Assembly: GCA_965212025.1 (NCBI GenBank)
Contig: OZ243039.1
Coordinates: 1,135,705-1,199,704, forward strand
Reading direction: 5' to 3'
DNA from: Candidatus Oxydemutatoraceae bacterium
Lineage (GTDB): Bacteria; Pseudomonadota; Gammaproteobacteria; Poriferisulfidales; Oxydemutatoraceae
Length of the DNA: 64,000 nucleotides
Shown: piece after piece, positions 1-64,000 of the stretch
How the letters are laid out: each line of letters opens with the position of its first letter
Position numbering within the stretch: position 1 is the stretch's first letter
The notes under the pieces: model-generated
Seen by the model: the letters and a program-made list of their open reading frames with translations, nothing else
Databases searched by the model: none
What the model was told of the DNA's origin: nothing
Program-made: the position numbers and the translations under genes

Positions 1-570
1 TCCGCCTCTACTCCTGGCTTATACCTTGCTGATTGCGCAAGTCCTTCTACTGAAGTCGGCGTTACACGAACTGCGCAGTATGCACCACGAGTTCTTGATC
101 CGGCCGTGGCGTATCAAATGACGACCATGTTGCATTCGGTGATTACGAGTGGAACCGGTAGGAGGGCTCGTGAATTGCGCAGAGGTGATATTGCCGGAAA
201 AACCGGAACCACCAATGATTTTCGTGATGCTTGGTTTACTGGTTTTAATCGCGACCTTGTGACCTCGGTCTGGGTGGGGTTTGATGATTACAGAACTTTG
301 GGGAATAGAGAGTCGGGGGCGCGTGCGGCACTTCCGATGTGGATTGACTACATGCGCCACGCATTGGCAGCATATCCTGAGCGGCAGTTTTGCAAGCCAG
401 AAGATATCGTGACCTTGAGAGTCAATGAGCAAGATGGCTTGTTGAGTGACATTGAAGACCCCGACTCGATGTTGGAAAATTTCCGCAGAGAGTTCGCCCC
501 CCGTGAATTTTCAAAAAAGTCAGGGGTTAAGACAAAAGATTCGTCTCCAGAGAACGGTCAGCTGTTTTAA
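1..570 (+). CDS. mrcA: Penicillin-binding protein 1A, C-terminal part (5' end outside window)
   Basis: Frame 1 is open from base 1. The translation '...RVLDPAVAYQMTTMLHSVITSGTGRRAR...KTGTTNDFRDAWFTGF' matches the conserved transpeptidase C-terminus of class A PBPs (KTGT motif). Confidence 0.8.
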   Translation, partial: SASTPGLYLADCASPSTEVGVTRTAQYAPRVLDPAVAYQMTTMLHSVITSGTGRRARELRRGDIAGKTGTTNDFRDAWFTGFNRDLVTSVWVGFDDYRTLGNRESGARAALPMWIDYMRHALAAYPERQFCKPEDIVTLRVNEQDGLLSDIEDPDSMLENFRREFAPREFSKKSGVKTKDSSPENGQLF

Positions 571-726
571 TTTGCAGGGGCTTTGTGGTCTCTTTCCCTT
601 TTTCGGTATTTGGCAGGAGGCAGGAGAATAGAGCCGGGAACGCGGTTGCTTCTGAAGCGCAGTTGTTGGGTGCTGGTATGGCTTCGTGTCTTAGCTTGGT
701 AAAACCAAAAGAGCAGGGGAAAAATC

Positions 727-1542
727 ATGTCTGAGTATGTGGATATTTGTTTCAATTTTGGGCATGATTCTTTTCGCCGTGACCGAGAATTGGTGCTTGA
801 AAGGGCGTGTCAGGCTGGCGTACGGAGAATGGTAATGAGTGGGCTGTCCATTGCCGACAGCGAAAAATCATTGAGCTTGGCTGAGCAGTATTCCACCAGT
901 GGCTGTGAGCTCTTTTCTGCTGTCGGCGTACATCCTCATGCTGCACAGGACTGGCGTGAGCAGAACCGGGAAAAGCTGCTTGACTTGAGCAAACATCCAG
1001 CGGCGCTGGCTATTGGTGAAACCGGTTTGGATTACTTCCGGAATTTTTCTCCGCGAAGCGCGCAGCTCAAAGCATTGTCGGCACAGATTCGTATTGCGCA
1101 GGATGTCAACATGCCTTTGTTTTTTCATCAAAGGGACGCACACGATGATTTTATGGCAGTGATCAAAGCGCATGGTCGGTTGCCAAAAGCCGTGGTGCAT
1201 TGCTTCAGCTCTGATCGCAGGGCTTTGGAGGCATATCTGGAGCTGGATTTTTATATTGGTATTACTGGTTGGATCTGCGACGACCGTCGTGGATTTCATT
1301 TGCATGAACTTGTCAAAATCATTCCAGCCAACCGTTTGATGATAGAGACAGATGCTCCATATCTGGTGCCGAAAGACCTCAGCTTAAGACACCGCGGTTC
1401 ACGCAATGAACCTGCCTATTTGCCGCATATCGCCCAACGTATCGCCAATTGCCTGGAGATGCCTTTGGCTCAGCTGGCTGCGCAAAGTTGCGAAAATGCA
1501 CAGGCGTTTTTTAATTTTCCGGCAGACACACTTTCTTTGTGA
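727..1542 (+). CDS. tatD: TatD-family metal-dependent hydrolase/DNase
   Basis: 271 aa with an ATG at 727. Has TatD hallmarks (VGVHPH, GETGLDY, FHQRDAH, IETDAPYL). Confidence 0.85.
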   Translation: MSEYVDICFNFGHDSFRRDRELVLERACQAGVRRMVMSGLSIADSEKSLSLAEQYSTSGCELFSAVGVHPHAAQDWREQNREKLLDLSKHPAALAIGETGLDYFRNFSPRSAQLKALSAQIRIAQDVNMPLFFHQRDAHDDFMAVIKAHGRLPKAVVHCFSSDRRALEAYLELDFYIGITGWICDDRRGFHLHELVKIIPANRLMIETDAPYLVPKDLSLRHRGSRNEPAYLPHIAQRIANCLEMPLAQLAAQSCENAQAFFNFPADTLSL

Positions 1543-1640
1543 TGTTTGAGTATTGCTTGGGTAGTGTGAGTGCAGGACTCTTGAAGCCCCATAAAGAAAG
1601 GGGTGAGTGCACGAAGCTTTAGAGCGACTGTGCTGTAGAT

Positions 1641-1675
1641 ACCAAAACGGGGGCTGATGCCCCCGTCTCGGTTTA
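1641..1675. terminator. Bidirectional rho-independent terminator between convergent tatD and BCCT genes
   Basis: A GC hairpin cgggggc-tgat-gcccccg at 1648-1665 is flanked by T-rich runs on both strands (gttttggt on the minus strand, tctcggttt on the plus strand). Confidence 0.6.
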
Positions 1676-1700
1676 CCTGTTTAGGTAGTAGGGGGTACGC

Positions 1701-3350
1701 TTAACCGGCTGTCTTAGACGCCTGCGTATCGTACTGCGCACCAAGGTCTTCCTCTTTCAAGGCCTTCACAAAACCCCACATCATCATCAGGATGATTATG
1801 GAGAAGGGAAGGGCGGTGGCAATGGCTGCGGTTTGCAGCGCTCCTAAACCACCAGCCAGAATCAACACGGCTGCAACCGCCGCCTCAGTCAAACCCCAGA
1901 ACACCCGGTGTTTGATGGGGGGCTGTTCGTCTCCGTCAGAAAGGATGGTGGTAATCACCAGCGTCCCAGAGTCGGATGATGTCACAAAGAAGGTGGCAAT
2001 CAACGCAGTCGCAACCACTGTGAAAATTGAGCCTACTATTCCGGCATCCATCAGATCGAATGTGGTGTACAACGCTTGTGTCACATCCGCTTTAACAGCA
2101 GCAACAATTCCTGCCTGACCGGCAGCAGAAACAATTTCACCTGCCTCATTCGTGACGGTATGGAACAACTCTATCCAGAGAGCGGTTCCACCAAAAGCAG
2201 TCAACCAAACCATTCCCAATAAAGTGGGCACCAGTAGCACACCAACGATGAACTCACGGATTGTCCGTCCTTTCGATATGCGGGCAATAAACATGCTGAC
2301 AAAAGGAGCCCATGAAATCCACCAAGCCCAGTAGAAAGCAGTCCATCCACCCTGCCAATCCCCATCTTCCGTTGAGTCGTTCCACAGGCTCAATGGAATG
2401 ACATTGGCCAAGTAGTCGCCAACGCTTTCCAGGAAAAACCCGAGTAGAAACAACGTGGGTCCAAAAATAATCATGAAGGCAATAACGGACAAAGCCATCC
2501 ACATGTTCAACTCACTGAGAATGCGAATTCCCTTGTCAACGCCGGAAACCACTGACCATATAGCGATCAGCGAAATGACCAATATGAGCACCATAATTGC
2601 CAGCGTGGCAGGCCCGGTAACCGCACCGTCCGCACCCCTTTCGACAAAGAACTCAATACCCGTTATTTCAAATATGCCTGTCGCTAACTGCTGAACCCCA
2701 AATCCCAAGGAAGTCGCAACCCCGAAAACTGTGGCAAACACTGCAAGTATGTTGACTGCATTTCCTATGGGACCTTTCACTCTGTCACCAATGATTGGGT
2801 ATAAGGCAGAGGAAATGGTAAGCGGGAGATTCTTGCGATACGCGAAATAGCAAAGACATAAAGCCACAATTACGTAAATTGCCCATGGGTGGAGACCCCA
2901 GTGGAAAAATGTAATTCGCATGGCAGTCGTAGCAGCCTCGCTAGTCAGACCTTCAGCAATGAAAGGATTACTGTCAAAGTGGTAGATGGGTTCGGCAATG
3001 CTCCAGAATACAAGCCCGATGCCCATGCCAGCACCGAAAAGCATTGACAGCCAGGAAAAATTGCTGAACGCCGGCCGGTCTGTGTCCGCCCCTAATCGGA
3101 TACTTCCGTAACGCCCCATAGCTAGCCACATCGTAAAGAAAAGGAAAAAGGCGACTACCGCGATGTAGTACCACTTCAAAGTAGCCTTGATCCAGTTTGA
3201 CAAGTCATTAAAGACCACGTTTGCCGTTTCGACATACAGAAAAGTCCAAGTCACGAAGACAACCACCAGCGCTGCCGCAATCATGGTGGTTGCCTTGTTC
3301 ATGTCCTTAAACAGTCCTGAAGTAGCCCTATTCGGTTCAATTATTGCCAT
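1701..3350 (-). CDS. BCCT-family (betaine/carnitine/choline) transporter
   Basis: 549-aa polytopic membrane protein carrying the BCCT signature region 'WGLHPWAIYVIVALCLCYFAYRKNLPLTISSALYPIIGD' and 'WTAFYWAWWISWAPFVSMF'. Confidence 0.85.
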   Translation of the reverse strand: MAIIEPNRATSGLFKDMNKATTMIAAALVVVFVTWTFLYVETANVVFNDLSNWIKATLKWYYIAVVAFFLFFTMWLAMGRYGSIRLGADTDRPAFSNFSWLSMLFGAGMGIGLVFWSIAEPIYHFDSNPFIAEGLTSEAATTAMRITFFHWGLHPWAIYVIVALCLCYFAYRKNLPLTISSALYPIIGDRVKGPIGNAVNILAVFATVFGVATSLGFGVQQLATGIFEITGIEFFVERGADGAVTGPATLAIMVLILVISLIAIWSVVSGVDKGIRILSELNMWMALSVIAFMIIFGPTLFLLGFFLESVGDYLANVIPLSLWNDSTEDGDWQGGWTAFYWAWWISWAPFVSMFIARISKGRTIREFIVGVLLVPTLLGMVWLTAFGGTALWIELFHTVTNEAGEIVSAAGQAGIVAAVKADVTQALYTTFDLMDAGIVGSIFTVVATALIATFFVTSSDSGTLVITTILSDGDEQPPIKHRVFWGLTEAAVAAVLILAGGLGALQTAAIATALPFSIIILMMMWGFVKALKEEDLGAQYDTQASKTAG

Positions 3351-3454
3351 AGCAAATTACCTCTTGTTGATGACTAAAGATCAGAATGATTGTTGTATCC
3401 AAAGATAAAATGAGTTGAAGTCCTTATCGAACTCCTTACCGCTACCGGGTCGAG

Positions 3455-4839
3455 TTAGTCCGCTTGACCGGCAGGACCAAGGTCTCCGTGAGCAAAAACT
3501 CCGGCAACATAAAAGCCTGAGTCGTTCCAGTATTCGGCAAGCAAATTCACTTCGGTATCAAAGACATCACCGGCATCATATTCAGATCCAGGTGGACCAC
3601 CTGCGGCGTCCCGCTCGTGGTGGAATCCGAGCAACTGAACCCTGGACAACCAAGAGACTGGTGGGGAGACGGCTAGCTTGACCATTTGCGTTCTCTGATC
3701 CGAATTGTTATGCCACCACTCACCGGCGAACTCTCCCTGGAACCAAGTGCCCCAACTTCTGAGAAAGGTGTAAAACAATGCGTCATGTGCCTCATTACTG
3801 TCAGGGGTGTTTGGATCGTCTCCACTGGCACGAAAATATCGATACCCAACTTGCGGACTCCAAGGCAACCCCTGAATGTTGTGTTCTACTTCCGCATAGT
3901 AGGAGTAAGCGTCGCTGTAGCTCACCGTGCCATCTGGGCTGTCGCCAGCATCCAAAATGACTTCCCCGTAGAAAGTTGTATTTGGCAAAGCCGAGAATTT
4001 CAAACCTTCAAGGCGAAAGTCGTAATAACGCCTGCCTTGTCTAGTGGGGCTATCAGAAGCAGTAACAGCTATGTACATAAGCCCAAGCTTGCCTCCCGTC
4101 AGAAAGCCTAATCCTGCTTCTGGCACCGTGTACTCCAGGTTCACCCCCCATACTTGAGTGTTCAGCCCTTTGTAGATATCAGAGCCCCCTTCCAACCAGA
4201 AAATGTCAGCACGAACGTCTTCAACCCCAGGAACCTGATTAACGCGAACTATGGCTGATTCGCGAAAAGCCTTGTGTGCGCCGATGAAAAATTCGCCGGA
4301 GTCCCGACCACAAAAAGTATTACCACAGTCCAGAGAGCCATCACCGATCAGTAGTGCATCACCAACTACAAAGTCTTGCGCACCAAAGGAGACGTCCACC
4401 CAGTCATTGCGATAACCCAAATTCGCCCACTCGTTAATAAATTTGTGGTCGCCATCCTCAACGTAGCCGTATGGGGCGGGATCATTGCCAAAAGTCCACG
4501 ACGCTGCCGAGACGTAGGATATCCTGCTGTAAATGGTGCCGCCGGCGTCCAGATCGTAAGTCAAATCAATTTGCGGCTCTAAGGCCACCTCGCCCTCGTT
4601 GGAGTCGTTGGTCGACTGGTATCGCTAGAAGAGCCACCACCGTTTGCGGTTATGGCAAAGCCAACCAGCAACGCGCTGACTTTCGCTTTGAAGTTTCCTG
4701 CGGAGTACAACTCATATTCAGAGTAGGCGGCGGGGGAGAAAGCCAAGGCAGTGAAAGCTACGGATAGCGTAGCCCACACCTGTGAGGCTCGTAAAAAGCT
4801 ACCCTTACGGCCAGCTCTAAAAGCAGAAATTTCTAACAT
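3455..4839 (-). pseudogene. Outer-membrane beta-barrel (alginate-export/AlgE-like porin) gene interrupted by a frameshift near 4600-4625
   Basis: The N-terminal ORF 4579..4839 encodes a signal peptide (MLEISAFRAGRKGSFL...ALAFSPAAYS) plus the first strands. The body ORF 3455..4588 lies in another frame, is rich in aromatic and alternating residues, and ends in a terminal F (AlgE-like). The two frames overlap and an in-frame TAG sits at 4625-4627. Confidence 0.6.
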
Positions 4840-5783
4840 CTTATTATCTCCATTACGAGTGGTGGCGGATTCCTGGTCACCGTCCAGACTTAAAACGGCG
4901 ACTGCGTTCCTGCAAGCCTAGGCGCAGACAATATGTGCCCTACAACTGGAAAGGCTCTGAAACCCAGAGCAAAACTTGCTCCGCGGGTCATCCTAGACAA
5001 AGGAAATAGCAATTGCAAGTACTTTGTTGTAGCGAAGCGCTATTGGTTCAAAAATGGTTTTTGGCTTTCGGTGGTGTGACGAATGTTGCCCCTTGTGGCC
5101 GGTATCCGGATTTTACCCACTCTTGTATGTTTACAGTGCTTGCTCCGGAGCCGCCAAGGGCTGGATGTGTCCGTTTTTTGTTGGAATCTGGTGTTTGCGT
5201 TACATGGAGAGAAGGCATCTTCATTGTGCTTTGACGGACTACGACATTGCCTTGCGTGCAAGGCCGGGCGCCAGGAGTTGTTTTGACCCGTTGGAATTGC
5301 CAAAGTTGAATGACGCCGTGAAGGGATCGAAAGCTTTATTTTCCTGCAAGGGCGTTATTATGTCCGTTTGAGTGGACACCCAGTGCGAAAGCAGGACATT
5401 AATGTGGCGAAGCGCAGTCTCAAGCTTCAGGAAGGCCTGCTGTCAGGGACTATGGTCAGTACGCCCTTTGCCATATCCTGGAAGCCTGGATTTCGGTGAA
5501 CCGTTTCCGGTCGGGGAAGCGAGAGTTGAAGCTTGGGTGGGGACTCGTGTGCTTCGCGAAGGAGAAGCGCGAAGGAACAGGGGATTTGCGAGATCGGCTC
5601 GTTTTGCGCCTGCTCCCTGTTTTTCAGCTGCCAACCCTGCCTGACAAAAATTGCAGGCAATTCAAACATTATTCGATCTGATGTTTTTGATGGAAATACG
5701 AAAGCGAGCGCAGCGCTTCTGATGTTGATCGTGTGCGCGTGTTAGCTGCCGTGGCTTTTTCTCATTTCAGAACGCGTATAAAG

Positions 5784-6404
5784 ATGTGCGGCATCCGCAA
5801 TTCTGCGACTGTCCAGCAGTTGGTGCAGTTGGGGGTGGATGCCATCGGTTTGAACTTTGTGGCTTCCAGTCCGCGTTGTATTTCCTTAGAGGACGCTGTG
5901 AAAATGCTCCAGGCGCGCCCGATTTTTCTCAGCGTGGTCGCCTTGTTCATGGATCAAGATGCCAGCTTTGTGCGCCAGGTGGTCACCGCATTGCGTCCCG
6001 ACTACTTGCAATTTCATGGTTCCGAGAGCCCCGGTTACTGTACCGGGTTTGGTGTGCCTTACATCAAGGCTGTGCCCATGGCGGATCCGGAGCGCGCCGG
6101 AATTTGTGTGCGTCAACATCATGAACAGGCTTCGGCATTGTTGTACGATTCACACGCACCGGGAACAGCAGGTGGTAGTGGGCTCTCGTTTGTCTGGCAA
6201 AAATTGCCAAAGTGGACAGACTGCCCTGTCATATTGGCAGGAGGGCTGACGGCCACTAACGTTCGAGAAGCCATTTCGCTTACTCGGCCTTATGGGGTGG
6301 ATGTGTCCAGTGGAATTGAAAGAATAAAAGGAACCAAGGATTTATCGCTGATGAAAGATTTTGTGGAATCCGTGCGGCGTGCTGACCGGGAAGTGCTGCG
6401 TTGA
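5784..6404 (+). CDS. trpF: Phosphoribosylanthranilate isomerase
   Basis: The ATG at 5784 gives '[25 protein letters not shown]...' with the PRAI fold motifs. It is followed directly by trpB and trpA. Confidence 0.85.
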
Positions 6405-6405
6405 T

Positions 6406-7614
6406 ATGACCCAGGCATGTCGCTTTAGTGGGCAGGACTTACCCGACAGCAAAGGGTATTTTGGTTCATACGGTGGGCGCTTTGTAGCAGAAACCCTGAT
6501 TCATCCCCTGCAGGAACTGGAAAAGGCATGGCGGATCTCTCAGAAAGACCAGGGTTTTCAAAAAGAGCTTGACGGACTCCTGTCAAATTATGTTGGTCGA
6601 CCCAGCCCTCTGTATTTTGCGAAAAACCTGAGTGCCGAGCTTGGGGGTGCCGCGGTGTATTTGAAACGCGAAGACTTGAATCACACCGGCGCACACAAAA
6701 TCAACAGTGCTTTGGGTCAGGCTTTGCTCGCCAGGCGCATGGGGAAAACGCGTGTCATTGCGGAGACCGGTGCTGGTCAACATGGTGTGGCGACCGCGAC
6801 TGTGGCCACCTTGTTCGGGTTGAAATGCACGGTTTTTATGGGTGAAGAAGACATGGTCAGGCAAAAGCCCAATGTGTACCGCATGCGGCTTTTGGGCGCG
6901 AAGGTGGTGGGTGTTGCCGCTGGCTCGCGCACTCTGAAAGACGCCATGAACGAAGCGATGCGTGAATGGGTTGGCAGTGTTGAGGATACTTTTTACATCA
7001 TCGGCACCGTTGCCGGCCCTCACCCTTACCCGGCCGTCGTGCGTGATTTTCAAGCTGTAATCGGGCGCGAAACTGCTTCACAACTGCGCGCAATCACCGG
7101 GCAGGATCCTGATGCTCTGGTTGCCTGCATTGGTGGAGGCTCCAATGCCATCGGTCTTTTCGCGCCTTTTATTTCGAAGACAAAGGTCAAGCTGTATGGC
7201 GTAGAAGCAGCGGGCAAAGGCATTTCCAGTGGTCTCCACGCTGCATCGCTGACCGCAGGGAAACCTGGGGTGTTACACGGCAATCGTACCTATCTTCTGG
7301 CCGACGATGACGGGCAGATTTTAGCTACGCATTCCATCTCGGCTGGCCTGGATTATCCGGGTGTCGGTCCCGAACATGCTTGGCTTAAAGATACCGGCAG
7401 GGCTGAGTACGTGACTGCTACCGATGCTGAGGCCTGGCAAAGCTTCCAGCGACTGTGCCGGTGCGAGGGAATCATCCCGGCACTCGAAAGTAGCCATGCG
7501 CTGGCTTATGTGGAAAAAATCGCACCGCGCTTCACCGCGCAGCAGAATATTGTTGTTAACCTCTCCGGGCGTGGTGACAAGGATTTGGAAATCGTTGCAA
7601 AACTTGGCAACTGA
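6406..7614 (+). CDS. trpB: Tryptophan synthase beta chain
   Basis: '[15 protein letters not shown]...[22 protein letters not shown]...GGGSNAIG' is the canonical PLP-dependent TrpB sequence. The ATG at 6406 abuts the trpF stop codon. Confidence 0.92.
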
Positions 7615-8440
7615 AATCCATTCCGGACGCATTAAGGACTGCTTCGACAGCTTGCGGAGCAGTCGGCGCGTAGCTTTGGTGGCGTACATTGTGGCAGGAG
7701 ACCCGTCTCCCGAACGCGTGGTGCCACTGATGAAAACTTTGGTGGCAAGCGGCGTCGACATCATTGAATTAGGCGTGCCTTTTTCTGATCCCATGGCGGA
7801 TGGGCCAGTCATTCAGAGGGCGTGCGAAAGGGCGCTTTCCCATCAGACGAACTATGCCCAGGTTGTCGGTTTTGTGGCGGAATTCCGCAAATCCGATACC
7901 CGAACTCCGGTGGTGCTGATGGGTTACCTCAACCCCATTGAAGCAATGGGGTACAAGTCTGCGGTGGGTCTGGCAAAAAGAGCCGGAGTGGATGGCTTCT
8001 TGATCGTCGACATGCCTCCCGAAGAAGGAACTTCCCTGGAGAAGGAAATGGTACGCAACCACCTTGATTTGATTTTTTTGCTTGCACCGACGACTCCGGA
8101 AGCACGAATTCGCACAATCTGCAAAGCTGCGCGCGGTTTTATTTATTATGTTTCTCTCCGAGGAGTCACCGGCGCTGGCAATTTGAGTTGTTCTGAAGTG
8201 GTGCAGCGACTTGCTGAAATCAAGCGCCACACTGACTTGCCCGTTGGAGTTGGATTTGGCATCAAGGACGCGGCTGTGGCTGCCGAAATTGCGGGGCACT
8301 GTGATGCGATTGTTGTGGGCAGCGCCATTGTTCGGTGCATTGAGCGCCACCGTGATGACTGGCCACAATGCCAGGCAGCGATAAGTACACTGCTGCGACC
8401 CATGCGTCAGGCTATGGATGCAGCCACTGGAGCTGCTTGA
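7604..8440 (+). CDS. trpA: Tryptophan synthase alpha chain
   Basis: '[50 protein letters not shown]' matches the TrpA N-terminus. The likely start is the TTG at 7604, overlapping the trpB stop; the exact start is uncertain. Confidence 0.85.
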
Positions 8441-8473
8441 GTCAGCATCCTTTGAAAACAAGACAGGATCGTT

Positions 8474-9322
8474 ATGAGTTGGTATAAAAAATTGATGCCT
8501 TCGCGTATTCGTACGCGCGTTGGAACCCGTAAGGTTCCGGAAGGTTTGTGGCTGAAATGCGAAGCTTGCGAGAATGTGCTTTATCGGCCGGAACTGGAAC
8601 GCTTGCTGGGTGTCTGCAGCGAGTGTGGCCACCATGTGCGCCTGCCCGCCAGGCAGCGATTGAAGATGTTTTTGGATCAGGGAGATTGGCTGGAAATTGG
8701 GCAGGACATCAAGCCCATAGATTTTCTAAAGTTCAAGGACAGGAAGAAATATCGGGAACGGTTGGTCGATGCGCAGAAGCAAACGGGAGAAAGTGACGCC
8801 TTGGTGGTTCAGGCGGGAGAAGTGCTGGGTCTGCCGTTAGTCGCCGCGGCATTCGAGTTTGACTTTATCGGAGGATCCATGGGTTCGGTAGTCGGCGAGC
8901 GCTTACGCCGGGCGATCGCTCACTGTTATGAACATCGTATACCTTTTGTTTGTTTTTCCACGAGTGGAGGTGCGCGCATGCAGGAGGCGCTGGTGTCTTT
9001 GTTGCAAATGTCGAAAGTAAGCGCGGCACTGGCACGACTGCGGACGCGCCGATTGCCTTTTGTTTCCGTGCTGACGGATCCGACTATGGGGGGGGTTACC
9101 GCGAGCATCGCGATGCTCGGTGATGTGGTGATTGCCGAACCTGAAGCACGAATCGGTTTTGCCGGTGCCAGGGTGATTGAGCAGACCACACGTGAGGTAT
9201 TGCCGGAGGGCTTCCAGCGCAGTGAATTTTTGCTTTCCCATGGTGCCATTGACATGATTGTGCCGCGAACCGAATTGCGTCACCGGGTGGTCAATATTTT
9301 GCGAATTTTGGGAAGATGCTGA
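8474..9322 (+). CDS. accD: Acetyl-CoA carboxylase carboxyltransferase subunit beta
   Basis: N-terminal Zn-ribbon CxxC...CxxC (CEACENVLY...CSECGHH) followed by the carboxyltransferase domain. Conserved accD-folC-dedD-cvpA-purF synteny. Confidence 0.92.
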
Positions 9323-9341
9323 ATATTTTTTGGCTGTGGCG

Positions 9342-10667
9342 ATGAAATTCAGTCGGCTTGAAGATTGGCTGGAGTGGCAGGAATGCCTGCATCCCAAAGG
9401 GATTGATCTGGGGCTTGAGAGGATTGCCGTGGTTGCCCGGCGGTGCGACCTGCTCACCGTGAAATGCCCGATTGTTACTGTGGCGGGAACCAACGGCAAA
9501 GGTTCAACAGTGGCGCTGATGGAAGCCATGCTGAGTGCCGAAGGGTATCGGGTGGCGTCTTACACCTCACCTCATTTGCACCTGTATAACGAGCGCATCA
9601 AAGTGGGCGGGAAGCTGGTCAGCGATGAGGACTTGTGTCAGATATTTGACTTTATAGAAGAGCGACGCGGTGATACCTCACTGAGCTTTTTTGAGTACGG
9701 GACGCTTGCTGCCCTGTGTCACTTTCAAAAAGAGGCACCCGACGTTGTGATTTTGGAGGTTGGGCTCGGAGGTCGGCTGGATGCTGTGAATATTCTTGAT
9801 CCCGATGTTGCCATCATTACCAGCATCGACCTTGACCACATCAACCTGCTTGGCAGTAATAGGGCGGATATTGCTGCAGAAAAGGCGGGTATTTTGCGTC
9901 AGGGTCGCCCCTTGATTTGCGGAGACTTCGACCTTCCGTGCGTGGTCGGACAATTGGCAAGAGATGCGGGGGCGAATTTGTCGCAGTTGGGAAAAGAGTT
10001 TGATTTTGTGCAAGGAAGAAAGGAAGACACTTGGGACTTTGTTTCTGAACAAATCAAGATTGAGGGCTTGCCGGTTCCGGCTTTGTTCGGGACGGTTCAA
10101 TACCACAACGCGTCCTGCGCGATACAGGCTTTGCAATTGTTAAAGAGACGATTACCGGTATCGCGAAAAGCTCTGGAAAAGGGGCTTGAAAACGTCAGGC
10201 TTTCGTGGCGCTTTGAGTCGACAAGTGAAGGGTGCACGGTCATCAGGGATATTGCCCATAATCCGGCGAGTTGCGCTGTGTTGGCAGCAAATTTGCGTGC
10301 CTTCAGGAAGTTCCGGCGTTTGCATGCGGTTTTCGGAGTGTTGGATGACAAGGATGTCCGCGGCATGGTACGCGAGCTGCTTCCTCTTGTTGACATGTGG
10401 TACCTGGGGCAAGCCGAAACCCGGCGCGCCATGACTTTGGACAAGCTTTCCAAACTGGTAAGAGAAATGGCGGTGGGGAAAACGGTGTTGAATTTTCCTG
10501 GCATTGTTGATGGGTACCGGCAGGCGGTTTCTTTTTTGGAACCGGATGATGGATTGCTGGTGTTCGGTTCAGTGGTCACTGTGGCGGCCACCAGCTTTGC
10601 CACTCGTTGGATTTCCCGCCACCAGGCGGCGAGTGCTGAAGAACGGGTTTTTGTTGCTTCAGGGTGA
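9342..10667 (+). CDS. folC: Bifunctional folylpolyglutamate synthase / dihydrofolate synthase
   Basis: Mur-ligase family P-loop 'VAGTNGKGST' and the FolC context. The ATG at 9342 (MKFSRLEDWLEW) is preferred over the upstream ORF start. Confidence 0.88.
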   Translation: MKFSRLEDWLEWQECLHPKGIDLGLERIAVVARRCDLLTVKCPIVTVAGTNGKGSTVALMEAMLSAEGYRVASYTSPHLHLYNERIKVGGKLVSDEDLCQIFDFIEERRGDTSLSFFEYGTLAALCHFQKEAPDVVILEVGLGGRLDAVNILDPDVAIITSIDLDHINLLGSNRADIAAEKAGILRQGRPLICGDFDLPCVVGQLARDAGANLSQLGKEFDFVQGRKEDTWDFVSEQIKIEGLPVPALFGTVQYHNASCAIQALQLLKRRLPVSRKALEKGLENVRLSWRFESTSEGCTVIRDIAHNPASCAVLAANLRAFRKFRRLHAVFGVLDDKDVRGMVRELLPLVDMWYLGQAETRRAMTLDKLSKLVREMAVGKTVLNFPGIVDGYRQAVSFLEPDDGLLVFGSVVTVAATSFATRWISRHQAASAEERVFVASG

Positions 10668-10738
10668 AACAGTGTTTGTCCAGAGTTCCAGGTTGTCTGA
10701 AACACAGTCTTTAGTGCGCTTTTGAAACAAGTAGAAAA

Positions 10739-11233
10739 ATGGCAAACAGTCGTCTGAAGAATCGCCTGGTTGGAACCGTGGTGATTGTCGCCTTGGGGGT
10801 GATTGTGTTGCCTCAGGTTTTTGACGCGGAAGGCTACCGGCAGATTGAGCCTTTGCGTCTGGAAATTCCGGCGGGTCCCACATTCGAAGTGGAGCAAGAT
10901 GTTTCCGATCTGCTCAAAACGCAGTCCCGGATGGATGAGGAGGCTGCCACCATTAAAAAGAACGTTTTGGCGAAGGGACGCCGACCTGAATGGATGGTGA
11001 TTGCAGGGAGCTTCAAGTTTCCGAAAAATGCGGGGATGTTGGTGGCGAAGCTTGCCAAGGCAGGACATGATGCAAAGATCTCGACGACCGGGGCGGAAGG
11101 TGGTGAACGCTATTACGTGGTTGAACTTGAGCCGTTCCCGAACGAAGACGAAGCCACAGACGCAGCGAAGGATATCAAGAAAAAATTCTCGGTTTCTGCC
11201 CGAGTGGTGCGAAAGGGAGTGGTGAGCCGTTGA
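10739..11233 (+). CDS. dedD: SPOR-domain cell-division protein DedD-like
   Basis: An N-terminal TM helix (LVGTVVIVALGVIVLP) with a C-terminal SPOR-like domain, positioned between folC and cvpA. Confidence 0.7.
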   Translation: MANSRLKNRLVGTVVIVALGVIVLPQVFDAEGYRQIEPLRLEIPAGPTFEVEQDVSDLLKTQSRMDEEAATIKKNVLAKGRRPEWMVIAGSFKFPKNAGMLVAKLAKAGHDAKISTTGAEGGERYYVVELEPFPNEDEATDAAKDIKKKFSVSARVVRKGVVSR

Positions 11234-11820
11234 GTATCCCGGTGCTGCTGGATCTGGGCATTGTGCTGCTATTCGCGGTTTCGATCTGGTGTGGTTACAA
11301 GTCTGGTGTTTCGGTGCGCTTGATCAAGGTTGCAAGCCTGGTGTTGGCACTCTACGCCGCGCTTCACGTTCCCATATTGTTGGGTTGGTTCCCCGACAGC
11401 TGGGTGGACGGTGGATTTGAGTTTTTCGATTATGAATTTGAGCCCGGCAAGATTCCGTACTGGTTGTTTGCGGCTCTGATTTTTGTCGCCGTCTGGATGG
11501 CTGGAAGGCTGGTCGCCAAGTTGTTTGAAGCGGCCCGGTCGAAAGGTAAGGGCGCAGGGCTGGATAATCTGCTTGGTGGGCTTTATGGTGCAGCGCGTGG
11601 CTTGGTTATTGCCGTGTTGATCGTGGGGCTTGCGCGGCTTAGCCCGACTATCGTTGAACACGAATTCTGGAAGCAGTCAGAGTTCGTTCCCAGGCTGGAA
11701 ATTTTGGTGGACAGAGTGCTGCAGGAAACTCCGGAGTGGTTCACCCAACTTTTTGAGCCGGTACAGGAGCATGTCGGGGAAGACACGATCGAAGACGTGT
11801 ACGAGGGAAATGGCTTATAA
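11230..11820 (+). CDS. cvpA: CvpA-family membrane protein (colicin V production protein homolog)
   Basis: 196-aa membrane protein with four hydrophobic helices, located between dedD and purF as in E. coli. The start codon is uncertain (TTG at 11230 or GTG at 11242). Confidence 0.7.
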   Translation: MSIPVLLDLGIVLLFAVSIWCGYKSGVSVRLIKVASLVLALYAALHVPILLGWFPDSWVDGGFEFFDYEFEPGKIPYWLFAALIFVAVWMAGRLVAKLFEAARSKGKGAGLDNLLGGLYGAARGLVIAVLIVGLARLSPTIVEHEFWKQSEFVPRLEILVDRVLQETPEWFTQLFEPVQEHVGEDTIEDVYEGNGL

Positions 11821-11832
11821 GGAGACGCTGAA

Positions 11833-13326
11833 ATGTGTGGCGTAGTTGGTATTTATGGCAAAAAGCCAGTGAGCCGGCGGCTGTACGATGCGTTGACCTG
11901 GCTTCAACACCGCGGTCAGGATGCGGCTGGAATTGTCAGCTGCGAAGACCGGAGTGTGCATGAGCGCCGTGGTATGGGCTATGTGCGGGATGTCTTTTCA
12001 GAAGCAGACCTTGCTGGCTTGCGAGGCAATACCGGCATCGGTCATGTGCGTTACCCGACTTCCGGGGTCCTGAGCCTCAAAGAAACACAGCCTTTTTACG
12101 TAAATTCTCCTTACGGCATTGCCCTTGCGCATAACGGCAACCTGGTCAACTCTGCGGCTTTGCGAGACGAATTGTTCAGGGATGATTTGCGCAATATCGA
12201 TACTTTCTGTGATTCGGAGGTGTTGCTGAACGTTTTCGCGCATGAAATGCTGGCAAAGCGCGAGTACCCCATCACGCCAGACGCGGTTTTCGAAGCGGTC
12301 TCAAGGGTGCACAAACGCTGCCAGGGGGCTTATGCCGCCGTGTTTCTTCTGGCGGGGCAGGGTCTGTTGTTTTTCCGCGATCCCAACGGTATTCGACCGC
12401 TGATTTACGGGAAGCGGGAAGGGAAGCGCGGAGTTGAGTACATGGTCGCGTCTGAAAGCGTGGCGCTGGTTTCGCAAGGATTTGTCATTGAGCGCGATGT
12501 ACGCCCCGGAGAAGCTGTTTTTATCAGCAAAGACAAAGTTTATGCACGGGATTGCGCGGCGCCACACAGCCGTTATCGCAGTTGTTTGTTTGAATATGTG
12601 TATCTGGCACGTCCGGACTCGATTGTCGACAATGTTTTTGTGCACAAGGCACGGATGCGGATGGGCGAATACTTGGCCGCGAAAATCCTGCGGGAGTTAC
12701 CTGAAAACGACATAGACGTGGTCATCCCTGTTCCCGACACCAGCCGTACTGCCGCTTTGGAACTGGCAGTGAATATTGATGTGTGTTATCGCGAGGGCTT
12801 CATCAAGAATCGTTTCATAGGGCGCACTTTCATCATGTCAGCCCAAAGGCTTCGCCAGAAATCGGTTCGCCAGAAGCTGAATCCTTTGGGCATAGAGTTC
12901 AAGGACAAAAACGTTTTGCTGGTTGATGATTCCATCGTGCGCGGGACAACTTCCCGGCAAATTGTCCGTATGGCGCGAGACGCCGGTGCGAAGAAAGTGT
13001 ATTTTGCATCGGCGGCTCCCCCCGTTTGCTTCCCTAATGTTTATGGTATCGACATGCCGTCACGGCGAGAATTGCTCGCCGCTGAAAGAAACACTGAGGA
13101 AATTGAAAAGATTCTTGGAGTTGACCGTATTTTTTATCAGGATCTTGATGATTTGGTTGCGTCAGTGCGGGCAGGGAATTCGGATTTGGAGCAGTTTGAA
13201 GCTTCCGTGTTTGATGGTAAATATCAACACGATGTCAGTCCTTCCTATTGGGAGAGCCAGAACGATGTGCGTGTGGAAAGACCAGGGACGATATTGACCA
13301 TGGCAAAAAATTCGGCGCGTGCCTGA
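11833..13326 (+). CDS. purF: Amidophosphoribosyltransferase
   Basis: 'MCGVVGIYG' provides the N-terminal nucleophile Cys of the glutamine amidotransferase class II domain. A PRTase domain 'VLLVDDSIVRGTTS' follows. Confidence 0.95.
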   Translation: MCGVVGIYGKKPVSRRLYDALTWLQHRGQDAAGIVSCEDRSVHERRGMGYVRDVFSEADLAGLRGNTGIGHVRYPTSGVLSLKETQPFYVNSPYGIALAHNGNLVNSAALRDELFRDDLRNIDTFCDSEVLLNVFAHEMLAKREYPITPDAVFEAVSRVHKRCQGAYAAVFLLAGQGLLFFRDPNGIRPLIYGKREGKRGVEYMVASESVALVSQGFVIERDVRPGEAVFISKDKVYARDCAAPHSRYRSCLFEYVYLARPDSIVDNVFVHKARMRMGEYLAAKILRELPENDIDVVIPVPDTSRTAALELAVNIDVCYREGFIKNRFIGRTFIMSAQRLRQKSVRQKLNPLGIEFKDKNVLLVDDSIVRGTTSRQIVRMARDAGAKKVYFASAAPPVCFPNVYGIDMPSRRELLAAERNTEEIEKILGVDRIFYQDLDDLVASVRAGNSDLEQFEASVFDGKYQHDVSPSYWESQNDVRVERPGTILTMAKNSARA

Positions 13327-13919
13327 TGTATTACGCTTCGGAGAGCCGCATTCAGTCCGGTTCGGAACCGGGGCGCCGTTGGCGATGGCTGGTGCGACGA
13401 CTGATTCGCCGACACCGGTGTGGCGCGCTTCCACTGGTGCTGGTCAATCTGGACGAACAGCGTCTTTTTTTCTATCGGCAGGGGCGTCCGGATGCCTGTT
13501 ATCCGGTTTCCACGTCTCGCTTTGGTGCCGGGAACATTGAGCACTCTCTGAGAACACCGCTTGGGGTTCATCGGGTATCTGAATTGATCGGCGCGGATGC
13601 GCCACCTTTGACAGTGTTTAGGGCGCGGAAGGCAAGTGGAGAAGTTGCCACGATAAACGACCCGTCTCAGGAAGGAGCAGACCTGATTTGTTCGCGCGTT
13701 GTCCGCTTGGCCGGGCTGGAACCGGGCACCAATCAGGGTGGAGACTGCGACAGTGAGCAGCGAAACATTTATATCCATGGAACCTGGGATGAAGAGCGTG
13801 TCGGCACACCAGCTTCCAACGGCTGTGTACGCATGAAGAACCAGGATGTCATTGTGCTTTTTGACCAGCTTGTGGTGGGCTCACTGGTACATTTCTTTAC
13901 TGACAAAGCCCGTTTTTGA
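13326..13919 (+). CDS. L,D-transpeptidase (YkuD family)
   Basis: C-terminal catalytic motif 'IYIHGTWDEERVGTPASNGCVRMKNQDV' (His...Cys). The ATG at 13326 overlaps the purF stop (TGATG). Confidence 0.75.
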   Translation: MYYASESRIQSGSEPGRRWRWLVRRLIRRHRCGALPLVLVNLDEQRLFFYRQGRPDACYPVSTSRFGAGNIEHSLRTPLGVHRVSELIGADAPPLTVFRARKASGEVATINDPSQEGADLICSRVVRLAGLEPGTNQGGDCDSEQRNIYIHGTWDEERVGTPASNGCVRMKNQDVIVLFDQLVVGSLVHFFTDKARF

Positions 13920-13976
13920 GTCGCCGTACCGGGGTATGAGAACGATGTATGTACGGATGCCCGTGCCTGAAGTTCC

Positions 13977-15239
13977 TTGGTGTCCCAGTCCATAACAGAA
14001 AGCCGCACCAGCCTGGTGGAAATTTACCGTGCCGCGCTTGACCGCGTGCAGGGAACGCCGGTTGTTCGTGAATACCTGAGTCGATCTCCCTTGCCAAATC
14101 CTGTGCATCTGGTGGCGGTCGGGAAGGCAGCGTCGGCGATGGGCCTGGGCGCGTTCCAGGCTTTGGGAGACAAAATCAGCAGCGGTCTGGTGATTACCAA
14201 AAGCGGCCATCTAGACGAAGCACTCGTGCGGCTAAAAAATTTCCGGTGCCTGGAATCTGATCATCCGGTGCCCGGAGTTGCCAGCCTGCGCGCCGGGGCG
14301 GTATTGCTGGAATATGTGAAGGAGCGCGCAAAGCGCAACCAGGATCTGCTGTTTCTGCTTTCCGGTGGTGCCTCAAGTTTGGTGGAAGTCCTTCCCGACA
14401 CCATGCGTCTTGAAGATTTCAGAACACTGACCAGCCGCATGCTGGCGACCGATTTGGACATTCAGCGCATCAATACGGTACGCCGCGCCATTTCTAAAAT
14501 CAAAGGAGGTCGTCTGGCGACTCACCTGAAGGGATGTCGGGTGCTGAGCTTGTTAATTTCAGACGTGCCGGGAGATGATCCTGCGGTGATCGGTTCGGGA
14601 CTTTTGACTCCGGTCAGAGAAACGCTTGATCTGGATTCCTATCCCGGGAAAGTGCGTGAACTGCTAGGGGACTTAAAGGTTTGCGAGGTTCCCGGTGACG
14701 AGTGCTTTGCGGGCATGGAAACGCATATTGTTGCGTGCCTTGGTGATGCGAAGCAGGCGGCGGCAAAACATGCCCGTGCGCTTGGTTTTCAGGTTTCGGT
14801 CGCGCCGGAATTTATGGCAGGAGAGGTGGGAGCAACAGCCAGGGCAATGGTGCGCCAGCTTCAACAGCACAGCGGAGTGTTGTGGATCTGGGGTGGCGAA
14901 ACTTGGGTTGAATTGCCGGCGAATCCGGCGCGTGGTGGACGCAATCAGCACTTGGCTTTGGTGGCAGCCATGGAGCTACAGGGAAGGCAGCAGCAAGTGT
15001 TGCTTAGTGCCGGTACAGATGGCACAGATGGAGCAACAAACGATGCCGGTGCCATAGTGGACGGAGAAACAGTGCGCAGGGGTGCGGCTTTGGGCATGGA
15101 CGCCGGTGATTTTCTGAGACGCGCCGATGCCGGGAACTTTCTTGCCGCTACGGGCGATTTGATTACGACCGGACCGACCGGGACTAACGTCATGGACTTG
15201 ACCATCGGTGTAAACCTGGATGCCGTAGTTTCGGCCTGA
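13977..15239 (+). CDS. Glycerate 2-kinase (MOFRL/GckA-TtuD family)
   Basis: A 420-aa protein from the MOFRL family. Conserved blocks include 'LVAVGKAASAM', 'LLSGGASSLV', 'ISKIKGGRL' and 'SAGTDGTDGATNDAGA'. Confidence 0.8.
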   Translation: MVSQSITESRTSLVEIYRAALDRVQGTPVVREYLSRSPLPNPVHLVAVGKAASAMGLGAFQALGDKISSGLVITKSGHLDEALVRLKNFRCLESDHPVPGVASLRAGAVLLEYVKERAKRNQDLLFLLSGGASSLVEVLPDTMRLEDFRTLTSRMLATDLDIQRINTVRRAISKIKGGRLATHLKGCRVLSLLISDVPGDDPAVIGSGLLTPVRETLDLDSYPGKVRELLGDLKVCEVPGDECFAGMETHIVACLGDAKQAAAKHARALGFQVSVAPEFMAGEVGATARAMVRQLQQHSGVLWIWGGETWVELPANPARGGRNQHLALVAAMELQGRQQQVLLSAGTDGTDGATNDAGAIVDGETVRRGAALGMDAGDFLRRADAGNFLAATGDLITTGPTGTNVMDLTIGVNLDAVVSA

Positions 15240-15551
15240 TATTCCTGACTTCCCCCCAAGCGACTTTCGGTACAGACAGAGAGATTTTTCCGTAACCTGG
15301 CGCAAAGGCGCCATCATTGTGAAAGGCCTGAAGTTTGCAGGAATGCTCGCAAGCTGAAAGCTTGCGTCGTGGCTCATGGGGAAGGTCAAGAGATCACACC
15401 TGATGCACGTTGTTTGGAAATGCGGCGTCAGCTTGTGCTGGGTCTGCGGTCGTAATTCTTGGCCGCTTCCAATTCAAGAAAGGTGGATTCAAGAGGACAC
15501 TCAGTCGTACAGTCAAATGGCGAGCAAGGATGGGGAGAGAACAATCTGACC

Positions 15552-16846
15552 ATGGCAAGAATAGAAGGATTAAAGATTCAAAATTATCGAGTACTGAAAG
15601 ACGTGACGCTTGGAAAACTGTGCAATACGTAAAAAGCCGACCCACTGACGCCCATGACGGTGGTTATCGGGAAAAACGGTGCTGGGAAGAGCGCACTGCT
15701 CGATGCTTTCGGTTTTTTGGCTGATTGTTTGAAACCAGGTGTCGCGGATGCGTGTAACCATAGAGGGCGGGGAGGACTTACCGTGTCCGTTCTCAAGGAA
15801 GTAGCGACCCCATTGTGTTTGAGATCTATTATCGGCAGGGGAAGAAGGATCGCCCAATCACTTATGAAGTTGGAATCAATGAGGATTCGGATGGTCGCCC
15901 CTACGTAGCAAAAGAGCGGCTCCGCCAGCGGCGAAAAGGACAAAAACGAGGGCAACCCTTCTCCTTTTTCAGGTTGGTGAAAGGTACGGGATTCGTGTGG
16001 ACAGGGGAGATGCAGGCAACTGAGCGTGATGATAGCGTGGCGGATTCAGAGTGAAAAAATTATTGTCTTAAATCTCCTCCAGACATAGCAAGTGAAGAAC
16101 AGGAAAGTGGCAAAAAAGAGTTTGTTGAGCTATACAACAGACAAAGACTAGGTATCGCGACCTTTGGTTCTTTGAAGCAGCATCCCCGAATATCTGTGCT
16201 TCGGGAGTTTATTGAAAGCTGGTATTTGAGTTATTTCACGCCAGATGCTGCCCGCGATTCGCCTTTGGCCGGGTCGCAAAGGCATTTGAATACCCATGGT
16301 GACAACCTTGGCAATGTTGTGCAGTTCATGGAAGGTGAACACCCCGAAGAATTCAGTCGTGTACTGGAGAGAATTGCTGCCAAAATCCCGGGGATTGAAA
16401 AAATAGACACAATCGTGAGCATAGACCAGCGGGTGTTGCTCCGTTTCAAGGAGAAGGGCTTTTCTGATCATTTTTACGCCCAGCAAATGTCCGACGGCAC
16501 GCTGAAAGTCTTTGCCTATTTGTTGTTGCTGGAAGACCAGAAGCCGCCGCCATTCATTTGCATAGAAGAGCCAGAAAATGGTCTTTACCACAAGCTTTTG
16601 GATGTTTTGGCAATAGAATTTCGCAAATATACTGTCCACAATAATAATAACGTGCAGCTGTTCATCACCACTCATCAGCCATATTTTGTAAATGCGCTAA
16701 GCCCGGACGAGGTTTGGGTTCTCAAGAAAGGCTCAAATGGTTTTTCGGAGATTTCCAGAGCAAGTGGCAACAACGAGATTGTCGCTTTGGTAGGAGAGGA
16801 GTTCCCGCTTGGAGAACTTTGGCATGGCGAATATTTGGAGGATTAG
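15552..16846 (+). pseudogene. OLD/AAA_21-like ABC-type ATPase, disrupted by at least 2 frameshifts and 1 in-frame TGA
   Basis: Three fragments are visible. 'MARIEGLKIQNYRVLKDVTLGKL' (15552-) resembles the N-terminal strand. The next fragment carries a Walker A P-loop 'VVIGKNGAGKSALLDAFGFL'. The last fragment carries a Walker B/D-loop 'PPFICIEEPENGLYHKLL' and H-loop 'LFITTHQPYF'. The pieces sit in different frames, and the frame of 15815..16054 continues into 16172..16846 across a single TGA at 16052-54. The region has lower GC than its flanks. Confidence 0.75.
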
Positions 16847-17523
16847 TCTCGGTACGGGAAGTGTGTCAATGCATATTCGGGTACATATCGGAGATAAATC
16901 GGGGAAGATCTTGCTGAATTCTGTTATGGGGAAAATTATTCAAGGGTCGACAGGCCACTCTTACAAAGTCCATTGCCATCCTGGTGAAGGTCACATTCCG
17001 AAAAAGGAAACCAAAAGCCCAAAACCGAACAAGCAGGGTTTGCTGAATAGACTGCCTAATATTGTTGAGAGGGTTGGGTAAATGCCCAAAAGAAGCTAAT
17101 GCTGTAGTCGTGGTCATGGATTTGGACGATCGTAACTGCCGGGAATTGAAGAAAAAATTATGCGACATCCTGGAGAGCTGCAAACCAGCACCCAGAACAA
17201 AATTCAGGTTTGCGATAGAGGAAACGGAGGCTTGGTTACTGGGAGACCCTAAGGCCATAGAAGCGGCCTGCCCGAAGTGGGACGCTTCAGCCTTGGCTGG
17301 TTATACCCCAAGACAGCATTTGTGGTACGTGGGAAAAGCTGGCGGCATTCATCCAAATGGGTCGAAAGAATTGAAAAAAAAGGGATACCCCTTTGTTGGG
17401 CAATATAAATGCGAGTGGGCGGAAAAAATTGCTCCTTATATGGATGTGGAAAATAATCAATCGAAAAGTTTCCAGGTTTTTCGTGACACTGTCAGAGAAC
17501 TGATAACTCCCAAAACTGTTTGA
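16824..17523 (+). pseudogene. Small partner protein of the ATPase (DUF4276/RloB-like, putative Toprim-like nuclease component), frameshifted near 17060-17080
   Basis: The ATG at 16824 overlaps the ATPase stop, suggesting translational coupling. The C-terminal half has 'AVVVVMDLDDRNCRE...FAIEETEAWLLGDPKAIEAA', which resembles the conserved E-x-E-A-W-L tail of DUF4276 proteins that partner with AAA_21/OLD ATPases. The reading frame switches at about 17062-17081. Confidence 0.5.
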
Positions 17524-17646
17524 TGGGGGGCACCTGACGGTTCAAAGTCCTGCTTGTGGGGTGGGTGGTGCTTTTGGACATTCATGTCTCCTTCATGCTC
17601 CGGCGCTTAGAGACTAAGCCCCTGCTGCGGCCGGCTCGGATCGCTC

Positions 17647-18369
17647 TCATGACGTTTTTCGTAGTTGCGCCTCGCCGTTTGTGACGCTGAGAACCTGACC
17701 GCCTTGCTCCCAGTCGCCAAGGACGAAGCGTCGGGCTTGGTATCTGCCCAGGTTGAATTCGTGTACGGCAGGGCGGTGCGTGTGACCGTGTATCAGCTGA
17801 TCCACCCTAAATCGCTGCATGTAGAACTCAACCGTTTTCTGGTTGACATCCATAATGTGGCTTTCCAGGTTTCTTTTTTTCCTGGCCTCGCTTTTACTTC
17901 GCAAGTAGGTGGAAATTTTTTTTCTGCGAGCCAGTGGCAGGGACTTGAAAATCCATTTCGAAAGGGGATTTTGCACCCACAGGCGGAAAACCTGGTACGC
18001 AGTGTCATCGGTGCAAAACACGTCTCCGTGCGTGATCAAGGTGCGTCTGCCGCCCAGTCTGACCACCGATAGCTGAGATAGCAGCTTACAGCCGCTTCTA
18101 CGCGCAAATTTGCGCCCAATGAGAAAATCACGGTTGCCATGGATAAAATAAATGGGCAGCTCCTTGCGTAGCTTCCGTAAGGCGGCAACGACAACCTCAA
18201 GTTCCGGTGCCATGGCGTCGTCCCCGATCCAGCTGTCAAAAAGATCGCCGAGGATATAAAGAGCCTTGGCTCCGGGAACCTCTTCTGCCAGATAGAGAAG
18301 AAAACGATCTGTGGTTTTCGGTCGTGCCGGGCTGAGATGGCAATCGGAAACGAATTCAATTCGACTCAT
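17647..18369 (-). CDS. lpxH: UDP-2,3-diacylglucosamine diphosphatase
   Basis: Calcineurin-like metallophosphoesterase motifs 'FVSDCHL', 'YILGDLFDSWIGDD', 'FIHGNRDFL' and 'LITHGDVFCTDD'. The ppiB-lpxH arrangement matches E. coli. Confidence 0.9.
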   Translation of the reverse strand: MSRIEFVSDCHLSPARPKTTDRFLLYLAEEVPGAKALYILGDLFDSWIGDDAMAPELEVVVAALRKLRKELPIYFIHGNRDFLIGRKFARRSGCKLLSQLSVVRLGGRRTLITHGDVFCTDDTAYQVFRLWVQNPLSKWIFKSLPLARRKKISTYLRSKSEARKKRNLESHIMDVNQKTVEFYMQRFRVDQLIHGHTHRPAVHEFNLGRYQARRFVLGDWEQGGQVLSVTNGEAQLRKTS

Positions 18370-18435
18370 GAAAATTTATTTCGCCGTCGCGAATTCCGCA
18401 TGGCAGAGACAGACCAGCTGTCGGCGACAACAGGG

Positions 18436-19077
18436 CTACTGTTTGAGCAACTCTGCCTTTTCAATCGTCACGGGCTGTTTTGGTACGTCGCTATGCCCCT
18501 TGGCCCTTCCTGTGGGTACGCCGGCAATTTTATCGACGACATCCATGCCTTGAGCAACCTTCCCGAAAACCGCGTATCCCCATCCTTGTTGGTTTTTGCC
18601 CGTGAAATCCAGAGAACTGTTATCAGACAGGTTAATGAAAAATTGCGAGCTGGCCGAATGGGGATCTCCGGAGCGCGCCATGGCCAGGGTGCCGCGCCGG
18701 TTCTTCAAGTCGTTATGGGCTTCATTCTGAATGGTTTTTGCAGTGGGCTTTTGTTGCATCTGAGCGGTAAATCCCCCGCCTTGGATAACAAAGCCAGAAA
18801 TGACGCGGTGAAAAATCGTGTGGTCATAAAAACCGTTTTTTACGTAAGCCAGGAAGTTTGCTACAGTTTCCGGTGCCTTTTCCTGAAAAAGCTCAATTTC
18901 CACGTTCCCCATGCTGGTTTTTAACAATACTTTCGGGTTATTGCTGACCAATGTTTTTGGCTCATCGCCTGGATTGCCTTTAGCTTGACCGCCTCCGTTT
19001 TCGGAACAGGCCGTCACCATTGCAAACCCAATCAAGGCCATTCCCAAAGTGGCAACGTTACTGTGGTGTTTTTCCAT
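18436..19077 (-). CDS. ppiB: Peptidyl-prolyl cis-trans isomerase, cyclophilin type (lipoprotein/periplasmic)
   Basis: Cyclophilin core 'FHRVISGFVIQGGGF...GTLAMARSGDPHSASSQFFINL' with an N-terminal signal ending in 'VTACS' (lipobox-like). Confidence 0.88.
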   Translation of the reverse strand: MEKHHSNVATLGMALIGFAMVTACSENGGGQAKGNPGDEPKTLVSNNPKVLLKTSMGNVEIELFQEKAPETVANFLAYVKNGFYDHTIFHRVISGFVIQGGGFTAQMQQKPTAKTIQNEAHNDLKNRRGTLAMARSGDPHSASSQFFINLSDNSSLDFTGKNQQGWGYAVFGKVAQGMDVVDKIAGVPTGRAKGHSDVPKQPVTIEKAELLKQ

Positions 19078-19264
19078 GCTAAAGCTCCTGAAATGCTAAA
19101 GTTTTCAATGTTACCAGAGGATGGATCTGAATCTCTTGTGTACATCGCTTCTGGCAAAGGTGCACGGTACGGCGACATTGGTAAATTTTCAGCACGGTAC
19201 GTGAGTCTTGGGAGTACCATGACCCTTTTGCATAAGGTTTTTTAGAAGAAATGTCCGGAAACAA

Positions 19265-19744
19265 ATGCGTCGCCGCGTAAAGCGGCAGCCGGGATTGATC
19301 GCCGGTAATCCTCGGGCACGCCACGACTATCATATTGAGAAGACTTATGAGGCAGGGATCAGTCTGTTGGGTTGGGAAGTCAAAAGCCTGCGTTCTGGCC
19401 GCCTCTCATTGAAGGGCAGCTTTGTGCAAATGAGAAATCAGGAAGCGTTCTTGATTGCGTCACATATTTCGCCATTGGACACTTGTCCGGCGTACATGGA
19501 AGCTAATGCCACGAGAGCACGGAAGCTGTTGCTGAACAAGATTGAATTGCGCCGTATGTATGCCGCCTTGGAACAACAGGGCTACTCCCTGATTCCAGTT
19601 CGTGCCTATTGGCGCAAAAACCGTGCGAAGCTGGAGATTGGCCTGGGAAAGGGCAAAAAGCTCTACGACAAGCGGGCGGTTTCACGCGAGCGCGACTGGG
19701 CAAGAGAAAAGGATCGAATACTTAAGAAAGACATCAAGCTCTAA
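19265..19744 (+). CDS. smpB: SsrA-binding protein
   Basis: 'ARHDYHIEKTYEAGISLLGWEVKSLRSGRLSLKGSFV...LLLNKIELRRMY' is the canonical SmpB sequence. Confidence 0.92.
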   Translation: MRRRVKRQPGLIAGNPRARHDYHIEKTYEAGISLLGWEVKSLRSGRLSLKGSFVQMRNQEAFLIASHISPLDTCPAYMEANATRARKLLLNKIELRRMYAALEQQGYSLIPVRAYWRKNRAKLEIGLGKGKKLYDKRAVSRERDWAREKDRILKKDIKL

Positions 19745-19846
19745 AGTCCCCGCTTCCGCAGGCTTTCTGTGGTGACTGCTAAAATTGTGGCAATCGGACT
19801 GATTGGGCTTGAGGTCAAAACCGATGCCCGCAGAAATGTCAGGAGA

Positions 19847-20488
19847 CTATTTTTTCCGACTCAGCCGTATTGACTGTGTGCCCAGATGATCCTGAAGTAA
19901 CCTGAGCATATCGGCTTCCGCGCTTCCGGAGCTTCCCTGCTTTTTCCAGCCTCCGCCGACCCTGACTTCTTGCACATAGCTTAGAGAAGTCATGGTGCCG
20001 CCTTTTTGATTGCTGCGAAGCTGTTGCACAAACCGGTCGCGCTGGGTTGCCTGGCGTGAACCGTCAGGTGATTTCTTCTCCCGCCAGCGGGTCAGGAGAT
20101 AGCCTCGTTCTTTGCTCTGTTTTTCCACTTGGTAGCCATAGCGCTTCCAGAAACCCTGTACCCTCGACCAGACCACCGACTGCGGCGAGTCGGTTTCCAG
20201 CCATGTTTTGGAGCCGGTTTTTCGCAGGTGGGCAGTGGCCGAAGCAACACGGACGACGCGGGTTTTTTTGCGCAGTGCCTGGTGATCGGTCAACATGAAG
20301 TGATCTGAGCCTTTCGGCTTGTCCAGACCGGGTGGCATTTCCAGTTCGTGGTTTTCTTCCACCATATAAGCTTCCGCCTTAAAAAAGGGAGATTGCAATT
20401 CATCGAAAAAGCTTTCTTTACCTGAACAGCCGGCCAGCACTGCGCAAAGAAACAAGATAGGTCTGAGAGTCATATTTTTAGTTCGCAA
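19847..20488 (-). CDS. bamC: Outer-membrane protein assembly factor BamC-like lipoprotein
   Basis: Lipoprotein signal 'LFLCAVLAGCSG' and a position immediately downstream of dapA on the same strand, matching the conserved dapA-bamC operon. Shorter than E. coli BamC, so the homology call is moderate. Confidence 0.55.
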   Translation of the reverse strand: MRTKNMTLRPILFLCAVLAGCSGKESFFDELQSPFFKAEAYMVEENHELEMPPGLDKPKGSDHFMLTDHQALRKKTRVVRVASATAHLRKTGSKTWLETDSPQSVVWSRVQGFWKRYGYQVEKQSKERGYLLTRWREKKSPDGSRQATQRDRFVQQLRSNQKGGTMTSLSYVQEVRVGGGWKKQGSSGSAEADMLRLLQDHLGTQSIRLSRKK

Positions 20489-20498
20489 AGTGTTTCCT

Positions 20499-21401
20499 CT
20501 ATGGGGCGAGGATGCCGGCGGCTTTGGCCACGCTGCGCAAAGTACCGTGATGTGTCTGGGAAAGCCATGTCAGTGGCAAACGGATGCCTGGCGGTATTTT
20601 ACCCATTTCACACAGCAGCCACTTTACGGGAATCGGGTTGGATTCGCAAAACAAAGCTTTGTGCAAAGCTTGCAAGCGCTGATCAATGCGCTCGGTGCCG
20701 GCGTGATCCTTTGCCAGAGCAGAACGGCACATATCACTGACCAGGCGGGGAGCAACATTGGCGGTCACGGAGATCACGCCATGACCACCACGCAAAATCG
20801 TGTCTGCGGCCATGAAATCTTCACCGCTGAAAATTATAAAATCTTCACCGCAAAGACGGGAAATTTCCTGGGTTCTTTGTGGATCGCCGGAGGCTTCCTT
20901 GATGCCGACTATGTTGTCGATTTCGCTCAAACGGCAAATGGTTTCAGGAAGCATGTCACACGCCGTGCGCGAAGGGACGTTGTACAGAATCTGCGGAATG
21001 TCCACTGCTTCGGCAATGCTTCGATAGTGCTGGTACAGCCCTTCCTGAGTCGGCTTGTTGTAATACGGAGTGATCAGCAGACAGGCGTCGGCGTTTTCGT
21101 GCGCGGCATTCCGGCTCAATCTGATCGCCTCGGCGGTGGCATTGGTTCCGGTTCCGGCAATGACCGGTACGCGACCGTTGACGGCCTGAACGGTTTCGCT
21201 GACCACCCGGCAATGCTCCTGAAAGTTCAGCGTGGCCGCTTCGCCGGTTGTTCCGCCGGGGACAATGGCGTTAGTGCCTTCCTGGACGTGAAAATCAACC
21301 AAGCGGTGCAAGGCGGGCAGAGCCAGTTCGCCACTGGATTGCATCGGAGTGACCATTGCCACCACGCTTCCTTTGAATCGCTGTAGATTTGTGCTCGTCA
21401 T
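20499..21401 (-). CDS. dapA: 4-hydroxy-tetrahydrodipicolinate synthase
   Basis: 'GSVVAMVTPM...AIVPGGTTGEAATL...IAGTGTNATAEAI...YNVPSRT' is the DapA/NAL family sequence. The ATG at 21401 (MTSTNLQRFKG) is preferred. Confidence 0.9.
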   Translation of the reverse strand: MTSTNLQRFKGSVVAMVTPMQSSGELALPALHRLVDFHVQEGTNAIVPGGTTGEAATLNFQEHCRVVSETVQAVNGRVPVIAGTGTNATAEAIRLSRNAAHENADACLLITPYYNKPTQEGLYQHYRSIAEAVDIPQILYNVPSRTACDMLPETICRLSEIDNIVGIKEASGDPQRTQEISRLCGEDFIIFSGEDFMAADTILRGGHGVISVTANVAPRLVSDMCRSALAKDHAGTERIDQRLQALHKALFCESNPIPVKWLLCEMGKIPPGIRLPLTWLSQTHHGTLRSVAKAAGILAP

Positions 21402-21481
21402 GTTCCTGCGGGTCTGCGGGCTAATGGTAATGAGCCACGTTCCAATTGACAAGAACTCAAGCCTGTGAATACCATTGGCAA

Positions 21482-21946
21482 ATGGCTGAACTCACCGTGG
21501 GGAGCGTTTTCCCCGACTTCACATTGCCGGCAACGAACGGCGAATTCACATTGTCGCAACAGCGTGGCAAAAAACTGGTGTTGTATTTCTACCCACGCGA
21601 CAACACCCCCGGTTGCACCCGCGAGGGGCAAGATTTTGCCAGTCAACATCGGCACTTCAAACGTTTGAAGGTACCGGTTTACGGGGTGTCACGCGACACC
21701 CTTGCCGCGCACGAAAAATTTCGCGCCAAATTCGACTTCCCCTTTGACTTGATCGCTGACAAGGAAGAGACCCTGTGTTCCCGGCTGGGATTGATGAAAG
21801 ACAAGAATATGTACGGGAAAAAAGTGCGCGGCCTTGAGCGCACCACGTTTTTGCTGGACGAAGAAGGAGTCGTACAACGTATATGGTCAAAAGTGAAAGT
21901 GCCCGGCCACGTTGACGAAGTGTTGGCAGCGGCGAAATCCCTTTGA
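21482..21946 (+). CDS. bcp: Thiol peroxidase / peroxiredoxin Bcp
   Basis: 'LVLYFYPRDNTPGCTREG' contains the peroxidatic Cys in the PGCT motif. Bcp is divergent from dapA as in E. coli. Confidence 0.88.
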   Translation: MAELTVGSVFPDFTLPATNGEFTLSQQRGKKLVLYFYPRDNTPGCTREGQDFASQHRHFKRLKVPVYGVSRDTLAAHEKFRAKFDFPFDLIADKEETLCSRLGLMKDKNMYGKKVRGLERTTFLLDEEGVVQRIWSKVKVPGHVDEVLAAAKSL

Positions 21947-21952
21947 AGCCCG

Positions 21953-23062
21953 CTATCGGAACTCCTGGTGTTGGGCGTATTGTCGCGGCCAGGCTTTTAG
22001 TACCGCGTTCACCAGCGTTGCCAGTGGAATGGCAAAAAATATTCCCCACACTCCCCAGATGCTGCCGAAGGTCAAAACAGCCAGGATGATGGCGATTGGG
22101 TGAAGGTTCACGGCCTCGGAAAACAGCAGAGGCACCAAGATATTGGCATCAAGAAATTGCAGCGCCAGATAAACCCCAAGCAAGTAATAAAAGTCACTGC
22201 TCAGCCCCCATTGCGTATGCGCAACCAGCACGACCGGCACCGTTACAATCGCAATGCCGATGTAGGGAATGATGACAGATAACCCGACCAACAAAGAAAG
22301 CAATGGCGCGTAGTTCAGGCCGAGAAAATAAAAGGCGATCCATGTGACCGCCCACAACACAGCAACTTCAATGACCTTGCCTCGGATGTAGCCCGCTATT
22401 CCCCGGTTCACTTCGCCCCATACCGTGCGGGTGAGAGCCTGGCTTTCCTGTTTGGGAAGGAAGCCGGAGAGCCACCCCCAGATTTGATCTTTGTCTTTTA
22501 GCATGAAAAAAATGATCAGCGGCACGAGTACCAGGTACACCAAAGTGGTAATGGCGGTCGTTAAGGTGGACAGCGACACTGCCAGCAGACCTTTGCCGTA
22601 ATTCAGAAGATTGGTTTTCAGGTTTTGAACCACTTCGGTGATTTCCTGCTCGCTGAAAAGTTCCGGGTACTTCTCTGGCAATTGGGAAAGCAGGGCTTGG
22701 CTCTTGGCAAAAAATTGCGGCAGTTCTGTCATGAGCCGAGCGAGCTGCCCGTATAAAACCGGAATGATAAAAAGCAGAAACATGACGGAAAAGGCAAGAA
22801 AAGCACCAAAGATCAATGTCAGCGCCAATCCACCCGGCATACCTGTGCGGCGCAAAGAGGTAATCGCGCCGTCCAGAAGGTAGGCGAGAATCAGGCTGGA
22901 AAGCAAGGGACCCAGAATGTCGCCAGCAAAGGAAATTACGCTGATCCCAATGGCTAGCAGAATAACGAGCAGGACAACCTGAGGGTTGGAAAGAGAGCGC
23001 TTCCACCAGCTTTGGATCACATCCATTTTTTGATACTCACTGGCGTTTCCGGTTTCAGTCAA
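21953..23062 (-). CDS. perM: AI-2E family transporter (PerM/YdiK-like)
   Basis: 369-aa polytopic membrane protein with an AI-2E family fold. It is adjacent to bcp, as perM is in enterobacteria. Confidence 0.75.
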   Translation of the reverse strand: MTETGNASEYQKMDVIQSWWKRSLSNPQVVLLVILLAIGISVISFAGDILGPLLSSLILAYLLDGAITSLRRTGMPGGLALTLIFGAFLAFSVMFLLFIIPVLYGQLARLMTELPQFFAKSQALLSQLPEKYPELFSEQEITEVVQNLKTNLLNYGKGLLAVSLSTLTTAITTLVYLVLVPLIIFFMLKDKDQIWGWLSGFLPKQESQALTRTVWGEVNRGIAGYIRGKVIEVAVLWAVTWIAFYFLGLNYAPLLSLLVGLSVIIPYIGIAIVTVPVVLVAHTQWGLSSDFYYLLGVYLALQFLDANILVPLLFSEAVNLHPIAIILAVLTFGSIWGVWGIFFAIPLATLVNAVLKAWPRQYAQHQEFR

Positions 23063-23459
23063 GTGGGCTCAAAGCCATGCGGCAGGCGGTCACTTTTTGT
23101 GTACCCAAGCCCAATAATGATAAAAGGATGGTGGGAGAGCAAAGGTTGTTTTCGCAAGTCGTTTCCGTTCCGGTTGAGCCGGACTTTCCGGCACAAGACA
23201 TTTTTAGCGCTTCCTGCATGGTTGGCAGACCGATTGTAACGCAAGGAAACAGAGAGCAGCGTCGAAAAGATGATTGGTGACCGTTTTGATAAACATGAGG
23301 CTCGAGGGCTGGCGGATAAAAGTACAGGGGAGGTGTGGCACTTTTGCTTTTAGAAGGCACTGTACGTTCTGCCGGGAAACGATTGGTTCCTGTCATGCGT
23401 AAAGCGAAAGCCGTTTTGGTCTTGGGACGGACCGCGCCGAGATTAGTACAGTCCAGCTC

Positions 23460-26400
23460 ATGATGGTGCGTTTGAAATGCTTTGTCTGGGGGGCACAGAG
23501 ACTGATCAGAAACAGATATTGCTTATTGGCTCTGCTGCTGCTGTTGCTGGCGCCTGGCGTGTTTTCGCAAAGCATGCCTGGCAGGGAAGTTGAGTTGCCG
23601 CAGGTGCAATCGAGTCCTGAAATTCGCCATGCCTGGAAAGCAGCGGTTGAAAATTATCCCTTGCAGGCAACGCAGCTTGATCTTTCCGTGCTGAGTGACA
23701 AAGAACAGGAAGAAATCCAAAGTTTGCTCAGTGACCCGATAAAGACCTACGTGGGGATTGGCAGAAACGTACACCTGACTGAAGCAAATTGGGCAATGGT
23801 CAAGCGGCAAGACGGGTTTGCAATATGGCAGGCACAGATCCATTCTCCGGCGGCCTTGTCTTTGAAGGTGCGTTTCAGCGATTTTGATCTTGGGTTGGGG
23901 ATGTCCGTCAAAGTGTACGGTCTCAGTGGTGGCATCGGTGCCCCGGTTGAAGAATATGCGGGTCGTGGATTGGGAGACGATGGGGAGTTTTGGTCATTGG
24001 CGGTTCCTGGAGACTCGGTGGCCGTGGAGTACTGGCTTCCTGCCGAGCTTGAGATGCGCCCTGCTGATTTTCCCTTCAAGGTGGAAAGAATCAGCCATCG
24101 CTTCAGGGAAGAAGGCAAGCTGTCCGGAGTGAATGTGAGGCTCCTTGTCCCCCGACAATCCACTTGTGGATCTCCAGTGCCTGTCTGTTCCGCAAAGAAT
24201 GAAGTGGCGCGGGGTGTTGCTCGCTATTACGTCATTAGGGATGACGGGAAAGAAAGACAGTGTTCTGGCACCTTACTGAACAATGGAAGCGGGTCAGGGA
24301 ACCGTGCGCTTTATTTTCTCACAGCTTTTCATTGCATCGATGGGGTGGTGCGTTCTTCCGAAGTTCCCAAAGACACATTCATCAATACGGAGTTCCGGTT
24401 TCGTTACGATAATTGCACTGATAAATCTGAATACATTGAGGGTAGAGGCGCGACATTTGTTGCCGGAAGTGTGATCACGGTGGGGGATTGGGCGCTGTTG
24501 CGCATTGATGGGGAACTGACCGGTGGCAGCGGGGGTGGCTACACCCTTCTGGGTTGGGATTCTGCAAATCTTTCAAGATTTGCAGGCTACACGATTCATC
24601 ACGGAAGTGGCCTACCGCAAAGGCGCTCTTCATTTGACAGCATCGGTCTTGATTATGTGGCAAGAGTTGTGACGAATGGCAATGGCGGTCGTTCAACAGT
24701 TTTTTTGCCGTGCTCGGGTGCAGGCTGCTCGCATTTCGACTTGCGATTTAATCAAAGTATTTCTGGCGGTGCGTCAGGTGCTTCCATCTTGGTTGATGGT
24801 GACAAGCCGCAAGTGGTGGGCGTGCTTACGAATACTAATGAGACCTGCGGAGGGAATGCTTCCAGGTTCAGCAAGATGTACGAGGATGGGCGGGTTCAGG
24901 GAGCACTCACTTACGGTGACGATTATTTTCGGGACAGGGGAGAGGCGAGAAGCTTTGATGACTCGGCTCGGCCTGACTACAACCCCGTCCCGCCTGCGAT
25001 TGAAGGTGATGCCGAGATTGTGATCGGTGTGGTACATGGCAGTAATGGCTTGCCACTGACTTTGCGTGCCGAGGCGTTTGATGTCCGTTCCTTGCGCTGG
25101 GGTCTGCTGGAGGATTCAGGCCCGAGCGTGGCGGGAAGTGGGGTGCGTTTTCTGGAGGACAAAGGGGCGCGGGCACGTCTTGTCTACGAGGTTCCCGGGG
25201 GGATTAAAGAGCAAGATCAGTTTTCTGTGCAGGTGAGCAGTGCGGGGGGCAGCGATATGGTGACTGTACGCGTGCGACTTATTGGTGGGCCATTGCCGTT
25301 GCCGCCAGAGTGCGAGGGAAAGGGGTTGGCGACGGTTCCGGGGAATGGGACACTTGGCAATCCCTATCAACTGAGCACGCTTTGCCAACTGCAGGACATC
25401 AATTCGCAGCTCGACTCTCACTATCGCCTGACTGCCGATATTGATGCTTCTTCCAGCCGGGACTGGAATGGTGGAAGCGGGTTTCATCCTGTCGCCAAGG
25501 GTGTAGGAATCTTCCAGATTTTTGAACTGCTTGATGGTGAGTTGGCGTTAAGGAGTACTTACGAAAGGACTCTGTCGCAATATGTTTTTAGAGGTTCCTT
25601 CGATGGCGGCGGTTTTTCCATTGATGGACTGGTGGTGAACCGGGAAGAGGAAGAACTCGTGGGTCTGTTTTCCATCACGGATGGTGCCACCTTCAGGAAT
25701 GTGCGGCTTTTGAACTCGGAAATAAAAGGGCGCGACGGAGTTGGCACCTTGGCAGGACTCATGATTCGCAGCACGGTTTCTGGGTTCCATTTCAGGGGCG
25801 GTGTCGATGGGATCTCGGATGTAGGAAGCCTTTCGGGGATCAGTTTTTCCGGGAGCTTTGAAAACGGCTCGGTAACCGGTTCGGTACAGGGGGCTGAAGA
25901 TTTTGTCGGTGGTCTTGCAGGGGGGCATTTTGGGGGGACTGTGTCCGATGTTTCAGCGTACGGGTTGACCGTCTCGGGAAGAAACTATGTTGGCGGGCTC
26001 GTCGGCCATGATAGAAACAGCACCATCAGCGACAGCAATGCGCATACAGAGGTTTCCGGAGACGATTTTGTCGGGGGCTTGACTGGGTGGAGCCAAGGAG
26101 GAACGCTTGGTAAATGCTTCGTAACCGGCACGGCCAACGGCTTCAGCGTTGTTGGCGGACTCGCAGGATGGGTTCGTGGAAGTGACATCATCGACAGTTA
26201 CGCGACAGCTTCTGCCTCGGGAACTGACAACGTGGGCGGATTGGTAGGCTGGAGCAGCAATGGAGGGGCTATCAGCAACAGTTATGCGACCGGAGCTGCT
26301 ACCGGCACCACTTGGGTAGGCAGCCTGGTTGGTGATAATCAGGGCGAAGTCAGGAACAGCTATGCCTCGGGTGTGGTTACGCCGGTAGGGAATGGTCAAT

Positions 26401-28142
26401 ACGTGGGAGGTCTCCTGGGAGATAACAGCGGTGGGTCTTCGTCTGACAGCTTCATGCGTACGTTGGCGCAATTGCAGTGCCCGTTAAGGCCTGGTCAGTC
26501 TTGTCGGGGTGCTCGCTCGTATGTCGGTTGGAGTGAGCGGGAGTGGGACTTTGGTGATGCGAACAAGCTGCCAACCATCCGCTCGCAGCCGGCTCCGGTG
26601 ATTGCGGAGGGTGACGAGAAAGTGCTCGTAGCGGCTTATGGTAGTAGTAGCGTGACGCTGGCCTTGCATGCCGAGTCTGTCAACCCCGATTCTTTGAGAT
26701 GGCAGTTGTTGTCTGGTTCAGGTTCGGGTGTGCCGGGAAGCAGCGTGCGTTTCCTGAAAGACCAAGGAGCAGAGGCGCGTATTGTTTATGAGGTGCAGGG
26801 AGGGATTCGGAAGGAAGACCAATTTTCTGTACAGGTGAGAGGTACAGGTGGCACAGATGTGATTACTGTACTCGTAGGTGTTGCGCCTGCGATTGTAGGG
26901 GATGACGAAAAAGCGCTCAGCGTGGCTTATGGTAGTGGTGAAGGGGAACTGACCATGCGTGCCGGGGCGGTCAATCCTGATTCTCTGAGGTGGCGGTTGG
27001 TGTCCGGCTCAGGTTCGAGTGTGCCGGAAAGTCGTGTACGTTTTCTGAGAAATCAGGGAGTTGAGGCGCGTGTCGTTTATGAGGTTCCTGGCGGGATTCG
27101 GCAGGAAGACCAGTTTTCCATACAGGTGACGGGTACAGGTGGCACAGATGTAGTTGTTGTGCGCGTGGTCGTTGTGCCTACTATTGTGGAGGGTGACGAG
27201 GAAACGCTCGTGGTGGCTTATGGTAGTGGTGGTGGGGAGTTGGTCTTGCATGCCGAGGCGGTCAATCCCGACTCTCTGAGCTGGCAGTTGGTGTCCGGTT
27301 CAGGGCCTCAGGAAGGTAATGTACGCTTTACGGATCAAACGGGAGCTGAAGCACGTGTTGTTTATGAGGTGCGAGGTGGGATTCGTCAGAGAGATAAATT
27401 CTCTGTGCAGGTGCGTGATTCGGGTGGCAGCGATGAAATTACGATTTTTGTGATGCCGGACAGGCCGCCGGTGATCAACCGAGTTTTCGGTAGGGAGGTT
27501 GACGATGATGATGATGAGTTGATTGTCTACATCAGTCCCCAAACTCTAGAAGTGGTTCTGGATGTGATTGCTTCAGACGAGTCTCCTGAAAATCTGGAGT
27601 GGACAGTTACAGGTGATGCTGGAGCTTCGCTTGACATCTTTCCTCGTTCTCGGGTGGGAGGAGAAGTTGAGGTGTCATACCGACGAAGTTCTGCGGAAAT
27701 CAAAAGCGGTAGTTTTGTCACCACAGTGACAGACAGATTTGGACAATCAGACTCGTTTGTGGTGCGTATAGCCGAGAATGCGGATGCTCCGGAGGTCGTC
27801 AATGATGGTGTGACAATCACTAAGACGGGTAAAACGCTGGAAGTGAAAATACCTTACAGCAGCGAGCAACTAGTACTGGATTTGGTTACCCGTTTGGCAC
27901 GGGCGGGGCTTGTGGGGGAACAAGTCAGAAGTACCCCGACCGATGCGCAGGCGTCGTTCTCTTCGGCTGACGGTGAAGGGGCACTGAAGGTTCTGTTACC
28001 GGTTCCACTAGGTGTGGATGAAGCCTCGTTCTTGATACGGGTCAGAAACGGGGCTGCCAGCGAGAAAATTACGATACATGTCACGCGTGAGCAAGTTATC
28101 CGGCTGCGCCTGAAAGCGTACCTCGGTGGAGCGACTCGATAG
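23460..28142 (+). CDS. Secreted multidomain trypsin-like serine protease (lysyl-endopeptidase-like S1 domain + Ig-like repeats + GLUG repeats)
   Basis: Signal peptide 'LIRNRYCLLALLLLLLAPGVFSQ|S'. The S1 catalytic triad has His in 'LTAFHCIDG', Asp in 'GDWALLRIDG' and Ser in 'ISGGASGASI' (compare the lysyl endopeptidase GGSSGSP motif). An 'NGTLGNPYQLSTLCQLQDINSQLDSHYRLTADIDAS' segment precedes multiple 'VGGLVG...NSYATG' GLUG-type repeats. Four ~99-aa Ig-like repeats are present ('...VAYGSG..L.L.AEAVNPDSLRW.L.SGSG....VRF....GAEARVVYEV.GGIR.EDQFSVQV'). The C-terminus ends '...RLRLKAYLGGATR'. Confidence 0.8.
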   Translation: MMVRLKCFVWGAQRLIRNRYCLLALLLLLLAPGVFSQSMPGREVELPQVQSSPEIRHAWKAAVENYPLQATQLDLSVLSDKEQEEIQSLLSDPIKTYVGIGRNVHLTEANWAMVKRQDGFAIWQAQIHSPAALSLKVRFSDFDLGLGMSVKVYGLSGGIGAPVEEYAGRGLGDDGEFWSLAVPGDSVAVEYWLPAELEMRPADFPFKVERISHRFREEGKLSGVNVRLLVPRQSTCGSPVPVCSAKNEVARGVARYYVIRDDGKERQCSGTLLNNGSGSGNRALYFLTAFHCIDGVVRSSEVPKDTFINTEFRFRYDNCTDKSEYIEGRGATFVAGSVITVGDWALLRIDGELTGGSGGGYTLLGWDSANLSRFAGYTIHHGSGLPQRRSSFDSIGLDYVARVVTNGNGGRSTVFLPCSGAGCSHFDLRFNQSISGGASGASILVDGDKPQVVGVLTNTNETCGGNASRFSKMYEDGRVQGALTYGDDYFRDRGEARSFDDSARPDYNPVPPAIEGDAEIVIGVVHGSNGLPLTLRAEAFDVRSLRWGLLEDSGPSVAGSGVRFLEDKGARARLVYEVPGGIKEQDQFSVQVSSAGGSDMVTVRVRLIGGPLPLPPECEGKGLATVPGNGTLGNPYQLSTLCQLQDINSQLDSHYRLTADIDASSSRDWNGGSGFHPVAKGVGIFQIFELLDGELALRSTYERTLSQYVFRGSFDGGGFSIDGLVVNREEEELVGLFSITDGATFRNVRLLNSEIKGRDGVGTLAGLMIRSTVSGFHFRGGVDGISDVGSLSGISFSGSFENGSVTGSVQGAEDFVGGLAGGHFGGTVSDVSAYGLTVSGRNYVGGLVGHDRNSTISDSNAHTEVSGDDFVGGLTGWSQGGTLGKCFVTGTANGFSVVGGLAGWVRGSDIIDSYATASASGTDNVGGLVGWSSNGGAISNSYATGAATGTTWVGSLVGDNQGEVRNSYASGVVTPVGNGQYVGGLLGDNSGGSSSDSFMRTLAQLQCPLRPGQSCRGARSYVGWSEREWDFGDANKLPTIRSQPAPVIAEGDEKVLVAAYGSSSVTLALHAESVNPDSLRWQLLSGSGSGVPGSSVRFLKDQGAEARIVYEVQGGIRKEDQFSVQVRGTGGTDVITVLVGVAPAIVGDDEKALSVAYGSGEGELTMRAGAVNPDSLRWRLVSGSGSSVPESRVRFLRNQGVEARVVYEVPGGIRQEDQFSIQVTGTGGTDVVVVRVVVVPTIVEGDEETLVVAYGSGGGELVLHAEAVNPDSLSWQLVSGSGPQEGNVRFTDQTGAEARVVYEVRGGIRQRDKFSVQVRDSGGSDEITIFVMPDRPPVINRVFGREVDDDDDELIVYISPQTLEVVLDVIASDESPENLEWTVTGDAGASLDIFPRSRVGGEVEVSYRRSSAEIKSGSFVTTVTDRFGQSDSFVVRIAENADAPEVVNDGVTITKTGKTLEVKIPYSSEQLVLDLVTRLARAGLVGEQVRSTPTDAQASFSSADGEGALKVLLPVPLGVDEASFLIRVRNGAASEKITIHVTREQVIRLRLKAYLGGATR
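26590..27470 (+). repeat. Three consecutive ~297-bp intragenic tandem repeats encoding Ig-like modules (a fourth, more diverged copy at ~24990-25290)
   Basis: Protein-level repeats start 'PAPVIAEGDEKVLVAAYGSS', 'PAIVGDDEKALSVAYGSG' and 'PTIVEGDEETLVVAYGSG'. The underlying nucleotide units share long identical stretches, such as 'ggcttatggtagtggtg', 'gtcaatcccgactctctgag' and 'gtttatgaggt'. Confidence 0.8.
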
Positions 28143-28520
28143 GAGTGAACCACGTCTGTTTTGGCAAGCAGTTTCTTGGGTTCTGTTTTGAGTGAAGCTC
28201 CGTTTGTTCAGGATGAGGGTTAGCAACGGGTCTGCCAGCGAGAAAATTACGATACATGTCACGCGTGAGCAGGTTATCCGGCTGCGCCTGAAGGCGCACC
28301 TCGGTGGAGCGGCTCGATAGGAGTGAATCACGCCCGTTTCGGCAAGCTACTCCTTGGATTCTGTTTTGAGTGAAGCTCCGTTTGTTCAGGATGAGGGTTA
28401 GCAACGGGTCTGCCAGCGAGCAAATGACGACATTATGTGAGTGGGGTTATGCGCGAGCAGGTTATATCCGGTCGTGCCTGAAAGCACACCTCGGTGGTGC
28501 GATTCGATAGGAGTGAATCA
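28044..28520 (+). repeat. Three tandem ~180-bp copies of the protease 3'-tail cassette (copy 1 is the true gene end; copies 2 and 3 are degenerate)
   Basis: Copy 1 at 28044-28141 encodes '...NGAASEKITIHVTREQVIRLRLKAYLGGATR*'. Copy 2 at 28222-28319 encodes 'NGSASEKITIHVTREQVIRLRLKAHLGGAAR*'. Copy 3 at 28402-28508 carries indels and encodes '...CLKAHLGGAIR*'. The spacers between copies ('gagtgaa[ct]cacg...gttcaggatgagggttagc') are themselves homologous to upstream coding sequence. Confidence 0.85.
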
Positions 28521-28840
28521 CGCTCATCTCGGTAGCCGATTCCTTATTTTTTTGCTTCGCTACCCTTTGGCACCAATATGATCAGACCGTGTCTTTGGCA
28601 ATGTCGTAGCCAGGTCGCAACGCTGGGCAGATGCGAAATCGTGCGCAGCAGTTTCCGGCGGCTCTACTACTGCGTAGCTCGTGTGGTGCACCCGATTTTG
28701 GGTAGCGGTGACGGAAGTTACTCTGGCGTGTTGTACCACCTATCGGGAAACGGTAGTTTTCCGAACGTGCAAGGCGAAAGCCGTTTTGCGCCACGTGGCA
28801 TCAGAGTTGGCAAGTCTGGCTTCGTGAAGGTGCGTTTGAA

Positions 28841-30385
28841 GTGCTTTGCCTGAGGGTAGAGAAACTGATCAGAAACAGATATTGCTTATTGGCGCTGCTA
28901 CTGCTGGCACCTGGTGTGTTTTCGCAAAGTGTGCCGAGCATGGAAGTTGAACTGCGGCCTGCGCGAACGAGTTCTGAAATTCGCCATGCCCGGAAAGCAG
29001 CGGTTGAAAATTATCCCTTGCGGGCAACGCAGCTTGATCTTTCCGTGCTGAGCGACAAAGAACAGGAAGAAATCCAAAGTTTGCTCAGTGATCCGATAAA
29101 GACCTACGTGGGGATTGGCAGAGACGTCTACTTGACTGAAGCAAATTGGGCAATGGTCAAGCGGGAAGACGGGTTTTCAATATGGCAGGCACAGATCTAT
29201 TCTCCGGCGGCTTTGTCGTTGAATGTGCGTTTCAGCGATTTTGATCTTGGGTTGGGGATGTCCGTTAAAGTGTACGGTCTTGGCGGCGGCGTCGGTGCCC
29301 CGGTTGGGGAATATACGGATCGTGGATTGGGGGACGGTGGAAAGTTATGGTCGCTGTCAGTTCATGGAGACACGGTGGTTGTGGAATACTGGCTTCCTGC
29401 CGAGTTCGAAACGCGCCCCGCTGATTTTCCCTTCAGGGTAGAAAGACTCAGTCATGGCTTCAGGGACGAAGAAGGCAGGCTATCTGGAGTGAATGTAAGG
29501 AGCTTTGTCCCCCGTCAATCCACTTGCGGGTCACCACTTCCTGTCTGTGCTGCAGATGATGAAAATGCGCAGGGCGTCGCTCTCTATTTTGTTACTGACC
29601 ATGACGGGAGGCGAGGCCAGTGCTCTGGTGTCTTACTGAACAATGGAAACGAACCAAGGAACCGTACGCTTTATTTTCTCACCGCTTTTCATTGCATTGA
29701 TGGGGTGGTGAGGTCTTCCGAAGCTCCCAAAGGAACACGCATCAATACGGAGTTTCGGTTTCACTACGATACCGCATTATGCGGTTCTGATGGTTATATC
29801 AGTGGTGGAAACTCACGATTTATTGCTGGAAGCATTAGGGGAGATTGGGCACTGCTGCGTATTGACGGAGACCTGACCAATTTGAGTAGGAAGCAACTTT
29901 ATTACAGGCACCAAGGCTGGAGTGCCAGGCATCTTGGAGTTTTTTTTGGCTACATACTTCACCACCCAGTTCGTATGTCGCTAGGATTCTCCTCTTTTCT
30001 CAGCATTGGTCTTAGTCATGTGGTCGGAACCGGAACGAATAGCTACTTTGAGCCGTGTACGCATGCTGGCTGCTCGCATTTCAAATATTCTCTAGACCGA
30101 GCTACTTCAGGCGGCTCTTCAGGTGCTCCTATTTTTTATCCTGTTGGAGACTACGTTGTGGGGGTGCATACGCATGGTATTAGCAGCAGCTGCGTCGGGT
30201 GGGGAGCCCGATTCAGCAAGATGTACGAGGATGGAAGAGTTAAGGGAGCACTCACATACGGTGACGATTATTATTTTGACAGGGGAGCGGCGATGAATTT
30301 TGCTGACTCAGATCAACCTGGCTACAACCTCCGCGGGCAAGTTCCGGTGCGTTTGAAAGTGTACCTCGGTGGCGCGGTTCGATAG
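28841..30385 (+). CDS. Secreted trypsin-like serine protease, short paralog of 23460..28142
   Basis: The signal peptide and leader are nearly identical ('LIRNRYCLLALLLLAPGVFSQS'), as are the N-domain and S1 domain ('LTAFHCIDGVVRSSE', 'DWALLRIDGDL', 'TSGGSSGAPI'). The protein ends 'VPVRLKVYLGGAVR', homologous to the long paralog's tail. It starts at GTG 28841. The upstream 'VKVRLKCFA*' is the out-of-frame remnant of the paralog's ATG start. Confidence 0.75.
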   Translation: MLCLRVEKLIRNRYCLLALLLLAPGVFSQSVPSMEVELRPARTSSEIRHARKAAVENYPLRATQLDLSVLSDKEQEEIQSLLSDPIKTYVGIGRDVYLTEANWAMVKREDGFSIWQAQIYSPAALSLNVRFSDFDLGLGMSVKVYGLGGGVGAPVGEYTDRGLGDGGKLWSLSVHGDTVVVEYWLPAEFETRPADFPFRVERLSHGFRDEEGRLSGVNVRSFVPRQSTCGSPLPVCAADDENAQGVALYFVTDHDGRRGQCSGVLLNNGNEPRNRTLYFLTAFHCIDGVVRSSEAPKGTRINTEFRFHYDTALCGSDGYISGGNSRFIAGSIRGDWALLRIDGDLTNLSRKQLYYRHQGWSARHLGVFFGYILHHPVRMSLGFSSFLSIGLSHVVGTGTNSYFEPCTHAGCSHFKYSLDRATSGGSSGAPIFYPVGDYVVGVHTHGISSSCVGWGARFSKMYEDGRVKGALTYGDDYYFDRGAAMNFADSDQPGYNLRGQVPVRLKVYLGGAVR

Positions 30386-30619
30386 GAGCGCGCTGCGCCT
30401 TTTTCGGTAGACGATTCCTTGTTTTTCTGCTTCGGTGCCCTTGGCGCAGTACAATCAGACCGTGTCTTTGGCAATGTCGTAGCCAGGTCGCAATGCTCTC
30501 GGACAGGTGCCAGAAATCGCGTGCTGTGCGTTGCTTGCCAGAGAAAATGCGAACATAATCACTTTCCGCATAACGCTTTAGTCGTGTGTGGTTCATCATG
30601 TCAGAAGCGGGGGCTTGGG

Positions 30620-30979
30620 ATGACAAAAATGTTGCTGATACCGGGTCGTTCCCGAAACCAAGGTATCGCGCTCAACGCCGGAAAATTGGGGGAGAAATAT
30701 CTGGATGTAACGTCCACGCTGGAAATGAATGAATCTGATATGCAGAAACTTGGGATTGAGAAAGGTGGCAAAGTTCGGTTGTCTTCGGTTGTCGGCGAAG
30801 TGGTGGTGAGTTGCGTGCCCCGAAAGGATGCTGATTTGCCTTCCGGCCTGCTGTTTATTGCTTATGGTCCGACTTCGAGCCAGTTGATGCCGAGTGATAC
30901 TGCAGGCAGTGGTATGCCGTTGTCGAAGCAGCTGGAAGTCACAGTTGAAAGGTGCGATGGTGCAGACATCGGGGAGTAA
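30620..30979 (+). CDS. Formylmethanofuran dehydrogenase subunit D-like (molybdopterin-dinucleotide-binding domain) protein
   Basis: A ~120-aa small beta-barrel sequence 'MTKMLLIPGRSRNQGIALNAGKLGEKY...GEVVVSCVPRKDADLPSGLLFIAYGP' of FwdD/FmdD type, directly upstream of the fwdB/fhcB homolog. Confidence 0.65.
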   Translation: MTKMLLIPGRSRNQGIALNAGKLGEKYLDVTSTLEMNESDMQKLGIEKGGKVRLSSVVGEVVVSCVPRKDADLPSGLLFIAYGPTSSQLMPSDTAGSGMPLSKQLEVTVERCDGADIGE

Positions 30980-30994
30980 ACAGGAGGAAAAATA

Positions 30995-32341
30995 ATGCTG
31001 GAAACCGCAACTAAAATCGAAAAAATAAAGGTCGTGAGTGACGCTACTTGCACCTTTTGTGGGTGCGTATGCGATGACATGGAGCTGACGGTGGATCTGG
31101 AGCAGAATCGAATTACCAAAGCCAAAAATGCCTGCTTTCTGGGAAGAGCGTGGTTTGCCGGACACGTGGTAGACAAAAGCCGACCGGTGGCCACCATTGA
31201 TGGGTGTCCTGCTACTCTTAAAGAAGCTTCTGCTGTGGCGGCCAGCATTTTGCACGAGGCGAGGTGTCCGATCATTTATGGTTTAAGCGATACCACTTGC
31301 GAGGCACAGCGCCAGGCAGTTGCGATTGGCGATTTCATTAAAGGCAACGTGGATACCACGACTTCTGTTTGCCACGGCCCTTCGGGGATCGCGTTTCAGG
31401 ATGTCGGGGAGAGCACGGCGACACTTGGAGAAGTCAAGAATCGTGCCGACTTGGTTATTTATTGGGGTGGCAATCCTGCTGAATCCCATCCCCGCCATTT
31501 CACGCGTTATGCGGTTACGCCCAAAGGCATGTTCACGCCGAACGGAAAAAGAGATCGTACCGTGGTGTTGGTTGATGTGCGCAAAACGCCAAGCGCACCG
31601 GTTGCTGATATATTTTTACGCGTAAAACCTGTGCGGGATTTTGAATTGCTTTGGATTTTGCGGGCGATGGTTAAAGGCGTGAAGGTGGCAGTAGACGTCG
31701 AGGAATTGACTGGGATCAGTCGGGAGGTGCTTGAAGACTTGGTTGGGCGCATGAAAAGCTGTCGTTATGGGGTTATATTTTTTGGCATGGGGCTGACGAT
31801 GACCCGTGGTCGACATTTCAATTCCGGTGCAGTCTTGTCGCTGACGGCGGATTTGAATGACTTTACACACTTCGTTGCCATGCCGGTTCGCGGACATGGC
31901 AACGTCACGGGTGCCGATAACGTGCTTTCCTGGCAAACCGGCTATCCTTTCGGGGTGAACTTTAACCGTGGATACCCGCGTTTTAACCCCGGAGAGTTCA
32001 CGACCGTCGACATGTTGGCAAGAGGAGAAGCGGACAGCGCTTTGATTGTTGCTACAGATCCCGCAGCCAATTTCCCGGCTCGGGCCATTGACCATCTGAA
32101 AAAAATCCCCCTTGTCGTGCTGGATACCAAAGAAACAGCGACAACGAAACTTGCCCGTGTCGCATTCAATGTGGCGACTTATGGCATCAATACGGGGGGA
32201 ACGGTCTACCGGATGGACAATGTGCCGATCAGTCTCCGTCCGGCTTTGGCGTCTCCATTTCCTGGAGACCAGGAAGTGCTGACCTCGATTCTTGATGACT
32301 TGCGCAAGTTGCGGCGAGCAGAGGTCAAGCTCGCAAGTTGA
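30995..32341 (+). CDS. fhcB: Formyltransferase/hydrolase complex subunit B (FwdB homolog)
   Basis: 'CTFCGCVCDDMEL' is the N-terminal Cys cluster typical of FwdB/FhcB. The protein is 448 aa and lies in the fhc cluster with fwdA, ftr and fwdC homologs. Confidence 0.8.
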   Translation: MLETATKIEKIKVVSDATCTFCGCVCDDMELTVDLEQNRITKAKNACFLGRAWFAGHVVDKSRPVATIDGCPATLKEASAVAASILHEARCPIIYGLSDTTCEAQRQAVAIGDFIKGNVDTTTSVCHGPSGIAFQDVGESTATLGEVKNRADLVIYWGGNPAESHPRHFTRYAVTPKGMFTPNGKRDRTVVLVDVRKTPSAPVADIFLRVKPVRDFELLWILRAMVKGVKVAVDVEELTGISREVLEDLVGRMKSCRYGVIFFGMGLTMTRGRHFNSGAVLSLTADLNDFTHFVAMPVRGHGNVTGADNVLSWQTGYPFGVNFNRGYPRFNPGEFTTVDMLARGEADSALIVATDPAANFPARAIDHLKKIPLVVLDTKETATTKLARVAFNVATYGINTGGTVYRMDNVPISLRPALASPFPGDQEVLTSILDDLRKLRRAEVKLAS

Positions 32342-32407
32342 TCCTGTTCCGTTATGCTTCGGTCTGGCTGCCGAGTGAGCGGCTACTTTTTGCCTTGTAA
32401 ATAGTAA

Positions 32408-34051
32408 ATGTCCGAATTTGTGATTTCCGGAGGGCGGGTTTATGACCCTGCCAATGGCATCAACGGCGAAGTACGCGATGTCTGCGTGCGCGACGGAAAG
32501 ATCGCTGTATCGGTTGCTGCCTCTGCGCTGAAAATCAACGTTGCAGGGATGGTGGTGATGCCCGGCGGCGTTGATATTCATTGTCATATTGCTGGGCCAA
32601 AAGTTAACCTGGCGCGCAAGTTGATGCCTGAAGACCACCGACTGGATATCCATCCCGGGACGCCTGTTACCCGCTCCGGCAGTGGTGGCGTCGTTCCCTC
32701 CACTTTTGTGACCGGTTATCGCTACGCCACGCTCGGATACACCACCGCAATGGAGGCCGCCGTGCCGCCGCTTTTTGCCAGGCACGTATTGGAAGAGCTC
32801 TGGGATACACCGGTGATCGACAAAGGTTTTTATGTGCTACTCGGCAATAACTGCTTTCTTTATAGCTTGTTGCAGAAAAACCGGACTCAGGATTTCCAAA
32901 ATGCGGTTTCCTGGTGGCTGAACGCTACGAAGTCCTATGCTGTGAAACTGGTGAATCCCTGCGGGGATGAATTGTGGAAAGGAAAAAGAAATGCGAACGT
33001 GACTGACATCAACACGGTGGTCGAGCCCTTTCAATTGACCCCTTTGCATGTCATCTCAGCTTTTGTGGAAGCTGCGAATGCCTTGGGCTTGCCGCATCCT
33101 CCCCACGTTCACTGCAACAATCTCGGGCACAGCGGGAATATACATACCACGCTGGAAACCATGAAAGCGGCAGGAGGGTTGCCTATCCACATTGCCCATT
33201 CACAATTTCACAGCTTTGCCGGGGAAATCGGCAAAAACCCGGTGTCCGGGGCGCAACAGATTATTGAGTACATCAATTCTCATCCGAATGTCACCACGGA
33301 TGTCGGCCAGGTGATGTTCGGGAAGGCGGTTGCCACGACTGCAGACGCGCCGCTGACATGGATGCTGCGTAATGTGCAGAAAGCCAAATGGGTGAACGCT
33401 GACACCGAATGTGAAAGTGGTTGCGGAATCATGCCTTTTTCCTATCAGGAACATGTTTACACGCATGCCCTGCAATGGGCGATCGGCCTGGAACTGTTCC
33501 TGTTGTCAGAGGATCCCTGGAGGGTGGTGTTGTCTACGGATCACCCGAATGGTGGATCCTTCATGAATTACCCGAAATTGATACACCTGTTAATGGACAG
33601 CAATTTCAGGGCGGAAGAAATTAAGCGTCTGCACCCGAAGATCAGGCAGACGACAGGTCTTGCTAACATCAAGCGCGAATACACTTTGCAAGAAATTGCC
33701 ATCATCACAAGGGCCGGTCCGGCGCGCATACTGGGGATGCGCAACAAGGGACATTTGGGTGCAGGTGCGGATGCGGACATCACGGTTTACACGGAAGACA
33801 CTGATCGCGAGAAAATGTTCAACGCACCACGCTATGTCTTCAAGGACGGTCATGCGATTATTAAAGATCACGAGTTTTCGCGTGATTATTATGGTCGCTT
33901 GCTGCACGTTGAGCCGAGTTACGATAAAAAAATTGAGGACGCGATCCGGCCGTTTTTTGATGATTACTACACAGTTCGATTTAACAACTATGCCATTCAG
34001 GATGATTTGCTCCATGAGCATACGGTCGTTCCGGTGCTCAACAAGTCTTAG
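32408..34051 (+). CDS. fhcA: Formyltransferase/hydrolase complex subunit A (FwdA-like amidohydrolase)
   Basis: 'MSEFVISGGRVYDPANG...MPGGVDIHCHIAGPKVN' is a metal-dependent amidohydrolase of FwdA type, 547 aa. Confidence 0.85.
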   Translation: MSEFVISGGRVYDPANGINGEVRDVCVRDGKIAVSVAASALKINVAGMVVMPGGVDIHCHIAGPKVNLARKLMPEDHRLDIHPGTPVTRSGSGGVVPSTFVTGYRYATLGYTTAMEAAVPPLFARHVLEELWDTPVIDKGFYVLLGNNCFLYSLLQKNRTQDFQNAVSWWLNATKSYAVKLVNPCGDELWKGKRNANVTDINTVVEPFQLTPLHVISAFVEAANALGLPHPPHVHCNNLGHSGNIHTTLETMKAAGGLPIHIAHSQFHSFAGEIGKNPVSGAQQIIEYINSHPNVTTDVGQVMFGKAVATTADAPLTWMLRNVQKAKWVNADTECESGCGIMPFSYQEHVYTHALQWAIGLELFLLSEDPWRVVLSTDHPNGGSFMNYPKLIHLLMDSNFRAEEIKRLHPKIRQTTGLANIKREYTLQEIAIITRAGPARILGMRNKGHLGAGADADITVYTEDTDREKMFNAPRYVFKDGHAIIKDHEFSRDYYGRLLHVEPSYDKKIEDAIRPFFDDYYTVRFNNYAIQDDLLHEHTVVPVLNKS

Positions 34052-34056
34052 TACTC

Positions 34057-34971
34057 ATGAGTGATATGAAAATTGGCAGAACCGTCGTAAGAGACAGTTT
34101 CGCTGAAGCATTTGAGATGTGGGGTGCGAGAATCATCATTACGGCCGAAACCAAGGAATGGGCTCTTGCTGCCGGGCAATCCATGACGGGCTTCGCGACT
34201 TCAGTCATTCGTTGCAAATGCGAAGCAGCCATGGAGTGCGAAGTTGCGGCTTCGAACACATTGGACAACCGACCTGGAGTCAGTGTGCTGTTGTTTGCCA
34301 TGGCCGAGAAATCCATGAGTGATCGCTTGGTGGAACGTATCGGCCAATGCGTCATGACCTGCCCGACCACGGCTTGCTATTCTGGTTTGGAGGCCGAAAA
34401 AAAAGTGCCGGTGGGTTCGCGTTTGCGCTATTTTGGGGACGGACACCAGATTTCCAAAGTTATTTCCGGCCGGCGGTTCTGGCGTATTCCGGTTATGGAA
34501 GGGGAGTTTTTGGTTGAATCCGAGTTCGGCGTCAAGACCACGGTTGGTGGTGGCAATTTGTTGTTTCTTGGCAAGGATCAGAAAAGTGCTTTGAATGCTT
34601 CAATGGCCGCGGTGGTTGCGATGAAGGAAATTGCTGGAGTGTTCCTGCCTTTCCCGCAAGGGGTGGTCAGGTCAGGCAGCAAGATAGGTGCGAAATACAA
34701 AGGTCTGATTGCTTCCACAAATGATGCCTACTGTCCGACTTTGCGGGGGCAGTGTTTGAACACAGAGGTTCCGGACGGTATCGAAGCTGTGTACGAGATC
34801 GTGGTAAACGGCTTGAGCCTGGACATGGTCAGAAAAGCAATGCGCAGTGGGATCATCGCCGCAGCAGAACAGGGGATAGAGTTTATTTCAGCTGGCAACT
34901 ATGGTGGCACGCTCGGAAAATACCAGATACATCTGCGCGAGTTACTTGCTGTTGGTGCATCGAAGGACTGA
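34057..34971 (+). CDS. fhcD: Formylmethanofuran:tetrahydromethanopterin formyltransferase
   Basis: 'MSDMKIGRTVVRDSFAEAFEMWGARIIITAE' is the Ftr-family N-terminus. The protein is 304 aa. Confidence 0.85.
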   Translation: MSDMKIGRTVVRDSFAEAFEMWGARIIITAETKEWALAAGQSMTGFATSVIRCKCEAAMECEVAASNTLDNRPGVSVLLFAMAEKSMSDRLVERIGQCVMTCPTTACYSGLEAEKKVPVGSRLRYFGDGHQISKVISGRRFWRIPVMEGEFLVESEFGVKTTVGGGNLLFLGKDQKSALNASMAAVVAMKEIAGVFLPFPQGVVRSGSKIGAKYKGLIASTNDAYCPTLRGQCLNTEVPDGIEAVYEIVVNGLSLDMVRKAMRSGIIAAAEQGIEFISAGNYGGTLGKYQIHLRELLAVGASKD

Positions 34972-35780
34972 TGGAAACCACGCTACTTTTGTCTCAGCAG
35001 CCTGAAGTGCCCCTTGAGGCCGAATGCGTTAACCCGAAGCTTTTTTCCACCCTTTCACAATCTGGCATAGAACGTTTGAGCGTGATGCACGGTAATCGTC
35101 AGGCGCAATTGGGCGATTTTTTCCAGGTTCGAGGCAGTGGTTGCGAGACGATCCGCCTTGAAGGGGATCTTTCACAAGTCAAATTAATCGGTGCCGGAAT
35201 GAGCAGTGGCCGGATAGAGATTTACGGCAATGTGGGGATGCATCTCGGTGCCGGGATTTCAGGCGGGGAAATTCTGGTGCACGGTGATGCGTCAGATTGG
35301 GTCGGGCCGGAAATGCAAGGTGGAAGAATAACGGTTTTCGGTAATGCCGGGCACATGGTGGGTAGCGCGTACCGAGGACAAGTCTTCGGCATGACGGGGG
35401 GTGAGATTTTTATCCATGGGAGCGCGAAAAACGAAGTTGGCGGAGGTATGCGTCGTGGCTTGATCGTTGTCGGTGGTAGTTGCGGTGACTTTGGCGGTGT
35501 CAACATGGGAGCTGGCACGATCGTCGTTTTGGGGACACCCGGAATACGTTGGGGTGCTGGTATGAAAAGAGGGAGCATCGTGTTTCTGGAGCGAGCAGAG
35601 GTGTTGCCCAGCTTTTCATCCGCCGGTGTTTTTCATCCGGTTTTTCTGCGTTTTTACCTGTCGTATTTACGCAAGCAAGGTTTTGTGCTTGAAGATCACC
35701 ACATCAGCGGAAAATACAGCCGTTGGACCGGGGACGGTGTGGTCATGAACAAAGGGGAAATACTGCTTTACCATGCCTGA
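34971..35780 (+). CDS. fhcC: Formyltransferase/hydrolase complex subunit C (FwdC homolog)
   Basis: Repeated 'G..G..I.V.G.AG...G..M.GG.I.V.G' beta-helix repeats typical of FwdC/GltB C-terminal-domain proteins. The ATG at 34971 overlaps the fhcD stop (TGATG). Confidence 0.8.
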   Translation: METTLLLSQQPEVPLEAECVNPKLFSTLSQSGIERLSVMHGNRQAQLGDFFQVRGSGCETIRLEGDLSQVKLIGAGMSSGRIEIYGNVGMHLGAGISGGEILVHGDASDWVGPEMQGGRITVFGNAGHMVGSAYRGQVFGMTGGEIFIHGSAKNEVGGGMRRGLIVVGGSCGDFGGVNMGAGTIVVLGTPGIRWGAGMKRGSIVFLERAEVLPSFSSAGVFHPVFLRFYLSYLRKQGFVLEDHHISGKYSRWTGDGVVMNKGEILLYHA

Positions 35781-35906
35781 GGCTTGGTTTTTTTGTGTGG
35801 TTGATTTTTGAATGGCCATACAGTTTTTTTCATTGGATGCCGGAGCGACTGACAGGTTGTTCCAGCGCGAATTTTGTTGGGGGTCTTCCCCGGAGGAGTA
35901 TAAGCG

Positions 35907-36212
35907 ATGACCACAGTTGTGACAGATAACTGCAAAAATTGCCGTTTTACAGACTGTGTTACGGTCTGTCCCGTAGCGTGTTTTCACTATGATAACAAAA
36001 TGCTTTACATTGATCCGGATGTTTGCATTGACTGTGGTGCATGCATCCCTGAGTGCCCGGTGGAAGCAATCTATGAGGAGGATGACTTGCCAGATGACAA
36101 GCGTGAATGGGTGCAGATCAACGCGGAAAAAGCTCCGGACCTTCCGTGCATTGAAGATGCAATGGATCCTTTGCCTGGAGCTGAAGAACGTAAAAGTGAA
36201 CTAGGCTTTTGA
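35907..36212 (+). CDS. fdxA: Ferredoxin (7Fe, FdxA type)
   Basis: Two Cys clusters, 'CKNCRFTDCVTVCP' and 'CIDCGACIPECP'; 101 aa. Confidence 0.88.
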   Translation: MTTVVTDNCKNCRFTDCVTVCPVACFHYDNKMLYIDPDVCIDCGACIPECPVEAIYEEDDLPDDKREWVQINAEKAPDLPCIEDAMDPLPGAEERKSELGF

Positions 36213-36236
36213 TGCCTGGTTGTCTTTAGCCGGGAT

Positions 36237-37649
36237 GTGGCTATGAGCGTAGCGCTGGCTACTGCCGGGATGCCGTTAAAGGTTGCCGTTGTGGGCAGTG
36301 GCCCGAGCGGGTTTTATGCGGCTGAGGCTCTGTTGAAGTCACCGCATGAGGTGCATGTTGATCTCCTGGAGTACCTGCCCACCCCGTTTGGCTTGGTCAG
36401 AAGTGGCGTGGCTCCTGACCATCAGAAATTGAAAGGAGCTATCAAGGTTTACGAAGGGATTGCCGAGCATGAGAAGCTGCGATTTTTTGGGAATGTGAAA
36501 GTAGGAAGGGACATTGTTGCCGAAGAGCTGTCCAGAATGTATCACGCTGTTATTTATACCTGCGGTGCTGAAACCGATCGAAAATTAGCGATACCGGGAG
36601 AGGATTTGCCCGGCAGCCATACGGCAACTGAGTTTGTGGGTTGGTATAACGGGCATCCGGACTACCAGGATTGCGTGTTTGATTTTTCTGCTCCCAACGC
36701 GGTGATTATCGGTCAGGGAAACGTTGCTGCGGATGTGGCGAGAATTCTTGCAAAGACTCCGGAAGAGCTCATGCATACTGACATCACTGAAAACGCTTTG
36801 CGTATTTTACGCGGTAGCAAAATCCGCAATATTTACATTATTGGGCGGCGCGGTGTGACGCAGGCAAAATTTTCGCCCAAAGAGCTTCGGGAATTCCTGG
36901 ATCTGAAAGATTGCGCTCCGTACGTAGACCCTGAAGATTTGGAACTCAATGAAGCCAGCCGTGTCGAGGTAGAAAGTCGGGAGGGAGGGCAAGCGAAAAA
37001 AAACCACCGGATTTTCCAGCAGTTTTCCGAGGTGGAAAATAATGGAAAGTCACGCGTTAGCCGCTTTACTTTTTTAAAGAGTCCAGTTTGCCTGAAAGGT
37101 GAAGACCGCGTCAGGAAAGTGATTCTGGAAAAAAACGAGCTTAAAGGGGCAGCGTTTTCGCAATCTGCATACGGGACGGGGGAAAGGGTCAGTTTGGAAT
37201 GCGGGATTCTTTTCAGAAGCATTGGTTATCGAGGAGTCCCTATTTCCGGGGTTCCTTTCGATGCCCAATCCGGGACGATTCCGAATGAGTCCGGAAGGGT
37301 AACGTTTCATGACAAACACGCTTCCTTGGGGAGTACTTACGTTGCTGGCTGGATAAAGCGTGGACCAAGTGGCATTATTGGTACGAATCGTGCCTGCGCA
37401 GTGGAAACAGTGAAGACGCTTTTTGCTGACATGCTTTCCTGGCCAGACGAAAACCGCGATGGCGAGGATGCACTTTGCAATTTACTTAACGAACGGGCCG
37501 TTGCCTACCTGGATCATGCGCAGTGGAAAAAAATTGATACAGCGGAACGATTTGCCGGTGAAAAGAACGGCAAACCCCGGGAGAAGCTCACTACAGTGAA
37601 AGAGTTGGTTGAGGTGGCCAAGACCGCTTCCGGGGAAATGTTAAAATGA
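36237..37649 (+). CDS. fprA: Ferredoxin-NADP+ reductase (FprA / adrenodoxin-reductase-like FAD-dependent oxidoreductase)
   Basis: FAD-binding 'VAVVGSGPSGFYAAE' and NADP-binding 'AVIIGQGNVAADVARIL' Rossmann motifs. Adjacent to fdxA. Confidence 0.8.
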   Translation: MAMSVALATAGMPLKVAVVGSGPSGFYAAEALLKSPHEVHVDLLEYLPTPFGLVRSGVAPDHQKLKGAIKVYEGIAEHEKLRFFGNVKVGRDIVAEELSRMYHAVIYTCGAETDRKLAIPGEDLPGSHTATEFVGWYNGHPDYQDCVFDFSAPNAVIIGQGNVAADVARILAKTPEELMHTDITENALRILRGSKIRNIYIIGRRGVTQAKFSPKELREFLDLKDCAPYVDPEDLELNEASRVEVESREGGQAKKNHRIFQQFSEVENNGKSRVSRFTFLKSPVCLKGEDRVRKVILEKNELKGAAFSQSAYGTGERVSLECGILFRSIGYRGVPISGVPFDAQSGTIPNESGRVTFHDKHASLGSTYVAGWIKRGPSGIIGTNRACAVETVKTLFADMLSWPDENRDGEDALCNLLNERAVAYLDHAQWKKIDTAERFAGEKNGKPREKLTTVKELVEVAKTASGEMLK

Positions 37650-37826
37650 CCTTTCACGGTTGATTTGTCTGGCATGGTGGATATCTACAGTGGTACTTTT
37701 TGGTTCCTGTCACATACGCCTGAGCAGTGGCAATTGTCTGTTATGCGTCTTTTTATCCGTTCCAGGATGGTGTCTGTGATAGAATGATTGGAAAGTGGCA
37801 AGGTACTTAAATTTCAGAGGTACGGA

Positions 37827-39758
37827 ATGAATATTTACTCGGTGGAAGAAATACAAAACGTGAAGGACAGGTTTGACGTTTGTGCAGAAGTAGCCCGGAA
37901 GCTGAACAGAGATAGTGTTAGTGGCGAAAAGAAGTGGGGACGTATTGTTTTAGGGGCTGATGGATATCCAGAGGTTCACGTAGCCAAGAGTGCCAAGGGC
38001 AAGGTTTGGCACTTCTTGAAGGTGACAGTGCTCAGGCCTTATATGTATTACCAGAATTACAAGTTGCTGAAGAATCTTGAGTCTTCAGTCCGCGAGTGCT
38101 TTGGAGAAGACCATAGGGAGAATGCCGCCAAGGAGATCCGTGAAATTGCAGCAATGGCATCAGTCGCTTCAAAGAGCAGGAAGCCTTATATGGGTTCTTA
38201 CCAGAATTTCGCAGACTATGTTGCCGAATTTGCAGCCGCAGGAGGTCGTAAATTTCAAGCGATGGAGACAGAGGGTTCCTCTCCGATGGAAGTGAATGAT
38301 TTCACCGATAGGCGAGACCATGCTCCCCCGACGGAAGTGAATGACTCCACCGAGAGGAGAGCCCCTGCTCCCCCGACGGAAGTGAATGATTCCTCCATGA
38401 GTGGAGATAATAAACTCCGTGTTCCGTTAGAACTGGAACGGGCTGATGGTGAGGGAAATTTTGGTTCCAAGGAACAAGGCTTGATGGCTGGCTTGTCCAT
38501 GTTTGGTCAGAATCGGAACGACCAAAAGTCTAGGGAAGACATGCTGTCAGAGAGGAACGCGTTTTTACCGGGTGAGTCGTCTGAATTGTCAGAAGCGAAA
38601 CCGTTAATGAGAAGTAAAGGCAATCTGGGTAGGAGAAAATCTTTCTCAGGGTGGGGGTATCCGAAACAAGATGGCCAATCCAAGAATAGGCCTACTTCAA
38701 GAGTAGAAATAAAGTCGTTTTCGGAACGTCCTGGTTTGGTTGGGTTTGGTGCCAGCCCGATGAAGCGACGTTTAACGCGCACACCTGACGGAGGGGATTC
38801 TGTGTTTTCTGTTGATCTTGAACTGTCTGTAGATGAGCCGGAAAGACAGGGTACAGGCCACAAACCCTTCAACCCAGCATTGAAGAGACCCGGCAGCGCT
38901 GGCTATTTAAGAAGCAAATCCACATTTACGCCCACACTGCCCCGTCGGAGTGTACCACCCAGCCCGTCATTGAAGAGAGCCAGCAGCACTGGCCATTTAA
39001 GAGGCAGATCCACACTTATGTCCACACCCACACCGAGCCGACGAGCCGGGGCGGGTAGTACCGGTGATCTTTCCCGGACACTTAGGGTTGACGGTGGAAC
39101 AGTGTTTTTGCACGTTGGTAATCAACCAGCTGATAGCTTGTTAGGAGATGAAGATTTCGAAGGTAGAGCAAAAGGGTACCACACCGAGCGTGAAGGAAGG
39201 ATACGTACCAAAATACACAAATTTTCGCATTCATCAGTGTTTAGTGGAAAGTTGCATGGGAAAACGCTTGGCGCACTTTCCAAACGGCTCAATTTAGGAG
39301 TGAAAGCCGTGGTATTAAGATCTGTCAGTTTGTTAGATGATGGGAGGTTGGGATATGCCAATTATTGGGGTTTTATCAATTTTTTACAGCCTGGATACGG
39401 TCAAGGAGGGAAATCTGAACATGCCAAAGGTTCACGACTTGTCGGTATAAGGGTCAATTCGAGCGAGCTTCAATGCGAAGAGAGTGCGTTTTTCCCAGCA
39501 GCCTGGGAGGCCATGCTGGAATATGAAATTCTCCATAATCCAGTTGAGGGAGAAGCAACCAAACCAACATCAGATGTCAATACTGTGGTTACCCTTGCTT
39601 CAAAACTTTCGACCGGAAAGAGTAGTGGAAAAAAAATTATAACAAAAGGAGAAGATCTGGTAGATCCTCTTAAAATCATTTATGAAAAATATGTAACAGA
39701 TAATGAGGAAATCTTTGTTGAACAAGATGATAGGGAAGAAACTTTGACCCATCTATAA
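37827..39758 (+). CDS. Hypothetical protein (charged, no signal peptide/TM; S/P/R-rich low-complexity centre; possible secreted effector)
   Basis: Open frame from 37788 (TTG). The ATG at 37827 has a good SD (gaggtacgga ATG). Short imperfect repeats 'PMEVNDFTDRRD / APPTEVNDSTERRA / PAPPTEVNDSSMSG'. A central 'KRPGSAGYLRSKSTFTPTLPRRSVPPSPSLKRASSTGHLRGRSTLMSTPTPSRRAGAGSTG' segment looks like eukaryotic RxxS/T-P motifs. GC is markedly lower than the flanks. No recognisable domain. Confidence 0.6.
   Translation: MNIYSVEEIQNVKDRFDVCAEVARKLNRDSVSGEKKWGRIVLGADGYPEVHVAKSAKGKVWHFLKVTVLRPYMYYQNYKLLKNLESSVRECFGEDHRENAAKEIREIAAMASVASKSRKPYMGSYQNFADYVAEFAAAGGRKFQAMETEGSSPMEVNDFTDRRDHAPPTEVNDSTERRAPAPPTEVNDSSMSGDNKLRVPLELERADGEGNFGSKEQGLMAGLSMFGQNRNDQKSREDMLSERNAFLPGESSELSEAKPLMRSKGNLGRRKSFSGWGYPKQDGQSKNRPTSRVEIKSFSERPGLVGFGASPMKRRLTRTPDGGDSVFSVDLELSVDEPERQGTGHKPFNPALKRPGSAGYLRSKSTFTPTLPRRSVPPSPSLKRASSTGHLRGRSTLMSTPTPSRRAGAGSTGDLSRTLRVDGGTVFLHVGNQPADSLLGDEDFEGRAKGYHTEREGRIRTKIHKFSHSSVFSGKLHGKTLGALSKRLNLGVKAVVLRSVSLLDDGRLGYANYWGFINFLQPGYGQGGKSEHAKGSRLVGIRVNSSELQCEESAFFPAAWEAMLEYEILHNPVEGEATKPTSDVNTVVTLASKLSTGKSSGKKIITKGEDLVDPLKIIYEKYVTDNEEIFVEQDDREETLTHL
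38283..38400 (+). repeat. ~2.5 copies of a 42-bp imperfect tandem repeat inside the hypothetical gene
   Basis: '(gct)cccccgacggaagtgaatga[ct]tcc[at]ccgagaggaga' is seen twice fully and once partially, encoding the 'APPTEVNDST' peptide repeats. Confidence 0.7.
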
Positions 39759-39829
39759 AAGTTTGTAACAAGCTTCAATAAAATTGAGGTTTATTTGTTT
39801 TTAATGTAGGTATTGGGAGAGTTGTTTTA

Positions 39830-64000: not shown

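Follow-up and report, generated by a model that had tools for sequence, protein, structure and literature searches.

In the 64,000-nucleotide stretch of DNA analysed here (the window), an ATPase gene and a smaller downstream gene, both in broken frames, lie between the genes for glycerate kinase and lpxH. An earlier reading of the DNA by itself (the sequence-only reading) had taken the two for a horizontally acquired defence pair caught in the act of pseudogenisation, which raises the questions of what the pair is, whether it is really broken, and how long it has stood at this site. Our analysis indicated that positions 15552–17523 of the forward strand very probably hold a defunct module of the HEC-01 type, made up of two genes (an ABC ATPase and a DUF4276/Toprim-like partner), and that this copy is an old resident.

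Family assignment of the two genes

The region 15000–18200 was read with its three forward frames translated, and both products were conceptually repaired for profile searches. The repaired ATPase matched the PADLOC profile HEC-01A (PDLC04182) with an E-value of 4.6e-178 (residues 1–430 on profile positions 1–401 of 406), and the repaired partner matched HEC-01B (PDLC04205) with an E-value of 1.7e-64 (residues 1–210 on positions 1–211 of 213); both matches were full-length. Among Pfam families, the ATPase scored 125.9 bits with AAA_21 (PF13304; E = 4.6e-36, GA 27) and 60 bits with AAA_15 (PF13175; E = 4.1e-16, GA 32.1). The partner scored 31.8–33.1 bits with DUF4276 (PF14103) against a GA of 30.2, and two other copies, one of them conceptually repaired (L001, see below) and the other intact (P0122), scored 42.5 and 41.9 bits, respectively. 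The placement of the pair among OLD-like/AAA_21 ATPases with DUF4276 partners, proposed from the letters and open reading frames, was thus borne out above the cut-offs. The NCBIfam profiles gave only sub-threshold matches with the repaired products (MAD3, NF047739, 97 bits against a cut-off of 420), and a sequence search of the PDB with the partner profile and with the closest intact ATPase (P0001) gave no meaningful match.

HEC-01 (Hma-embedded candidate 01) has been described as an ABC ATPase with a TOPRIM protein that has an OLD-like metal site; it protected against none of the phages tested and is a candidate only (bioRxiv 10.1101/2024.01.29.577857, Payne et al.). DUF4276 has been assigned to the Toprim superfamily, whose catalytic Glu lies in the beta1–alpha1 loop and which has a DxD motif after beta3, and Mad4 of MADS, the methylation-associated defence system, is a DUF4276 homologue that stands alongside an AAA ATPase (PMC12065111). 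The ATPases associated with DUF4276 have been placed among the AAA15/21 OLD-like defence ATPases (PMC11464382). Catalogues already list the family and its architecture as an unvalidated candidate defence system, and the window pair is a pseudogenised member of a known family, real but ordinary and of low-to-moderate interest. Only two points go beyond routine annotation: a comparative series of decay, and the loss of the Toprim Glu common to the window and its relative L001.

Homologues of the ATPase are numerous (at least 8000, of about 430 aa, with 63–69% identity to the window ATPase) and are spread over many phyla at 63–66% identity. The partner has about 2000 homologues, and intact ones of 216–223 aa showed 50–55% identity. 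In three unrelated contigs the intact pairs are adjacent on one strand with 3–4 nt between the genes; two of these pairs lie among housekeeping genes, and the third lies beside toxin–antitoxin, transposase and helicase genes. The best match of the window ATPase was P0001, an intact protein of 431 aa with 69% identity, the next match having at most 66%. P0001 is encoded on OZ250161.1, a 2.0-Mb chromosome of a Ca. Oxydemutatoraceae MAG (loci L001 and L002). The clade comparison comprised three genomes, namely those of the window, of L001 and of L003, the last being OZ244118.1, a 3.0-Mb sequence of an uncultured Ca. Porisulfidus sp. and the closest relative found (93% amino acid identity in glycerate kinase). 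No further members of the clade turned up in two scans of JGI metagenomes, for which the queries were the glycerate kinase protein and a clade-specific DNA pattern of the partner.

Lesions in the ATPase gene

The HEC-01A-type ATPase pseudogene occupies 15552–16846 on the forward strand, from the ATG at 15552 to the TAG at 16844–16846, and has about 431 codons after repair. Its lesions were placed by a tblastn search with the intact P0001 and by aligning the DNA with that of L001. The first is an in-frame TAA at codon 27 (15630–15632), where L001 has AAA (Lys). The second is a deletion of one nucleotide at codon 77 (15779/15780), which shifts the reading from frame 0 to frame 2 (RGGL[N]RVRSQG); the window reads CTT-ACCGT where L001 reads TTTAATCGG, and there is no long homopolymer at this place. 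The third is an in-frame TGA at about codon 168 (16052–16054), which aligns with TGG (Trp) of L001 within the insert region that varies across the family. In this genome TGA acts as a stop, as at the end of the glycerate kinase gene (15237–15239).

The ATPase motifs have outlasted these changes. Walker A (GKNGAGKS, 15669–15692), the ABC signature-like QMSDGT (16484–16501) and the Walker B/D-loop segment FICIEEPENGLYH (16553–16591) are all intact, and TTHQP is found at 16667–16681. The sequence-only reading had described intact Walker A and Walker B/D-loop motifs and an in-frame TGA, all of which stood, and a split over at least three frames, which became two frames with two in-frame stops. An open reading frame of 224 aa at 16172–16846 corresponds to the C-terminal part of the ATPase, with the signature motif, Walker B and the H-loop and without Walker A.

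Lesions in the partner gene

The HEC-01B-type partner pseudogene occupies 16869–17523 on the forward strand, with about 218 codons after repair and a TGA at 17521–17523. Its start, the ATG at 16869, was set by alignment to three intact homologues and P0122. The two genes are thus adjacent on one strand, as in HEC-01, and the spacer from the ATPase stop at 16846 to this ATG is 22 nt (16847–16868); the spacer has equal length in L001 and measures 3–4 nt in other members of the family. Translational coupling had been suggested from a partner start inside the ATPase stop region, and it falls with a start that lies 22 nt past the stop.

The partner lesions were placed by DNA alignment to L001 and L003 and to three intact partners. 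An extra T at 17060 causes a +1 frameshift, and its removal restores RLPKLLRGLGK, for which the family consensus is RLPKLLRGYGK. A CCCC run at 17306–17309 holds one extra C, again a +1 frameshift, so that QDSICGTWEKL (17309–17341) falls in a third frame. Finally, a net deficit of 4 nt at 17343–17362, equivalent to –1, returns the reading to the final frame; the bases are present in both L001 and L003, and the loss is therefore specific to the window. The partner had been called frameshifted, correctly, although by three indels rather than one. Its DxD motif (D-L-D, 17119–17127), which follows beta3 and aligns with the invariant D86 and D88, is retained. The conserved acidic motif EETEAWLLGDP (17218–17250), formerly thought to end the protein, follows beta4 and lies in mid-protein.

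With three disabling lesions in each gene, six in total, neither gene of this HEC-01-type pair is intact, and the earlier view that both are pseudogenes held. Fragments of such pseudogenes are present in protein databases as DUF4276 'proteins' (P0121 and P0176), which is a hazard for annotation, and defence-system finders would miss a pseudogenised locus of this kind.

Independent loss in three related genomes

The order of genes is the same in the window and in L001: purF–YkuD–glycerate kinase–[AAA_21–DUF4276]–lpxH–PPIase–smpB–bamC–dapA. The location between glycerate kinase and lpxH was therefore confirmed, with the L001 pair at the same site. In L001 the ATPase is intact (431 aa), and two indels, at positions unlike those of the window, break the partner: one of about +2 near 11416 and the other of –1 in an A8 run near 11465. 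L003 aligns with the window over 13000–15255 and resumes at 17346. The segment absent from L003 is thus 15256–17345 (2,090 bp), and L003 keeps the homologue of 17346–17523, a relic of the last 178 bp of the partner that is itself frameshifted. Since this 3' relic stands at the same place, the difference was a deletion in L003 and not an insertion in the window.

The module was lost independently in the three genomes: both genes are broken in the window, only the partner in L001, and L003 carries the deletion. Together, these small-genome sponge symbionts capture the natural decay of a widespread, unvalidated candidate defence module in clean stages, from an intact ATPase with a broken partner (L001) through two broken genes (the window) to a deletion with a relic (L003).

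Divergence of the pair and of its neighbours

The dN/dS and dS values between the window and L001 were calculated by the Nei–Gojobori method. The ATPase showed a dN/dS of 0.244 (dS 0.83) and the partner 0.216 (dS 1.06), and eight flanking genes showed 0.11–0.32 (dS 0.48–0.80). The values of 0.22–0.24 for the pair indicated that purifying selection acted on it over most of this period and that its inactivation is recent. The divergence of the pair at silent sites, which is about that of the flanks, indicated vertical inheritance from the common ancestor of the window and L001. When deviations were counted on each branch with the family consensus as outgroup, the window alone deviated at 39 family-conserved columns of the ATPase and L001 alone at 14 (chi-square about 11.8); for the partner, the counts were 17 and 7, respectively. 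The window branch is thus accelerated, as expected for a pseudogene.

These results indicate a history in which the pair already occupied the glycerate kinase–lpxH site in the ancestor shared by the window genome and that of L001, was maintained by purifying selection over most of the ensuing period, and was then lost independently in the window, L001 and L003. In its present state, neither gene of the window pair can yield a full-length product.

Loss of the Toprim glutamate

When the window partner was compared with the Toprim features of the family, the alpha/beta fold and the DxD after beta3 were present and the Glu of the beta1–alpha1 loop was absent, both in the window and in L001. Codon 8 of the partner (16890–16892) is GGA (Gly) in the window, and the Gly is common to L001. 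The residues L6, E8 and D9 are invariant both in alignment A1, of 63 sequences, and in each of the 118 homologues that were inspected, and conservation of E4 reaches at least 90%; in a structure model, E8 and D9 sit in the beta1–alpha1 loop. Both the window (MHIRVHIGDKSG) and L001 (MHFRIHIGDESG) have R4, H6 and G8 in place of E4, L6 and E8. Since the three residues are common to the two genomes, the change predates their split. The combination of E8G with a dN/dS well below 1 is unlike the prediction for a simple active nuclease that died recently. As far as the sequences tell, D9 may substitute for E8, or the lineage may have kept a catalytically altered partner.

A different account of the ancestral pair is that it was no active nuclease defence at all, but a domesticated or catalytically altered variant (Toprim Glu to Gly) with another role before its loss. 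The replacement of one conserved and two invariant residues in both genomes speaks for it, as do the dN/dS of the partner, which is still 0.22 over a dS of about 1, the want of phage protection by HEC-01 in the published test, and the position of pairs of other genomes among housekeeping genes. However, D9, the DxD and the EE.E motif are retained, so that catalysis may survive by way of D9, and a pairwise dN/dS is blind to the timing of E8G relative to the constrained period. We regard this account as unlikely. Its fuller form is equally doubtful: a partner that lost its Toprim catalytic Glu before the split (E8G, with E4R and L6H), in a pair long under purifying selection, would have become a catalytically rewired or non-nucleolytic variant with a role other than classical nuclease-based defence, and its loss would now be under way in parallel in three lineages. 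Whichever way this falls, the shared loss offers a small testable lead, namely whether HEC-01B needs E8.

Genuine decay or sequencing error

We preferred the reading that the window copy is a decayed member of the HEC-01 family, and it was weighed against the explanation that the organism has intact genes and that the stops and frameshifts are errors of sequencing or assembly. Some features could be taken in favour of errors: one window indel lies in a C4 run (17306–17309) and one L001 indel in an A8 run, the contig names of the relatives are consistent with metaMDBG long-read MAG assemblies, and amplified ultra-low-input HiFi libraries served in at least one published sponge project of this type. 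Porisulfidus has been described as a sponge symbiont, and metaMDBG assembly of PacBio HiFi data is the source of such MAGs; the window assembly is probably of the same kind. Nevertheless, the six lesions include two stop-creating substitutions and a net deficit of 4 nt, which are untypical of long-read errors, and the only homopolymer indel of the window pair sits in a run of just four C. The six are crowded into 1.97 kb, whereas the eight neighbouring genes aligned over their full length with L001 and showed no lesions, and the 22 kb around the module are collinear with the two relatives; this is more than chance would give. The excess of amino acid changes at conserved columns (39 against 14) is nothing that errors would yield, and two independent assemblies of relatives show the module broken elsewhere or deleted. 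At the level of sequence comparison, the multiply disabled state of the pair was thus confirmed as genuine, and errors are a very improbable explanation.

Origin of the pair

At 46.7%, the GC content of the module is lower than that of the 5-kb flanks (54.3% and 52.6%), in agreement with the lower-GC islet that had been described. This composition, together with the spread of the family over many phyla at 63–66% identity and the transposase and toxin–antitoxin genes that adjoin the pair of one other genome, might point to a recently acquired horizontal islet that decayed soon after its arrival. The pair, however, has a GC content below that of its flanks in all five genomes examined, including hosts of about 70% GC. 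Low GC is thus a property of the pair in every host examined and no evidence of recent arrival. Against recent arrival there are also the identical site, orientation and 22-nt spacer in L001, with a DNA alignment that is continuous and includes 66 nt upstream of the ATPase start; the pair dS of 0.83–1.06, similar to the flank dS of about 0.5–0.8; the 3' relic of L003 at the same place; and the L001 ATPase as the top match, with 69% identity and nothing else above 66%. The borders of the module showed neither an integrase nor repeat scars. The tRNA and Rfam scans of the window were empty, so that no tRNA integration site was indicated. On this evidence, the claim of a horizontally acquired module caught in the act could not be upheld, and we consider recent acquisition highly unlikely. 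As this locus shows, an 'islet' of low GC may have been inherited vertically for a long time and need not have been acquired recently.

Least probable of all, to the point of being nearly negligible, is that the fragments still function, by readthrough or programmed frameshifting or as the stand-alone C-terminal ATPase fragment of 16172–16846, since that fragment, for all its signature motif, Walker B and H-loop, has no Walker A, TAA and TGA are ordinary stops here, six separate recoding events would be required, and no slippery-site pattern is common with L001, whose lesions differ in position.

Proposed function and comparison with known systems

For the intact ancestor of the decayed HEC-01-type pair, a mode of action can be proposed by analogy. 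The intact module pairs an ABC-type (AAA_21/AAA_15) ATPase of about 431 aa with a downstream DUF4276 Toprim-like protein of about 218 aa, which amounts to an OLD-family nuclease divided between two polypeptides. By comparison with OLD, Gabija and PARIS, the ATPase would sense a trigger and control the Toprim partner, which would cut nucleic acid with metal ions held by the beta1–alpha1 Glu, the DxD and the EE.E motif. Because the only published test of HEC-01 gave no protection, both the 'defence' label and a mechanism like that of OLD, Gabija or PARIS are to be understood as putative.

The window pair resembles HEC-01 in its two-gene composition, with one gene for an ABC ATPase and one for a TOPRIM-like partner, in its end-to-end profile matches, and in having the gene order and strand of intact pairs. 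It differs in being pseudogenised, in its 22-nt spacer as against 3–4 nt, in the Gly at the invariant beta1–alpha1 Glu, and in lying between housekeeping genes, outside any Hma system. In OLD proteins (P2 Old; Class 2 BpOLD, PDB 6NK8) and in Gabija GajA the ATPase and Toprim are fused, whereas they are separate genes in the window pair and in all intact homologues examined; no solved structure was matched at the sequence level, and the PADLOC GajA profile reached only 7.7e-13 on the window ATPase. PARIS shares the split into ATPase and Toprim (AriA, an ABC ATPase, and AriB), and its AAA_21-type AriA profiles matched the window ATPase at 4.4e-35; however, AriB is a DUF4435 Toprim, and the window partner matched only the HEC-01 profiles and DUF4276. 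The MAD3 and MAD4 proteins of MADS are likewise an AAA ATPase and a DUF4276 homologue, and the PADLOC mad3 profile reached 1.6e-22 on the window ATPase. The sub-threshold NCBIfam score for MAD3 sets the pair apart from MADS, and neither a methyltransferase nor any other MADS gene is present near it.

Surroundings of the module

The upstream intergenic region from the glycerate kinase stop to the ATPase start (15240–15551, forward strand) was alignable with L001 only at 15240–15359 and 15486–15551 (blastn HSPs). A promoter and terminator scan gave nothing usefully above the shuffle background, and the upstream region had no promoter-like site above shuffle expectation. The antisense open reading frames at 16148–16675, 16866–17258 and 15584–15955 and an upstream frame of 57 aa were considered as genes and rejected, as none had a family match. 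Other broken genes had been reported in the window, but none was found in the approximately 22 kb that can be compared with the relatives. The overlaps at 53.7–54.8 and 59.2–59.7 kb and the gap at 35.8–36.2 kb were likewise considered as broken genes, and by eye they look like ordinary intact genes, with a membrane transporter, a ferredoxin and a small membrane protein as their apparent products.

Decay and genomic setting of the HEC-01 pair

In L001, the locus of a related Candidatus Oxydemutatoraceae genome (OZ250161.1), the DUF4276 partner of the HEC-01 pair (positions 11319–11979) carried two breaking indels, one of them within an A8 run, and the ABC ATPase was intact. This state represents effector-first decay, unless the indel in the A8 run is an assembly error. 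The DUF4276 proteins in databases include pseudogene fragments of the HEC-01 partner that were placed there by gene callers: P0121 (135 aa), corresponding to 17116–17523 of the window, and P0176 (161 aa), corresponding to 11494–11979 of L001, were both deposited as DUF4276 proteins.

The intact HEC-01 pair was located at approximately 6001–7980 in each of three unrelated contigs (L004, L005, and L006), and in two of the three it stood alone among housekeeping genes. In every genome examined, the GC content of the flanks exceeded that of the pair, with a deficit of up to 15 points in hosts of approximately 70% GC.

Repeats and ORF-poor sequence

Intergenic repeat expansions were found in L001 and in L003, the locus of the closest relative (uncultured Candidatus Porisulfidus sp., OZ244118.1), and not in the window. 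In L001, a 99-bp tandem repeat of 2.2 copies (12031–12248) lay between the partner relic and lpxH; in L003, approximately 526 bp after smpB (13683–14208) could not be aligned to the window and contained repeated peptide ORFs. The window itself had tandem repeats around a 1560-aa ORF (23460–28142): a 291-bp repeat of 2.4 copies within the ORF (26600–27304), and a 178-bp unit repeated 2.2 times with 91% match (28039–28430), which covered the 3′ end of the ORF and the following gap. Rfam and tRNA scans gave no match in a stretch of approximately 1.1 kb without a long ORF (4589–5732), of which 228 bp (5383–5610) were missing in L003.

Follow-up and report, generated by a model that had tools for sequence, protein, structure and literature searches.

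VesB of Vibrio cholerae combines an S1 protease with an Ig-fold domain and a GlyGly-CTERM signal; rhombosortase processes it, and after secretion by the T2SS it stays at the cell surface (PMC6219818, PMC12369372, PMC3237569). Lysyl endopeptidases such as Achromobacter protease I and Lysobacter LysC combine a chymotrypsin fold, wherein the catalytic residues follow the order His-Asp-Ser, with a long N-terminal pro-domain, and are exported by Sec as pre-pro-enzymes. GLUG-motif proteins (PF07581) include IgA1/Zmp-type M26 metalloproteases and TpsA-type haemagglutinins, whereas variable surface-protein multigene families form birth-and-death arrays whose members retain a conserved 5′ leader, signal peptide, and 3′ end around a shuffled middle.

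The locus described here lies in a 64,000-nucleotide stretch of DNA (the window) from a Candidatus Oxydemutatoraceae bacterium and shares features with each of these systems. Its best overall explanation, which we hold with slightly better than even confidence, is a birth-and-death protease array whose products end in a domain-independent signal for sorting, retention, or recognition that has no membrane-spanning segment, and whose trailer is a copied upstream region.

Tandem S1 protease genes of unequal length

All features are on the forward strand of the window. Gene 1 (23460–28142) is a 1560-aa ORF encoding, in order, a Sec-type signal peptide (aa 1–36), a LysC-type pro-domain, an S1 protease, an Ig-like module, a GLUG module, three Ig-like modules, two beta-sandwich domains, and a 12-aa tail. 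Gene 2 (28841–30385) encodes 514 aa consisting of a signal peptide, a pro-domain, an S1 protease, a short linker, and the tail. The signal peptides were assigned by eye, without a predictor.

A preliminary description of this DNA had proposed two adjacent paralogs with near-identical leaders, the shorter of which lacks the middle of the longer but keeps a homologous end, and our comparisons agree. BLASTP aligns aa 13–508 of gene 1 with aa 7–496 of gene 2 at 67% identity and yields a further match at the tail (IRLRLKAYLGGATR / VPVRLKVYLGGAVR). Nucleotide identity is 80 to 91% in blocks at an offset of ~5.35 kb, and gene 2 corresponds to gene 1 with ~3.1 kb (about nucleotides 24985–28088) deleted. 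The 5′ leaders (23404–23459 and 28774–28840) are homologous and conserved, and the motif GCGAAAGCCGTTTTG occurs at 23404 and 28774, upstream of each gene. The first codons of gene 2 carry a 1-nt frameshift relative to gene 1, with a restart at the GTG at 28841. Gene 2 is probably an old internal-deletion derivative, wherein only the protease and the last 12 to 17 codons are left.

The catalytic domain of gene 1 spans 24135–24959, with His291 (24330–24332), Asp343 (24486–24488), and Ser439 (24774–24776) aligning with His284, Asp335, and Ser427 of gene 2. The triad motifs (TAFHC, GDWALL, and GGASGAS or GGSSGAP) are intact in both genes, which also have the catalytic-region sequence FLTAFHCIDGVVRSSE in common. 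The lysyl-endopeptidase-like character suspected at first reading is borne out by matches to PDB sequences (lysyl endopeptidase 9omd_A, E 5.7e-7; Achromobacter protease I 1arb, E 2e-4) and by the AF2 protease model, for which the top Foldseek match is Lysobacter LysC (4nsy, E 3.9e-10). The window proteases share with the LysC family the fold, the order of catalytic residues, and their motifs; a long pro-domain (PF27052, Lysyl_endopep_N, is annotated on homologs); and, as predicted from sequence, export as pre-pro-enzymes. They differ in that structural-alignment identity is only 18 to 20%, their C-terminal parts are Ig/GLUG modules and the 12-aa tail, and their genes lie in tandem arrays that evolve fast and also contain pseudoprotease paralogs, some of which lack the catalytic His/Ser and still keep the tail. 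Because a lysine (FSKMYEDGRV) stands where protease I has its Lys-binding Asp225, Lys/Arg specificity is doubtful and the true specificity is probably different.

A chimeric architecture in gene 1

The four Ig-like modules that had been noticed in gene 1 are 97 aa each. Module 1 (24990–25280) has 62 to 70% nucleotide identity to the other three, which are arranged in tandem at 26592–27464 (291 nt each; Pfam Big_9). Between them lies the GLUG module (25323–26588; GNGTLGNPYQLSTLCQLQDI ... WDFGDANKLPTIRSQ), with the segment NPYQLSTLCQLQDI at aa 634 of the protein. The repeats are bona fide GLUG, as Pfam Glug scores 42.2 bits against a cut-off of 20.5 and six GGLxG motifs occur at aa 817–983. Two more beta-sandwich domains follow (27465–28097), the final strand of which ends in ITIHVTREQ in the AF2 model.

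Unlike described PF07581 proteins, gene 1 has its GLUG block fused to an S1 protease rather than to an M26 or TPS domain, is predicted to be exported via a Sec signal peptide, and ends in a new tail instead of LPXTG or PGF-CTERM. The fusion is indeed unusual, as the preliminary description had remarked: protease-bearing GLUG fusions account for seven of the 164 proteins screened. It can be accounted for by recruitment from a resident family. The module is 35 to 37% identical to those of protease-less GLUG proteins of a Porisulfidus genome, and outside the clade its closest GLUG relatives are haemagglutinin-like proteins of two-partner secretion together with a PGF-CTERM protein. On these sequence comparisons, the fusion is a product of domain shuffling, and gene 1 would be a chimera of a protease, Ig-like modules, and a GLUG module drawn from the giant proteins of a resident GLUG family.

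A conserved C-terminal tail

The tail of gene 1 (28104–28142; LRLKAYLGGATR, then TAG) has a pLDDT of ~32 and no secondary structure in the AF2 model, and that of gene 2 (30347–30385; VRLKVYLGGAVR, then TAG) a pLDDT below 50. Both conform to the 12-residue consensus [LV]-R-x-[KR]-[VA]-[YLF]-L-[GE]-G-[AP]-x-[RQ]-COOH. In the AF2 models the tail lies outside the folded domains and is preceded by unrelated linkers, and as modeled it is an appendage rather than part of a domain.

The terminal 178 bp of gene 1 recur in tandem, with the true end at 28028–28205 followed by degenerate cassettes at 28206–28383 and 28384–about 28567. The former is 89% identical to the true end and encodes a product ending in RVSNGSASEKITIHVTREQVIRLRLKAHLGGAAR and a stop; the latter, annotated as 28384–28510, has a broken frame and keeps CLKAHLGGAIR and a stop. 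Retention of the tail in the downstream cassettes, as claimed earlier, is thus evident: each copy keeps LKA[YH]LGGAxR and TAG, and the pattern is matched four times versus a chance expectation of 0.28. The cassettes could be by-products of the unequal recombination that duplicated the array genes.

The tail is present in all close family members, including homologs from other assemblies, and remoter homologs (tandem proteases from other metagenome genomes) end in LR[VL][KR]xFLEG[AP]L[QR]. When 185,579 species genomes were scanned with a degenerate DNA pattern, 18 loci matched. Thirteen (15 matches) are in one Porisulfidus chromosome, where each closes an open frame of 249 to more than 2495 aa; the other five were rejected as chance matches in short frames. 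No protease domain occurs in the Porisulfidus frames, which encode at least 15 GLUG proteins scattered over the 3-Mb chromosome. In another assembly, L026, the tail occurs on a protease and on the adjoining GLUG gene. A scan of JGI metagenomes returned chance matches only, and the tail was seen only in a narrow set of assemblies, mostly from sponge metagenomes.

The 41 unique C-termini compared all have R at -5 (41/41) and a basic residue, K or R, at -3. Entropy per column drops at the tail from ~3 bits to 0 to 1 bit, in a set partly selected on L, G, and [APM] at positions 0, +2, and +3. The Leu, Gly, Gly, Ala, Val, Arg, and Tyr residues each use two to four synonymous codons across copies, and the tail is under selection. 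Part of its uniformity within genomes could reflect gene conversion among paralogs. The tail is not an artefact of one duplication, as it varies synonymously and is carried by close homologs, remote homologs, and protease-less GLUG proteins alike.

Searches against Pfam and NCBIfam models gave no match for the tail, consistent with the earlier impression that it differs from known C-terminal sorting signals. In homologs the same C-terminal slot is filled by Gly-rich, hydrophobic, and basic tails or by endings read as T9SS-type; these tripartite tails gave no match to the GlyGly-CTERM model at E ≤ 1.

A recurrent, fast-evolving array

The first gene past the array encodes a fwdD-like molybdopterin-binding subunit (30617–30979), which forms the right-hand border in the window and in two other assemblies of Candidatus Porisulfidus-type sponge symbionts, L001 and L025. 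These carry syntenic perM-[2–3 paralogs]-fwdD arrays with three and two paralogs, respectively, and we therefore reject the possibility that the two copies are an assembly artefact. A further array, in L024, has four to five paralogs. A fwdB-like neighbour is 95% identical versus 57 to 69% for the proteases, and dN/dS is 0.3 to 0.5 for the proteases versus 0.10 for the neighbour.

We propose that the locus, in a Candidatus Porisulfidus-type sponge symbiont, is a birth-and-death array of tandem genes for pro-LysC-like S1 serine proteases exported by Sec, with perM on one side and the fwd/fhc operon on the other. It resembles variable surface-protein families in its conserved leader, signal peptide, and 3′ end with a shuffled middle, in a copy number that changes among close genomes (2, 3, 2, and 4–5), in protease dN/dS above that of neighbours, and in truncated 5′ and 3′ remnants. 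It differs from them in that programmed switching is not evident; the silent cassettes offer little variation because they are only 178 bp long and nearly identical to the expressed end.

Possible functions of the tail

Because both proteases and at least 15 unrelated giant surface-type proteins of a sister genome end in it, the tail is probably a short tag of a new kind that serves in sorting or recognition. Its residues would form a brief strand in which basic and hydrophobic side chains alternate, then a Gly turn, and would finish on a basic or amide residue; the tail would mark extracytoplasmic proteins (proteases and GLUG/Ig giants) that make up a lineage-specific set. Once a protein has been exported by Sec, a factor in the periplasm or outer membrane may recognise its free tail, with beta-strand augmentation as the most plausible mode, so that the protein is routed across or held on the cell surface. 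This job would be that of the tripartite GlyGly-CTERM-like tails or T9SS C-terminal domains in homologs of other taxa.

The parallel with VesB is close in several respects. The window proteins are likewise trypsin-fold enzymes with predicted Sec export, Ig-like C-terminal parts, and a short Gly-Gly-containing C-terminal signal; one tail is found on many different proteins per genome, as with GlyGly-CTERM; and remoter homologs end in a Gly-rich, hydrophobic, and basic tripartite tail. However, the window tail has no NCBIfam match, and because it stops three residues past Gly-Gly, with neither a hydrophobic helix nor a basic cluster, it cannot be a substrate of an intramembrane rhombosortase. 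To our knowledge, a membrane-spanning helix is part of every small C-terminal sorting signal of this class that has been characterised by experiment, and its absence from the window tail counts against a sorting role. The preliminary description had advised a look for secretion or sortase-like partners nearby; the neighbourhoods of tail genes at eight loci revealed no common partner gene, cognate sorting enzyme, or receptor. None of the three outcomes named there as refuting was observed. The comparisons establish the anatomy, the paralogy, and the distribution, selection, and flexibility of the tail, from which export, the sorting role, and the way the tail is read are inferred.

The tail might instead be a proteolytic processing site or a removable C-terminal pro-peptide, wherein R-x-[KR] is cut by a co-encoded trypsin-fold or periplasmic protease to bring about activation, release, or shedding. 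Achromobacter protease I has a C-terminal extension that is removed, and the window proteases are of that lineage. Such cleavage is consistent with the constant basic residues at -5 and -3, with the predicted flexibility and accessibility of the tail, and with the co-occurrence of proteases and tail-bearing GLUG proteins in the same genomes (adjacent in L026). We nevertheless consider it unlikely, given the doubtful Lys/Arg specificity, the retention of the tail by paralogs without catalytic His/Ser, and the argument that the L-[GE]-G-[AP]-x-[RQ] end, conserved and set at a constant distance from the C-terminus, would be superfluous in a bare cleavage site. Quite unlikely, in our estimation, is a shared end with no function at the protein level, in which the tail codons and 3′ flank form a recombination or gene-conversion block that homogenises and shuffles 3′ ends and leaves the 178-bp cassettes as footprints. 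Segmental duplication in all arrays, the tandem terminal cassettes found also in L001 and beside distant family members, and the conservation of post-stop DNA among GLUG loci (TAGGGAGTACGCCCG...GGGATAGCAAAAGAGGCAGGACAG) fit such a block. Against it, the amino acids are fixed while most tail positions vary synonymously, the tail is kept between families only 30 to 40% identical with unrelated flanking DNA, and the stop codon (TAG versus TAA) and 3′ flank or trailer differ by lineage.

A free, flexible tail at constant distance from the carboxylate would also suit a degron or a tag for quality control, through which a periplasmic protease with a PDZ domain (Ctp/Prc or HtrA type) would govern turnover of these large exported proteins, and the window does encode an S41 Ctp-type PDZ protease (51872–53074). 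We regard this as improbable: Ctp is a common housekeeping gene and is unlinked here to the array, the tail ends in R or Q where canonical PDZ ligands have a hydrophobic last residue, and a destabilising tag on at least 20 giant proteins is hard to explain.

The trailer

A conserved 3′ trailer had been ascribed to both gene units. Two copies do exist (28511–28660 and 30386–30535), with 81.5% identity over ~150 nt and an identical 38-nt core (28583–28620 and 30456–30493) containing TTGGCA (TTGACA in relatives), but the first does not directly follow gene 1, as two degenerate cassettes separate it from the stop. It lies upstream of gene 2, and the second copy lies upstream of fwdD and is orthologous to L001 12473–12757 and L025 about 14334–14514.

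The preliminary description had suggested a regulatory element, and a structured RNA or a terminator of the protease genes might explain why the core is identical against ~80% background identity and why 17 nt are invariant in 10 copies from four assemblies. The folding and covariance analyses do not bear this out: z-scores are 0.04 to 0.71, Rfam gave no match at threshold, the alifold consensus is weak (-8.3 kcal/mol, little covariation), and a terminator-like site was not found at the trailer. We judge an RNA or terminator very improbable, also because the core, TTGACA-N17-[CT]A..., is promoter-like, although a strict promoter scan of it made no call. The trailer is absent from the other tail-bearing loci. 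As it is restricted to protease arrays and lies directly upstream of fwdD in three genomes, it is most simply taken, from sequence and position, as the promoter or other upstream sequence of the gene that follows (fwdD), apparently carried along by duplication and separate from the tail signal.

A tandem pair of LysC-like proteases

Both protease genes described in the preliminary description are present as intact ORFs, gene 1 (23460–28142, + strand) encoding 1560 aa and gene 2 (28841–30385, + strand) encoding 514 aa. Residues 13 to 508 of the first product are 67% identical to residues 7 to 496 of the second, and the last 14 residues are common to both. Nucleotide alignment of the two units mapped the duplication as blocks of 80 to 91% identity at an offset of ~5.35 kb, wherein about nucleotides 24985 to 28088 of gene 1 are absent from gene 2 and homology restarts at ...GCAAGTT..., five codons ahead of the shared 12-residue C-terminal ending (the tail). 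The short form is old, because a homolog from another assembly (P0004) has the identical junction, TRGQDIRLRLKALLGGAIR. The first codons of gene 2 carry a 1-nt frameshift relative to gene 1, and its start is the GTG at 28841. The 12-mer GGTGCGTTTGAA occurs at 23465–23476 (the gene 1 start), 28829–28840 (just upstream of gene 2) and 30346–30357 (the gene 2 tail), and therefore VRLK is part of the signal-peptide n-region as well as of the tail. This 12-mer is not conserved in L001, a related array in another assembly, and its recurrence may reflect chance or microhomology.

The pair is not an assembly artefact, since the same syntenic slot (bamC-dapA-bcp-perM, array, fwdD...) is filled by three paralogs in L001 and by two in a second related locus, L025. 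A further array of four to five paralogs is present on a separate contig (L024).

The gene 2 sequence matches 9omd_A, a lysyl endopeptidase, at E 5.7e-7 and 1arb, Achromobacter protease I, at E 2e-4. Its AF2 model has a mean pLDDT of 75, with values of 83 to 94 for the majority of 10-residue blocks in the catalytic domain, and a Foldseek search with this model returned Lysobacter LysC (4nsy/4nsv, E 3.9e-10) as the top match, followed by V8, DegP and chymase. The model and these matches place gene 2 in the chymotrypsin/trypsin double beta-barrel fold. The catalytic triad, whose conservation had been named as a condition of the original reading, is intact in both genes: the motifs TAFHC, GDWALL and GG[AS]SGA[SP] supply His, Asp and Ser in order and align to H57, D113 and S194 of 1arb. 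The N-terminal domain of ~190 aa probably corresponds to the LysC pro-domain. Homologs P0007/8, P0057, P0064 and P0071 are annotated with PF27052 (Lysyl_endopep_N); this family was not matched on the window proteins in a Pfam scan, and their match to the 9omd_I propeptide is weak (E 0.49). The array itself belongs to known kinds. An exhaustive HMMER search for relatives returned 2939 at E<=1e-3, only 28 of which fall below 1e-30.

Lysine specificity in protease I depends on Asp225, which forms the bottom of its S1 pocket. In a HMMER alignment of low identity and uncertain register, this residue (NRSDQYGR) pairs not with an Asp in the window proteases but with the Lys of ARFSKMYEDGRV (FSKMYEDGRV), and a Lys is kept at the equivalent position throughout the subfamily. 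Because a Lys aligns at the lysine-binding Asp225, we consider the window enzymes LysC-like in fold but not in specificity.

Gene 1 joins a protease to GLUG and Ig-like modules

The region particular to gene 1 begins with a 97-aa Ig-like module (24990–25280, +), followed by a GLUG module (25323–26588, +) and three tandem 97-aa modules (26592–27464, +; Big_9), and AF2 predicts two further beta-sandwich domains. The GLUG block recognized from the sequence in the preliminary description was verified by Pfam (Glug, PF07581; 42.2 bits against a gathering cut-off of 20.5, E 7.1e-11), and a Pfam scan of gene 2 gave no Glug match. This module is 35 to 37% identical to those of the protease-less GLUG giants encoded by a sister genome (OZ244118.1, the Porisulfidus chromosome), which argues that the unusual S1–GLUG fusion arose by domain shuffling. 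The same architecture was found in 7 of 164 screened proteins (P0011-14, P0061, P0063 and P0065), all of them protease-bearing. A sub-threshold Rfam match to the Na+ riboswitch within the gene 1 coding sequence (24552–24587, +; 23 bits against 40.5, E 0.2) is taken as chance.

A 12-residue tail is shared by unlike proteins

To locate the tail elsewhere, 185,579 genomes, one per species, were scanned at the DNA level with the pattern R-x-K-[AV]-[YLH]-L-G-G-A-x-R-TAG. Eighteen loci were returned, of which five are chance matches in frames of 11 to 69 codons. The other 13 (15 matches) lie on the Porisulfidus chromosome, where each match closes an open frame of 249 to >2495 codons ending in ...LR[VA]KVYLGGAVR. 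Pfam scans of seven of these frames revealed 0 to 9 GLUG stretches each, with Glug matched in six and a protease domain in none of the seven. The three L001 proteases end in ...VR[LS]KVLLGGATR with the stop codon TAA, the tail is present in every close family member found on another contig, and distant homologs (32–39% identity) close with the variants LRLRVFLEGAELSR, VRVKTFLEGALR, LRVRVLLEGPLQ, VRLK[VL]FLEGALQ and RLRLKVFLGGMVR. At one locus (L026), a protease and its convergent GLUG neighbor both bear the tail. Hence the ending is not confined to the window duplication, the circumstance under which the sorting-signal idea had been expected to fall. A JGI metagenome scan gave four loci, every one a short-frame chance match; a profile search with the 42-aa ends recovered nothing beyond small ORFs predicted within degenerate cassettes; and a literature search found no paper containing the tail strings.

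The logo of 41 unique C-termini, whose choice introduces selection bias, reads [LV]-R-x-[KR]-[VA]-[YLF]-L-[GE]-G-[AP]-x-[RQ]-COOH. R(-5), a position not used in selecting the sequences, is invariant among all 41, and column entropy falls from ~3 bits in the linker to 0–1 bit in the tail. The amino acids hold while their codons differ (Leu TTG/TTA/CTC/CTA, Gly GGA/GGC/GGT, Ala GCG/GCA, Arg CGG/CGA/CGC, Tyr TAT/TAC), which indicates a constraint at the protein level. In the AF2 models the tail has no structure and is of low confidence, with pLDDT <50 after the protease of gene 2 and ~32 after the last Ig-like domain of gene 1, and these models portray it as an appendage rather than as a strand of a domain.

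The tail differs from known C-terminal sorting signals

Neither as part of the whole protein nor in isolation did the tail match any Pfam or NCBIfam model, and the GlyGly-CTERM comparison gave no NCBIfam match at E<=10. Substrates of rhombosortase carry a tripartite GlyGly-CTERM tail composed of a Gly/Ser-rich motif, a hydrophobic helix and a basic cluster (PMC6219818). The window tail has the Gly-Gly pair but stops three residues later, with no hydrophobic helix. The idea that read-through of the stop codon reveals a hidden membrane helix was also considered and rejected, as the stops are TAG GAG TGA in the window and TAA in L001 and the frames beyond them are short and lack hydrophobic character.

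PEP-CTERM, LPXTG, PGF-CTERM, MYXO-CTERM and JDVT-CTERM-like domains place a membrane-spanning helix and basic residues after a signature motif; the window tail has neither a hydrophobic stretch nor a Pfam or NCBIfam match to them. The T9SS C-terminal domain is a folded beta-sandwich of about 70 to 100 aa found in Bacteroidota, whereas the tail is 12 aa, disordered in AF2 and carried by a gammaproteobacterial sponge symbiont, and the T9SS models of Pfam and NCBIfam did not match the window proteins. The exclusion of GlyGly-CTERM, PEP-CTERM, LPXTG and T9SS made in the preliminary description therefore stands. The beta-signal of outer-membrane proteins, in which the last strand of a beta-barrel ends in an aromatic residue, usually Phe, also differs, because the tails follow Ig, GLUG or protease domains rather than barrels and 39 of the 41 C-termini finish in R or Q (33 R, 6 Q). 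Homologs outside the clade carry, at the same position, Gly-rich, hydrophobic and basic tails, endings that we read as T9SS-type, or PGF-CTERM. As the Gly-rich tails did not match the NCBIfam GlyGly-CTERM model, we call them only tripartite and GlyGly-CTERM-like.

A possible role for the tail

The tail is common to many different proteins of one genome, is independent of the preceding domain, is selected at the protein level, is flexible, and occurs where homologs carry known sorting signals. These five traits make up the pattern by which C-terminal sorting signals were marked before. Short C-terminal tags on many unlike proteins of one genome have repeatedly led to new sorting enzymes, such as sortase, exosortase, archaeosortase, rhombosortase and myxosortase. 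These well-characterized examples all combine the motif with a membrane-spanning helix. Lacking such a helix, the tail cannot use an intramembrane sortase-type enzyme, and because this route is closed we propose that the free tail would be recognized either within the periplasm or at the outer membrane. The nearest worked example is VesB with GlyGly-CTERM, rhombosortase and the T2SS (PMC6219818, PMC12369372).

That the tail is a functional sorting signal, as the preliminary description suggested, draws on its occurrence on many different proteins, domain independence and protein-level constraint; the sorting step itself is deduced, and no conserved partner gene was seen beside the tail genes of the other loci surveyed (L002-L019, L026-L030). 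A processing site and a degron are kept as rival roles. A purely DNA-level origin of the shared end is also retained: in its favor, the terminal 178 bp of gene 1 exist as a tandem triplication; against it, the varied codons speak for selection on the protein. A new variant of C-terminal sorting or recognition signal is credible. A broader proposal, which we offer tentatively and with some doubt, is that the tail represents a bacterial C-terminal signal of a new class, for sorting or for anchoring, which has no membrane-spanning segment, is served by a putative periplasmic or outer-membrane reader in sponge-symbiont Gammaproteobacteria, and marks a dedicated host-interface surface proteome of LysC-like proteases and GLUG/Ig giants. 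If so, a helix-less ending on Sec-exported proteases and adhesin-like giants would imply a different way of routing or holding proteins at the Gram-negative surface, and the tail would delimit the proteins with which an uncultured lineage of sponge symbionts probably contacts its host.

Silent terminal cassettes

The two degenerate copies of the gene 1 end lie at 28206–28383 and 28384–about 28567. Similar silent cassettes follow the long genes of L001 and adjoin distant family members. We read them as footprints of unequal recombination, which does not fully explain their recurrence. A DGR-like template and variable repeat was rejected, as the differences, judged by eye, are ordinary transitions rather than adenine-specific changes and no reverse transcriptase is nearby. 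Small ORFs of 49 to 55 aa (P0207-P0210, P0212, and L030 20304–21077) encode only the last residues and the tail ...RLRLKVFLGGMVR, with which the 3341-aa P0061 also ends. The five numbered proteins lie on contigs of 17,336, 335,521 and 9,373 bp, P0208 being on the 335,521-bp contig of P0061 itself. Because these ORFs encode only a P0061-type end, silent terminal cassettes are found again in a distant family branch. Intergenic tandem repeats near Porisulfidus GLUG genes (L005 1029–2153, L012 2677–5825), with recurring AMAKGAW...-type frames, are probably non-coding repeat elements.

The trailer resembles an upstream region

The conserved trailer (28511–28660 and 30386–30535) had been suggested to encode a regulatory element. 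Folding, consensus-structure and Rfam checks gave no RNA signal: no stable or covarying structure, Rfam match or terminator was found in it. Overall identity is 81.5%, equal to that of the paralogous coding DNA (80%), and only a 38-nt core stands out. This core, GTGTNTTTGRCAATGTC, occurs only in the protease arrays (twice in the window, three times in L001, four in L024, once in L025). In three genomes it immediately precedes fwdD, and none of the other tail loci has it. In relatives it reads TTGACA-N17-[CT]A.... Given this TTGACA-like core and the lack of RNA structure, Rfam match or terminator, the trailer is most simply read from its sequence as the upstream or promoter region of the following gene, copied with each duplication. 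A parallel is found at L029, where a fragment of the upstream aspartokinase gene is likewise duplicated. Strict sigma-70 and terminator scans found nothing in the intergenic regions. A sigma-54 promoter was rejected because relatives, which read TTGACA, have lost the GG of TGGCA. A small trailer ORF (28578–28853, 91 aa) was rejected too, since the second copy does not retain its start.

In L024 (2858–3422), the core is tandemly triplicated with a period of about 190 nt in a 1.65-kb intergenic gap. The GLUG loci L002-L017 carry, 60 nt after their stop codons, a conserved TAGGGAGTACGCCCG-N4-6-CGGGATAGCAAAAGAGGCAGGACAG that includes a CCCG/CGGG pair resembling a short hairpin, a sequence that differs from the window trailer.

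Evolution of the arrays in related genomes

A degenerate DNA scan and exact-protein look-ups placed the closest relatives in OZ244118.1, a 2,997,607-bp MAG named 'uncultured candidatus Porisulfidus sp.' The fwdB-like neighbor protein is 95% identical between this MAG and the window, and the two genomes are therefore close relatives. Porisulfidus MAGs have been reported among the symbionts of the carnivorous sponge Lycopodina hypogea (PMC12988363), the study to which we infer that OZ244118.1 belongs, and Porisulfidus has been used as an outgroup for SUP05 (PMC9123188).

The proteases are only 57 to 69% identical between genomes, with dN/dS of 0.3 to 0.5 versus 0.10 for fwdB, and the predicted surface proteome appears to evolve 6 to 10 times faster at non-synonymous sites than neighboring housekeeping genes. 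Some paralogs have lost the catalytic His/Ser. P0002 (L001 9845–12472) and P0015 (L024 10001–14740) lack the His (LTSFYC, LITSRYC) and the GxSG serine, retain signal peptide and tail despite this loss, and look like pseudoproteases from their motifs. Should the sorting role fail, the locus would still be a clear case of birth-and-death evolution, with shuffled domains, in an array of symbiont surface proteins. Distant family members likewise form tandem arrays of two to three (L027, L028, L029, L030). At L029 (7412–21128), three tail-bearing proteases are spaced by duplicated 57-aa ACT-domain fragments of the aspartokinase gene, a clean example of segmental tandem duplication with flank pieces carried along.

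Elsewhere in the window, an S41 C-terminal processing peptidase of the Ctp type with a PDZ domain (51872–53074, −) lies 21 kb from the array and is probably housekeeping, though a reader of protein C-termini. A 1146-aa ORF rich in basic residues (48054–51494, −) has no Pfam match at E<=1e-5. Downstream of the fwd/fhc genes, two ORFs of 656 and 370 aa with no Pfam match (37788–39758 and 39830–40942, +) occupy positions filled by Pfam-negative ORFs of 685 and 363 aa in L001 and of 675 and 361 aa in L025.

Follow-up and report, generated by a model that had tools for sequence, protein, structure and literature searches.

Tandem duplications of the minisatellite or VNTR type are maintained by unequal crossing-over and gene conversion, and concerted evolution is known from tandem gene families. 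Bacteria usually lose tandem repeats quickly. The silent cassettes of Neisseria (pilS), Borrelia (vls) and Anaplasma (msp2 pseudogenes) store sequence diversity for variable regions. Diversity-generating retroelements, like the R64 shufflon, use nearby repeats to act on the 3' ends of genes for surface proteins. The orphans of polymorphic toxin loci comprise differing toxin domains together with their cognate immunity genes, and a swap changes function. These orphan C-terminal modules (cdiA-CT/cdiI, rhs-CT) have been reviewed (PMC7662968; PMC4927057). We here describe a locus that resembles each of these systems in part and is best explained, with a probability of about 0.7, by tolerated remnants of duplication that unequal crossing-over and gene conversion produce and reshape.

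The window, i.e., the whole 64-kb stretch of DNA analysed, contains two paralogous genes of secreted proteases (Table 1). The product of gene 1 is built from a lysyl-endopeptidase-like propeptide, a trypsin-fold domain, GLUG motifs, Ig-like (Big_9) repeats and a conserved tail, in that order. Its Pfam matches are Glug and Big_9; a lysyl endopeptidase in the PDB (9omd) and its propeptide were hit with E values of 1e-4 and 4e-3, respectively, and the His/Asp/Ser triad (H291, D343, S439) is invariant in the family alignment. The protein ends with ...LKAYLGGATR, and the TAG of the gene is followed by a second in-frame stop (TAG GAG TGA). Gene 2 corresponds to the protease region of gene 1 (amino acids 1-508, 80-91% nucleotide identity) fused straight to the tail, here reading ...VRLKVYLGGAVR. 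NCBIfam had no match to either paralog. The C-terminus is conserved across the whole family and nearly invariant; its extreme end, ...VRLKVLLGGATR, was seen only in about 10 homologs from one search of a database of 5.8 billion proteins. The structure model of gene 2, computed from a family alignment of 12 rows, is poor, with a mean pLDDT of 47.5 and values under 50 in the tail, and is uninformative as to the role of the tail. Homology of the paralogs' 5' start (VRLKCF...) to the 3' half of the tail (VRLKVLL...) would be suggested by one 17/18-nt match, significant in one of four comparisons, and is unproven; the profile E value is 1.1.

Table 1. Features of the protease locus, in coordinates of the window
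Feature	Position	Strand	Basis and remarks
Gene 1, 1560-aa secreted protease	23460..28142	+	ORF list; Pfam; PDB match; family alignment
Internal 291-bp Ig-like domain repeats of gene 1	26592..27460	+	TRF 26600-27304, period 291; repeat families D1, D2, D5, D9
Unit 1, gene-terminal copy	28029..28206	+	last 37 codons + stop (28140-28142), 64 nt 3' flank
Unit 2, orphan	28207..28384	+	89% identical to unit 1; tail frame open, stop 28318-28320
Unit 3, orphan	28385..28559	+	80% identical to unit 2, 73% to unit 1; insertions of +10 and +2 nt
Downstream 'D' region	28560..28660	+	repeat family D11; type-B profile match 28565-28660; alignment
Gene 2, 514-aa short paralog	28841..30385	+	repeat families D3, D4, D8, D10; Pfam Trypsin_2
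Unit 4, partial (3' half of tail, stop, flank)	30331..30434	+	end of gene 2; repeat and profile searches

The end of gene 1 belongs to a 178-bp unit that is present in three head-to-tail copies at 28029-28559. That this 3' end recurs twice more in tandem, stop codon included, had been claimed in the first-pass annotation, and three methods confirm it. Tandem Repeats Finder detects a period of 178 at 28039-28430, with 2.2 copies, 91% matches and a score of 658, a repeat search of the window aligns 28028-28205 with 28206-28383 at 89% identity, and a profile search delimits three in-phase units at 28029-28201, 28207-28379 and 28385-28559. The unit consists of 114 coding nucleotides, stop included, followed by 64 nt of downstream flank (Table 1); the annotation had estimated the latter at ~80 nt. 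A 26-nt core at the stop codon occurs four times in the window, against 0.00 expected from 100 shuffles, and every unit lies on the plus strand. The 5' part of unit 1 codes for the two C-terminal strands of the last Ig-like domain, and the end of each internal Ig-like repeat is homologous to this part of the tail unit; a weak profile match at 27425-27454 and repeat family D9 connect unit 1 with the internal repeat.

The two orphans, as we call the copies detached from a gene, differ in age. Copy 2 indeed retains an intact tail, ...RVSNGSASEKITIHVTREQVIRLRLKAHLGGAAR, within an ORF of 42 codons (28192..28320), and its 5' junction is marked by a 4-nt insertion that is also present in orphans of related contigs. 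Copy 3, with its stop at 28508-28510, carries the indels that had been noticed, and is the older orphan. Its 3' flank is a variant form that continues into the intergenic 'D' region; in related contigs the latter is the 5' half of a second type of repeat, type B, and 51 nt of it (28574-28624) are found again 3' of gene 2 (30447-30497, 92% identity). The fourth, partial copy at the end of gene 2 had been missed by the earlier annotation.

For comparison, six other contigs of one sponge metagenome, among them L001, L002, L003, L004, L008 and L009, were available; one is named Candidatus Porisulfidus, and the set includes a 3.0-Mb circular chromosome with 67x coverage. The locus is syntenic: AI-2E transporter, paralogs, fhc genes. 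In all six contigs the unit follows every paralog in the same phase and with the same boundaries. Its period, 178 bp in the window, ranges from 172 to 190 bp elsewhere, with profile coordinates 1-174 in register. Each gene is followed by anything between one unit and at least 10, the latter in L008, and multi-unit blocks are themselves duplicated. Even 3' of gene A, whose orthologs are 96-97% identical, the number of orphan units varies among L001, L002, L003, L004 and L009. The number of paralogs is variable too: L002 and L009 have two, L004 three and L001 four, despite flanks of L002 and L004 that are 98.1% and 98.8% identical to those of L001. Between the window and the related species, the flanks share 90-93% of their nucleotides, whereas the paralogs diverge much faster and share 66-69% of their amino acids. 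The middle regions of the paralogs differ, being GLUG, alginate-lyase-like or cadherin-like. It is in these sister lineages that variation of copy number was observed; the window's own species is represented by one genome. Pattern scans of metagenomes for further examples yielded no match, and exact-protein look-ups for gene 1 and for the amidohydrolase next to it gave no record.

A second array was found at smpB. Of the segment that comprises the last 30 codons of this gene, the stop and ~100 nt downstream, the window has one copy, L009 has two and L002 has at least four. It is an independent case of the same kind, at a housekeeping gene.

How does the locus compare with the systems mentioned? 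Like minisatellites, its units stand head-to-tail and in phase, copy number varies among close strains, and hybrid units and duplicated blocks occur. Unlike minisatellites, the unit straddles a stop codon, and the array is a row of pseudo gene ends, in contrast to coding repeats kept in frame and to satellites confined to intergenic DNA; it recurs 3' of every member of a paralog array. With the cdiA-CT and rhs-CT orphans the units share that they are truncated 3' fragments, lie downstream of a large gene for a secreted protein and in the same direction, have a homologous stretch in common with it and can replace the gene end by homologous recombination. The CDI/Rhs orphans differ, however, in content: here we see just 178 bp of conserved tail, encoding near-identical peptides, and no gene follows, only the next unit or the intergenic region. 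The R64 shufflon also has repeats near the 3' end of a surface-protein gene, but those of the protease locus are all direct, not inverted; the search for inverted repeats found no more than one 22-nt pair, 73% complementary. In the 18 ORFs of the 11.8-37.6 kb range that were scanned with Pfam, no site-specific recombinase was detected, and the neighbouring genes there belong to housekeeping families only.

The positions of the units interchange: what is a gene end in one strain is a downstream orphan in another. The orphan L001_3978 is 95% identical to the gene end L002_9052, and the orphan L004_13224 matches the gene ends L001_17729 and L002_14159 at 95% and 94%, respectively. A recombinant tail is seen in gene A. 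L001 and L002 differ there by 0-5 mismatches per 50 columns, rising to 19 per 50 in the last stretch, and the last ~100 nt of the L001 gene find their best match in type-B orphans (92%). Judged from this alignment, they have been replaced by orphan-type sequence, with a breakpoint near the end of the tail. The swap alters the peptide from FPRV to FIPVV only; the exchanged tail peptides, EQFPRVRLKVLLGGATR and EQFIPVVRLKVLLGGATR, are nearly alike.

Units of one genome resemble each other more than they resemble those of other genomes. Copy 2 of the window matches copy 1 at 89%, and no foreign unit exceeds 78%; 10 derived sites are common to copies 1 and 2, and each has 7 private ones. This closeness, although the 4-nt junction is common to foreign orphans, points to concerted evolution. 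A gene-conversion tract between the two copies is suggested by a mosaic test (longest identical run 40 nt, P = 0.078), which is marginal. The motif TCGGTGG is contained in every tail copy and in the 38-bp minisatellite linked to smpB. A role as Chi-like hotspot is not supported, the excess in the window (16 versus 8.0 expected, 4 of the 16 being the tail copies themselves) being not convincing; the canonical GCTGGTGG is absent from the units.

The first-pass annotation had left a choice between footprints of repeated unequal crossing-over and a role in recombination, with the units as substrates for exchanging or lengthening the C-terminus. The footprints are well supported by the constant phase in seven contigs, by copy numbers from 1 to at least 10 and by the duplicated multi-unit blocks. 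The swapping is supported in a weak sense, in that units move between gene-end and orphan positions and the gene A tail of L001 is recombinant. The tail, however, stays nearly unchanged. Extension is unavailable, since the length of the unit cannot be divided by three and two in-frame stops close gene 1. The units act as recombination substrates, yet the encoded tail barely changes.

The constraint on the orphans was estimated from pairwise diversity. At codon positions 1, 2 and 3 it amounts to 0.10, 0.135 and 0.175 in gene ends and to 0.19, 0.19 and 0.26 in orphans, to be compared with 0.26 and 0.23 in the non-coding flanks of gene ends and orphans, respectively. At positions 1 and 2 the orphans are about twice as diverse as the gene ends; by this measure they evolve under relaxed constraint. 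Five of 19 full orphans are broken. The other 14 still have an open tail frame, and several begin with an in-frame ATG or GTG made by the junction. So many open frames are more than long neutral decay predicts, which speaks against mere remnants; they are, however, accounted for by a recent origin from gene ends or by gene conversion. A second objection is that the derived junction is common to species with flanks only 90-93% identical, and the array type must therefore have persisted for long or have been renewed. With orphans under relaxed constraint and the tail conserved, there is no indication that the system has been selected for tail variation.

We consider the following history the most probable one. 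Duplication of a stretch across the 3' end of a protease gene would have given a small tandem repeat of variable copy number. As the stretch contains the stop codon, the first copy yields the normal protein, and extra copies are harmless pseudo-tails. The setting is a tandem array of paralogous secreted-protease genes with conserved head and conserved tail, in which RecA-type unequal crossing-over and gene conversion among tails and whole paralogs would keep adding, deleting and hybridising units. In the window, the simplest course would start from an ancestral pair, gene end plus orphan, that misaligned once. This would create a hybrid middle unit with the 5' junction of an orphan and a gene-like remainder, and the older orphan of the pair would become copy 3. 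Unit 2 is probably such a hybrid from unequal crossing-over. Both the recombination mechanism itself and the selective neutrality of the arrays are what we infer from these comparisons. The mechanism is ordinary and reveals no new one; the locus is a clear example of it.

Alternatively, the arrays might be selected. They could be retained as homology blocks for the expansion, contraction and reshuffling of paralogs or the replacement of tails and thereby form a cassette reservoir or contingency locus, comparable to silent-cassette systems. We consider this unlikely. In its favour, arrays stand 3' of nearly every paralog in all seven contigs; the switching between gene end and orphan among strains, with one recombinant gene tail, fits, and so do the paralog number of 2, 3 or 4 and the rapid divergence of the paralogs relative to their flanks. 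The units also share with silent cassettes that they are promoterless partial copies near an expression site and undergo gene conversion with the expressed gene. However, the orphans hold no alternative information, the tail peptide being nearly invariant: they differ by near-neutral drift, and the expressed tail is conserved family-wide. The orphans evolve under relaxed constraint and some are broken, and a like array is found at smpB, where variation has no use. Heads and tails of paralogs can recombine without orphan arrays, and no dedicated enzyme was found nearby in the Pfam scans of ORFs. A broader proposal, which we likewise rate as improbable, sees in both arrays a lineage-specific process of the sponge symbionts, in which tandem duplications of ~160-200 bp across gene 3' ends (protease paralogs, smpB) would be made and kept repeatedly. 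At the protease locus, the homology blocks would speed up gain, loss and reshuffling of host-facing secreted proteases, i.e., establish a contingency locus without dedicated enzyme.

The orphans might also be genes in their own right. They would encode proteins of 35-42 amino acids, e.g., VKLRLFRMRVSNGSASEKITIHVTREQVIRLRLKAHLGGAAR, with the C-terminal motif, and these might compete for the recogniser of this motif or regulate it. The 4-nt junction insertion sets an ATG or GTG in the frame of the tail in both lineages; the starts read ATGAAGCTC... in other contigs and GTGAAGCTC... and ATGAGG in the window. The insertions of copy 3 add up to 12 nt and restore the frame of ...LKAHLGGAIR, and gene callers predicted some of the ORFs (e.g., L003 14791..14919, 42 amino acids). 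Inspection of the sequence, however, revealed no Shine-Dalgarno-like sequence at a usable distance 5' of the starts, and the ORF is uninterrupted in only 4-5 of 11 inspected orphans with insertion-type junction. Codon positions 1 and 2 of orphans are equally diverse, near the level of non-coding flank, and type-B orphans, which share the 3' half, have a TAG directly upstream and no start codon. Small proteins are thus very improbable.

Equally improbable is that the unit acts in cis and is of use when repeated, for instance as a terminator, a small RNA, an RNA stability element or a binding site for a protein. Conservation is highest in the 3' half, around the stop codon, which even type-B orphans have kept, and the flank has weak hairpins followed by a T-rich run. 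Yet the units have no match in Rfam and no terminator-like or promoter-like consensus site within them, and their minimum free energies of folding do not differ from those of shuffles on either strand (z-scores -1.1 to +0.8). Also, gene ends vary most in the flank and more at third than at first and second codon positions, which is the signature of selection on the protein, not on the nucleotides.

A falsely expanded repeat, finally, is scarcely credible. Short reads can mis-assemble repeats of this size, but the copies differ by 11-27% plus indels and are not duplicated reads of one sequence, and six independent contigs, the circular chromosome included, show this architecture as well. A diversity-generating retroelement, with the gene end as variable repeat and copy 2 as template repeat, is virtually out of the question despite a near-identical copy just downstream of a repeat that ends the gene of a surface or secreted protein: the repeats contain the stop codon and non-coding flank, the tail is conserved instead of hypervariable, the differences between copies 1 and 2 (14 of 20 are transitions) are not adenine-specific, with adenine involved in 4 (copy 2) or 6 (copy 1), and the Pfam scan, which covered 18 larger ORFs in the 11.8-37.6 kb part of the window, found no reverse transcriptase.

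What, then, do the pseudo-tails tell us? They show why duplications that contain a stop codon are tolerated, and they are useful markers for the recombination history of the locus. They mark a hypervariable locus: an array of secreted lysyl-endopeptidase-like proteases with adhesin-like repeats, whose gene number and content depend on the strain despite flanks that are 98% identical. In a sponge symbiont, hypervariable loci of this type are candidates for host interaction.

The 3' end of the secreted protease gene 1 is repeated in tandem. The first-pass annotation held that this end recurs twice more, stop codon included, and so it does: the three units of 178 bp are 89% (1 vs 2), 80% (2 vs 3) and 73% (1 vs 3) identical. 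Tandem Repeats Finder detects a period of 178 bp across 28039-28430 (2.2 copies, 91% matches, score 658), a repeat search of the window aligns 28028-28205 with 28206-28383 at 89% identity, and a 26-nt core at the stop codon has four matches in 64 kb, with 0.00 expected. The tail repeat is real and biologically genuine. In each unit, 37 codons and the stop make up 114 coding nt, and 64 nt of 3' flank follow. In a three-segment alignment copy 2 is co-linear with copy 1, and its tail, described earlier as intact, indeed has an open frame with a stop at 28318-28320; the indels ascribed to copy 3 are insertions of 10 and 2 nt. In its 5' part the unit shares homology with the end of the internal 291-bp Ig-like repeats (weak profile match at 27425-27454); it therefore codes for a short C-terminal peptide preceded by the two closing strands of the final Ig-like domain.

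Coordinates of genes, tail units and repeats (window or contig positions)
Feature	Sequence	Position	Strand	Remarks
Gene 1 ORF	window	23460..28142	+	1560 aa; C-terminus ...EKITIHVTREQVIRLRLKAYLGGATR; TAG at 28140-28142
Tail unit 1	window	28029-28201		profile built from units
Tail unit 2	window	28207-28379		profile built from units
Tail unit 3	window	28385-28559		profile built from units
Gene 2	window	28841..30385		514 aa; fourth core match, 30363-30388, at its end
Ig-like repeat, gene 1	window	26600-27304		291 bp, 2.4 copies
Alginate-lyase-like middle repeats	L001	6327-8027
	L002	11508-13104
	L003	11665-13627
	L009	11634-13242
smpB 3'-end repeat	window	19652-19744		1 copy
	L009	633-1117		2 copies
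	L002	1-1358		at least 4 copies
45-bp tandem repeat	window	38283-38393		2.5 copies, 87% matches; in or near ORF 37788..39758

Pfam finds GLUG and Big_9 domains in gene 1 and a weak Trypsin_2 in gene 2. Over the N-terminal 520 residues there is a match to lysyl endopeptidase and its propeptide (PDB 9omd, E 1e-4 and 4e-3), and the family alignment shows no variation at His291, Asp343 and Ser439. One search of 5.8 billion protein clusters yielded about 10 true relatives (44-69% identity), all ending in ...SNGSASEEITIRVTREQ.I.VR.KVLLGGATR; the tail is thus a conserved and presumably functional part of the protein. Its extreme C-terminus (28100-28142), ...VRLK(V/A)(L/Y)LGGA(T/V)R, is nearly invariant in these homologs and is kept even in the minimal paralog, without a transmembrane segment; we know of no sorting signal that it matches. 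The structure model (mean pLDDT 47.5) is too poor to inform on the role of the tail. The middles of alginate-lyase-like paralogs contain in-frame tandem repeats of 294-303 bp (5.4-6.6 copies, 83-94% identity). Within the protease coding region (24552-24587), Rfam gives a match below threshold to the Na+ riboswitch (23.1 bits vs a gathering threshold of 40.5, E 0.21), almost certainly due to chance.

The same arrangement was to be looked for in related strains, and it is common there. Six related contigs of one ENA metagenome assembly, sample ERZ25071281 (L001-L004, L008 and L009), contain all or part of the syntenic locus, in the order AI-2E transporter, paralogs, fhc/formyltransferase genes. 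L001 is OZ244118.1, the 3.0-Mb circular chromosome of an uncultured candidatus Porisulfidus sp.; one paper lists Porisulfidus among the symbionts from a carnivorous-sponge metagenome, possibly but not necessarily of the same sample (PMC12988363). The flanking genes are 90-93% identical to those of the window. Paralogs number two in L002 and L009, three plus a pseudogene in L004 and four in L001, yet the flanks of L001, L002 and L004 are 98.1-98.8% identical among themselves. In a profile search, nearly every paralog of all contigs is followed by tail units, which keep the same phase at spacings of ~172-190 bp. Counting the gene-end unit, successive paralogs are followed by 6, 2, 3 and 1 units in L001 and by 7, 1, 2 and at least 4 in L003, where the contig ends within the last array; one gene in L008 has at least 10. 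Type A is the full unit, while type B combines the type-A 3' half with a 5' half that is the 'D' region, which as a rule lies behind the last unit. Duplication also affects whole blocks of two or three units. By the same search, a further paralog elsewhere on the same chromosome (L006) has just one tail, not an array, and a protease homolog in a Ca. Oxydemutatoraceae genome (L007) has no detectable tail. L007 also contains several CRISPR-like arrays at 16584-21200 (61-bp period, repeat GAAACACCCCCACGCACGTGGGGAAGAC).

Gene 2 is paralogous to residues 1-508 of gene 1 (80-91% nucleotide identity, constant offset of ~5360 bp). It lacks the 3.1-kb GLUG/Ig middle, and its protease part is joined directly to the tail ...VRLKVYLGGAVR*. 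The 3' flank of copy 3 and the next 51 nt (28574-28624) match 30447-30497 behind gene 2 at 92%. Leader, protease, tail and downstream region have thus been tandemly duplicated as one block. Compared with gene 1, the start of gene 2 lacks 1 nt and runs into stop codons when read in the gene-1 frame (VRLKCFA*), so its true start is GTG 28841 or later. L003 has a similar short form at 8100-9731, and L004 has one that is pseudogenised (2918-4361). The latter is interrupted by an unrelated 121-codon ORF (3411-3776) made of 33-bp repeats, SEKHDSYMSRL-like; at its 5' junction a type-B unit meets the next paralog's leader in a stretch that resembles the tail 3' half. In the window, the first paralog codons before the signal peptide (VRLKCFVWGAQRLI; 23466-23510 and 28828-28870) resemble the tail (VRLKVLLGGATR*) in DNA, with a 17/18-nt match that is significant in only one of four comparisons.

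Units change their role from strain to strain. The gene-terminal unit L002_9052 has a 95% identical counterpart in the orphan L001_3978, a tail unit without a gene attached, and two further gene-terminal units, L001_17729 and L002_14159, resemble one orphan, L004_13224, at 95% and 94% identity, respectively. Between L001 and L002, gene A differs by 0-5 mismatches per 50 columns, then by 19 per 50 in the last stretch; the last ~100 nt in L001 match best with type-B orphans (92%). The earlier proposal that the cassettes are substrates for swapping tails is thus borne out mechanically, but not as to a visible functional consequence: the peptide merely changes from EQFPRVRLKVLLGGATR to EQFIPVVRLKVLLGGATR. 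Extension of the C-terminus, also proposed, is not possible by read-through into the next unit, since gene 1 is closed by TAG GAG TGA and 178 nt is not divisible by three.

A derived 4-nt insertion at the 5' junction (GAAGCTCYGTTTGTTCA... vs GAAGCC..GTTCA... in genes) is common to orphans of the window and of other contigs; the orphan type must therefore be older than the split of these species. Window copy 2 nevertheless resembles copy 1 (89% identity) more than any foreign unit (78% or less); copies 1 and 2 have 10 shared derived sites vs 7 and 7 private ones. This likeness despite the old junction is concerted evolution. A mosaic test of this single pair was marginal (P = 0.078). In the simplest history, an ancestral array of two units would have undergone a single unequal crossover; copy 2 would be the resulting hybrid, orphan-like at its junction and gene-like in the rest, and copy 3 the left-over older orphan. 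Such a history would account for the 'decay gradient' of the first-pass annotation.

The diversity of gene ends, 0.10, 0.135 and 0.175 at codon positions 1, 2 and 3 and 0.26 in the non-coding flank, is the pattern expected of protein-level selection. In orphans (0.19, 0.19, 0.26 and 0.23, respectively) most of that constraint is gone. The tail frame is open in 14 of 19 full orphans and broken in 5. The junction insertion puts an ATG or GTG in frame, giving ORFs of 35-42 codons, 4-5 of the 11 read being uninterrupted; sequence inspection revealed no apparent ribosome-binding site for them. Type-B orphans retain the 3' half behind a TAG.

The best reading, to which we assign a probability of about 0.7, is a copy-number-variable tandem duplication of the gene end, produced and reshaped through unequal crossing-over and gene conversion within a fast-rearranging array of secreted-protease paralogs. 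The footprints of unequal crossing-over suspected at the outset are there: in-phase arrays, variable counts, duplicated blocks and role-changing units. An independent parallel is seen in the same genus at smpB, where a tandem repeat with a period of 201 bp spans the last 30 codons, the stop and ~100 nt downstream; a 38-bp minisatellite (4.5-15.6 copies) follows it. This suggests that these genomes readily generate such duplications. An adaptive role, with the units as homology blocks for paralog reshuffling, would fit the exchanged gene ends but is unlikely: smpB is a housekeeping gene with no conceivable use for a variable tail, which supports the view that stop-containing duplications are merely tolerated, the first copy still giving the normal protein. 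An RNA element is rejected, as the units have no Rfam match, no terminator-like or promoter-like sites and folding energies equal to those of shuffled sequences on both strands. A DGR is equally rejected: 14 of the 20 differences between copies 1 and 2 are transitions, they are not adenine-specific, and the neighbouring ORFs (11.8-37.6 kb), which are housekeeping genes, comprise no reverse transcriptase or recombinase. Shufflon, toxin-orphan, silent-cassette and artefact readings each fail a defining test. The locus is a clear new example of known genome dynamics, not a new system.
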